Program-made: the position numbers and the translations under genes
Notes under the pieces: model-generated
What the model was told of the DNA's origin: nothing
The model's database searches: none
The model's input: only the letters and a program-made list of their open reading frames with translations
Shown: one piece after another, positions 1 through 13,856 of the stretch
Layout of the letters: the number at the start of each line of letters is the position of its first letter
Position numbering within the stretch: position 1 is the stretch's first letter
IMG/VR virus record: IMGVR_UViG_2585427730_000012
DNA: 13,856 bases
Strand: one strand, 5' to 3'
DNA from: a virus
Taxonomy: Duplodnaviria > Heunggongvirae > Uroviricota > Caudoviricetes

Positions 1-1284
1 TTACTTCTTCGCCTCTGCAACCACTTTACTACCCACGCCGCGGTTATTGTATTCCCACATGCGGTTGTAGTTAGTGTCATTCAGATTGCGCTGTATTTCG
101 TCGTTATCATCTACGCTGCCGGTATTACCCGCAAACGGACGATTAGAGATCACCGCATCGGCCCACGGTTTAGCCGTGTTAAAACCTTCGTTGATGGCGC
201 TATCACGGATCACCACCTGACCGTTGGTATTGGCATCAACATCCAGCGAGCGGCCCAGTTGCGCCACACCATCACCGAAAGCATTGAAACGGCTGTTTAC
301 GGCGAGGAAACCGTAGTAAATGTTGGACAGCGTAGCCGGTGCAAACACATACGCTTCTTGCTGAGTACGTGAGTTCACCACGCGGAATTCGGTGTTATCG
401 AACACCACTGCGCCGCGACCAGAAACGATATCCACATCCCCTTCAATGTAGCTGTTGGTCACCAGCGTACGCGGCTGACGGTTGGTTTCCAGACGGTTCT
501 GCACACCGCTGTTGGTGACAAAGAAGGTGTTCTGACGACCGAGAATGTTAACGTTGTTAATCTGTACCTGGTCACCATCAGTACGCAGTGCCACCGCCGG
601 ATGGTTACCTGCATCTACGCTATCGCCCAGCGTGTTTTCGATGGTCAGATTTTGCAGTTGCAGGCCATTGTTTTGTGACCAGAAGACCGCAGAGCAGAGA
701 ACACCGATACTGTCGCTGCGTTTGCTCTGGCAGCTATCGTACATATACCACGCTGGTTTACCTGGCATATATTTGCCGCGCGGGTTGACGTCGTGACGCC
801 AGTCGGCAGGGCTCATGCCACCATCAAGGGAAAGCCCAATCTTCACATCAATCGGTTTTTCACCTGTACCGTACAGAGTAATTCCACCCGGAGCGGCAGG
901 GACATATACCGTTCCCTGATACTCACCAGGCATCACGGCAATATACTGGCGCTTGTTGGTACGCTTGATAATTGCCGCATCTACCGCCGCCTGAATCGTG
1001 GTATGCGTTACACCTTGAGTGCCCGCCGGGCCGACAACAAAGTCAGGTTGCGCAGGCAGGGTAATCGGGGAAGGATTCCACGCTGCAGCACCTGGTGTCA
1101 GGGATGCAAAATAGTGTTGAGCATCGAAATTCTGCGCTTCTTTTGCCGACAGAATCGGGCGAGAAGAGGTACCAGGCGCGGTTTGATCAGAAGGACGTTG
1201 ATCGGGCGGGGTTGAGCTACAGGCGGTCAGCGTCACGCCAAAAGCCAATGCCAGCGCCAGACGGGAAACTGAAAATGTGTTCAC
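1..1284 (-). CDS. ybhC: Host lipoprotein YbhC (pectinesterase-family outer-membrane lipoprotein); complete, GTG start
   Basis: 427-aa ORF recalled as E. coli YbhC; N-terminal signal peptide with lipobox LTAC; GGAG about 7 nt upstream of the GTG start; lies next to the attλ core as expected for the gal-side flank of attB. Confidence 0.88.
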   Translation of the reverse strand: MNTFSVSRLALALAFGVTLTACSSTPPDQRPSDQTAPGTSSRPILSAKEAQNFDAQHYFASLTPGAAAWNPSPITLPAQPDFVVGPAGTQGVTHTTIQAAVDAAIIKRTNKRQYIAVMPGEYQGTVYVPAAPGGITLYGTGEKPIDVKIGLSLDGGMSPADWRHDVNPRGKYMPGKPAWYMYDSCQSKRSDSIGVLCSAVFWSQNNGLQLQNLTIENTLGDSVDAGNHPAVALRTDGDQVQINNVNILGRQNTFFVTNSGVQNRLETNRQPRTLVTNSYIEGDVDIVSGRGAVVFDNTEFRVVNSRTQQEAYVFAPATLSNIYYGFLAVNSRFNAFGDGVAQLGRSLDVDANTNGQVVIRDSAINEGFNTAKPWADAVISNRPFAGNTGSVDDNDEIQRNLNDTNYNRMWEYNNRGVGSKVVAEAKK

Positions 1285-1315
1285 AGGTTGCTCCGGGCTA
1301 TGAAATAGAAAAATG

Positions 1316-1427
1316 AATCCGTTGAAGCCTGCTTTTTTATACTAAGTTGGCATTATAAAAAAGCATTGCTTATCAATTTGTTGCAACGAACAGGTCACTA
1401 TCAGTCAAAATAAAATCATTATTTGAT
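1316..1427. other. attL: Prophage attL (host B arm / 15-bp core 1331-1345 / phage P' arm with Int arm-type and IHF H' sites)
   Basis: Exact λ common core GCTTTTTTATACTAA at 1331-1345; upstream TGAAGCCT matches the attB left arm; downstream GTTGGCATTATAAAAAAGCATTGCTTATCAATTTGTTGCAACGAACAGGTCACTATCAGTCAAAATAAAATCATTATTTG matches the λ attP P' arm as recalled. Outer limits are approximate. Confidence 0.9.
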
Positions 1428-2489
1428 TTCAATTTTGTCCCACTCCCTGCCTCTGTCATCACGATACTGTGATGCCATGGTGTCCGACTTATGCCCGAGA
1501 AGATGTTGAGCAAACTTATCGCTTATCTGCTTCTCATAGAGTCTTGCAGACAAACTGCGCAACTCGTGAAAGGTAGGCGGATCCCCTTCGAAGGAAAGAC
1601 CTGATGCTTTTCGTGCGCGCATAAAATACCTTGATACTGTGCCGGATGAAAGCGGTTCGCGACGAGTAGATGCAATTATGGTTTCTCCGCCAAGAATCTC
1701 TTTGCATTTATCAAGTGTTTCCTTCATTGATATTCCGAGAGCATCAACATGCAATGCTGTTGGGATGGCAATTTTTACGCCTGTTTTGCTTTGCTCGACA
1801 TAAAGATATCCATCTACGATATCAGACCACTTCATTTCGCATAAATCACCAACTCGTTGCCCGGTAACAACAGCCAGTTCCATTGCAAGTCTGAGCCAAC
1901 ATGGTGATGATTCTGCTGCTTGATAAATTTTCAGGTATTCGTCAGCCGTAAGTCTTGATCTCCTTACCTCTGATTTTGCTGCGCGAGTGGCAGCGACAGG
2001 GTTTGTTGTTATATGGCCTTCAGCTATTGCCTCTCGGAATGCATCGCTCAGTGTTGATCTGATTAACTTGGCTGACGCCGCCTTGCCCTCGTCTATGTAT
2101 CCATTGAGCATTGCCGCAATTTCTTTTGTGGTGATGTCTTCAAGTGGAGCATCAGGCAGACCCCTCCTTATTGCTTTAATTTTGCTCATGTAATTTATGA
2201 GTGTCTTCTGCTTGATTCCTCTGCTGGCCAGGATTTTTTCGTAGCGATCAAGCCATGAATGTAACGTAACGGAATTATCACTGTTGATTCTCGCTGTCAG
2301 AGGCTTGTGTTTGTGTCCTGAAAATAACTCAATGTTGGCCTGTATAGCTTCAGTGATTGCGATTCGCCTGTCTCGGCCTAATCCAAACTCTTTACCCGTC
2401 CTTGGGTCCCTGTAGCAGTAATATCCATTGTTTCTTATATAAAGGTTAGGGGGTAAATCCCGGCGCTCATGACTTCGCCTTCTTCCCAT
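1419..2489 (-). CDS. int: Integrase (λ Int, tyrosine recombinase), 356 aa
   Basis: Protein begins MGRRRSHERRDLPPNLYIRNNGYYCYRDPRTGKEFGLG and ends ...REWDKIEIK, matching λ Int as recalled; adjacent to attL; overlaps xis as in λ. Confidence 0.97.
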   Translation of the reverse strand: MGRRRSHERRDLPPNLYIRNNGYYCYRDPRTGKEFGLGRDRRIAITEAIQANIELFSGHKHKPLTARINSDNSVTLHSWLDRYEKILASRGIKQKTLINYMSKIKAIRRGLPDAPLEDITTKEIAAMLNGYIDEGKAASAKLIRSTLSDAFREAIAEGHITTNPVAATRAAKSEVRRSRLTADEYLKIYQAAESSPCWLRLAMELAVVTGQRVGDLCEMKWSDIVDGYLYVEQSKTGVKIAIPTALHVDALGISMKETLDKCKEILGGETIIASTRREPLSSGTVSRYFMRARKASGLSFEGDPPTFHELRSLSARLYEKQISDKFAQHLLGHKSDTMASQYRDDRGREWDKIEIK

Positions 2490-2685
2490 TTCTGATCCTC
2501 TTCAAAAGGCTACCTGTTACTGGTCGATTTAAGTCAACCTTTACCGCTGATTCGTGGAACAGATATTCTCTTCCATCCTTAACCGGAGGAGGGAATATCC
2601 TGCATTCGCGCACCCATCGACGAACTGTTTCAAGGCTTCTTGGGCGTCGCTGGCGAGCGTTCCACTCCTGAAGTGTCAAGTACAT
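2467..2685 (-). CDS. xis: Excisionase (λ Xis), 72 aa
   Basis: MYLTLQEWNARQRRPRSLETVRRWVRECRIFPPPVKDGREYLFHESAVKVDLNRPVTGSLLKRIRNGKKAKS matches λ Xis as recalled; 3' end overlaps the int start. Confidence 0.95.
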   Translation of the reverse strand: MYLTLQEWNARQRRPRSLETVRRWVRECRIFPPPVKDGREYLFHESAVKVDLNRPVTGSLLKRIRNGKKAKS

Positions 2686-2724
2686 CGCAAAGTCTCCGCA
2701 ATTACACGCAAGAAAAAACCGCCA

Positions 2725-2892
2725 TCAGGCGGCTTGGTGTTCTTTCAGTTCTTCAATTCGAATATTGGTTACGTCTGCATGTGCTATCTGCGCCCACAGC
2801 ATCCAGTGGTCATAGCAGTCGCTGATGTTCTCGGCTTCGATAACTCTGTTGAATGGTTCTCCATTCCATTCACCTGTGACTCGGAAGTGCAT
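2725..2892 (-). CDS. Small phage protein, λ orf55-like (55 aa), function unknown
   Basis: Hand-translated from the minus strand: MHFRVTGEWNGEPFNRVIEAENISDCYDHWMLWAQIAHADVTNIRIEELKEHQAA, then TGA. GGAG sits 7 nt upstream of the ATG. Below the ORF-track length cutoff; position corresponds to λ orf55 downstream of xis. Confidence 0.65.
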   Translation of the reverse strand: MHFRVTGEWNGEPFNRVIEAENISDCYDHWMLWAQIAHADVTNIRIEELKEHQAA

Positions 2893-3134
2893 TTATCATC
2901 TCCATAAAACAAACCCCGCCGTAGCGAGTTCAGATAAAAGAAATCCTCGTCAGTGCGAGGATGCTGTTCATTGCTGCTATACACTTTTTTGCTCTCAACG
3001 TAAGCGGTAGCCCATTCTGTTGGGTTGGTGCAGTTGCTTTTAGGAAATGCTATTTACCCCTTAAATGTCGGCTGAAAGAGCTAAAATCCATGCAAAAAAT
3101 TTACGCAATTTTGTGTATTATTGTGCAGTAAGTA

Positions 3135-3737
3135 ATGAGCTATTTTCTGCGCAAAAAATGGATGGTAAATTTGTCCGGGTCAGGAAAAATTTTATGGGCG
3201 CTAAACATGAAAAAAGATTCGTATCCTTATTTGATTTGCATGACAGTTTCAGGGCTGATCTTTATTTTCCTTTTCTTCTGGTGGCGGGCAGATATCTACA
3301 GGGTCACGTTTCTTAATCAGAGTATATCCCACTATTACATTCTGTTTAGCATGGGAATAGCTTTTCTGTTATCTCTGTTTTGGGTTAAGAAGGGGATAGT
3401 AAAACAAAGCGGCTGGAAGAGTCTGTCAGCATACCTTAAGGTTTATGCAGGGATGTGCATATTTGCTGGATTTTTTCTGATTATACCCCTTACGACACTA
3501 ACTTATTTTTTGCCTGGAGAGACATCGTCTTATGTTGCACCGTATCGGTATACTTCCGGTAGTTCAAAAAGTTGTTCTGGAGCTGAGGTGGATGACCCCG
3601 ATCTACATGAGAATATTCGCATTTGCTATCCGTATGGCAATTATGAGTACGATAATATTATCTATGTTGAAAAGAAAATTAATATATTAGGTGCGGTAGT
3701 GACATATGCACAGACCGCGCGTGATGATACTGAATGA
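3135..3737 (+). CDS. Moron-encoded multi-pass membrane protein of unknown function (200 aa from first ATG; alternative starts at 3162 or 3207)
   Basis: A 200-codon open frame in visibly AT-rich DNA, where stop codons are frequent by chance. Three to four hydrophobic segments (LICMTVSGLIFIFLFFWW, YYILFSMGIAFLLSLFWV, YAGMCIFAGFFLIIPLTTLTYFL) precede a roughly 70-aa hydrophilic C-terminal domain. Opposite strand to the flanking phage genes. No convincing Shine-Dalgarno at any of the three candidate ATGs. Confidence 0.65.
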   Translation: MSYFLRKKWMVNLSGSGKILWALNMKKDSYPYLICMTVSGLIFIFLFFWWRADIYRVTFLNQSISHYYILFSMGIAFLLSLFWVKKGIVKQSGWKSLSAYLKVYAGMCIFAGFFLIIPLTTLTYFLPGETSSYVAPYRYTSGSSKSCSGAEVDDPDLHENIRICYPYGNYEYDNIIYVEKKINILGAVVTYAQTARDDTE

Positions 3738-3771
3738 TATAGTATATAGCGGGCAAGTTTTAGTTAATTTA

Positions 3772-3805
3772 TCGAGGTAATATAATTTACCTCGACTCGT
3801 TTGTT
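3772..3805 (+). terminator. Putative intrinsic terminator for the membrane-protein moron (perfect 9-bp stem, TATAAT loop, T-rich tail)
   Basis: TCGAGGTAA-TATAAT-TTACCTCGA is a perfect inverted repeat at 3772-3795, followed by CTCGTTTGTTCTGG; lies about 35 bp after the moron stop codon. Confidence 0.45.
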
Positions 3806-3947
3806 CTGGTATTAATATTTCGCTTTACGACCGATTTTTATCTGATGATATCATGCGGTTTTCATATACTGACTTACTGTCTTTTCTCCGTTAGCGATTT
3901 TCTCCTGCTCAGCGATGATTTTATCTTTGGCTTCTAGTTAATTTCGC

Positions 3948-4169
3948 TCACTTCGAACCTCTCTGTTTACTGATAAGCTCCAGATCTTGCTGGCAACTGG
4001 CACAAGTCCGACAACCCTGAACGGCCAGTCGTCTTCGTTCATCTATCGGATCGCCACACTCACAACAATGAGTGGCAGATATAGCCTGGTGGTTCAGGCG
4101 GCGCATTTTTATTGCTGTGTTGCGCTGTAATTCTTCAATTTCTGATGCTGAATCAATTATGTCTGCCAT
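3948..4169 (-). CDS. DksA/TraR-family C4 zinc-finger protein (λ Orf73 / TraR-like), 73 aa
   Basis: Contains CCECGDPIDERRRLAVQGCRTCASCQ, a CxxC-(17)-CxxC zinc-finger signature typical of TraR/DksA proteins; size and position fit the λ TraR homologue Orf73. Confidence 0.75.
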   Translation of the reverse strand: MADIIDSASEIEELQRNTAIKMRRLNHQAISATHCCECGDPIDERRRLAVQGCRTCASCQQDLELISKQRGSK

Positions 4170-4267
4170 CTTTCATTAATCCCTGAATTGTTGGTTAATA
4201 CGCTTGAGGGTGAATGCGAATAATAAAAAAGGAGCCTGTAGCTCCCTGATGATTTTGCTTTTCATGT

Positions 4268-4483
4268 TCACCGTTCCTTAAAGACGCCGTTCAACATGCC
4301 GATCGCCAGGCTTAAATGAGTCGGTGTGAATCCCATCAGCGTTACCGTTTCGCGGTGCTTCTTTAGTACGCTACGGCAAATGTCATCGACGTTTTTATCC
4401 GGAAACTGCTGTCTGGCTTTTTTGATTTCAGAATTAGCCTGACGGGCAATGCTGCGAAGGGCGTTTTCTTGCTGAGGTGTCAT
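4268..4483 (-). CDS. Small phage protein of unknown function in the orf61 position (71 aa from the internal ATG; the ORF extends to 4549 if the upstream ATG is used)
   Basis: Open frame 4268-4549; the charged, helix-like sequence begins at MTPQQENALRSIARQANSEIKKARQQFPDK, whereas the 22 residues upstream (MHFSGSGLHILCAYACRHGACS) look unlike protein. Start assignment is uncertain. Confidence 0.5.
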   Translation of the reverse strand: MTPQQENALRSIARQANSEIKKARQQFPDKNVDDICRSVLKKHRETVTLMGFTPTHLSLAIGMLNGVFKER

Positions 4484-4559
4484 TGAACAAGCCCCATGTC
4501 GGCAAGCATAAGCACACAGAATATGAAGCCCGCTGCCAGAAAAATGCATTCAGTGGTTG

Positions 4560-4751
4560 TCATACCTGGTCTCTCTCATCTGCTTCTGCTTTCGCCACCA
4601 TCATTTCCAGCTTTTGTGAAAGGGATGCGGCTAACGTATGAAATTCTTCGTCTGTTTCTACTGGTATTGGCACAAACCTGACTCCAATTTGAGCGAGGCT
4701 ATGTGCCATCTCGATACTCGTTCTTAACTCAACGGGAGATGCTTTGTGCAT
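4560..4751 (-). CDS. λ orf63-like small protein (63 aa)
   Basis: A 63-aa ORF whose coordinates map exactly onto λ orf63 when the same offset that fits exo, bet, gam, kil, cIII and ea10 is applied. Confidence 0.7.
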   Translation of the reverse strand: MHKASPVELRTSIEMAHSLAQIGVRFVPIPVETDEEFHTLAASLSQKLEMMVAKAEADERDQV

Positions 4752-4906
4752 ACAGCTCCCCGTTTATTATTTATCTCCTCAGCCAGCCGCTGTGCTTTCA
4801 GGGGATTTCTGATAACAGAAAGGCCGGGAAATACCCAGCCTCGCTTTGTAACGGAGTAGACGAAAGTGATCGCACCTACCCGGATATTATCGTGAGGATG
4901 CTTCAT
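4724..4906 (-). CDS. λ orf60a-like small protein (60 aa; an ATG two codons upstream at 4912 is also possible)
   Basis: [34 protein letters not shown]...; its start overlaps the exo stop codon, the arrangement recalled for λ exo/orf60a. Confidence 0.7.
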
Positions 4907-5583
4907 CGCCATTGCTCCCCAAATACAAAACCAATTTCAGCCAGTGCCTCGTCCATTTTTTCGATGAACTCCGGCACCATCTCGTCAAAACTCGCCATGT
5001 ACTTTTCATCCCGCTCAACCACGACATAATGCAGGCCTTCACGCTTCATACGCGGGTCATAGTTGGCAAAGTACCAGGCATCTTTTCGCGTCACCCACAT
5101 GCTGTACTGCACCTGGGCCATGTAAGCCGACTTTATGGCCTCGAAACCACCGAGCCGGAACTTCATGAAATCCCGGGAGGTAAACGGGCATTTCAGCTCA
5201 AGGCCATTGCCGTCACTGCATAAACCATCGGGAGAGCAGGCGGTACGCATACTTTCGTCGCGATAGATGATCGGGGATTCAGTAACATTCACGCCGGAAG
5301 TGAATTCAAACAGAGTTCTGGCGTCGTTCTCGTACTGTTTTCCCCATGCCAGCGCCTTAGCATTAACTTCCGGAGCCACACCGGTGCAAACCTCAGCCAG
5401 CAGGGTGTGGAAGTAGGACATTTTCATGTCAGGCCACTTTTTTCCGGAGCGGGGTTTTGCTATCACATTGTGAACTTCTGAAGCGGTGATGACGCCGAGC
5501 CGTAATTTGTGCCACGCATCATCCCCCTGTTCGACAGCTCTCACGTCGATTCCGGTACGCTGCAGGATAATGTCCGGTGTCAT
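4903..5583 (-). CDS. exo: λ exonuclease (Red alpha), 226 aa
   Basis: [65 protein letters not shown]... matches λ Exo as recalled; ATGA overlap with the bet stop. Confidence 0.97.
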
Positions 5584-6365
5584 GCAGCCACCTTCTGCTC
5601 AGTGGCTTTCTGTTTCAGGAATCCAAGAGCTTTCACTGCTTCGGCCTGTGTCAGTTCTGACGATGCGCGAATGTCGCGGCGAAATATCTGGGAACAGAGC
5701 GGCAATAAGTCGTCATCCCATGTTTTATCCAGGGCAATCAGCAGAGTGTTAATCTCCTGCATGGTTTCATCGTTAACCGGAGTGATGTCGCGTTCCGGCT
5801 GACGTTCTGCAGTGTATGCGGTATTTTCGACAATGCGCTCGGCTTCATCCTTGTCATAGATACCCGCAAATCCGAAGGCGAGACGGGCACACTGAATCAT
5901 GGCTTTATGCCGTAACATCCGTTTGGGATGCGACTGCCACGGTCCGGTGATTTCTCTGCCTTCGCGGGTTTTGAATGGTTCGCGGCGGCATTCATCCATC
6001 CACTCGGTAACGCAGATCGGATGATTGCGGTCCTTGCGGTAAATCCGGCATGTGCAGGATTCATTGTCCTGCTCAAAGTCCATGCCATCAAACTGCTGGT
6101 TTTCATTGATGATACGGGACCAGCCATCAACGCCCACCACCGGAACGATGCCGTTCTGCTTGTCAGGGAAGGCGTAAATTTCTTTCGTCCACGGATTAAG
6201 GCCGTACTGGTTGGCGACGATCAGCAATGCGATGAACTGCGCATCGCTGGCATCACCTTTAAATGCCGTCTGGCGAAGAGTGGTGATCAGTTCCTGTGGG
6301 TCGACAGAATCCATGCCGACGCGTTCAGCCAGCTTCCCAGCCAGCGTTGCGAGTGCTGTACTCAT
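5580..6365 (-). CDS. bet: λ Bet (Red beta) single-strand annealing protein, 261 aa
   Basis: [100 protein letters not shown]... matches λ Beta as recalled. Confidence 0.97.
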
Positions 6366-6370
6366 CCGTT

Positions 6371-6787
6371 TTATACCTCTGAATCAATATCAACCTGGTG
6401 GTGAGCAATGGTTTCAACCATGTACCGGATGTGTTCTGCCATGCGCTCCTGAAACTCAACATCGTCATCAAACGCACGGGTAATGGCTTTTTTGCTGGCC
6501 CCGTGGCGTTGTAAATGATCGATGCAGAGTGATTCAAACAGGTTCTGGGGCAGACCTTTTTCCATGTCGTCTGCCAGTTCTGCCTCTTTCTCTTCACGGG
6601 CGATCTGCTGGTAGTGACGCGTCCAGCTCTGAGCCTCAAGACGATCCTGAATGTAATAAGCGTTCATGGCTGAACTCCTGAAATAGCTGTGAAAATATCG
6701 CCCGCGAAATGCCGGGCTGATTAGGAAAACAGGAAAGGGGGTTAGTGAATGCTTTTGCTTGATCTCAGTTTCAGTATTAATATCCAT
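6371..6787 (-). CDS. gam: λ Gam (RecBCD inhibitor), 138-aa long form; the internal start [15 protein letters not shown] gives the short form
   Basis: [100 protein letters not shown]... matches λ Gam as recalled. Confidence 0.95.
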
Positions 6788-6885
6788 TTTTTATAAGCGT
6801 CGACGGCCTCACGAAACATCTTTTCATCGCCAATAAAAGTGGCGATAGTGAATTTAGTCTGGATAGCCATAAGTGTTTGATCCAT
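6742..6885 (-). CDS. kil: λ Kil (FtsZ-inhibiting host-killing protein), 47 aa
   Basis: [47 protein letters not shown] is present as the C-terminal part of the 6742-7011 ORF; overlaps the gam start as in λ. Confidence 0.85.
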
Positions 6886-7018
6886 TTTTTGGGACTCCTG
6901 GCTGATTAAGTATGTCGATAAGGCGTTTCCATCCGTCACGTAATTTACGGGTGATTCGTTCAAGTAAAGATTCGGAAGGGCAGCCAGCAACAGGCCACCC
7001 TGCAATGGCATATTGCAT
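6854..7018 (-). CDS. cIII: λ CIII (FtsH inhibitor that stabilises CII), 54 aa
   Basis: Hand-translated: [54 protein letters not shown], then TAA; missed by the ORF track because it is shorter than the cutoff and overlaps kil in another frame. Confidence 0.9.
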   Translation of the reverse strand: MQYAIAGWPVAGCPSESLLERITRKLRDGWKRLIDILNQPGVPKNGSNTYGYPD

Positions 7019-7090
7019 GGTGTGCTCCTTATTTATACATAACGAAAAACGCCTCGAGTGAAGCGTTATTGGTATGCGGTAACGCCGCGC

Positions 7091-7459
7091 TCAGGCGGCT
7101 TTGATAGTCATATCATCTGAATCAAATATTCCTGATGTATCGATATCGGTAATTCTTATTCCTTCGCTACCATCCATTGGAGGCCATCCTTCCTGACCAT
7201 TTCCATCATTCCAGTCGAACTCACACACAACACCATATGCATTTAAGTCGCTTGAAATTGCTATAAGCAGAGCATGTTGCGCCAGCATGATTAATACAGC
7301 ATTTAATACAGAGCCGTGTTTATTGAGTCGGTATTCAGAGTCTGACCAGAAATTATTAATCTGGTGAAGTTTTTCCTCTGTCATTACGTCATGGTCGATT
7401 TCAATTTCTATTGATGCTTTCCAGTCGTAATCAATGATATATTTTTTGATGTTTGACAT
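7091..7459 (-). CDS. ea10: λ Ea10-like protein, 122 aa
   Basis: 122-aa ORF MSNIKKYIIDYDWKASIEIEIDHDVMTEEKLHQINNFWSDSEYRLNKHGSVLNAVLIMLAQHALLIAISSDL...; length and coordinates match λ ea10 under the same offset as the Red genes. Confidence 0.85.
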   Translation of the reverse strand: MSNIKKYIIDYDWKASIEIEIDHDVMTEEKLHQINNFWSDSEYRLNKHGSVLNAVLIMLAQHALLIAISSDLNAYGVVCEFDWNDGNGQEGWPPMDGSEGIRITDIDTSGIFDSDDMTIKAA

Positions 7460-7477
7460 CTATTCATATCCTCACAG

Positions 7478-7505
7478 ATAAAAAATCGCCCTCACATTGG
7501 AGGGC
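7478..7505 (-). terminator. Intrinsic terminator on the leftward (pL) transcript just upstream of ea10
   Basis: Minus strand reads GCCCTC-CAATGT-GAGGGC followed by GATTTTTTATC: a 6-bp GC-rich stem with a U-run. Confidence 0.55.
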
Positions 7506-7719
7506 AAAGAAGATTTCCAATAATCAGAACAAGTCGGCTCCTGTTTAGTTACGAGCGACATTGCTCAGTGTATTCACTCGTTGGAATGAATACACAGTGC
7601 AGTGTTTATTAGTATGCCTGTCTTTTAACCACATCAGGCTCGGTGGTTCTCGTGTACCCCTACAGCGAGAAATCGGATAAACTCTATTCACCCCTACAGA
7701 GAGCAAAAGAGAAACGCCG

Positions 7720-8301
7720 ATGAACAACTCATGGTGGCAGGAACTAATGCATTTTTTCCTGCAAGGAATGACACTTAAACAGTTGATTCATATGCTAATC
7801 ATCCTGATCATATTGATTATTGTTATGCCTGTAAGCGTAAAAGAATGGATAAACCTGCATAATCCAGAAATCCTTCCTCATTACTGGATGTATTACATCC
7901 TGTTGTTTTGCGTTAGCTATGTGCTTAACGGCGTTGTTAATTCCGCTTATCACGCTGTGACTGAAAGAATTGAGATATTCGCTGCTCAGAAGCGCAAATC
8001 TAAAGAAGAGAAATACGTGCAAGATTTGTTTGATTCGTTAACTCTTGGAGAAAGAGCGTATTTGGCATTCGCTGTAGCCGCTAATAACCAGCTAAAGACA
8101 GAAAAGGGAAGCCCTGAAGCAATCTCATTGCTCGAAAAAGGGCTTCTTATTCGGGTACCTTCTGCTACTGGATATCCTGAAATCGACCGTTTTGTTATCC
8201 CGGAACGCTATAGAAATGAGTGCTACATTAGGTTTGCTGGGAAGAAAGACAGTCTTATGGATGAACTTATCGCTCAGGATAAGCATGGCAAAAACAAGTA
8301 A
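7720..8301 (+). CDS. sieB: Superinfection exclusion protein B (SieB), membrane protein; 193 aa from first ATG, 184 aa from ATG at 7747
   Basis: N-terminal hydrophobic segment LIHMLIILIILIIVMPVSV; opposite strand to the surrounding early-left genes; ends 16 bp before the N-like gene, as λ sieB does; the 184-aa form matches the recalled λ sieB length and coordinates. Confidence 0.82.
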   Translation: MNNSWWQELMHFFLQGMTLKQLIHMLIILIILIIVMPVSVKEWINLHNPEILPHYWMYYILLFCVSYVLNGVVNSAYHAVTERIEIFAAQKRKSKEEKYVQDLFDSLTLGERAYLAFAVAANNQLKTEKGSPEAISLLEKGLLIRVPSATGYPEIDRFVIPERYRNECYIRFAGKKDSLMDELIAQDKHGKNK

Positions 8302-8317
8302 TTAGCAAATTAATTTA

Positions 8318-8590
8318 TCATCTCGCCGTCAGTTGTTTTGATTTCCGGTAGCCTGCCGCGTAAATGGCTACGTTTGGCAGGCAAATACTTCCACTGCATT
8401 CATCTGCCTTCTTGCAGCGAAGGCTTCCGAGTGATGCTGCTTTGTCTGCTCTGACGCAACCAGAGAGCTTTAGCGCAATTTTTCGCGCCAGTCGCTGTTC
8501 TTGCATTGCCTGCTCACGTTGAGCCTGTCTGCGTGCTCTGCGGCGATTTCTGGCGTTATTGTCAGCCAGATATGTAATGACTACTGCCAT
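8318..8590 (-). CDS. N-type transcription antiterminator, P22 gene 24-like, with arginine-rich motif; 90 aa
   Basis: MAVVITYLADNNARNRRRARRQAQREQ... has an arginine-rich N-terminus and the C-terminal ...NVAIYAAGYRKSKQLTAR resembling P22 gp24; GGAGG lies 5 nt upstream of the ATG; immediately downstream of nutL/pL. It is not λ N. Confidence 0.75.
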   Translation of the reverse strand: MAVVITYLADNNARNRRRARRQAQREQAMQEQRLARKIALKLSGCVRADKAASLGSLRCKKADECSGSICLPNVAIYAAGYRKSKQLTAR

Positions 8591-8697
8591 GTTGACCTCC
8601 GATGATTAACTTTGGCGGTGACGCGCCGGGTGCTTATCTTCCGGTTGCCGTCGTGCAGCTGCACTTCACGTCACCCCAAAGCCAACTACTCTTTGGT

Positions 8698-8738
8698 TCC
8701 CGCATTTCGGCGGGACAATCCCATCAATGTTAAAGAGC
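8698..8738 (-). promoter_or_regulatory. nutL: nutL: boxA (GCTCTTTAACA, 8728-8738) and boxB hairpin (UCCCGC-CGAAAU-GCGGGA, 8698-8715)
   Basis: The boxB hairpin is identical to the one after cro (nutR) and boxA is the same in both; order boxA-spacer-boxB on the leftward transcript between pL and the N-like gene. Confidence 0.8.
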
Positions 8739-8779
8739 CTGCCAATCTGTTCCGTTTGGCTACCAGCGTCCTGCCGATG

Positions 8780-8880
8780 ACTTAAATTTAAGATTTCTTT
8801 AACTATTGGTCAAGAGTGTTTTTGAAGAAAACTTAAATTTTGTTGCGAAGCTTAAGTTTTGCTTTGATTTTTAAAGGAAA
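8780..8880 (-). promoter_or_regulatory. pL promoter / OL operator region (P22-type operators)
   Basis: Minus-strand TTGACC (8808-8813), 17-bp spacer, TAAATT (8785-8790); AT-rich palindromic half-sites of the ATTTAAGA / TCTTAAAT type (e.g. 8783-8800 and about 8841-8872) resemble P22 c2 operators. Exact operator limits not resolved. Confidence 0.5.
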
Positions 8881-8905
8881 GAAAAAAAGGGGCGAATGCC
8901 CCTTA
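8880..8905 (-). terminator. Intrinsic terminator at the end of the c2 repressor gene
   Basis: Minus strand AAGGGGC-ATTC-GCCCCTT followed by TTTTTTTC; overlaps the c2 stop codon. Confidence 0.6.
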
Positions 8906-9553
8906 TGGAAGGTTTGCTATTTTTGCATCGACAACTACACCGATGATTTTGCAGTTCCCGTTGATCTCAATCATCGGATATTGTGGGTTAAGTGGTTTTA
9001 GAAACCTTCTGCCAGCATCAATAACTAACTTCTTGAAAGTTGCCTCGTTTTCTCCTTCGAGCTTTGCCACTACCAGCTTCCCATTACGAGGTTCTACTTC
9101 AGGATCGACTAGTATTATCATCCCTTCCGGGATGCTAAGACCGGCTGGAGCCGTCATCGAATCACCCTTTACGTCCAGCCAAAACGAATCTTCTGAACAA
9201 TCTACGGTTGTATCGTACCAGTTATCTATTGCACGCTTATGATATGGCTCTACAGCTTCCATCCAACATCCTGCGCTTACCCAACTAATTAGAGGATACG
9301 AACCTCTTGGATCATGCCTGCTGTGATAGGCAATGTTTGAAAGACTATCTTCTCCTTTCAACAAGTAATCAGGGGAGCACTGTAAAGCCTTGGCTAAAGC
9401 CAATAGGTTTTCGCCATTGGGCTCAGTTTCAGAACGCTCCCATTGGGAAATAGCAACATTAGACACGCCAACCATCTTGCCGAGGGCAGCCTGCCTAATC
9501 TTAAGTTCTTTTCTGCGAGCGCGAATACGCTCACCCATCAGTTGTGTATTCAT
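8903..9553 (-). CDS. c2: Prophage repressor, P22 C2-type (HTH DNA-binding domain plus LexA/S24-like autocleavage domain), 216 aa
   Basis: MNTQLMGERIRARRKELKIRQAALGKMVGVSNVAISQWERSETEPNGENLLALAKALQCSPDYLLKG... ...GDSMTAPAGLSIPEGMIILVDPEVEPRNGKLVVAKLEGENEATFKKL... closely matches P22 c2 as recalled, with a few apparent substitutions; divergently transcribed from cro. Confidence 0.95.
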   Translation of the reverse strand: MNTQLMGERIRARRKELKIRQAALGKMVGVSNVAISQWERSETEPNGENLLALAKALQCSPDYLLKGEDSLSNIAYHSRHDPRGSYPLISWVSAGCWMEAVEPYHKRAIDNWYDTTVDCSEDSFWLDVKGDSMTAPAGLSIPEGMIILVDPEVEPRNGKLVVAKLEGENEATFKKLVIDAGRRFLKPLNPQYPMIEINGNCKIIGVVVDAKIANLP

Positions 9554-9633
9554 AGTTAAGACATCTTAAATAAACTTGACTTAAGATTCCTTTGATAGAT
9601 AATTTAAGTGTTCTTTAATTTCGGGGCGAGTCT
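9554..9633. promoter_or_regulatory. OR operators with divergent pRM/pR promoters
   Basis: Palindromic operator AGTTAAGACATCTTAAAT (9554-9571) and a related site ATTTAAGTGTTCTTTAAT (about 9603-9620); pR -35 TTGACT (9575-9580) with GATAAT 16 bp downstream; sits between the c2 start and the cro start. Confidence 0.65.
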
Positions 9634-9819
9634 ATGTACAAGAAAGATGTTATCGACCACTTCGGAACCCAGCGTGCGGTAGCTAAAGCGTTAGGCATTA
9701 GCGATGCAGCAGTCTCTCAGTGGAAGGAAGTCATCCCAGAGAAAGACGCCTATCGACTGGAAGTCGTTACAGCTGGCGCCCTGAAGTATCAAGAAAGTGC
9801 TTATCGCAAAGCGGCATAA
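9634..9819 (+). CDS. cro: Cro repressor, P22-type, 61 aa
   Basis: MYKKDVIDHFGTQRAVAKALGISDAAVSQWKEVIPEKDAYRLEVVTAGALKYQESAYRKAA matches P22 Cro as recalled. Confidence 0.9.
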   Translation: MYKKDVIDHFGTQRAVAKALGISDAAVSQWKEVIPEKDAYRLEVVTAGALKYQESAYRKAA

Positions 9820-9826
9820 GCAAATT

Positions 9827-9869
9827 GCTCTTTAACAGTCATGGTCCTTATTCCCGCCGAAATGCGGGA
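9827..9869 (+). promoter_or_regulatory. nutR: nutR: boxA (GCTCTTTAACA, 9827-9837) and boxB hairpin (UCCCGC-CGAAAU-GCGGGA, 9852-9869)
   Basis: Immediately after the cro stop; the boxB hairpin is identical to the nutL copy. Confidence 0.8.
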
Positions 9870-9927
9870 ATACAACGCGCATCAGTTGGTGCGTATAACT
9901 TCTTATTTGTTAAGGAAATACTTACAT

Positions 9928-10206
9928 ATGCAACTTACAAGTACTCGCAAGAAAGCGAATGCAATCACAAGCAACATCCTGAATCGAATTGCTGTACGTG
10001 GTCAGCGAAAGGTTGCTGATGCATTAGGGATTAATGAATCGCAAATTTCGCGATGGAAAGACAGCTTTATCCCAAAGATGGCCATGCTTCTGGCTGTGCT
10101 GGAGTGGGGTGTTGAAGACGAGGAATTAGCAAAGCTAGCAAAGAAAGTAGCCATGGTGCTGACAAAAGAAAAGCCTCAAGACTGCTGCAACAGTTTTGAG
10201 GCCTGA
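9928..10206 (+). CDS. c1: CII-type transcriptional activator (P22 C1-like), 92 aa
   Basis: MQLTSTRKKANAITSNILNRIAVRGQRKVADALGINESQISRWKDSFIPKMAMLLAVLEWGVEDEELAKLAKK... matches P22 c1 as recalled; AGGA about 11 nt upstream; the ORF-track frame runs further upstream but this ATG is the supported start. Confidence 0.85.
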   Translation: MQLTSTRKKANAITSNILNRIAVRGQRKVADALGINESQISRWKDSFIPKMAMLLAVLEWGVEDEELAKLAKKVAMVLTKEKPQDCCNSFEA

Positions 10207-10240
10207 TGTAGAAAGACTGGATCAATCCACAGGAGTCATT

Positions 10241-11140
10241 ATGACAAATACAGCAAAAATACTCAACTTCGGCAGAGGTAACTTTGCCGGACAGGAGCGT
10301 AATGTGGCAGATCTCGATGATGGTTACGCCAGACTATCAAATATGCTGCTTGAGGCTTATTCAGGCGCAGATCTGACCAAGCGACAGTTTAAAGTGCTGC
10401 TTGCCATTCTGCGTAAAACCTATGGGTGGAATAAACCAATGGACAGAATCACCGATTCTCAACTTAGCGAGATTACAAAGTTACCTGTCAAACGGTGCAA
10501 TGAAGCCAAGTTAGAACTCGTCAGAATGAATATTATCAAGCAGCAAGGCGGCATGTTTGGACCAAATAAAAACATCTCAGAATGGTGTATCCCTCAAAAC
10601 GAGGGAAAATCCCCTAAAACGAGGGATAAAACATCCCTCAAATTGGGGGATTGCTATCCCTCAAAACAGGGGGACACAAAAGACACTATTACAAAAGAAA
10701 AAAGAAAAGATTATTCGTCCGAGAATTCTGGCGAATCCTCTGACCAGCCAGAAAACGATCTTTCTGTGGTTAAACCGGATGCTGCAATTCAGAGCGGCAG
10801 TAAGTGGGGAACAGCAGAAGACCTGACCGCCGCAGAGTGGATGTTTGACATGGTGAAGACCATCGCGCCATCAGCCAGAAAACCGAATTTTGCTGGGTGG
10901 GCTAACGATATCCGCCTGATGCGTGAACGTGACGGACGTAACCACCGCGATATGTGTGTGCTTTTCCGCTGGGCCTGCCAGGACAACTTCTGGTCCGGTA
11001 ACGTGCTGAGTCCGGCCAAACTCCGCGACAAGTGGACCCAGCTCGAAATCAACCGTAACAAGCAACAGGCTGGCGTGACAGCCGGAAAACCAAAACTCGA
11101 CCTGACAAACACTGACTGGATTTACGGGGTGGATCTATGA
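10241..11140 (+). CDS. O: Replication initiator O (λ O protein), 299 aa
   Basis: MTNTAKILNFGRGNFAGQERNVADLDDGYARLSNMLLEAYSGADLTKRQFKVLLAILRKTYGWNKPMDRITDSQLSEITKLPVKRCNEAKLELVRMNIIKQQGGMFGPNKNISEW... matches λ O as recalled; GGAG 6 nt upstream of the ATG; ori iterons lie inside the gene. Confidence 0.95.
   Translation: MTNTAKILNFGRGNFAGQERNVADLDDGYARLSNMLLEAYSGADLTKRQFKVLLAILRKTYGWNKPMDRITDSQLSEITKLPVKRCNEAKLELVRMNIIKQQGGMFGPNKNISEWCIPQNEGKSPKTRDKTSLKLGDCYPSKQGDTKDTITKEKRKDYSSENSGESSDQPENDLSVVKPDAAIQSGSKWGTAEDLTAAEWMFDMVKTIAPSARKPNFAGWANDIRLMRERDGRNHRDMCVLFRWACQDNFWSGNVLSPAKLRDKWTQLEINRNKQQAGVTAGKPKLDLTNTDWIYGVDL
10589..10725. repeat. ori: ori λ: four roughly 19-bp iterons (O-protein binding sites) followed by an AT-rich unwinding region
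   Basis: Iterons ATCCCTCAAAACGAGGGA, AATCCCCTAAAACGAGGGA, ACATCCCTCAAATTGGGGGA and TATCCCTCAAAACAGGGGGA at 10589-10674, then the A-rich tract ACAAAAGAAAAAAGAAAAGATTATT. Confidence 0.92.
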
Positions 11141-11838
11141 AAAACATCGCCGCACAGATGGTTAACTTTGACCGTGAGCAGATGCGTCGGATCGCCAACA
11201 ACATGCCGGAACAGTACGACGAAAAGCCACAGGTACAGCAGGTAGCGCAGATCATCAACGGTGTGTTCAGCCAGTTACTGGCAACTTTCCCGGCGAGTCT
11301 GGCTAACCGTGACCAGAACGAACTGAACGAAATCCGCCGCCAGTGGGTTCTGGCTTTCCGGGAAAACGGGATCACCACAATGGAACAGGTTAACGCAGGA
11401 ATGCGCGTAGCCCGTCGGCAGAACCGACCATTCCTGCCATCACCCGGGCAGTTTGTTGCATGGTGCCGGGAAGAAGCATCCGTTATCGCCGGACTGCCAA
11501 ACGTCAGCGAGCTGGTTGATATGGTTTACGAGTATTGCCGGAAGCGAGGCCTGTATCCGGATGCGGAGTCTTATCCGTGGAAATCAAACGCGCACTACTG
11601 GCTGGTTACCAACCTGTATCAGAACATGCGGGCCAATGCGCTTACTGATGCGGAATTACGCCGTAAGGCCGCAGATGAGCTTGTCCATATGACTGCGAGA
11701 ATTAACCGTGGTGAGGCGATCCCTGAACCAGTAAAACAACTTCCTGTCATGGGCGGTAGACCTCTAAATCGTGCACAGGCTCTGGCGAAGATCGCAGAAA
11801 TTAAAGCTAAGTTCGGACTGAAAGGAGCAAGTGTATGA
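11137..11838 (+). CDS. P: Replication protein P (λ P, DnaB helicase loader), 233 aa
   Basis: MKNIAAQMVNFDREQMRRIANNMPEQYDEKPQVQQVAQIINGVFSQLLATFPASLANRDQNELNEIRRQWVLAFRENGITTMEQVNAGMRVARRQNRPFLPSPGQFVAWCREEAS... matches λ P as recalled; ATGA overlap with the O stop. Confidence 0.95.
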   Translation: MKNIAAQMVNFDREQMRRIANNMPEQYDEKPQVQQVAQIINGVFSQLLATFPASLANRDQNELNEIRRQWVLAFRENGITTMEQVNAGMRVARRQNRPFLPSPGQFVAWCREEASVIAGLPNVSELVDMVYEYCRKRGLYPDAESYPWKSNAHYWLVTNLYQNMRANALTDAELRRKAADELVHMTARINRGEAIPEPVKQLPVMGGRPLNRAQALAKIAEIKAKFGLKGASV

Positions 11839-12008
11839 TGGGCAAAGAGGCAATTATTCATTACCTGGGGACGCACAAGAGCTTCTGTGCGCCGGACGTT
11901 GCTGCGACAACAGGTGTGACATTAACCAGCATAAATCAGGCTGCGGCAAAAATGGCGCGGGCAGGAATCCTGGTCATTGATGGTAAGGTCTGGCGAACGT
12001 TTGTTTAA
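11835..12008 (+). CDS. ren: Ren-like protein, C-terminally truncated or replaced (57 aa, against 96 aa in λ)
   Basis: Hand-translated: MMGKEAIIHYLGTHKSFCAPDVAATTGVTLTSINQAAAKMARAGILVIDGKVWRTFV, then TAA. Matches the recalled λ Ren N-terminus (MTGKEAIIHYLGTHNSFCAPDVAALTGATVTSINQAAAKMARAGVLVIEGKVWRT...) and diverges or stops after KVWRT. Overlaps the P stop. Confidence 0.7.
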   Translation: MMGKEAIIHYLGTHKSFCAPDVAATTGVTLTSINQAAAKMARAGILVIDGKVWRTFV

Positions 12009-12154
12009 CGGTTAGCTACTCAGGATGATAGGGCGGGGCAAGTGAGTATGAAGCGGATTTTCAGGAATGCCATCAGAGTTTGGAAATAAAGTGGGTTTTC
12101 TAGTGGCAAGAGACTTGATAATATTTAGTTCTTTGAATCCAAGGAGATAGGGTT

Positions 12155-12649
12155 ATGAGAAAATTTATTTTAGCCTTTGTTATAAGTGCCTCGTTTACAG
12201 CAAATGCTGGTGTAGAGAAGTTAGGGCCGTGGATAACAAAGTCTGAGATAAATAAAATGACTGACCAGACTGACTTTGTGGCCCTTAATTTATCACCAGA
12301 TTCATATAACAAAGCAGGTACTGATCGTGCAACTTCACTGGTGTTGCGTTGTAGTGATAACAAAACAGATGCCTATTTATCATTCAATGATTATATGGGT
12401 TCGGACAACCCAAGAATTACAGTGCGGTTAGATGGCGGAAAGCCGGTCAAGAGTGTTTGGGGAGGTGGGGAAGGCGGTGATTCTGCATTTGCTCCACAAC
12501 CAATACAATTTATAAAGACCTTGGCTAAGCATAAAAAAGCTATTTTTGGGTTTGAACCTTATGGATCAACTATGCAAGTAGTTGAGTTTGACTTGTCTGA
12601 GATTGATAAGGTTGTGGAAAAAATTTCACAGTCTTGCAATTGGAAATGA
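12155..12649 (+). CDS. Moron-encoded secreted (periplasmic or exported) protein of unknown function, 164 aa
   Basis: Strong RBS AAGGAGA 7 nt upstream of the ATG; N-terminal signal peptide MRKFILAFVISASFTANA with an AxA cleavage site and no lipobox cysteine; two cysteines in the mature part; AT-rich; followed by its own terminator. Confidence 0.75.
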   Translation: MRKFILAFVISASFTANAGVEKLGPWITKSEINKMTDQTDFVALNLSPDSYNKAGTDRATSLVLRCSDNKTDAYLSFNDYMGSDNPRITVRLDGGKPVKSVWGGGEGGDSAFAPQPIQFIKTLAKHKKAIFGFEPYGSTMQVVEFDLSEIDKVVEKISQSCNWK

Positions 12650-12666
12650 CAAAAAAATTTCATATG

Positions 12667-12694
12667 AACCCAGTTTGCGCTGGGTTTTTTATTT
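12667..12694 (+). terminator. Intrinsic terminator of the secreted-protein moron
   Basis: AACCCAG-TTTGCG-CTGGGTT followed by a T-run (TTTTTTATTTC), 18 bp after the stop codon. Confidence 0.8.
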
Positions 12695-13175
12695 CAGTAG
12701 CCAATAATGCATTCAAAATCTCTTACTTGAGAAACGGCCTATTTGAGATTTCAGTCGTGGCAGGATGATCAGTTGATTCGAGTATTGACGCATTTGCGTT
12801 CGGAGCGATTACAGTAGATTGTAAATAATAATGAGAAACACATAGCCACCCCGTGGTATTGAAACCATATAATGTTGGATTTGAAAACAGATCTTTTCCC
12901 ATGTATTAATAACTACATCCCCGCGAGTGATTCAAAAAGGAGGGCCCAATTTTGTCCGAGTTTTTGTATTCCCCCGCATGCCGCTGCGGAGCACTACATC
13001 TGAGTGTCTGACTAGGGGATAAAATTAGACTGGATAGTGAGAAGAAAGTGGCGCGCTAGGCTGTGCCGAGTGCTACCAGTACACCTTGGGGGTGTGCAGC
13101 TTTCGCCGAGACTGTAGTGGGTATCGGTTAATGCACGAAAAACCGAGAGGTCAGACAACCAATTTGCCGTAGGAT

Positions 13176-13856
<681 letters not shown>

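Follow-up and report, generated by a model that had tools for sequence, protein, structure and literature searches.

The HK97 protein gp15, said to have been described by Cumby et al. 2012, is reportedly the product of a lambdoid moron, a small inner-membrane protein that blocks the entry of HK97-type genomes. SieB brings about an abortive-infection-type exclusion from the cytoplasmic side. The SieA protein of P22 is encoded by the prophage and has its own promoter; it is a protein of 162-164 amino acids with three predicted membrane helices, is located in the inner membrane, and alone suffices to block DNA injection (PMC10883804). In P2, the interval between genes Q and A (gpQ-gpA) is a cos-proximal hotspot that holds old and tin, and three further systems cloned from this hotspot conferred phage resistance, although non-defence cargo such as partition systems and a cytolethal distending toxin is found there too (PMC9122126). 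System #4 of the hotspot is listed as "3 TM" with 470 occurrences (Rousset et al. 2022, Table S5B; PMC9122126). Here we compare with these systems a single gene carried by a stretch of 13,856 nucleotides of phage DNA (IMG/VR record IMGVR_UViG_2585427730_000012; hereafter the window), and we suspect, at a probability of about 45%, that the prophage expresses from it a protein that acts at the envelope in superinfection exclusion or defence.

The gene lies in a segment (2963-3935, no strand assigned) that takes the place of ea8.5 and ea22 of phage lambda (lambda 29356-30379). We draw these limits because homology to lambda in blastn comparisons stops at 2962 and restarts at 3936: window 1331-2962 matches lambda 27724-29355 at 98.7% identity, and window 3936-5000 matches lambda 30380-31445 at 97.2%. 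An earlier note on this DNA had proposed that AT-rich DNA replaces the two genes, and base composition agrees: GC content is 38.6% at 2894-3947, whereas the window as a whole has 46.7% and the genes exo and bet have 52-53%. Translation and the lambda alignment show that only the first five codons of ea22 survive (3936-3951, minus strand; V-S-E-I-N and then a stop); this remnant overlaps the stop codon of orf73, the TraR-like gene, and marks where recombination joined the segment on the right. At the left edge, the terminator scan finds a leftward hairpin (2943-2962, minus strand; -10.4 kcal/mol, z = -2.6) that is annotated as tL4 in phage 434 record M60848 (2292-2322) and terminates the pL transcript, which would run antisense across the cassette. 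The interval from orf55 to the TraR-like gene differs among lambdoid phages, measuring about 1 to 4 kb, and 2963-3935 is a replacement in this variable slot with a deviant base composition. It is a moron, a term for an autonomous accessory prophage cassette that reportedly goes back to Hendrix and Juhala, and it is a self-contained unit in which a single gene is preceded by putative control DNA and followed by a hairpin. The gene is oriented opposite to the pL operon; this orientation, the AT-richness and the flanking hairpin match other prophage-expressed morons.

Other candidate features of the region were set aside. A 56-aa ORF at 2961-3131 is probably no gene, although the phage 434 annotation lists it as a second membrane protein; P2-type homology begins within it, a counterpart is absent there, and the ORF is split in three lambdoid copies. 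No RNA family was found in an Rfam search of 2600-4300, and the svsR small RNA of prophage NC-SV, located at the 3' end of cI, is irrelevant here. Two other morons are present in this prophage: sieB, which is AT-rich, lies on the plus strand within the leftward operon (window 7720-8301) and encodes a membrane-associated protein, and an envelope-directed moron encoding a VasI/TagO-like secreted protein.

The protein was not recognised when the DNA was first read, yet it belongs to phage 434, a model phage since the 1960s: the gene is the same as CPT_434_36 (UMO75300.1, "putative membrane protein") and is also found as XSB40999.1 of mEp332 and WP_000120065.1 of RefSeq. Identity to these copies is 98.8-99.8% at the DNA level over the whole 1,054-bp region, with phage 434 at 98.8%, and 99.4-100% at the protein level, and the phage 434 copy occupies the same slot, between orf55 and the TraR-like gene. 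The region was found in 905 of 5,426 complete E. coli genomes (about 17%), as well as in phages 434, 2B8 and mEp332, and all copies that are at least 97% identical sit in the interval from orf55 to the TraR-like gene, beside at least three different integrase modules. Neither the genome announcement of phage 434 nor the sequence records assign the gene a function (PMC9119081). Our searches of the literature and its supplements, directed at WP_000120065, mEp332 and 434-mediated exclusion, turned up nothing on function, and for members of the family the literature yielded no phenotype, transcript or localisation data.

The plus-strand ORF of 200 codons that the earlier note had described does exist, with the frame open from 3135 to 3737, but its start was placed wrongly. 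The start is ATG 3207 (M25 of the ORF) rather than ATG 3135, because every more distant homologue begins at this conserved codon and all non-lambdoid alleles have an in-frame stop within 10 codons upstream of it. The coding sequence, as defined from the ORF list, the homologue starts, the upstream stops and dN/dS, is therefore 3207-3737 on the plus strand and encodes 176 amino acids. Existing records differ on this point: the start is ATG 3135 (200 aa) in RefSeq and mEp332 and TTG 3171 (188 aa) in 434, and none of them uses the conserved ATG 3207.

This disagreement among annotators, together with the fact that the only significant match in PHROGs, the unannotated family 1416, spans just the last 88 residues, might be read as a sign of a chance ORF or a decaying pseudogene in AT-rich filler. 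The conservation data refute that explanation. Values of dN/dS are 0.09-0.16 among lambdoid, E. coli P2-type and Salmonella alleles, with synonymous sites saturated, and point to strong purifying selection on the gene; homologues occur in at least 10 genera. Structure prediction is confident, and a frame of at least 200 codons arose in only one of 5,000 shuffles of the region, in keeping with the original argument that a frame of this length is improbable by chance. The frame is intact in 51 of 52 close copies, and the proposal of an independently oriented, AT-rich accessory moron is supported. Judged from these comparisons, the gene is real and not part of any known gene.

Three hydrophobic segments are found by hydropathy and three helices in the AlphaFold2 model (mean pLDDT 87 for the whole protein), so that of the three or four transmembrane helices first counted we retain three, all encoded on the plus strand. 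Helix 1 covers residues about 8-26 (3228-3284; residues 5-29 in the AlphaFold2 model). Helix 2, at about 39-60 (3321-3386), is indicated by hydropathy, AlphaFold2 and the alignment, and is preceded by a conserved short loop, IYRVTFL, that is predicted to be periplasmic. Helix 3, at about 74-101 (3426-3509), is indicated by hydropathy, AlphaFold2 and the charge pattern, and follows a lysine-rich loop 2 that is predicted to be cytoplasmic and has a mean net charge of +2.8 across the family. With a charge of +1.3 at the N-terminus, this amounts to a positive-inside pattern, and the predicted topology is one in which the N-terminus is cytoplasmic and three helices lead to a periplasmic C-terminal domain.

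That C-terminal part (3510-3734, plus strand) had been taken for a soluble tail of roughly 70 residues. It does appear soluble and measures about 75 residues, but in the model (pLDDT 89.6 for the domain) it is no loose tail and forms a compact beta domain of five strands. Its motif is SCSGAxVxDPxL...IRICYPxG. In the wide alignment A4 the sole invariant residues of the family are Cys123 and Cys140, and exactly two cysteines are present in each of 24 family sequences. A pair of invariant cysteines in a predicted periplasmic domain fits a disulfide bond, and we think that such a bond probably holds the domain together. The domain is the best-conserved part of the protein (47% versus 31% mean identity), with a dN/dS of 0.06-0.11 and no sign of diversifying selection, and in this it differs from proteins that are in an arms race against the tail proteins of phages.

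Database searches with the protein revealed no homology to a characterised family. Pfam gave nothing at E ≤1 except a chance match to DUF6057, NCBIfam gave no match, and none of the 5,027 models of PADLOC-DB v2 matched at E ≤1. A PDB sequence search with the family profile found nothing below E = 0.28, and Foldseek against viral models found nothing at E ≤0.001; a weak Foldseek match, to a 2TM beta-strand effector, had E = 0.33 and is not significant. The MliC/PliC periplasmic lysozyme inhibitors have an SxSGAxY motif that the SCSGAxV of our family resembles. We rejected an inhibitor of this kind; there was no profile or fold match to it, and the motif is not invariant. For locus searches we used alignment A2, since A4 is too divergent for the purpose.

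The DNA upstream of the gene contains two TTGT(G) repeats 10 bp apart (TTGTGTATTATTGTGCAG; 3111-3128, plus strand), identified in alignment A5 and a motif map, which are a possible regulator site. The phage 434 annotation marks a CII-box match (TTGY-N6-TTGY) at 3111-3124, just upstream of the gene; P2-type copies have three or four TTGTGCA repeats at the matching position, and, taken singly, TTGTGCA is not enriched within the window. One might suppose from the annotated CII box and the conservation of the repeats that the gene serves the phage life cycle, as a CII-activated gene for the establishment of lysogeny or by modulating lysis or the entry of the phage's own DNA. We regard such a role as very unlikely, because the same repeats, in three or four copies, also precede the gene in P2-like prophages. 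P2-like phages are not known to have a CII, and the P2-like stretches, which surround the gene with as much as 16.5 kb, gave no match to the lambdoid markers of the window; thus, the repeats are not specific to CII. Lambda, moreover, dispenses with the gene, having ea8.5 and ea22 instead, and the gene is oriented against the early operon and is also found outside prophages.

Between the repeats and the conserved start lies a candidate extended -10 element (TGGTAAATT; 3163-3171, plus strand), which alignment A5 shows to be kept as TG[GA]TAA[AT]TT in copies of both the lambdoid and the P2 type. Transcription from it would begin near 3178, downstream of both ATG 3135 and ATG 3162. A scan for consensus sigma-70 promoters upstream of 3207 found no site. 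The conserved -10-like element and the roughly 135 bp of upstream DNA transferred together with the gene hint at a possible promoter of its own. Downstream of the gene, 35 nt past the stop codon, the terminator scan and folding bear out the perfect 9-bp hairpin reported in the first reading (3772-3795, plus strand; -12.9 kcal/mol, z = -3.26). The T-run after its stem is poor. The P2-type copy retains a hairpin at this position, with one A-T to G-C double change and a weaker stem (z = -0.68), and the structure is likely to be a weak terminator or an RNA-stabilising stem.

P2-like prophages of E. coli, Salmonella and Klebsiella michiganensis carry relatives that are 51-80% identical between the portal gene Q and the replication gene A, a location distinct from that of the window copy in its lambdoid slot. 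In blastn comparisons the window matches the P2-like prophage of E. coli H3 (L118) at 76.5% identity over 761 nt (3070-3827) and a Salmonella copy (L005) at 3074-3705. DNA homology between the lambdoid and P2-type copies is confined to 3070-3827, which on the plus strand comprises the gene with about 135 bp in front of it and the hairpin behind it. These comparisons show the gene to be a mobile cassette that lambdoid and P2-like prophages exchange. The hotspot of strain H3 holds only a partition system and an Ea22-like fragment besides the gene, and the cassette, with an Ea22-like fragment retained beside the E. coli P2-type copy, documents gene flow between the accessory slots of the two kinds of phage.

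System #4 of the P2 hotspot, a protein of 181 amino acids, proved to be 52% identical to the 176-aa protein over 168 residues (BLASTP, E = 5e-57); its sequence is not in the tables of tested systems of Rousset et al. 2022. Homologues in the gpQ-gpA hotspot give real contextual support to superinfection exclusion or abortive infection, but a position in this hotspot is by itself no proof of defence, since it also holds cargo of other kinds. If the gene acted by abortive infection, its product would be at once sensor and effector, detecting the attacking phage at the envelope, then permeabilising or depolarising the inner membrane and killing the infected cell. Membrane proteins of known defence systems are commonly considered suicide effectors (PMC9122126), and a stand-alone gene within a defence hotspot would suit such a role. 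Against it, the gene has neither a partner sensor gene nor a conserved neighbour, and the fact that some 17% of complete E. coli genomes carry it, with chromosomal copies in other genera, argues against marked toxicity. The conserved, disulfide-type periplasmic domain, as modelled, also looks more like a binding module than a pore former, and the similarity to a 2TM beta-strand effector was not significant. On balance we hold killing of the infected cell to be quite unlikely as the mode of action.

Relatives that are 36-56% identical are solitary chromosomal genes amid metabolic and regulatory genes (LysR, GGDEF, PTS, rstB/tus) in Enterobacter, Klebsiella, Citrobacter, Pantoea, Erwinia, Serratia, Phytobacter, Kosakonia and Pseudescherichia, and several Enterobacter species have a common LysR-gene-GGDEF arrangement. 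Neither prophage markers nor a conserved partner gene were found at these loci. A conserved downstream partner was considered and rejected: the neighbours of about 200 aa in Pantoea/Erwinia and in Serratia are mutually unrelated, the one in Serratia being a GNAT acetyltransferase. Since relatives occur as chromosomal genes, the family is not exclusively phage cargo, and this weakens a purely phage-related reading. The gene could instead be an envelope factor captured from the chromosome that modulates or protects a conserved inner-membrane or periplasmic process and so converts the lysogen in a way unconnected with phage, for example by immunity to a colicin, bacteriocin or type VI effector or by tolerance of envelope stress. 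We judge this unlikely, though by no means far-fetched. The stability of the distant relatives as solitary chromosomal genes in many genera of Enterobacterales speaks for it, and a periplasmic domain that is the best-conserved part of the protein, at a dN/dS of 0.06-0.11, would suit a conserved host or toxin target. The VasI/TagO-like moron of the same prophage and the virulence cargo of P2 hotspots point the same way. On the other side, Pfam and NCBIfam showed no similarity to the immunity families of pore-forming colicins, to conjugative entry exclusion (TraS/Eex) or to type VI immunity families, and the closest relatives (51-100%) are all found at accessory sites of prophages, including a hotspot whose defence role has experimental support.

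We therefore return to exclusion at the envelope, for which we infer expression in the lysogen, the function itself and the target. According to this reading, the gene would be driven by its own promoter in the repressed prophage, and the protein would protect the lysogen at its envelope. The periplasmic domain, tethered to the outer side of the inner membrane, would bind something conserved on the path that incoming phage DNA takes through the periplasm and inner membrane. This target may be a host inner-membrane entry protein, such as ManYZ or PtsG, or a conserved part of the tail tip or ejection apparatus, such as a tape-measure or ejection protein. The outcome would be a block of genome entry like that imposed by P22 SieA or HK97 gp15, achieved by an unrelated protein. 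Several findings count against exclusion: the family is not in PADLOC, the upstream scan found no canonical sigma-70 promoter, the hairpin has a poor T-run and is weak in the P2-type copy, the periplasmic domain shows no diversifying selection, the P2 hotspot also holds non-defence cargo, and distant relatives are solitary chromosomal genes. The initial guess of a conversion, exclusion or abortive-infection gene has gained from the P2 defence-hotspot homologues and lost some ground to the chromosomal relatives and the promoter scan. It is possible, although we advance it only tentatively, that the gene represents a new and structurally unrelated anti-phage family, a mobile promoter-gene-hairpin cassette whose disulfide-bonded periplasmic domain stops DNA at the inner membrane.

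Either way, a classical phage carries a gene without assigned function. About one in six complete E. coli genomes have its lambdoid allele, and in the P2 defence hotspot a relative is the fourth most frequent cargo. With such a prevalence, the protein would, if exclusion is its function, be one of the most widespread exclusion factors that prophages confer on E. coli. A new family and fold would then join the short list of injection-blocking proteins. It would help to explain patterns of lysogen resistance that are relevant to phage therapy and typing, and would provide a small tool for probing the passage of phage DNA across the periplasm and inner membrane, a poorly understood step. If the target is instead a host envelope process, the gene would be a common factor of lysogenic conversion.

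The described systems resemble the 176-aa protein to differing degrees. The likeness to colicin immunity proteins and TraS/Eex is limited to size and the number of membrane helices. SieB belongs to PF14163, which the 176-aa protein does not match, whereas the sieB of the window, serving as a positive control, matches it with E = 1e-25. HK97 gp15 is said to have one membrane helix, versus the three predicted here, and to lie at another genome position; no sequence relation to it was detected, PHROG 1416 being the sole significant PHROG match of our protein. With P22 SieA the protein shares, by prediction, a small inner-membrane form with three helices. The helices of SieA are arranged differently, however, and its conserved motif FxRYPxEAxxFNK is cytoplasmic, whereas here a C-terminal domain is predicted to be periplasmic. 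SieA also matches PHROG 7745, which our protein does not, and its motif is missing from alignment A4; in P22-like phages its gene is found between genes 16 and 9. A distant relationship to the SieA family (types A-C) was rejected, with an hhalign probability of 0.16% for A4 against the P22 protein. System #4 likewise has three membrane helices, the SCSGA...ICYP motifs and a similar length, and it too is a single-gene cargo of a hotspot. It differs in being another allele, from a different phage family, and in occupying the cos-proximal hotspot rather than the exo-xis region in which the lambdoid gene resides.

The window is a lambda-like prophage whose integration site adjoins ybhC, with its genes in the order int, xis and orf55 (minus strand), the region in question, then TraR-like, orf63/orf60a-type, exo, bet, gam, kil, sieB, N, a cI-type repressor, cro, cII, O, P and ren. 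Comparison with lambda bears out the proposal of the earlier note that ea8.5 and ea22 have been replaced. The lambda match of window 1331-2962 is to 27724-29355 (98.7%) and that of 3936-5000 to 30380-31445 (97.2%), so that 973 bp (2963-3935) occupy the place of the two lambda genes, and ea22 is reduced to its five initial codons (3936-3951, minus strand). The region is also AT-rich as described, at 38.6% GC; the whole window has 46.7%, and exo and bet have 52-53%. A minus-strand terminator hairpin at 2943-2962 is tL4 by the phage 434 annotation, and lambdoid phages differ in the length of the interval from orf55 to the TraR-like gene, which ranges over about 1-4 kb. The TraR-like orf73 is unannotated in the lambda RefSeq record (NC_001416, roughly 30400-30620, minus strand), although its 73-codon frame is unbroken there and almost the same as that of window 3948-4169. 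A record named 'Campylobacter phage CJLB-4' (MW057783.1, around 29038-30533) matches the orf55 and TraR-like genes of the lambda type (95-96% identity), spaced much as in lambda, and from this match looks like lambda DNA, not like that of a Campylobacter phage.

Elsewhere in the window, a sieB homologue (7720-8301, plus strand; SieB superinfection-exclusion family, PF14163, E = 1e-25, phrog_1301) is likewise AT-rich (40% GC) and plus-strand within the leftward operon, and the prophage thus already has one recognised exclusion gene. A second AT-rich moron (12155-12649, plus strand, 39% GC) directly follows ren; its 164-aa product has a hydrophobic N-terminus, signal-peptide-like as judged from the sequence, and weak similarity to VasI (PF11319, E = 5e-6, barely over the gathering score). 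RefSeq names it 'type VI secretion system-associated protein TagO', and it belongs to PHROG 1848, of unknown function. The last ~630 bp (~13222-13856) are multi-copy DNA, found in up to 27 places per genome and on plasmids, and look like an insertion sequence. The best-matching genomes are collinear with the window to about 13221 and no further, so the prophage is interrupted or truncated beyond the TagO-like gene.

The plus-strand gene within the replaced region is real. The open frame reported at 3135-3737 is present, and a frame of such length arose in only one of 5,000 shuffles. It is intact in 51 of 52 close copies, and dN/dS between alleles is 0.09-0.16, with synonymous sites near saturation; the idea of a chance frame is refuted. 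The 200-codon extent claimed for it did not hold. The homologues (Salmonella, Klebsiella, Enterobacter, Cedecea and others, 42-78% identity) all start at residue 25 of the frame, and every non-lambdoid allele has an in-frame stop no more than 10 codons 5' of that methionine, so the protein is 176 aa from the conserved ATG at 3207. PGAP tags the P2-type allele of the E. coli H3 P2-like prophage (L118, NZ_CP010167; 5956-6531) 'frameshifted', an annotation artefact because the reference model is the 200-aa lambdoid ORF of RefSeq; the 176-aa frame is intact there. A 56-aa frame at 2961-3131 (plus strand), the second 'putative membrane protein' of 434 (CPT_434_35), is probably no gene: it has no P2-type counterpart, P2-type homology starts inside it at 3070, RefSeq leaves it out, and three lambdoid copies (L082, L095, L097) have it split.

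Phage 434 shares the 1,054-bp region at 98.8% identity, phage 2B8 at 98.9% and mEp332 at 99.8%, and at a threshold of at least 80% coverage it is found in 905 of 5,426 complete E. coli genomes. All records label the product hypothetical or "putative membrane protein", and the 434 genome announcement, which used HHpred, assigned it no function (PMC9119081). In a metagenome-assembled genome labelled 'Candidatus Nanosynbacter', one 3.5-kb contig (JARKOR010000073.1) matches this prophage segment at 97-100% protein identity, almost certainly through binning contamination. When 1.84 billion representative proteins were searched with a profile, only 57 relatives came up, almost all close to 170 aa in length, indicating a small family; the named ones are Enterobacterales throughout.

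Genomic context is the most informative result. Lambdoid copies (at least 97% identity) are invariably flanked by orf55 and the TraR-like gene and adjoin at least three different integrase modules; copies in P2-like prophages have the portal gene Q on one side and the replication gene A on the other (78-80% identity in E. coli, 71% and 60% in Salmonella, and 51-56% in others including K. michiganensis). A function in the phage life cycle appears very doubtful. Rousset et al. define precisely this gpQ-gpA interval as the cos-proximal hotspot; P2 itself has old and tin there, and of eight additional systems cloned from it, three gave phage protection (PMC9122126). System #4 in Table S5B of the same study, with 470 occurrences, is labelled "3 TM" with no Pfam (PMC9122126); its protein is 52% identical to ours (E = 5e-57), and its sequence is absent from the tables of tested systems there. 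Empty P2 hotspots are very rare according to a 2026 survey. A single-gene abortive-infection effector would also be at home in such a hotspot, and we consider it quite improbable. In the K. michiganensis P2-like prophage (L018-L020), genes for a 790-aa AAA_16-type ATPase and an opposite-strand 279-aa protein (3251-5623 and 2281-3120) adjoin the homologue and probably form a defence system of their own in the same hotspot. With the sequence already known as a phage 434 gene and the family catalogued as "3 TM", novelty would rest with function.

DNA homology between lambdoid and P2-type copies is confined to 3070-3827, comprising about 135 bp upstream, the gene and its 3' hairpin, which is present as claimed (perfect 9 bp, 3772-3795, -12.9 kcal/mol, z = -3.26). 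On these alignments, this cassette is the unit that moves between contexts. A partial ead/Ea22-like pseudogene (L118 6634-7005) comes directly after the P2-type copy in E. coli H3, so this copy probably derives from a lambdoid exo-xis region by cassette transfer to the P2 hotspot. The shared upstream DNA holds three conserved elements: TTGT(GCA)/TTGTGCA-type tandem repeats with 10-bp spacing (a pair at window 3111-3128; P2-type copies have three or four, as at L118 5894-5934 and, in another such copy, L108 7884-7930), which look like candidate regulator-binding sites; the near-palindrome TTTTCTGCGCAAAAAA (3143-3158); and TG[GA]TAA[AT]TT (3163-3171), which resembles an extended -10 element and at which a consensus scan reported no promoter. 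P2-type copies have a further TTGTGCAC about 70 bp upstream. Transcription may start near 3178, which would exclude the upstream ATGs and agrees with a start at 3207. In the phage 434 annotation, 3111-3124 is marked as a CII box. Lambdoid markers of the window had no match in the examined stretches of the P2-like loci. Since these TTGT-type repeats also stand upstream of the gene in P2-like prophages, and P2-like phages are not known to have a CII, a CII-specific role is argued against.

More distant relatives (36-56% identity) are solitary chromosomal genes in several genera: between a LysR gene and a GGDEF gene in several Enterobacter species, next to rstB/tus in Citrobacter, after a HipA-like gene in Pantoea/Erwinia, and also in Klebsiella, Serratia, Phytobacter, Kosakonia and Pseudescherichia. 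Neither prophage markers nor a conserved partner gene was found at these loci. Phages are therefore not the family's only carriers, and it may have a conserved role directed at the host. An envelope-conversion or immunity-like factor that has nothing to do with phages would suit these settings, and the hotspot copies lead us to hold it somewhat unlikely.

The earlier note had counted three or four transmembrane helices, and three hydrophobic segments are present. An AlphaFold2 model from the family alignment (pLDDT 87, pTM 0.73) places helices at 5-29, 38-61 and 69-101. The soluble C-terminal part, described as a tail of roughly 70 residues, is modelled as a five-strand beta domain (105-171; pLDDT 89.6 when modelled alone), beside which a short loop 1 strand is placed. 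Among 24 diverse members the net charge is +1.3 at the N-terminus and especially high in loop 2 (+2.8 over about 10 residues), which predicts the N-terminus and loop 2 inside, loop 1 outside and the C-terminal domain in the periplasm. This domain is the most conserved part (mean identity 47% vs 31%; dN/dS 0.06-0.11 vs 0.10-0.22). Every member has exactly two cysteines in it, Cys123 and Cys140, the sole invariant residues of the family, compatible with a periplasmic disulfide bond that has a structural role.

The gene has no relatives of known function: Pfam, NCBIfam and PADLOC profile searches and a PDB sequence search gave no match, and the sole PHROGs match is the unannotated family 1416. 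The suggestion of a conversion, exclusion or abortive-infection gene expressed from the prophage is plausible, with real contextual support. Our best reading, at a probability of about 0.45, is that the gene is expressed from the prophage, that its product resides in the inner membrane, and that the periplasmic domain would stop genome entry by superinfecting phages; expression, function and target are all what we infer here. P22 SieA is very similar in size and helix count (PMC10883804) and was for that reason compared directly, but its helix arrangement differs and the sequences are unrelated (hhalign probability 0.16%), so homology was rejected. SieA and HK97 gp15 would resemble the window's protein in the role proposed for it, while being unrelated to it.

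Follow-up and report, generated by a model that had tools for sequence, protein, structure and literature searches.

A PreS homologue and a conserved hairpin in the ral-less ea10–sieB interval of a lambdoid prophage

The interval between ea10 and sieB (positions 7460–7719) in a 13,856-nucleotide stretch of viral DNA (IMG/VR record IMGVR_UViG_2585427730_000012, class Caudoviricetes; the whole stretch is referred to here as the window) is very probably a natural ral-less configuration of the early-left (pL) region of a lambda/P22 hybrid prophage, with a PreS block on one side, a sieB promoter block on the other and an empty cargo slot between them. The genes around the interval (exo, bet, gam, kil, cIII, ea10, sieB and an N-like gene) place it in the early-left operon of a lambdoid prophage. 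The leftward ea10, annotated as Ea10/ssb in the identical phage records, forms the left edge of the spacer, and the rightward sieB flanks it on the other side. A 216-aa ORF of the window, recognized by eye, is presumably a P22 c2-like repressor. The arrangement is real but ordinary and already known, being a common, previously sequenced ral-less variant, and tL2a, PreS, the sieB promoter and the boundary sequence bsq4 have each been described. The sole lead not met in the papers and records consulted is the hairpin next to PreS with its three versions. The coordinates of the features are given in Table 1.

Table 1. Features of the ea10–sieB interval and its flanks (positions are those of the window)
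Feature	Position	Strand	Remarks
ea10 (ssb-like, DUF2528)	7091..7459	-	122-aa ORF; collinear with lambda ea10 (33536–33904)
Intrinsic terminator tL2a	7480..7507	-	Stem-loop 7507..7486 and T run 7485..7480; PreS 3′ end
PreS (LPR1), Hfq-dependent small RNA, 87 nt	7566..7480	-	Published primers mapped onto the window
PreS seed TGTTCTGATTATTGGAAA	7514..7531	-	18 nt of the published seed deletion (primers P970/P971)
Conserved hairpin	7568..7595	-	12 bp in leftward RNA (7595–7584 with 7579–7568); 9 perfect bp as DNA
Linker AGTGCAGTGTTTATT	7596..7610	.	Conserved block stops at 7600; lambda identity stops at 7610
Junction AGTA	7611..7614	.	Sole bases in place of the 340 bp of lambda with ral and orf28
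sieB-upstream block common to lambda and P22	7615..7699	+	94% identity to lambda 34396–34480 (blastn)
sieB promoter	7653–7683	+	Alignment to the annotated P22 promoter; start at about 7690
Direct repeat ACCCCTACAG(C/A)GAG(A/C)AA	7656–7672 and 7690–7706	+	0 expected by chance
P22-type sieB, 193 aa	7720..8301	+	85% identity to P22 SieB; phrog_1301, E = 6e-124

The junction and the absence of ral and orf28

Alignment to the lambda reference (NC_001416) with blastn matched window positions 4555–7610 to lambda 31000–34055 at 97.7% identity and matched the sieB-upstream block to a second lambda segment (Table 1). At base level, identity with lambda runs to ...GTGTTTATT (7610), is followed by AGTA and resumes at TGCCTGTC (7615); the 340 bp of lambda 34056–34395 are represented in the window by these 4 bp only. 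Both ral (34087–34287) and orf28 (34271–34357) lie wholly inside the missing segment. This comparison, which an earlier sequence-only reading of the window had named as a check, sets the end points at 7610 and 7615, and the interval is not collinear with lambda. The same reading had held that ral and orf28 are missing, which is confirmed, and had expected ral at 7642–7842, which is a correct consequence of the lambda offset. It also judged the interval to be about 290 bp shorter than in lambda; the interval is indeed shorter, but by 317 bp when measured from the annotated gene starts (577 versus 260 bp). Its statement that ral had been replaced by a spacer has to be given up: the flanks of lambda itself meet at the 4-bp junction. 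Outside 7611–7614, all of the spacer is also present in lambda (7460–7610 and 7615–7699) or in P22 (7615–7719), with both hairpins and the first repeat copy consisting of lambda sequence and the sieB-proximal end being P22-like. The spacer is two lambda flanks joined, with nothing novel in its sequence.

Searches of the window with lambda Ral and Orf28 (tblastn) yielded nothing credible. The best match for Ral (E = 0.077, 34 aa, 29% identity) lies outside the early-left operon, no Ral-like ORF (about 66 aa) was found within that operon, and the displaced ral homologue that had been considered as a counter-explanation did not appear in the window. Ral of lambda alleviates type IA restriction; on this established knowledge, lambda-style alleviation should be beyond a phage without ral, and therefore no such relief of type I restriction would be expected here. 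The suggestion that the anti-restriction repertoire is changed is a reasonable inference from the known role of Ral, but the state is naturally common: VT1-Sakai has it, and of 5426 complete E. coli genomes 456 do too (about 8%; 61-nt junction-spanning probe, fully covered). By comparison, the PreS-plus-hairpin block is present in 2154 of the 5426 genomes (about 40%) and the lambda ral/orf28 block in 786. An exact match to the junction is found in a prophage beside ybhC in strain 120899, and the AGTA junction also occurs in several IMG/VR contigs. Twelve phage records, including Lambda_2E9, 1H12 and VT1-Sakai, match window 7000–8400 at 99.5–99.6% identity with 100% coverage.

These occurrences bear on the possibility that ral and orf28 were lost through a recent deletion private to this one prophage, a decay lesion. 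The difference from lambda can be written in this way, as deletions of lambda 34056–34383 and 34389–34395 that leave TAGTA (34384–34388), yet the same junction recurs in the 456 complete genomes, the 12 phage records and the IMG/VR contigs, and the flanking genes are intact. We therefore consider a private deletion very improbable, and a second ral-less junction in other phages also speaks against it. In a survey of 118 IMG/VR loci anchored on the hairpin, in which the sequence to its right was classed, the slot held lambda-type ral, ral with one or two additional small genes ahead of it, a protein of 156 aa or one of 293 aa, one of several sets of small ORFs, or nothing; the extra cargo proteins all belong to PHROG families of unknown function (PHROGs scan). 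The second junction, TTATTCGTA, was seen in two of the loci (L013 and L114), and the same linker precedes unrelated cargo in others, which fits an old empty slot that has spread through the exchange of modules. The reuse of this linker at the second junction suggests that the empty slot is a modular state passed on by inheritance, as opposed to a new deletion.

Two further details of the surveyed loci may be recorded. The 293-aa cargo protein (phrog_12139; L066 and L074) is encoded 53–934 nt to the right of the hairpin and ends in 20 residues that match the C-terminal peptide of the transcription-termination factor Nun (phrog_5632, E = 4e-5). In L013, sieB is apparently cut after 73 codons by two IS3-family-like transposase ORFs, identified by eye, about 400–1600 nt to the right of the hairpin.

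Coding by the spacer itself was considered as well, since the program-made ORF list contains a 60-aa ORF (7545–7727, minus strand) and a 39-aa ORF (7561–7680, plus strand). That either encodes a small protein is scarcely credible. Both ORFs start with TTG, cross the mosaic junction and overlap the small RNA, the hairpin and the promoter; inspection by eye showed no Shine–Dalgarno motif directly ahead of 7727 in the minus-strand sequence; and no matched record carries an annotation here. Moreover, the frame is not conserved, lambda and the other cargo classes differing completely across the junction.

PreS, tL2a and the adjoining hairpin

The left part of the interval corresponds to a characterized lambda RNA. 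LPR1, renamed PreS, is an Hfq-dependent small RNA located "between ea10 and ral" that ends at tL2a, is seen as RNAs of about 88 and 68 nt and is made during lytic growth; in lambda it activates translation of dnaN, represses that of alaS and assists replication of the phage DNA (Silverman et al., bioRxiv 10.1101/2024.10.31.621285). We set the ends of PreS by the cloning, deletion and T7 primers of that study (Table S5; P810, P1103, P1104 and arms P968–P971), which fix the RNA as GAGCAATG...GATTTTTT, equivalent to lambda 34011..33925 and, by script mapping, to the window positions in Table 1. The authors treat sequences with at least 92% identity and at most three gaps as homologues; over its full length the window copy is identical to lambda at 86 of 87 positions with no gaps, and the sole difference lies in the terminator loop. 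The 18-nt seed through which PreS pairs with dnaN and alaS, M1 and M2 positions included, matches that of lambda exactly. A terminator scan found the tL2a stem (8 bp, five of them G–C pairs) followed by TTTTTT on the minus strand, and the same stem is present in the predicted fold, so that the GC-rich hairpin and poly-U tail of an Hfq-binding 3′ end are there in the sequence. The Sf6 homologue of this terminator is annotated 'terminator; homology to phage lambda; tL2A', and the ea10 ribosome-binding site comes immediately after it on the leftward strand. The terminator-like hairpin noticed earlier from the letters is thus real and is tL2a. By homology, the function of PreS and its binding of Hfq would carry over to this prophage.

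PreS is missing from Rfam 15 and from RefSeq annotation and therefore looks like anonymous spacer. No Rfam family covered PreS or the hairpin, either at gathering thresholds in the whole window or at permissive E-values over 7300–8400, where matches were at chance level only, and the RefSeq genomes carry no annotation under PreS. The only family above its gathering threshold in the window is the cIII thermoregulator RNA (RF01804; 6973–7031, minus strand, 88.5 bits). svsR, a small RNA of lambdoid prophages, was rejected as a relative of PreS; it is an unrelated RNA from the 3′ end of cI.

In a set of 100 unique IMG/VR sequences, almost every position between about 7484 and 7600 is conserved at 95% or more and both flanks fall below 50%, which delimits a sharply bounded block equivalent to window 7481–7600 with non-homologous sequence on either side. 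The seed positions are also at least 95% conserved in these sequences, a value that is partly built in as the set was gathered by exact matches to a 19-nt seed pattern or to the hairpin. Since the hairpin is conserved together with PreS and tL2a, with a sharp drop on either side, it belongs to one unit with them, which is the "bsq4; boundary sequence" of phage Sf6.

In the minimum-energy fold of a 137-nt leftward RNA, the junction-specific CUAAUAA (7606–7612) pairs with UUAUUGG in the PreS seed (7519–7525). This predicted helix is weak and AU-rich and may be due to chance; if true, the pairing would mask the seed in the unprocessed precursor RNA.

The inverted repeat that had been described as a strong 9-bp hairpin is real and forms 12 bp, including one U·G pair, as minus-strand RNA (-15.4 kcal/mol, z = -6.2), with none of 200 shuffled sequences folding as well. 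Folding and conservation in related phages, which had been proposed as a check, thus showed a strong fold that is kept across phages, and the hairpin sequence in lambda is identical. A gap of 1 nt separates the last paired base from the 5′ end of PreS. This single base (7567) is A in the window (U in the RNA) and C in lambda and most relatives (G in the RNA); with G at this position the hairpin can reach 14 bp (-18.8 kcal/mol), compared with the 12 bp formed here. The PreS preprint (10.1101/2024.10.31.621285) gives neither a role for the hairpin nor the origin of the PreS 5′ end, and no function for the hairpin is stated in the phage records.

The lambda-type hairpin (type 1), at least 95% invariant in the IMG/VR set, leaves no room for covariation analysis, and only its replacement by hairpins of other sequence is informative. 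A scan of IMG/VR for PreS copies with an upstream neighbour unlike the start of the lambda hairpin gave a complete listing of 69 loci, none of which lacks a hairpin: about 65 carry a type 2 hairpin (AUAGCAGAUUU...GAGUCUGCUAU), three carry a type 3 hairpin (CUAAGCAC...GUGCUUAG) and one has a point variant of the lambda type. Types 2 and 3 fold at -12.4 and -12.3 kcal/mol (z = -4.5 and -3.5, respectively), and all three types end 1–3 nt before GAGCAAUG. Between types 1 and 2, 8 of the 12 pairs are changed on both sides, and in their alignment 97.5% of the cells are paired versus 24–53% when the partners are slid, counts that correspond to roughly two independent events and not to many because there was probably one block replacement per type. 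Type 1 probably gave way to type 2 in one such replacement, which many phages then inherited. One pair is U·G in every row of this alignment and so forms only in minus-strand RNA. Type 3, which MAFFT did not bring into register, is assessed by its own fold. That three unrelated versions retain the fold suggests that the hairpin has a structural function in the leftward RNA and argues that a hairpin as such, not a particular sequence, would be required at this place.

We weighed this reading against one in which the inverted repeat acts as DNA, either as a protein-binding palindrome or as a recombination hotspot. The repeat sits exactly at the mosaic boundary, the Sf6 block is annotated as a boundary sequence, and Watson–Crick covariation alone is blind to the difference between DNA and RNA and to strand, all of which would suit a role at the DNA level. 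A sequence-specific DNA-binding site, however, agrees poorly with the preservation of the fold by three unrelated sequences; the U·G pairs of the minus-strand RNA become C·A mismatches on the other strand, and the minus-strand RNA is accordingly the better folder (-15.4 versus -13.1 kcal/mol); and the end of the hairpin always lies 1–3 nt from the PreS 5′ end. Action as DNA is thus unlikely, and the hairpin most likely acts in the leftward RNA. It might there define or insulate the 5′ end of PreS, for example as a processing determinant, or it might serve as a protective 3′ end for the mRNA of the upstream cargo; both suggestions are conjectural. More tentatively still, the hairpin, PreS and tL2a could make up one portable RNA cassette in which the hairpin is functional and which doubles as the swap patch bsq4, the ral-less phages being the empty-slot state. 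This is a possibility to which we give somewhat less than even weight. If true, a cassette of about 120 bp would provide the patch of homology for swapping accessory genes such as ral.

Matches to PreS in other taxa call for caution. A scan of GTDB genomes with the PreS seed for divergent homologues returned mostly lambda contamination and was unusable for covariation. Exact matches to the 19-nt seed were seen in Pseudoxanthomonas, Pontibacter, Shewanella (a 48,542-bp contig), Pseudomonas (contigs of 48,442 and 48,392 bp), Bacteroides MAGs and one archaeal MAG (loci L122–L154); the contigs are lambda-sized or of low coverage, and these matches look like contamination with lambda DNA. The record MW057783.1 ('Campylobacter phage CJLB-4', 48,361 bp, about the length of lambda) contains the PreS/hairpin block at 33835–33975 (98.6% identity) and is probably a lambda-like sequence under a wrong host name.

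The sieB promoter, the direct repeat and the sieB gene

The right part of the interval contains a P22-type promoter. The P22 record NC_002371 annotates a sieB promoter at 29690–29720 with an RNA start at 29727, and a four-way alignment shows the window, P22 and lambda to agree at every promoter column. A promoter scan found no consensus promoter in 7600–7720; the sieB promoter departs from consensus, and its position comes solely from homology to the annotated P22 promoter. From this homology, it would drive the P22-type sieB/esc in the prophage. The sieB ORF has an in-frame esc start at M25 (7792), in agreement with P22, where the annotated esc start lies at +72 nt relative to that of sieB.

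The duplicated motif that had been noticed near sieB is real: ACCCCTACAGNGAG occurs at 7656 and at 7690, and no match is expected by chance. The copy at 7656 falls within the -35/spacer portion of the sieB promoter, and the one at 7690 starts exactly where transcription is inferred to begin. Both copies of the ACCCCTACAG(N)GAG repeat are complete in P22, and lambda has only a 10-nt core of the second. To our knowledge, no factor that binds the ACCCCTACAG repeat has been described.

Regulatory RNA structure had been proposed for the spacer, acting on sieB or in the leftward transcript. The leftward part of this proposal stands, in the form of PreS, tL2a and the hairpin; the part concerning sieB does not, as 7600–7719 has no significant fold. 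A structured sieB leader in this right half of the spacer was accordingly rejected (z = -0.4 and -0.5 on the two strands). The antisense RNA sas of P22, considered as a 'regulatory RNA for sieB', was not placed since it is unannotated in either P22 record. A promoter-like site on the minus strand (7835..7807; CTTACA, a 17-nt spacer and TATGAT) lies in the 5′ part of sieB, about where, we assume, sas might start. Both of its hexamers are weaker in P22, and its assignment as the sas promoter is doubtful.

Proposed arrangement and relation to known phages

In the arrangement that we favour, a variable cargo slot lies between two conserved regulatory blocks and is empty in this prophage. The left block, in leftward order, comprises the 12-bp hairpin, PreS and tL2a. 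During lytic growth, transcription from pL would cross N, then sieB in the antisense direction and then the left block, and RNA ending at tL2a would yield PreS, the seed of which is predicted to pair with host dnaN (activating its translation) and alaS (repressing it) and so to aid phage DNA replication. This role was shown for lambda, and we infer it for the prophage because PreS is identical at all but one position and the seed is unchanged. On the right, the sieB promoter would express the sieB/esc exclusion gene rightward in the prophage, as may be expected from its identity to the mapped promoter of P22.

Published phage genomes already contain the ral-less arrangement, as do about 8% of complete E. 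coli genomes. With PreS and the hairpin present in about 40% of these genomes, annotation of PreS would be worthwhile. The hairpin variants that conserve the fold offer a lead on the biogenesis of PreS and on why the block marks a boundary of cargo exchange.

Comparison with lambda shows that the terminator with its U tail, the hairpin upstream of PreS and the location upstream of ea10 on the leftward strand are all shared with the window. Two substitutions separate the PreS regions, one in the loop of the terminator and the other at the hairpin base (7567). The 5′ side of the hairpin distinguishes the two phages, as it is occupied by ral in lambda, whereas in the window the sieB promoter region follows after 19 nt.

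In Sf6 (AF547987), the 113-bp bsq4 and tL2A correspond to window positions of about 7488–7600 with 97.7% identity, and the block has non-homologous flanks in both phages. The Sf6 block is followed by gene 34 and then ral, without sieB, and gene 33 takes the place of ea10.

P22 (NC_002371) resembles the window on the other side of the slot, sharing the promoter sequence, the Esc start codon and the repeat copy at the transcription start. Between its sieB promoter and gene 17, P22 carries ral, orf78 and orf87; the PreS block was not seen next to gene 17 in the stretch of P22 examined.

The closest known counterpart of the interval is the Stx1 phage VT1-Sakai (AP000400) of E. coli O157:H7 Sakai, which shares cIII, ea10/ssb, the spacer, a P22-type sieB and a phi21-type N with the window and likewise lacks ral. 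Within 7460–7719 there is no substantial difference between the window and VT1-Sakai, Lambda_2E9, 1H12 and related phages of the ev series. Elsewhere, the window is unlike the VT1-Sakai group, having the c2-like repressor recognized by eye and its match beside ybhC in strain 120899.

Follow-up and report, generated by a model that had tools for sequence, protein, structure and literature searches.

A mosaic early regulatory region in a lambdoid Escherichia coli prophage, with modules related to those of phages 21, P22, HK620, and λ

Organization of the Prophage and Its λ-Type Flanks

The stretch of DNA analyzed here (the window) comprises 13,856 nt of one strand from the IMG/VR record IMGVR_UViG_2585427730_000012 (Caudoviricetes). 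It carries a prophage that adjoins ybhC at attλ and possesses int and xis of the λ type (98.7% identity to λ across the xis/int region in the blastn map). Between λ-like flanks lies a non-λ block of sieB, N, the repressor gene, cro, and a cII-like gene, and all five proteins of this module match the expected domain families in Pfam and PHROG profiles. What was observed directly comprises the gene content, the sequence identities, the positions of motifs and breakpoints, and the frequency in the population.

The initial annotation described the genes on both sides of the immunity genes as λ-like. This description holds on the left up to 7610, with 97.6% identity to λ over 3936–7610 by blastn, and for O and P on the right, with 95.8% identity over 10216–12079, but it fails for sieB, which is of the P22 type. 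The O gene (10241–11140, plus strand) encodes a λ-type replication initiator sharing 298 of 299 residues (99.7%) with λ O and contains four exact 18-bp λ ori iterons at 10589–10673; P follows next (PF06992, E=5e-62). The ren gene of the window copy has internal stops and an IS100 element abuts the prophage at 13222, with the Q and lysis genes lost next to it, so this copy may be defective. In ETEC-2265, where the prophage is complete, the head genes downstream are λ-like. The only Rfam match at the gathering threshold was the λ cIII thermoregulator, and under permissive settings Rfam gave no credible match to nut, to oop, or within the unannotated segment 12650–13221.

SieB and the Left Junction

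The sieB gene (7720–8301, plus strand) encodes a P22-type superinfection exclusion protein B (PF14163, E=1e-25; phrog_1301, E=6e-124) with 83.9% amino acid identity to P22 SieB and 20% to λ SieB, and Met25, the internal start of Esc in P22, is kept. No λ DNA match was found across 7700–8301 in either the blastn map or the 50-bp identity map. Upstream lies a conserved linker with the sieB promoter region (7615–7699, plus strand), which is 94% identical to λ, is also present in P22 and HK620, and constitutes the left crossover zone in the blastn map and the base-level alignment; the sieB promoter and RNA start in this linker were transferred from the P22 annotation BK000583. Alignment with λ showed that ral and orf28 (341 bp) are absent between 7610 and 7615, and the same ral-less linker is found in the isolated phages HK620, HK629, and HK630. 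Because sieB is of the P22 type, the left edge of the non-λ block lies at about 7610–7720, which is about 600–700 bp to the left of 8302–8318, where the junction had been placed at first. In the base-level alignments, the breakpoints fall in segments that are conserved among λ, P22, and HK620.

Antiterminator N and the nut Sites

The N gene (8318–8590, minus strand) encodes a 90-aa antiterminator of the HK620/JEP4 type (PF25694, E=9e-16) that shares 88 of 90 residues with JEP4 N and 86 of 90 with HK620 N, compared to lower identities of 35% with P22 gp24 and 42% with 21 N. This protein, which is common in E. coli, is a three-part chimera whose arginine-rich N-terminus is of the HK620 type, whose middle is shared with phage 21 N, and whose C-terminus resembles P22 gp24. 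The arginine-rich motif at its N-terminus (NARNRRRARRQAQREQ) is identical in HK620 and JEP4 and lacks the Trp of λ N.

The nutL site (8699–8738, minus strand) consists of boxA GCTCTTTAACA at 8728–8738 and a predicted boxB hairpin, CCCGC-CGAAAT-GCGGG, at 8699–8714, and equals the annotated nutL of HK620. In nutR (9827–9868, plus strand), the same boxA is found at 9827–9837 and the same boxB, which equals that of the annotated HK620 nutR, at 9853–9868. A single boxB sequence (CCCGCCGAAATGCGGG) is therefore present in two predicted hairpins, one downstream of PL and one downstream of PR. The early observation that boxB is unlike that of P22 was borne out; it is also unlike that of phage 21 and belongs to the HK620 type, which had already been sequenced. 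Compared to P22, the N/boxB pair is the specificity element that differs.

The HK620 type of N and nut was identified by a DNA search with 8490–8750; N together with nutL is 97.2% identical to HK620/HK630 DNA, and the nutR–c1–oop segment is 92.2% identical. A tblastn search of phages with the 44-mer containing the N arginine-rich motif gave no match, probably owing to low-complexity masking, and a sequence comparison of N with the PDB yielded no meaningful match by which the motif could be assigned to a solved λ, P22, or 21 N–boxB complex.

Operators, Repressor, and Cro

A promoter scan and alignment with P22 and 21 place the predicted PL and its operators at 8785–8857 on the minus strand (–35 TTGACC, –10 TAAATT; OL1 8786–8803, OL2 8821–8838, OL3 8840–8857). 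The right operator region with PR occupies 9554–9619 on the plus strand (OR3 9554–9571, OR2 9579–9596, OR1 9602–9619), with the –35 element of PR (TTGACT) at 9576–9581, its –10 element (GATAAT) at 9598–9603, and PRM divergent from it. The pattern TTAAG-N4-CTT occurs at six sites, compared to 0.48 expected, and all six lie within OL and OR. In the alignment, OR1 is identical to that of both 21 and P22, and OR2 and OR3 differ by zero to three bases.

The repressor gene (8903–9553, minus strand) encodes a 216-aa prophage repressor of the imm21/P22 c2 class with HTH_3 and S24 domains (PF01381, E=6e-17; PF00717, E=6e-31), including the residues of the self-cleaving S24 domain, Ala94-Gly95, Ser132, and Lys174. 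An intrinsic terminator 3′ of the gene (8886–8904, minus strand) was found by terminator scan, and its position corresponds to the tIMM annotation of HK620. Over the full cI ORF of phage 21/HK629, the repressor matches at 213 of 216 positions (98.6%), and its substitutions relative to 21 (R106K, K183R, and L212I) all lie in the C-terminal domain. Relative to P22 c2 it is 93.1% identical, and the several apparent substitutions that had been seen amount to 15 of the 216 positions. Within residues 1–67 only K16E and S54A differ from P22 c2, both of which also occur in the cI of HK629 and in the full cI ORF of phage 21, and residues 17–53, including the recognition helix, are identical to P22 c2; the structures of the P22 c2 N-terminal domain (PDB 1ADR and 2R1J) match the N-terminus of the repressor. 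The 50-bp identity map indicates an intragenic crossover near 9200 in the repressor gene.

The cro gene (9634–9819, plus strand) encodes a P22/21-type protein of 61 aa (PF14549, E=9e-28) that is 100% identical to Cro of N7 and JEP4, 96.7% identical to that of 21, and 95.1% identical to that of P22. The three differences from P22 (residues 44, 54, and 59) are all outside the N-terminal half, in which we place the helix-turn-helix (HTH) at about residues 13–31.

The cII-Like Activator, oop, and the Right Junction

The cII-like activator gene (9928–10206, plus strand) encodes a 92-aa protein of the P22 c1/HK620 cII type (PF05269, E=5e-44), with the start used by PGAP in ETEC-2265. The protein is 89.1% identical to P22 C1, shares 82 of 92 residues with HK620 cII, and shows 45% identity to λ cII and 22% to 21 cII. 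A longer ORF of 121 aa (9841–10206) was rejected as the cII-like gene; it overlaps the nutR boxB, and the 92-aa start is the one used for P22 c1 and HK620 cII and by PGAP, so 9841 is unlikely to be the true start.

A motif search located a predicted PRE at 9918–9950 (minus strand), with an activator site (TTGCGAGTACTTGT) at 9937–9950 that is homologous to the C1 site of P22 in BK000583 and a –10 element, AAGTAT, at 9918–9923. This TTGC-N6-TTGY site overlaps the 5′ coding end of the cII-like gene, and a further perfect TTGC-N6-TTGC lies at 9961–9974. Another TTGC-N6-TTGC site, a PI equivalent in the λ-type xis/int region (2698–2711, minus strand), is likely a distant target of the C1-type activator.

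An oop-like antisense RNA unit spans 10168–10266 on the minus strand, with pO at 10238–10266 and a terminator hairpin at 10168–10203, as indicated by the promoter scan, the terminator sequence, and the oop annotation of P22. The right crossover falls within this conserved oop/pO segment, where alignments show λ-type sequence from 10216 and P22/HK620-type sequence up to 10248; a right junction at 10207–10240, as initially estimated, was about right. The join of c1 to λ O is also found in phage N7, and a published λ/P22 hybrid was likewise joined in oop/pO (PMC3349717).

Comparison with Known Phages

N, the repressor, Cro, and the cII analogue show 13–45% amino acid identity to their λ counterparts over aligned columns. 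Calling these genes P22-type was right in that they are of the P22/21 family and not of λ, but it was imprecise, since most are closer to other phages; within the module only sieB and the 3′ end of c1 are closest to P22. The best DNA matches of the module as a whole are the E. coli phages N7, IME10, JEP4, and CUS-3 (about 92%). By segment, they are HK620/HK630 for N–nut (97%) and nutR–c1 (92%) and 21/HK629 for the N-terminal half of the repressor gene (98–100%).

Phage 21 (OL657228) and the λ imm21 hybrids resemble the prophage in having λ-type exo, bet, gam, kil, cIII, and ea10 on the left and λ-type O and P on the right (97% DNA identity), and phage 21 shares 213 of 216 repressor residues over the full ORF, 59 of 61 Cro residues, and identical OR1 and OR3. 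Unlike the prophage, phage 21 has ral but no sieB, a 21-type cII, and an arginine-rich motif of N and a boxB that are its own; within the repressor gene, DNA identity is only 72–86% over the C-terminal half.

Compared to the immC region of P22 (sieB-24-c2-cro-c1) and the λimmP22 hybrids, the gene order is identical, the proteins are similar (SieB 84%, C2 93%, Cro 95%, and C1 89%), the operators are near-identical, and oop is conserved. The P22 gene 24/N product is only 35% identical, however, both boxB elements differ, and DNA similarity is absent across 8380–8722; the prophage lacks the P22 genes for replication (18/12) and recombination (erf) as well as immI. P22 itself (Lederbergvirus) was rejected as the identity of the prophage, because the flanks are λ exo/bet/gam and λ O/P and not erf/abc and 18/12. 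Laboratory λimmP22 hybrids have shown that the P22 immunity module functions in a λ backbone (PMC6989128).

HK620 and HK630 share N, the boxB of nutL and nutR, cII, and the ral-less linker after cIII/ea10, and HK630 also carries λ Red genes, but both phages have 434/L-like cI and cro with other operators, hkaP/hkaQ in place of sieB, and HK022-type O and P. The P22-like E. coli phages N7, IME10, JEP4, and CUS-3 give the top DNA match to 8322–10434 (about 91–93%), with an identical Cro, a repressor that is 96.8% identical, and N and boxB of the same type, and N7 joins c1 to the N-terminal part of λ O. Unlike the prophage, these phages belong to the podoviruses (Lederbergvirus), their recombination genes are of the Erf or Sak4 type, their replication genes differ, and sieB is missing at the corresponding position.

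Origin of the Arrangement and Immunity Class

The locus very probably serves a lambdoid E. coli prophage at attλ beside ybhC as its early regulatory (immunity) region and was built from known modules through exchange at short conserved linkers. The view that it is a natural mosaic was upheld: adjacent segments differ in their best relative in the blastn and 50-bp identity maps, and single phage records cover at most 62% of the window. By sequence comparison, the immunity block is a patchwork in itself (HK620-type N/nut, 21/P22-type OL–cI–OR–cro, and P22/HK620-type c1), and the source modules, matching phages 21/P22, HK620, and λ, are all known already. We infer that the exchange between lambdoid phages was homologous or illegitimate at the short linker sequences.

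Among 5,426 complete E. coli genomes, 83 contain the same arrangement, with 100% identity at seven of the matches listed; these 83 come from diverse hosts and countries, and the junctions therefore represent neither a laboratory hybrid nor an assembly artifact. A laboratory λ hybrid (λimm21, λimmP22, or DE3-like) or contamination by a cloning strain would account for the presence of λ imm21, λ h434 imm21, and DE3 among the top overall phage matches and for the similar layout of λ Red, an imm21-like region, and λ O/P. This origin is nevertheless extremely improbable, given that the immunity segment shares only about 86% identity with the imm21 of such constructs, that N/nut, c1, and sieB belong to different types, and that isolates of many different clinical and animal origins carry the prophage in the chromosome beside ybhC, including the seven identical matches. 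Hardly any more credible is an assembly chimera of at least two prophages in one genome, which could be suspected from the several lambdoid prophages per E. coli genome (a median of two matching places per genome) and from the IS100 junction at the right end of the window, which was not found in any complete genome. In genomes that were closed independently, the sequence nevertheless runs unbroken at 100% identity across both ends of the immunity block, and single joins recur in isolated phages (c1 to λ O in N7 and the ral-less linker in HK620, HK629, and HK630).

The initial annotation further proposed an immunity specificity of its own, and here the evidence points the other way. A repressor/operator pair that had diverged from P22 into a new specificity, heteroimmune to λ, 21, 434, and P22, would be consistent with the 15 amino acid differences from P22 c2, with an OL1 that differs in 4 of 18 bases, and with an OL3 that shows little conservation compared to P22 and 21. 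Such a divergence is most improbable, however, as the only changes in the DNA-binding domain, K16E and S54A, are shared with HK629 and 21, residues 17–53 are those of the crystallized P22 c2 domain, OR1 is identical and OR3 identical to that of 21, the variant OL1 half-site TTAAAG has the same form as the right half of P22 OR1, and Cro differs from P22 only outside the N-terminal HTH region. Because residues 17–53 are identical, the repressor matches 21/HK629 cI at 213 positions, the Cro changes lie outside the HTH, and the OR sites are near-identical, the predicted immunity is that of the known imm21/P22 immC class and not a new one. Work by Botstein and Herskowitz in 1974 and by Poteete et al. 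in 1980 is said to have assigned P22 c2 and 21 cI one operator specificity; the literature searched yielded a reference to Poteete et al. 1980 but no passage stating outright that the two phages have a common immunity specificity. The changes in OR2 (one base relative to 21) and OL1 (four relative to 21 and P22) and the C-terminal substitutions could in principle shift affinity or cooperativity. By these comparisons, the arrangement is ordinary modular exchange of the textbook type, and a new immunity specificity is not indicated.

N–boxB complexes have been solved for λ, P22, and 21. Apart from these pairs, the HK620-type N/boxB might represent a fourth antitermination specificity that is as yet experimentally uncharacterized, a suggestion that we regard as tentative and rather doubtful. 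Its boxB, CCCGC-CGAAAU-GCGGG, possibly forms a GAAA tetraloop with a C·U closing pair. As part of the same suggestion, since an HK620-type N/boxB is naturally joined to an imm21-class repressor, N and immunity specificities would assort independently within about 1 kb. A weaker form of the suggestion is that base changes in OL1 and OR2, together with the chimeric C-terminal domain of the repressor, may confer partial, asymmetric immunity relative to 21.

Proposed Regulation and Implications

The following mechanism, including every binding and regulatory activity and the immunity class, is drawn from well-studied homologues. The LexA-like repressor of the 21/P22 c2 class would bind OL and OR, each with three 18-bp operators, shutting PL and PR and conferring immunity to phages of imm21/immC-P22 specificity, and its RecA-stimulated cleavage at Ala94-Gly95 would lead to prophage induction. 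The P22/21-type Cro would act on the same operators as the repressor. The HK620-type N, together with the identical boxB elements of nutL and nutR, boxA, and host Nus factors, would mediate antitermination in both early operons. The C1/HK620 cII-type activator would use TTGC-N6-TTGY at PRE and the λ-type PI, with the λ-type CIII protecting it and the oop antisense RNA opposing it. The P22-type SieB would provide additional abortive exclusion, and the λ-type Red, O, and P modules would be driven from the promoters of the module.

Modular exchange among lambdoid phages was established from the 1970s to the 2000s with λimm21, λimmP22, HK97/HK022, and HK620. The present locus is one more case, with little significance beyond bookkeeping. 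It illustrates that exchange points lie at the edges of regulatory sites (PL/OL1, nutR boxA, and oop/pO) and even within the repressor gene. Lysogens carrying this region, among them clinical isolates of ETEC, should be immune to imm21/P22-immC phages and exhibit P22-type SieB exclusion, and these predictions matter where lambdoid phages are applied to such strains.

Location and boundaries of the block

The sequence opens with ybhC (1–1284, minus strand), followed by a lambdoid prophage at the classical attλ position, whose int/xis region is of the λ type (98.7% DNA identity to λ). Bases 1–13,221 match the E. coli ETEC-2265 chromosome at 99.985% identity, and in that strain the prophage goes on via a DLP12-like nin/Q/lysis region to λ-like head genes. 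In a blastn comparison with λ, matches cover 3936–7610 (97.6%; orf61 through ea10, the Red genes, kil, and cIII) and 10216–12079 (95.8%; O, P, and ren), and similarity is absent between 7700 and 10216. The O protein is identical to λ O at 298 of 299 residues, all four λ iterons are exact (10589–10673), and an intact λ cIII thermoregulator RNA (RF01804, 88.5 bits) precedes cIII, at 6973–7031 on the minus strand. The products of the intervening genes are SieB (PF14163), an N peptide (PF25694), a LexA-like repressor (HTH_3 plus Peptidase_S24), Cro (P22_Cro, PF14549), and a cII-like activator (Phage_CII, PF05269). The blastn flanks and protein families bear out the proposal in the initial annotation of a non-λ early-regulatory block within a backbone of λ-type recombination and replication genes.

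The left junction of this mosaic, which had been placed at 8302–8318 with sieB counted among the λ-like genes, has to be moved, because SieB shares 83.9% identity with P22 SieB but just 20% with λ SieB, and P22 DNA identity covers 7615–8380. λ identity stops at 7610. The 341-bp λ segment with ral and orf28 is missing at 7610–7615, between ea10 and sieB. To the right of this point lies an 85-bp linker (7615–7699) common to λ, P22, and HK620; the same ral-less join and linker are carried by HK620, HK629, and HK630. The right junction, proposed at 10207–10240, was about right, as P22/HK620-type sequence extends to 10248 and λ-type sequence starts at 10216. This crossover maps within the conserved oop/pO segment, past the c1 stop and ahead of the O start, and phage N7 also has the c1-to-λ-O join.

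Patchwork structure and antitermination

A 50-bp identity map of the block against six reference phages, with HK620 and HK630 compared additionally, showed that it is a patchwork of segments with different closest relatives. sieB (7720–8301) is P22-type; N and nutL up to PL (8322–8785) are closest to HK620/HK630 (97.2%); OL, the repressor gene, OR, and cro (8785–9827) are of the phage 21/P22 type; and nutR, the cII-like gene, and oop (9827–10248) are closest to HK620 (92.2%; P22, 82% over 8722–10248). The exchange points fall at regulatory-site boundaries, namely PL/OL1, the nutR boxA, and oop/pO.

Both nutL (8699–8738, minus strand) and nutR (9827–9868) consist of boxA GCTCTTTAACA followed by the same boxB hairpin, CCCGC-CGAAAU-GCGGG. 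This boxB had correctly been described as different from that of P22, and it differs from that of 21 as well. The change goes together with a changed arginine-rich N-terminus of N. The whole N protein is identical to HK620 N at 86 of 90 positions and to JEP4 N at 88 of 90, with only 35% identity to P22 gp24 and 42% to 21 N. HK620, whose nutL and nutR were annotated with its genome, has the same arginine-rich N-terminus and boxB. HK620-type N is a known sequence type, found also in HK630, HK140, mEpX2, mEp213, ECP1, and CUS-3, and its protein clusters range in size from hundreds of E. coli members to more than a thousand. Experimental characterization of its RNA-binding specificity was not found in the literature.

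Repressor, Cro, and immunity specificity

The repressor (gene at 8903–9553) has 15 differences from P22 c2 among its 216 residues, but only K16E and S54A lie in the DNA-binding domain, and residues 17–53 show no difference from the crystallized P22 c2 N-terminal domain. HK629 cI and the full-length phage 21 cI ORF each match it at 213 of 216 positions. The gene has a recombination point near 9200: its DNA-binding half is 92–100% identical to 21/HK629, and the half encoding the C-terminal cleavage and dimerization region is 88–96% identical to N7/JEP4. R183 and I212 of this chimeric repressor occur in none of the repressors compared (P22, 21, HK629, N7, and JEP4).

In the phage 21 record (OL657228, 7256–7906), the repressor is annotated as 190 aa starting at Met27, which would delete helix 1 of the helix-turn-helix. 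That start was probably set too far downstream: from an upstream ATG, the reading frame continues uninterrupted for 216 aa, and the resulting ORF matches HK629 cI exactly.

Cro is identical to 21 Cro at 59 of 61 residues and to P22 Cro at 58 of 61. The changes, at residues 44, 54, and 59, lie outside the N-terminal half, where we place the helix-turn-helix. The window contains six copies of the operator core TTAAG-N4-CTT (0.48 expected), all of them within OL or OR. OR1 does not differ among the six phages aligned; OR3 is the same as in 21, with one central base changed relative to P22; and OR2 is one base off 21 and three off P22. P22 c2 and 21 cI reportedly recognize the same operators. The initial interpretation is thus upheld for the mosaic and not for an immunity specificity of its own: with the recognition region, the Cro helix-turn-helix half, and the operators near-identical to those of P22/21, the sequences make a new specificity very improbable.

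Lysogeny activator and proposed mechanism

The C1-type activator (9928–10206, plus strand) is 89% identical to both P22 C1 and HK620 cII. A candidate PRE has TTGC-N6-TTGT at 9937–9950 with the −10 element AAGTAT, and a candidate PI has a perfect TTGC-N6-TTGC at 2698–2711 in the λ-type xis/int region. The presence of both sites suggests that the activator module would still fit the λ integration module. For oop, promoter and terminator are both intact. Another perfect TTGC-N6-TTGC lies inside c1 (9961–9974, minus strand), 11 bp from the PRE site; a cII binding site is annotated at its equivalent in HK630, whereas the P22 annotation puts the activator site at the upstream TTGC-N6-TTGT instead.

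From homologues, we infer that the repressor would keep PL and PR closed and autoregulate from PRM, and that induction of the prophage would proceed via RecA-stimulated cleavage at Ala94-Gly95, after which Cro and N would act as in λ and P22.

Neighboring features

λ similarity is broken from 2962 to 3936. A 200-aa predicted membrane protein (3135–3737, plus strand; phrog_1416, unknown function), encoded in low-GC DNA on the opposite strand, lies where the λ b-region has ea8.5/ea22. The stretch homologous to λ ren (11835–12105) contains two stop codons on translation and is a pseudogene; its ETEC-2265 counterpart is labelled "frameshifted; internal stop" by PGAP. A low-GC (38–42%) ORF of 164 aa (12155–12649, plus strand), located between ren and the nin region, carries the annotation type VI secretion-associated TagO. 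Its match to PF11319 (VasI) is marginal (26.7 bits versus a cutoff of 26.5), that to phrog_1848 is strong (E=3e-70), and it looks like a moron of unassigned function. The next ~570 bp (12650–13221) have no convincing ORF and no Rfam match at E≤1; the phage match ends there at 12727, and ETEC-2265 carries no annotation in this segment.

In the final stretch of the window (13222–13856), the left end of an IS100 (IS21 family; 99.7–100% identity) begins at 13222. Relative to ETEC-2265, the window skips from prophage position 25222 to IS100 at 30820, so that ~5.6 kb with ybcN, ninE, rusA, Q, a porin gene, and the lysis genes is missing. The prophage–IS100 junction is present in no complete E. coli genome of the collection, and it is either a deletion next to the IS, rendering this prophage copy cryptic, or a join made at the repeat during assembly.

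Prevalence and precedents

At least 80% of 7000–10700 is present in 83 of 5,426 complete E. coli genomes, from hosts including humans, swine, birds, and a frog; among the matches listed, seven are 100% identical across 8000–10500. Phage 21 already joins λ-type Red and O/P genes to the same immunity class. λimm21 (PMC9119081) and λimmP22 (PMC6989128) hybrids are classical laboratory tools, and a λ/P22 hybrid has been described that is joined in oop/pO, as here (PMC3349717). Given these precedents, the region is a new combination of known modules: the mosaic is real, already annotated in public genomes, and unremarkable.

What the first reader, a model, noticed from the sequence alone, without database searches (positions are those of the whole stretch)
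8698..8738. nutL and nutR share an identical boxB hairpin unlike λ or P22 boxB, paired with a divergent N-like protein
Both nut sites contain UCCCGC-CGAAAU-GCGGGA: a 6-bp stem with a six-nucleotide loop that embeds a GAAA (GNRA-like) core. λ boxB is GCCCU-GAAAA-AGGGC and P22 boxB is GCGCU-GACAA-AGCGC. The cognate antiterminator (8318-8590) has a distinct arginine-rich N-terminus (NARNRRRARRQAQREQ). Together these suggest an N-boxB recognition pair with its own specificity. The second copy is at 9827-9869.
Basis: partly seen in the sequence, partly recalled or inferred. Interest (0 to 1): 0.4.

Follow-up and report, generated by a model that had tools for sequence, protein, structure and literature searches.

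The report
HK620-type N antiterminator and nut sites
The two identical hairpins are the nutL and nutR boxB sites of an ordinary lambdoid prophage and match its N protein, but the same pair was annotated in coliphage HK620 in 2001 and sits in hundreds of E. coli genomes, so it is real but not new.

Summary
TCCCGCCGAAATGCGGGA occurs exactly twice, at 8698-8715(-) and 9852-9869(+). Each copy follows a boxA (GCTCTTTAACA) and lies downstream of pL or of cro. The first pL gene (8318-8590, -) encodes an N protein with the arginine-rich motif (ARM) NARNRRRARRQAQREQ.

Across about 100 related loci this ARM always travels with this boxB. Phages 21 and HK629 share the rest of N, boxA and the immunity region but carry a different ARM and different boxBs. 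Their identity to the window collapses only over the ARM codons, boxB-L and boxB-R. Stem changes are compensatory and the loop CGAAAU never varies. This fits a cognate pair with its own specificity.

It is not new. Phage HK620 (GenBank AF335538) annotates a 96%-identical N and the same nutL and nutR. HK630, HK140, mEpX2, CUS-3 and others carry the pair, as do 418 of 5426 complete E. coli genomes.

"Unlike P22" is overstated. P22 boxB-right (CCGC-C-GACAA-C-GCGG) is this hairpin plus one loop C, and the protein belongs to the P22 N Pfam family.

I found no experimental test of its specificity. A side scan showed at least 10 natural ARM/boxB cassette types on the same pL leader.

The parts
8698..8715 (-). 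boxB of nutL: UCCCGC-CGAAAU-GCGGGA hairpin
   Evidence: Exact repeat. RNA fold. Identical to the annotated HK620 nutL. Stem covariation with an invariant loop across variants.
8716..8727 (-). nutL spacer (UUGAUGGGAUUG) between boxA and boxB
   Evidence: Read from the sequence. Conserved in nearly all loci that carry this boxB.
8728..8738 (-). boxA of nutL (GCUCUUUAACA)
   Evidence: The same boxA occurs in phage 21, HK629 and HK620 nutL, where it is annotated as boxA or nutL.
8610..8681 (-). Long hairpin in the N leader between nutL and the N start codon
   Evidence: Inverted repeat I18. It is the dominant stem in the MFE and centroid fold of the leader. Any role, such as an RNase III or translational control site as in the lambda N leader, is inferred only.
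8318..8590 (-). N antiterminator gene, 90 aa, first gene of the pL operon
   Evidence: ORF. Pfam PF25694 N_peptide at 58.7 bits against a cutoff of 27.9. 96% identical to HK620 N.
8501..8566 (-). Codons 9-30 of N: the arginine-rich motif ADNNARNRRRARRQAQREQAMQ
   Evidence: Alignment with lambda, P22, phi21 and epsilon34 N shows the invariant core A13, R16, R20, R21. This stretch is the 40-53% identity patch against HK629/phi21, while the rest of N is 93-100% identical to HK629.
8785..8813 (-). pL-like promoter (TTGACC-17-TAAATT) upstream of nutL
   Evidence: Consensus scan. The position corresponds to the annotated pL/OL of HK620 and phage 21.
8903..9553 (-). P22-c2/imm21-like CI repressor between the two nut sites
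   Evidence: ORF. Pfam HTH_3 plus Peptidase_S24. 80-100% nucleotide identity to phage 21 and HK629.
9576..9603 (+). pR-like promoter (TTGACT-16-GATAAT)
   Evidence: Consensus scan, 10 of 12 positions matched.
9634..9819 (+). cro (P22_Cro family); nutR follows it directly
   Evidence: Pfam PF14549 at 96.3 bits.
9827..9837 (+). boxA of nutR (GCUCUUUAACA)
   Evidence: Inverted repeat I4 with boxA-L. Identical to the annotated HK620 nutR.
9838..9851 (+). nutR spacer
9852..9869 (+). boxB of nutR, identical to boxB of nutL
   Evidence: Identity to phi21/HK629 drops to 33% exactly here.

Best explanation
These are the nutL and nutR sites of a lambdoid prophage integrated at att-lambda next to ybhC, and the ORF is their cognate N protein. 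The N/nut module is the type found in coliphage HK620.

Inferred mechanism, by homology to lambda and P22: transcripts from pL and pR carry boxA followed by the boxB hairpin. The N-terminal ARM of N (about residues 9-30) binds the boxB loop. The loop is most likely a GAAA GNRA tetraloop stacked on a C.U mismatch. The middle and C-terminal parts of N, with NusA and with NusB/S10 on boxA, then convert RNA polymerase to a termination-resistant form. That polymerase reads through the early terminators into the recombination and replication genes.

The ARM and the two boxBs form a co-adapted specificity cassette. It has been exchanged as a set against the phi21-type cassette in an otherwise homologous backbone. 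Recognition is therefore expected to differ from lambda and phi21. It is probably closest to P22 boxB-right recognition, in a variant without an extruded loop base.

Shown here: the sequence anatomy, family membership, identity to HK620, co-occurrence of ARM and boxB, and stem covariation. Inferred: RNA binding, the loop fold, Nus dependence and specificity.
For: Exact duplicate hairpin behind boxA in both early operons. N belongs to PF25694 together with P22 gp24. N, nutL and nutR match the annotated HK620 features.

Among distinct (nut, N) sequence combinations in the fetched loci, every N type paired only with its own boxB type: 37 HK620/HK620, 16 lambda/lambda, 9 P22/P22, 7 phi21/phi21, 3 H-19B-like, 3 L152-type, 1 L145-type and 1 L204-type. 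The only unclassified rows (6) are lambda-type N paired with an unrelated boxA-like motif. 77 loci with this ARM have the boxB at both nut sites, although the cI/cro genes between them differ.

The identity profile against HK629/phi21 falls to 40-53% over the ARM codons, 50% at boxB-L and 33% at boxB-R, inside 80-100% flanks. Over 8 distinct boxB variants, 4 of 8 stem pairs change on both sides, 90.6% of cells are paired, and the loop with its closing C-G never varies.

Lambda N needs a U 5' of the loop G and a closing U-A pair (PMC12027372). This boxB has C and C.U there, which argues against lambda cross-recognition.
Against: No experiment on this N/boxB pair was found in the searchable literature. 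Binding, the GNRA fold and orthogonality are therefore inference.

Co-occurrence at nutL is partly trivial, because boxB-L and the ARM codons lie within about 200 nt. The loci are also related by descent and were sampled by similarity.

P22 boxB-right is so similar that cross-recognition with P22 N cannot be excluded. From my own recollection of Cocozaki et al. 2008 (paper not held), some GNRA-like hexaloops work with P22 N.

mEp213 and L069 carry this N without an intact cognate boxB, so the gene can persist as a passenger.
Confidence: 0.85

Rival explanations
1. This is the same N/nut system, but it is not a separate specificity. The ARM is a drifted P22-type ARM that recognises any GNRA-like boxB loop. 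On this view HK620-type and P22-type N/boxB are functionally interchangeable, and the pair is a sequence variant inside the P22 specificity class.
For: P22 boxB-right, ACCGC-C-GACAA-C-GCGGU, differs from this boxB by one extra loop C and one C-to-U change. The N-terminus MTVVITY and the core NA[KR]xRRxxRR resemble P22 gp24, and both proteins hit PF25694. From my own recollection (Cocozaki et al. 2008, not held), P22 N requires only a GNRA-like loop and tolerates some hexaloops.
Against: No natural locus mixes the types. All 9 distinct P22-ARM combinations have GACAA boxBs and all 37 HK620-ARM combinations have CGAAAU boxBs. Beyond the conserved core the two ARMs differ at most positions (RRQAQREQAMQ against RRRKLAIERDT).
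Confidence: 0.25
2. The hairpins are not protein-recognition sites. They would be generic structures such as intrinsic terminators, RNase III sites or DNA operators that happen to be duplicated.
For: They are stable G+C-rich hairpins. The z-scores of the surrounding 61-66 nt folds are unremarkable, at -0.39 and -1.54.
Against: No U-tract follows either hairpin, and the terminator scan does not call them. Both sit at a fixed distance behind boxA in the two early operons. The loop is invariant while the stem covaries. They swap in step with the ARM of N. The operators lie elsewhere, around pL and pR.
Confidence: 0.03
3. The module is a decaying remnant. The prophage would be defective, and N and the nut sites would be retained only by linkage and no longer used.
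For: Orphan copies of this N exist. In mEp213 and L069 it sits behind a lambda-type N with only half a boxB, and in L010 an IS element separates it from nutL.
Against: In the window the N ORF is intact, both nut sites are perfect, and pL, pR, cI, cro, cII, O and P are all present. The same module is carried by plaque-forming phages HK620, HK630, HK140, mEpX2 and CUS-3.
Confidence: 0.05

Closest known systems
Coliphage HK620 N, nutL and nutR (GenBank AF335538; Clark et al. 2001, J Mol Biol 311:657)
   Same: N is 96% identical. The ARM is identical except for D11N. The boxA, spacer and boxB of nutL are identical across the 41 bases compared. nutR differs only at the base before boxA and by one spacer base. 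Both sit in the same operon positions.
   Different: The immunity region differs. HK620 has a 434/L-like cI and a lambda-like cro, whereas the window has a P22-c2/imm21-like cI and cro. The virion genes are of another type: HK620 is P22-like, and the window's prophage has lambda int, xis, exo and bet at att-lambda. In HK620 the sites are annotated as 'putative', and I found no functional test.
Salmonella phage P22 gp24 (N) with boxB-right
   Same: Same Pfam family PF25694. Similar N-terminus and ARM core NA[KR]xRRxxRR. boxB-right shares the CCGC/GCGG stem top, a pyrimidine-pyrimidine mismatch at the loop-closing position, and a G-A-(x)-A-A GNRA-type loop. The pL leader is homologous.
   Different: The P22 loop is the pentaloop GACAA, whose third base is extruded in the solved boxB-left complex (own knowledge: Cai et al. 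1998). Here the core is the tetraloop GAAA. P22's two boxBs differ from each other, while here they are identical. Beyond the core the ARM residues differ.
Phage 21 / HK629 N and nut sites
   Same: Same boxA, same pL leader and same middle of N (ARKIALKLSGCVRADKAASLGS). HK629 also shares the C-terminus. The imm21/P22-like cI and cro are at 80-100% nucleotide identity.
   Different: The ARM is GTAKSRYKARRAELIAERR and the boxBs are CUCAAC-CUAAC-CGUUGAG (left) and CACCU-CUAAC-CGGGUG (right). These are U-turn-type loops rather than GNRA (own knowledge: Cilley and Williamson 2003). Only these three patches diverge.
Phage lambda N with boxB (GCCCU-GAAAA/GAAGA-AGGGC)
   Same: Same architecture: boxA, spacer and boxB in both early operons, with N as the first pL gene. 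Same ARM core AxxRRRxRR and a G-A-A-A purine loop core.
   Different: Lambda N falls in Pfam N36 (PF11438), not N_peptide. Lambda has Trp18, while this ARM has Ala28 at the aligned position. Lambda needs a closing U-A pair with U 5' of the loop G, and here that position is C.U. The lambda loop is a pentaloop with an extruded fourth base.
H-19B / 933W / epsilon34-type N
   Same: Shares the C-terminal CLPNVAxYAAGxRKSKQxTAR tail.
   Different: It is 120-127 aa long, with ARM 12-RSRRRER-18 (PMC3526286). Its boxB is GGCUGAAAAGCC, preceded by an extra spacer dyad.

Membership tests
Lambdoid N/nut processive antitermination module | A boxA element (consensus about CGCUCUUUAACA) lies upstream of a hairpin in the early transcripts | tested here: met
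   GCTCTTTAACA at 8728-8738(-) and 9827-9837(+), 12 and 14 nt before the hairpins.
Lambdoid N/nut processive antitermination module | Two nut sites: one just downstream of pL before N, one just downstream of cro | tested here: met
   pL-like promoter at 8813-8785(-), then nutL, then N. pR-like promoter at 9576-9603(+), then cro, then nutR.
Lambdoid N/nut processive antitermination module | [quoted passage not shown] | tested here: met
   A 90-aa ORF with A13, R16, R20 and R21 invariant in the alignment with lambda, P22, phi21 and epsilon34 N.
Lambdoid N/nut processive antitermination module | The ARM type and the boxB type co-vary between phages as a cognate pair | tested here: met
   Every classified (nut, N) combination paired an N type with its own boxB type, across 8 types. 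Three discrete divergent patches against phi21/HK629.
Lambdoid N/nut processive antitermination module | N binds boxB RNA and gives Nus-dependent read-through of terminators | not testable with these tools
   This needs EMSA or ITC and reporter assays. No published test of this type was found.
Pfam PF25694 N_peptide (P22 gp24 family) | Score above the family's gathering threshold of 27.9 bits | tested here: met
   58.7 bits, residues 11-90. P22 gp24 scores 152.2 bits and HK620 N 58.4 bits.
HK620-type N/nut | ARM YLADDNARNRRRARRQAQREQAMQ with boxB UCCCGC-CGAAAU-GCGGGA at both nutL and nutR | tested here: met
   The ARM is identical except for D11N, and both boxBs are identical to the annotated HK620 features.
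P22-type boxB (specificity class) | GNRA-like pentaloop (GACAA) with one base looped out | tested here: not met
   The loop is CGAAAU. Its GNRA core GAAA has four bases, with none spare to extrude. It may work like P22 boxB-right, but by sequence it is not that boxB.
Lambda-type boxB/N (specificity class) | Closing U-A pair with a GNRNA pentaloop, and Trp18 in the ARM | tested here: not met
   C.U replaces the U-A pair and the core is a tetraloop. Ala28 aligns with lambda Trp18. Lambda N hits PF11438 only.
Intrinsic terminator | G+C-rich hairpin followed directly by a U-tract | tested here: not met
   The hairpins are followed by ACCAAAGAG and AUACAACG, and the terminator scan does not call them.

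The most novel reading that the evidence does not exclude
The HK620-type boxB may be a natural boxB whose loop is a true GNRA tetraloop (GAAA) closed by a C.U mismatch. It would have no extruded base, unlike lambda (fourth base) and P22 (third base). Its ARM may be orthogonal to lambda, P22 and phi21. If so, it would be a fourth, experimentally uncharacterised ARM-hairpin recognition mode. It would also be a natural test of whether the extruded base, which in lambda is implicated in the NusA contact, is needed for antitermination. It would add an orthogonal peptide/hairpin tether for RNA tools. Together with the other untested cassettes seen on the same pL leader, it suggests the natural repertoire of N specificities is much larger than the three or four studied so far.
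Probability: 0.4. Interest if true: 0.35.

Novelty: already known. Interest (0 to 1): 0.17.

Why it matters
As a discovery it matters little. The module is a standard lambdoid N/nut system, its exact sequences have been annotated in phage HK620 since 2001, and it occurs in about 8% of complete E. coli genomes.

Its value is as a clean natural example of a modular specificity swap. The ARM, boxB-L and boxB-R are replaced together in an otherwise conserved backbone. It is also a common but, as far as I could find, biochemically untested N-peptide/boxB pair. Characterising it and the other cassette types seen in passing would extend the classic lambda/P22/phi21 model of arginine-rich-motif RNA recognition. 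It could also supply new orthogonal RNA tethers.

Tried and rejected
- The genome-contig scan failed first with an 12-sequence N alignment that had no conserved stretch.
- The viral-contig scan with the N alignment returned only 95-100% identical relatives. That was useful for counting but not for diversity. Diversity came from the look-up of encoding contigs and from a scan anchored on the pL leader.
- I searched viral contigs for intermediates between P22 boxB-right and this boxB, using CCGCCGAAACGCGG and CCGCCGACAATGCGG. None of the 240 loci had a boxA context, so no conclusion follows.
- Full-text searches for the ARM string or the boxB string found nothing. Searches combining HK620 with boxB, nut or N protein found only the epsilon34 genome paper, which does not discuss this pair.
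- Clark et al. 2001 and Cocozaki et al. 2008 are not held.
- The PDB sequence search gave no meaningful hit, and NCBIfam gave none. Rfam has no nut or boxB family and matched only the cIII thermoregulator elsewhere in the window.
- A tRNA-like string between nutL and N in the Enterobacter loci was not confirmed by ARAGORN.
- I rejected a terminator, RNase III site or operator reading of the hairpins, for the reasons given under the rival explanations.
- I did not run structure prediction. N proteins are largely disordered without RNA (own knowledge), and the tool cannot model the RNA complex.

Full report
**1. The observation**

The window carries TCCCGCCGAAATGCGGGA exactly twice, at 8698-8715 on the minus strand and 9852-9869 on the plus strand. 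None of 200 shuffles produced a match. The two copies share 19 nt at 100% complementarity.

As RNA each copy forms a hairpin with the loop CGAAAU. The stem is 6 bp at the left copy and 9 bp at the right copy. Each hairpin follows GCTCTTTAACA by 12 or 14 nt.

The left copy lies between a pL-like promoter (8813-8785, minus strand) and a 90-aa ORF (8318-8590, minus strand). The right copy lies directly after cro, downstream of a pR-like promoter at 9576-9603. The ORF begins MAVVITYLADNNARNRRRARRQAQREQ.

**2. Context**

The window is the left arm and immunity region of a lambdoid prophage at att-lambda. In order it holds:
- ybhC, then lambda-type int, xis, exo, bet and gam
- kil and cIII, with the cIII thermoregulator RNA at 6973-7031
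- sieB
- N, a P22-c2/imm21-like cI, a P22-type cro, cII, O and P

It matches several ETEC genomes at 100% identity.

**3. Family membership**

The ORF scores 58.7 bits on Pfam PF25694 "Transcriptional antitermination N peptide", against a cutoff of 27.9. P22 gp24 is this family's full-length match at 152 bits. Lambda N hits only PF11438.

An alignment with lambda, P22, phi21 and epsilon34 N shows the invariant ARM core A13, R16, R20, R21, that is A-x-x-R-x-x-x-R-R.

**4. Already annotated in HK620**

A search with the ARM, leader and nutL stretch (window 8480-8745) found 32 phage records at 97-98% identity. They include HK620, HK630, HK140, mEpX2, mEp213, CUS-3, JEP4, N7, HF4s, ECP1, IME10, Gally and a few Stx phages.

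The HK620 record (AF335538, Clark et al. 2001) annotates three features: "antitermination protein N", "nutL; putative N-utilization leftward" and "nutR; putative N-utilization rightward". Its N is 96% identical to the window's, and the ARM differs only by D11N. Its annotated nutL matches the window over the 41 bases compared. Its nutR differs only at the base before boxA and by one spacer base.

In E. coli, 418 of 5426 complete genomes hold at least 80% of window 8480-8760. The protein clusters have hundreds to more than a thousand members.

So the pair is the HK620-type N/nut module, and it is common. I found no paper that tests its RNA-binding specificity. The two most relevant papers are not in the library.

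**5. Is it a cognate pair with its own specificity?**

The comparative evidence says yes, in five ways.

(a) The ARM YLADDNARNRRRARRQAQREQAMQ is almost invariant. It sits on N proteins with at least three different middle and C-terminal parts, from E. coli, Salmonella, Enterobacter and other hosts.

(b) Every locus with this ARM has the CGAAAU boxB. The only exceptions have an IS insertion or a two-N arrangement. 77 loci carry the boxB at both nut sites, even though the cI and cro genes between them are of several unrelated types.

(c) A scan anchored on the conserved pL leader recovered many other N types. Over distinct (nut, N) sequence combinations, each N type paired only with its own boxB type:

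| ARM type / boxB type | distinct combinations |
|---|---|
| HK620 / HK620 | 37 |
| lambda / lambda | 16 |
| P22 / P22 | 9 |
| phi21 / phi21 | 7 |
| H-19B-like | 3 |
| L152-type | 3 |
| L145-type | 1 |
| L204-type | 1 |

The only other rows (6) are lambda-type N paired with an unrelated boxA-like motif that is not a nut site.

(d) HK629 and phage 21 share this window's boxA, pL leader, middle of N and immunity region. HK629 also shares the N C-terminus. A 30-nt sliding identity profile against the window gives:

| Region (window coordinates) | Identity |
|---|---|
| N codons 30-90, vs HK629 | 93-100% |
| ARM codons (8505-8594) | 40-53% |
| boxB-L (8681-8710) | 50% |
| cI and cro | 80-100% |
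| boxB-R (9849-9878) | 33% |

These phages carry the phi21 ARM GTAKSRYKARRAELIAERR and phi21 boxBs instead. Three separate patches have changed together, and one of them lies more than 1 kb from the other two. That is the signature of a co-adapted specificity set.

(e) Across 8 distinct variants of this boxB, 4 of 8 stem pairs show changes on both sides. One example is G-C to A-U in the nutR of L087 and L173. 90.6% of cells are paired, against 34-59% when the partner is slid by 1-3 columns. The loop CGAAAU and its closing C-G never vary.

Two caveats apply. The loci are related by descent and were sampled by similarity. And boxB-L and the ARM codons are only about 200 nt apart, so linkage explains part of the co-occurrence at nutL.

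**6. How different is it from lambda and P22?**

P22 boxB-right is ACCGC-C-GACAA-C-GCGGU, and its C6.C12 mismatch is documented in PMC6023938. The window's CCCGC-C-GAAA-U-GCGGG has three things in common with it:
- the same CCGC/GCGG stem top
- a pyrimidine-pyrimidine mismatch at the loop-closing position
- the same loop minus the C that P22 extrudes in its solved boxB-left complex (the extrusion is from my own knowledge of Cai et al. 1998)

What remains is GAAA, a canonical GNRA tetraloop. The N-terminus (MTVVITY against MTVITY) and the ARM core are also P22-like. So the module is best described as a P22-family variant, and not as something unlike P22.

Against lambda the difference is clearer. 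Lambda N needs U 5' of the loop G and a closing U-A pair (PMC12027372), and here these positions are C and C.U. Lambda's stacking Trp18 aligns with Ala28.

H-19B N is a different, 127-aa protein with ARM RSRRRER (PMC3526286).

**7. Mechanism**

By homology, the ARM binds the boxB loop on the nascent pL and pR transcripts. N, together with NusA and with NusB/S10 on boxA, then renders RNA polymerase resistant to the downstream terminators. One such terminator is the strong minus-strand terminator at 7507-7486.

This is inference from established lambda and P22 biology. Nothing here tests binding or read-through.

The main open question is whether specificity is separate from P22. I put that rival at about 0.25. 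Readings as a terminator, an operator or a decayed remnant are unlikely. No U-tract follows either hairpin, their position behind boxA is fixed, they co-vary with the ARM, and all the neighbouring genes are intact.

**8. Verdict**

This is a real cognate N/boxB pair distinct from lambda and phi21.
- Novelty: already known.
- Interest: low. There is a modest residual case that this common, apparently untested tetraloop boxB and its ARM would be worth characterising.

**9. Seen in passing**

- The same pL leader carries at least 10 ARM/boxB cassette types, several apparently undescribed.
- Phage mEp213 and one metagenomic relative carry two N genes in tandem. The first is lambda-type with lambda-type nutL (and, in mEp213, lambda-type nutR). 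The second is HK620-type and sits behind a boxB that has lost its 5' arm and its boxA.

Noticed in passing
L074 (= phage mEp213, JQ182733; L221 4039-5796 and 7240-7370) and L069: There are two N genes in tandem in one pL operon. The first is lambda-type (MDAQTRRRERRAEKQAQW); in mEp213 it has lambda-type nutL and nutR. About 1.1 kb downstream in mEp213, or directly after it in L069, sits an intact HK620-type N. That second N is preceded by only the loop and 3' arm of its boxB (GCCCUC-CGAAAU-GCGGGAAC or GGAAUG-CCGAAAUGCGGGAAC) and has no boxA. Both junctions fall inside the 5' arm of boxB. The second N may be an orphan passenger, or it may act in trans on other prophages.
   Followed up: partly
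Loci L101-L220 (leader-anchored scan), e.g. L152/L153/L188, L123/L203, L133, L204, L145: The conserved pL leader CATCAGCAGGACGC...boxA carries at least 10 different boxB/ARM cassettes. Several seem uncharacterised: CUCCCGCCCUUGUGGGAG with SNSVTRRYLKRGELIAKRRAEAA; GGGGCUGUUUCGGCCC with MTNREHKKLLRAIRHQQEKRDNQ; GGGGAUGAUUCGUCCCC with MKAREIRKLERARQHKEIKQY; UCUCCCUGAUGCGGGGAGA with MNSRQRYKAKRAAEHRERKEY. L145 has a hybrid HK620/phi21 ARM (SDNSKNRYRARRAAKREQAMQ) with a phi21-like loop (CUAGC).
   Followed up: partly
window 8610-8681 (-): A long, nearly perfect hairpin (about 20 bp with internal branches) lies in the N leader between nutL and the N ribosome-binding site. By position it recalls the RNase III-sensitive leader structure of lambda N. 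It is conserved in CUS-3, HK620 and L094.
   Followed up: partly
window 6973-7031 (-): Rfam Lambda_thermo (cIII thermoregulator) matches at 88.5 bits, E = 6.5e-21, at the start of the cIII gene.
   Followed up: no
window 7720-8301 (+): A SieB superinfection-exclusion gene (Pfam PF14163, 90 bits) lies on the opposite strand directly downstream of N, as in lambda and P22.
   Followed up: no
L010 about 300-800: DNA unrelated to the usual N leader replaces nutL upstream of an HK620-type N. It looks like an IS element (a minus-strand ORF resembling a transposase), but I did not check this with a protein-family search. Only the last ~120 nt of the leader remain.
   Followed up: no
L089-L091 (Enterobacter-associated contigs) 1740-2750: Here about 220 nt separate nutL from N, against about 110 nt in the window. 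The extra sequence contains a tRNA-like string that ARAGORN does not call. An HNH/AP2 endonuclease gene directly follows N.
   Followed up: partly
window 1-13856 against ETEC genomes (e.g. NZ_CP025916 591227-610679): The window matches at 100% identity but in two pieces spanning 19.4 kb of the genome. Those genomes therefore carry about 5.6 kb of extra DNA inside this region relative to the window. An ompC-like porin is among the annotated features.
   Followed up: no
window 3135-3737 (+): A 200-aa ORF with several hydrophobic segments lies in the region between xis and the recombination genes. It runs opposite to the pL operon and is of low G+C by eye. It is probably a moron (accessory gene) and was not examined.
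   Followed up: no

What the first reader, a model, noticed from the sequence alone, without database searches (positions are those of the whole stretch)
12009..12694. Self-contained cassette for a secreted 164-aa protein inserted after a truncated ren
The unit has its own near-consensus RBS (AAGGAGA), a classical Sec signal peptide (MRKFILAFVISASFTANA), two cysteines suited to a periplasmic disulfide, and a textbook intrinsic terminator (12667-12694). It is AT-rich and sits where the ren homologue breaks off. That is the organisation of a phage moron expressed from the lysogen independently of phage late transcription. I do not recognise the protein; exported moron products in this class are often conversion factors acting on the cell envelope or on incoming phage.
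Basis: partly seen in the sequence, partly recalled or inferred. Interest (0 to 1): 0.68.

Follow-up and report, generated by a model that had tools for sequence, protein, structure and literature searches.

The report
Prophage moron encoding exported VasI-like protein
A small add-on gene (a "moron") in a defective lambda-like E. coli prophage encodes a protein predicted to be exported to the periplasm; it belongs to the poorly understood VasI/TagO family of type VI secretion accessory proteins, its relatives sit next to the tape-measure gene of other prophages, and it may block incoming phages, though that is untested.

Summary
The ORF 12155-12649 (164 aa) has a strong RBS, a Sec-type signal peptide, two family-invariant cysteines, a hairpin terminator at 12666-12694 and low GC (38% against 49-53% in P and ren). 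The true unit starts near 12104, because 12009-12103 is still ren pseudogene.

The protein can be identified. It is phrog_1848 (function unknown), a short member of the VasI/TagO superfamily (PF11319, just above cut-off; a family profile finds 3829 clusters), and RefSeq already names it TagO. It fails the VasI equivalog model, lacks the N-terminal Cys module, and was never found in a T6SS locus.

All 53-81% identical relatives lie in siphovirus prophage tail modules, mostly 40-95 nt upstream of the tape-measure gene. That is the slot of the HK97 gp15 exclusion moron. The E. coli copies (at least 98% identical, 84 of 5426 complete genomes) are one recent transfer to the ren/nin junction.

An extended -10-like motif and a terminator with compensatory stem changes accompany the gene wherever it is found, and dN/dS is 0.08-0.18. 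So the moron architecture is well supported.

Function is inferred only. My best guess, about 0.4, is periplasmic superinfection exclusion, by analogy with gp15 and with SDIC4B, an exported VasI-fold anti-phage protein. This is a new member of a known kind, of moderate interest.

The parts
11835..12103 (+). ren pseudogene: nonsense codon TAA at 12006-12008, a 1-nt deletion further on, and the last ~35 nt missing
   Evidence: Alignment to a full-length ren. Megablast shows ren homology to query position 245. PGAP labels it 'protein ren; frameshifted; internal stop'. It matches phrog_7054 and phrog_142, Ren-like exclusion protein, residues 1-55 against profile 11-65 of 116.
12116..12124 (+). Candidate extended -10 promoter element TGATAATAT (TGn + TAATAT), 30 nt upstream of the ATG. 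The -35 region is weak.
   Evidence: TGnTA...T is invariant in 11 of 11 aligned upstream regions from E. coli, Salmonella, Citrobacter, Serratia, Pantoea and Klebsiella loci that are otherwise 49% identical. TGNTANNNT occurs at -50..-30 in 23 of 32 distinct upstream sequences, against a 1.6% background. The two-hexamer scan did not detect it. Promoter activity is inferred.
12141..12147 (+). Ribosome-binding site AAGGAGA
   Evidence: Sequence. DNA homology with the tail-module copies starts here, at 12141/12147.
12155..12649 (+). Gene for a 164-aa pre-protein of the short, phage-borne VasI/TagO-like family (phrog_1848). The mature form is predicted at 146 aa, 16.1 kDa, pI 5.9.
12155..12208 (+). 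Sec (SPase I type) signal peptide, residues 1-18, with predicted cleavage ANA|GV
   Evidence: Hydropathy and the pattern across the family. AF2 pLDDT is below 50 for residues 1-17. No cysteine lies near the cut, so it is not a lipoprotein.
12666..12694 (+). Intrinsic terminator: GAACCCAG-loop-CTGGGTTT stem plus a T-rich tail
   Evidence: Scan. A hairpin plus T-run is conserved after most homologues examined (28 of 32 distinct loci), with different stems and compensatory changes. DNA homology with the tail-module copies ends at 12693.
13222..13856 (+). Context only: left end of IS100 with the start of istA, abutting the prophage at 13221/13222
   Evidence: Window 11801-13221 equals L002 8793-10213, and 13222-13300 equals L002 15811-15889, just upstream of istA.

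Best explanation
The unit 12104-12694 is a phage moron: one gene with its own extended -10 promoter, a strong RBS and an intrinsic terminator.

**Origin.** It was transferred once, recently, from the tail module of an enterobacterial siphovirus prophage into the 3' end of ren in an E. coli lambdoid prophage. In the source lineage it sits just upstream of the tape-measure gene.

**Product.** The 164-aa product is exported by Sec and cut after Ala18. It folds in the periplasm into an IalB/VasI-type beta-sandwich with two helices. This fold is probably stapled by a C66-C161 disulfide.

**Proposed action (inferred).** The protein is made in the lysogen. It acts in the periplasm as a superinfection-exclusion or anti-phage factor that interferes, after adsorption, with envelope penetration and DNA delivery by incoming tails. 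Its target would be the tape-measure/tail-tip complex or a host factor that complex needs.

**Shown here:** anatomy, homology, fold class, genomic contexts and purifying selection.

**Inferred:** promoter activity, export, the disulfide and the anti-phage role.
For: **Architecture**
- RBS, ORF and terminator are present.
- DNA shared with the tail-module copies spans exactly 12141-12693.
- A TGnTA...T motif about 30-37 nt before the ATG is conserved in different contexts.
- The terminator is kept through compensatory changes.
- GC is 38% against 49-53% in the flanks.
- dN/dS is 0.08-0.18.

**Patchy presence**
- 84 of 5426 complete E. coli genomes carry it, always beside ren, whereas ren-like DNA is in 2464 genomes.

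**Identity**
- phrog_1848, E = 2.7e-70.
- PF11319 scores 26.7 against a cut-off of 26.5.
- The family profile finds 3829 clusters, many of them ~200-aa VasI-like proteins.

**Context**
- All 59 loci with 53-81% identical copies lack P and ren.
- In 41 of the 56 informative loci, an ORF of at least 550 aa starts 40-95 nt downstream. Where genes were annotated, that ORF carries tape-measure Pfam domains.
- A remote relative lies between Phage_TAC_13/Phage_tail_T and Tape_meas_lam_C in an HK97-like prophage. This is the slot of the HK97 gp15 moron, a prophage-expressed exclusion protein that blocks genome injection (PMC3594210).

**Precedent**
- SDIC4B is a VasI-fold protein that alone gives 10-200-fold phage protection (bioRxiv 10.1101/2024.01.28.577318).
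- Its sequence shows a signal-peptide-like N-terminus and two cysteines in matching positions.
- Its family model has the same order of secondary structure and also hits 3dtd and 8z5n_A.

**T6SS VasI**
- VCA0118 is predicted to be exported. [quoted passage not shown] This fits a role in envelope crossing by a tail-like device.
Against: - No experiment on this protein exists, and no paper cites its accession.
- PADLOC finds nothing.
- In the window itself the gene is no longer next to a tape-measure gene.
- T6SS VasI promotes killing rather than blocking it.
- Adjacency to the tape-measure gene may simply reflect a permissive insertion site.
- The two-hexamer promoter scan found nothing upstream. 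Nine of 32 upstream variants lack the exact TGNTANNNT motif.
- SignalP could not be run, and the Cys-Cys distance in the model could not be read.
Confidence: 0.4

Rival explanations
1. T6SS-related lysogenic conversion. The exported VasI-like protein either modulates the host's own type VI secretion system, as an extra truncated TagO, or protects the lysogen's envelope against T6SS attack by neighbours.
For: The protein belongs to the VasI/TagO superfamily, and PGAP names it TagO. VCA0118 affects T6SS killing without affecting secretion. Many E. coli carry a T6SS-cluster tagO, for example EDL933_0224.
Against: It fails the VasI equivalog model, 14.4 against 124.2 bits. It lacks the N-terminal Cys/RLxCFD module of the ~200-aa relatives. 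None of about 100 loci examined shows T6SS genes nearby; all are prophage contexts. Hosts span genera whose T6SS content varies. The role of TagO is itself unknown (PMC13584744).
Confidence: 0.15
2. Phage life-cycle function tied to the tape measure. The protein is made mainly during lytic growth, by read-through of late or pR transcripts, and conditions the periplasm of the producing cell. For example, it might stop progeny from injecting into lysing cells or debris, or help lysis and release, rather than protecting the lysogen.
For: It lies tightly and repeatedly 40-95 nt upstream of the tape-measure gene inside late operons. It has the same orientation as the surrounding operon in every context, including pR-O-P-ren here.
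Against: It carries its own terminator directly before the tape-measure RBS, and a conserved promoter-like motif, as expected for independent expression. The gene is kept intact, at 98% identity or more, in E. coli prophages where it is unlinked from tail genes. One of these is this defective prophage, which has lost Q and the lysis genes.
Confidence: 0.15
3. Host-interaction or virulence factor. This would be an IalB-like or adhesin-like envelope protein that changes how the lysogen interacts with eukaryotic cells or predators such as amoebae.
Against: IalB's molecular function is unknown, and the similarity is in fold only (9% identity; no Pfam IalB hit at E <= 1). Carriers also come from soil, sludge, frog, mink, crayfish and salad. 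The family is spread over environmental Enterobacterales prophages.
Confidence: 0.1
4. A general periplasmic fitness or stress protein, or a selfish passenger with no measurable benefit, kept only through linkage and recent spread.
For: No function is known for phrog_1848. The E. coli lineage is young, at 98-100% identity, so its persistence there says little.
Against: There is strong purifying selection over deep divergence (dS above 1, dN/dS about 0.1). Forty-four columns are invariant across six genera. The regulatory signals are conserved.
Confidence: 0.15

Closest known systems
HK97 gp15 moron (superinfection exclusion; Cumby et al. 2012, summarised in PMC3594210)
   Same: It is a single-gene moron with its own expression signals. 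[quoted passage not shown] The product is directed to the cell envelope.
   Different: gp15 is a small inner-membrane YebO-like protein. This protein is a soluble, exported 16-kDa beta-sandwich of the VasI family. No homology is expected, and none was tested. The window copy sits at ren/nin, not in the tail module. An exclusion phenotype has not been tested.
SDIC4B (PF27224), the VasI-fold anti-phage protein of Serratia LptG-YjiA defence islands (bioRxiv 10.1101/2024.01.28.577318)
   Same: It is about 157 aa, with an N-terminal signal-peptide-like segment. One cysteine lies on an early strand and one near the C-terminus. The predicted order of secondary structure is the same: seven strands, helix, two strands, helix. 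Both models hit IalB 3dtd and 8z5n_A. It acts as a single protein.
   Different: No significant sequence or profile similarity was found, and it belongs to a different Pfam family. It is encoded in chromosomal defence islands, often next to BrxR, not in prophage tail or replication modules. Its mechanism is unknown.
T6SS accessory protein VasI/TagO (PF11319, TIGR03360; V. cholerae VCA0118)
   Same: Homologous domain. Both are predicted to be exported. The LRC and C-terminal C-x-W motifs are shared.
   Different: The window protein is shorter: 164 aa against about 200-227 aa. It lacks the N-terminal Cys-containing module; the Pfam match covers only profile positions 78-184. It fails the equivalog cut-off. 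It is never found in a T6SS cluster.
IalB, invasion-associated locus B protein of Bartonella (PDB 3dtd)
   Different: Identity is 9%, and there is no sequence-level match. It is a chromosomal gene of alpha-proteobacteria, and its molecular function is unknown.
Other cargo at the 3' side of ren in lambdoid prophages (for example emrE in DLP12-type prophages)
   Same: Same insertion region, directly downstream of ren and before the nin genes.
   Different: The cargo proteins are unrelated. In those prophages ren is intact, whereas here it is a pseudogene with a truncated 3' end.

Membership tests
Phage moron (sense of Juhala/Hendrix; PMC3594210) | An extra gene present in some but not other related phages, lying between conserved genes | tested here: met
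   84 E. coli genomes carry it, against 2464 with ren-like DNA. Other prophages have emrE or nin genes after ren. The same unit is found in tail modules of unrelated prophages.
Phage moron | Own terminator | tested here: met
   A hairpin plus T-run lies 17 nt after the stop codon. It is conserved with compensatory changes in most homologues examined (28 of 32 distinct loci). Termination activity itself was not assayed.
Phage moron | Own promoter | tested here: inconclusive
   No two-hexamer sigma-70 match lies upstream. A positionally conserved extended -10-like TGnTAnnnT is present in 23 of 32 distinct upstream regions, against a 1.6% background.
Phage moron | Base composition differs from the neighbouring genes | tested here: met
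   38.2% GC, against 53.3% for P and 49.1% for ren.
Phage moron | Expressed from the repressed prophage | not testable with these tools
   This needs RNA-seq, 5'RACE or a reporter in a lysogen.
VasI/TagO (PF11319 / TIGR03360) | Pfam PF11319 score at or above the gathering threshold | tested here: met
   26.7 against 26.5 bits, a marginal pass that covers profile positions 78-184 only. Most family members carry a precomputed PF11319 hit. The family profile reaches 3829 clusters, including ~200-aa VasI-like proteins.
VasI/TagO (PF11319 / TIGR03360) | NCBIfam equivalog TIGR03360 cut-off | tested here: not met
   14.4 bits against a cut-off of 124.2.
VasI/TagO (PF11319 / TIGR03360) | Encoded within or next to a T6SS gene cluster | tested here: not met
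   All loci examined are prophage contexts.
VasI/TagO (PF11319 / TIGR03360) | N-terminal module with two extra cysteines (C...RLxC[FY]D), seen in the ~200-aa relatives | tested here: not met
   It is absent. The mature protein starts about 8 residues before the conserved W26.
VasI/TagO (PF11319 / TIGR03360) | Exported, with the conserved Cys pair (LRC ... C-x-W) | tested here: met
   Signal-peptide features. C66 and C161 are invariant. The motifs recur across the superfamily. Export itself was not assayed.
SDIC4B anti-phage family (PF27224) | Sequence or profile homology to SDIC4B | tested here: not met
   hhalign probability is below 1% and P is about 0.1, with both narrow and broad profiles.
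SDIC4B anti-phage family (PF27224) | Shared VasI/IalB-like fold | tested here: inconclusive
SDIC4B anti-phage family (PF27224) | Reduces phage plating when expressed alone | not testable with these tools
   This needs efficiency-of-plating assays.
HK97 gp15-type exclusion moron | [quoted passage not shown] | tested here: not met
   Not met for the window copy, which lies at ren/nin. Met for its 53-81% identical relatives and for a remote relative.
HK97 gp15-type exclusion moron | Homology to gp15/YebO | not tested
The two are different protein classes: a small membrane protein and an exported beta-sandwich.

The most novel reading that the evidence does not exclude
Short exported VasI-fold proteins may be a general class of periplasmic factors that act on envelope penetration by phage-tail-like machines. 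Under this reading, the prophage copies, including this one, bind the incoming tape-measure/tail-tip complex and block DNA injection. That would explain why they are kept immediately upstream of tape-measure genes. The T6SS paralogue VasI/TagO would use the same fold to assist passage of the T6SS needle. If so, the unexplained T6SS accessory protein and the SDIC4 defence would share one mechanism.
Probability: 0.2. Interest if true: 0.7.

Novelty: new member of a known kind. Interest (0 to 1): 0.45.

Why it matters
VasI/TagO has been an unexplained T6SS accessory protein since 2011. Finding a compact, strongly conserved, phage-borne branch of the family gives a simple single-gene system to test what this fold does in the periplasm. 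That branch travels as a moron, and outside E. coli it sits next to the tape-measure gene. If it excludes phages, three things follow. It adds a periplasmic protein class to prophage-encoded superinfection exclusion. It matters for phage-therapy host range in E. coli, Klebsiella, Salmonella, Serratia and Enterobacter. [quoted passage not shown] If it does nothing of the kind, it remains an ordinary uncharacterised moron.

Tried and rejected
- **PADLOC:** no defence-family hit.
- **NCBIfam:** only a sub-threshold VasI hit.
- **PDB by sequence and by family profile:** nothing meaningful.
- **Rfam over the whole window:** nothing in or near the cassette; the only real hit is the lambda cIII thermoregulator.
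- **Sigma-70 two-hexamer scan:** no site upstream of the ORF on the + strand.
- **afdb50 Foldseek:** library unavailable.
- **hhalign of narrow and broad family profiles against an SDIC4B profile:** not significant, so I do not claim homology to SDIC4B.
- **Genome-contig scan:** only 3 loci, too few for a census.
- **P0034:** no context on record.
- **Literature search for the RefSeq accession:** zero papers.
- **Lipoprotein:** rejected, because there is no cysteine near the cleavage site.
- **Virion or tail component, suggested by its position in tail modules:** rejected, because a Sec signal peptide and its own terminator do not fit a cytoplasmic assembly role.
- **Minus-strand ORF 12100-12363 (87 aa):** considered, but nothing supports it.

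Full report
**Setting**

The window is a lambdoid prophage integrated next to ybhC. It carries int, xis, exo/bet/gam, cIII (the Rfam lambda cIII thermoregulator is at 6973-7031), sieB, cI, cro, cII, O and P. After P comes a 57-codon ren ORF (11835-12008), then the ORF in question (12155-12649). From 13222 onward the sequence is IS100.

**1. The observation**

All listed features are real.

- The RBS AAGGAGA lies at 12141-12147, 7 nt before the ATG.
- The N-terminus has a basic n-region, an 11-residue hydrophobic core (Kyte-Doolittle 2.49, against a maximum of 0.65 elsewhere) and A-N-A before the predicted cut.
- The same pattern is kept in all 25 aligned homologues, although the residues differ. 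AF2 is unconfident only for residues 1-17.
- C66 and C161 are the only cysteines and are invariant.
- The terminator-like hairpin, with its stem at 12666-12687 and a T-rich tail, is the only one in 11800-13300. One site is also what shuffled sequence yields. Its significance therefore comes from conservation, described in section 4.
- GC is 38.2% for 12104-12694, against 53.3% for P and 49.1% for the ren remnant.
- dN/dS against orthologues is 0.08-0.18, with dS up to 1.3, so this is a functional gene.

The left boundary needs correcting.

- Alignment to a full-length ren shows a TAC-to-TAA nonsense change at 12006-12008.
- ren homology then continues, with a 1-nt deletion, to about 12100. Only about the last 35 nt of ren are lost.
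- PGAP independently annotates the ren pseudogene to the equivalent of 12103.
- The added unit is therefore about 12104-12694.

**2. What the protein is**

- It matches phrog_1848 end to end (E = 2.7e-70; function unknown).
- It scores just above the Pfam VasI (PF11319) threshold, 26.7 against 26.5 bits, matching only the C-terminal 60% of the model.
- It fails the VasI equivalog TIGR03360, 14.4 against 124.2 bits, and has no PADLOC hit.
[quoted passage not shown] The exact sequence is on at least 1000 contigs.
- A profile of 25 family members searched against 1.84 billion representatives finds 3829 clusters at E <= 1e-3 and 1231 at E <= 1e-10.
  - Many of these are ~200-aa proteins with sub-threshold TIGR03360 similarity.
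  - They carry an extra N-terminal C...RLxC[FY]D module that the phage family lacks.
  - The LRC and C-terminal C-x-W motifs are shared with the phage family.
- No relative has a solved structure by sequence.
- The AF2 model (pLDDT 78.6, pTM 0.74) has seven strands, a helix, two strands and a helix.
- In BFVD only uncharacterised phage proteins match.

In summary, it is a short, exported member of the VasI/IalB-fold class, with no enzymatic signature.

**3. Where the family lives**

- In complete E. coli genomes the cassette occurs in 84 of 5426, at 98-100% identity and always beside ren. It is also in one isolated phage, IdasGreatGrand.
- Homologues at 53-81% identity occur in Klebsiella, Pantoea, Serratia, Citrobacter, Salmonella and unassigned enteric contigs.
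  - All of them lie in siphovirus prophage tail modules.
  - The gene order there is major tail protein, DUF6246, variable cargo, the VasI-like gene and, usually about 40-60 nt later, the tape-measure gene; in the Klebsiella loci one or two small genes intervene. The variable cargo includes KilA-N, antirepressors, Arc, YafO toxin and SocA.
- A census of 102 loci:
  - 43 copies at 98% identity or more all have P upstream.
  - 59 more distant copies never do.
  - In 41 of the 56 informative distant loci, an ORF of 556-1221 aa starts 40-95 nt downstream.
  - These loci are not independent samples.
- A remote relative (P0032) sits between Phage_TAC_13/Phage_tail_T and a lambda-type tape-measure gene in an HK97-like prophage. 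Another sits in a decayed prophage behind DUF6246.
- The chaperone/tape-measure slot is where the first described moron, HK97 gene 15, lies. gp15 is expressed from the prophage and blocks genome injection in a manner that depends on the incoming phage's tail (PMC3594210).
- No locus showed T6SS genes.

**4. The mobile unit and its signals**

- DNA similarity between the window and the nearest tail-module copies (76-78% nt) runs from 12141/12147 to 12690/12693. That span covers the RBS, the ORF and the terminator.
- Upstream sequences are otherwise unalignable, yet TGnTA...T is invariant in 11 of 11 aligned regions.
  - The exact pattern TGNTANNNT lies at -50..-30 in 23 of 32 distinct upstream sequences, against 1.6% in random windows.
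  - In the window it is TGATAATAT (12116-12124), an extended -10 form that the two-hexamer scan could not score.
- Downstream, most copies examined (28 of 32 distinct loci) have a GC-rich hairpin plus T-run, with at least five different stems. Three of 7 pairs show compensatory double changes and only one cell is broken.
- This is the anatomy of a moron, conserved while its neighbourhood changes.
- The E. coli lineage looks like one recent transfer into the 3' end of ren. That position carries other cargo elsewhere, for example emrE.
- From memory, lambda tR2 lies just after ren. If so, the cassette terminator would also act on un-antiterminated pR transcripts. This was not checked here.

**5. 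Mechanism**

Shown here: the gene's architecture, its family and fold class, its prophage-only contexts and purifying selection.

Inferred:
- transcription from its own promoter in the lysogen;
- Sec export and cleavage after A18, giving a 146-aa, 16.1-kDa periplasmic protein;
- a C66-C161 disulfide.

My best functional hypothesis is periplasmic interference with envelope penetration or DNA delivery by incoming phage tails. It rests on three indirect lines.

- *The gp15-type slot next to the tape-measure gene*. The tape measure is also a recurrent target of prophage defences. [quoted passage not shown]
- *SDIC4B.* A Serratia preprint showed that this VasI-fold protein alone gives 10-200-fold protection.
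  - I recovered its sequence from the supplement. It has a signal-peptide-like N-terminus and two cysteines in positions matching those of the window protein.
  - Its family (PF27224) gives an AF2 model with the same order of secondary structure.
  - Profile-profile comparison is not significant, so this is an analogy of fold and architecture, not demonstrated homology.
- *V. cholerae VasI (VCA0118).* It is predicted to be exported, is not needed for Hcp or VgrG-1 secretion, and is needed for killing amoebae and E. coli. A 2026 review still lists TagO/VasI as unknown.

I put about 0.85 on "moron encoding an exported VasI-family protein" and about 0.4 on the anti-phage role. The rivals are T6SS modulation or protection, a lytic-cycle role tied to the tape measure, an IalB-like host-interaction factor, and no measurable benefit.

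**6. Comparison and novelty**

- It behaves like an HK97 gp15-type exclusion moron in organisation, and its relatives share that location, but the protein class is different.
- It is a peripheral member of the VasI/TagO superfamily. It fails three of that family's defining features: the equivalog score, the T6SS context and the N-terminal module. The RefSeq name is therefore probably misleading for the prophage copies.
- It is already catalogued (a PHROG, a RefSeq name) but has never been studied.
- I classify it as a new member of a known kind, of moderate interest.

Noticed in passing
window 13221/13222 (compare L002 10213 and 15811): IS100 abuts the prophage directly after the unannotated stretch that follows the cassette. 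Compared with strain 120899, about 5.6 kb is missing: the nin genes, rusA, Q, an ompC-like porin and the lysis genes. This looks like an IS100-adjacent deletion, and it makes the prophage defective while the cassette is retained.
   Followed up: partly
window 12695-13221: This is a 527-bp stretch at 45% GC with no convincing ORF, no Rfam hit and no annotation in RefSeq. It is conserved in phages IdasGreatGrand and Turner. Positions 223-527 of it match Klebsiella phages Kp4856-1 and Kp4862-1 at 77%. In IdasGreatGrand a 1.8-kb insert separates it from the cassette. Its function is unknown.
   Followed up: partly
L109 3735-4965 (Escherichia phage 500465-2); L110 3235-4465 (Citrobacter phage Shae_phiSM); L105-L107: A different VasI-domain subfamily (217-297 aa) occurs as a two-gene pair with a ~110-aa zinc-ribbon protein. 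The pair sits at the end of P2-like prophages, after gene D and ogr, and the same pair is seen on metagenome contigs. Remote VasI-like genes also occur in Pasteurella, Brucella and Acinetobacter phages. VasI-domain proteins therefore appear to be recurrent prophage cargo.
   Followed up: partly
L003-L019 and L104, between the DUF6246/chaperone gene and the tape-measure gene: The chaperone/tape-measure gap in these siphovirus prophages is a cargo hotspot. It holds KilA-N proteins, antirepressors, Arc repressors, a YafO-family toxin with a partner, and a SocA_Panacea protein. In most loci examined the VasI-like gene is the last gene before the tape-measure gene.
   Followed up: partly
L020 1501-2203 (E. 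coli NZRM3614): In a DLP12-type prophage an intact ren is followed by emrE. The 3' side of ren is thus a general insertion point for cargo.
   Followed up: no
window 12092-12099 (GGGTTTT): The ren/cassette junction falls in a short stretch that resembles two things: the ren sequence at that point (CGGGTATT) and the GGGTTTTG motif found upstream of the tail-module copies. This hints at microhomology at the recombination joint. It is weak evidence.
   Followed up: no
E. coli hits H22 (NZ_CP084055) and H31 (NZ_AP027877): In strain X14-3 the cassette region (TagO-like gene/ren) is interrupted by IS1A. In strain 2018-05-2CC only the 3' 289 nt of the cassette is present, next to D-serine ammonia-lyase.
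   Followed up: no
protein cluster of window:12155-12646: The 90%-identity cluster holding this protein also contains replication protein P sequences (233 aa), and its representative is a P protein. This is probably a clustering artefact caused by a chimeric or fused gene call. It explains why the first homology search returned few E. coli entries.
   Followed up: no
window 7720-8301: The prophage also carries a sieB (superinfection exclusion protein B) gene between the N region and cI. The lysogen therefore already has at least one exclusion function.
   Followed up: no
BFVD hits: Uncharacterised proteins of lytic T4-like phages (RB16, KP15, Vibrio phage VH7D) are the best viral structural matches (Foldseek E 1e-5 to 3e-3; TM 0.46-0.62). 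The fold is therefore not restricted to temperate phages.
   Followed up: no
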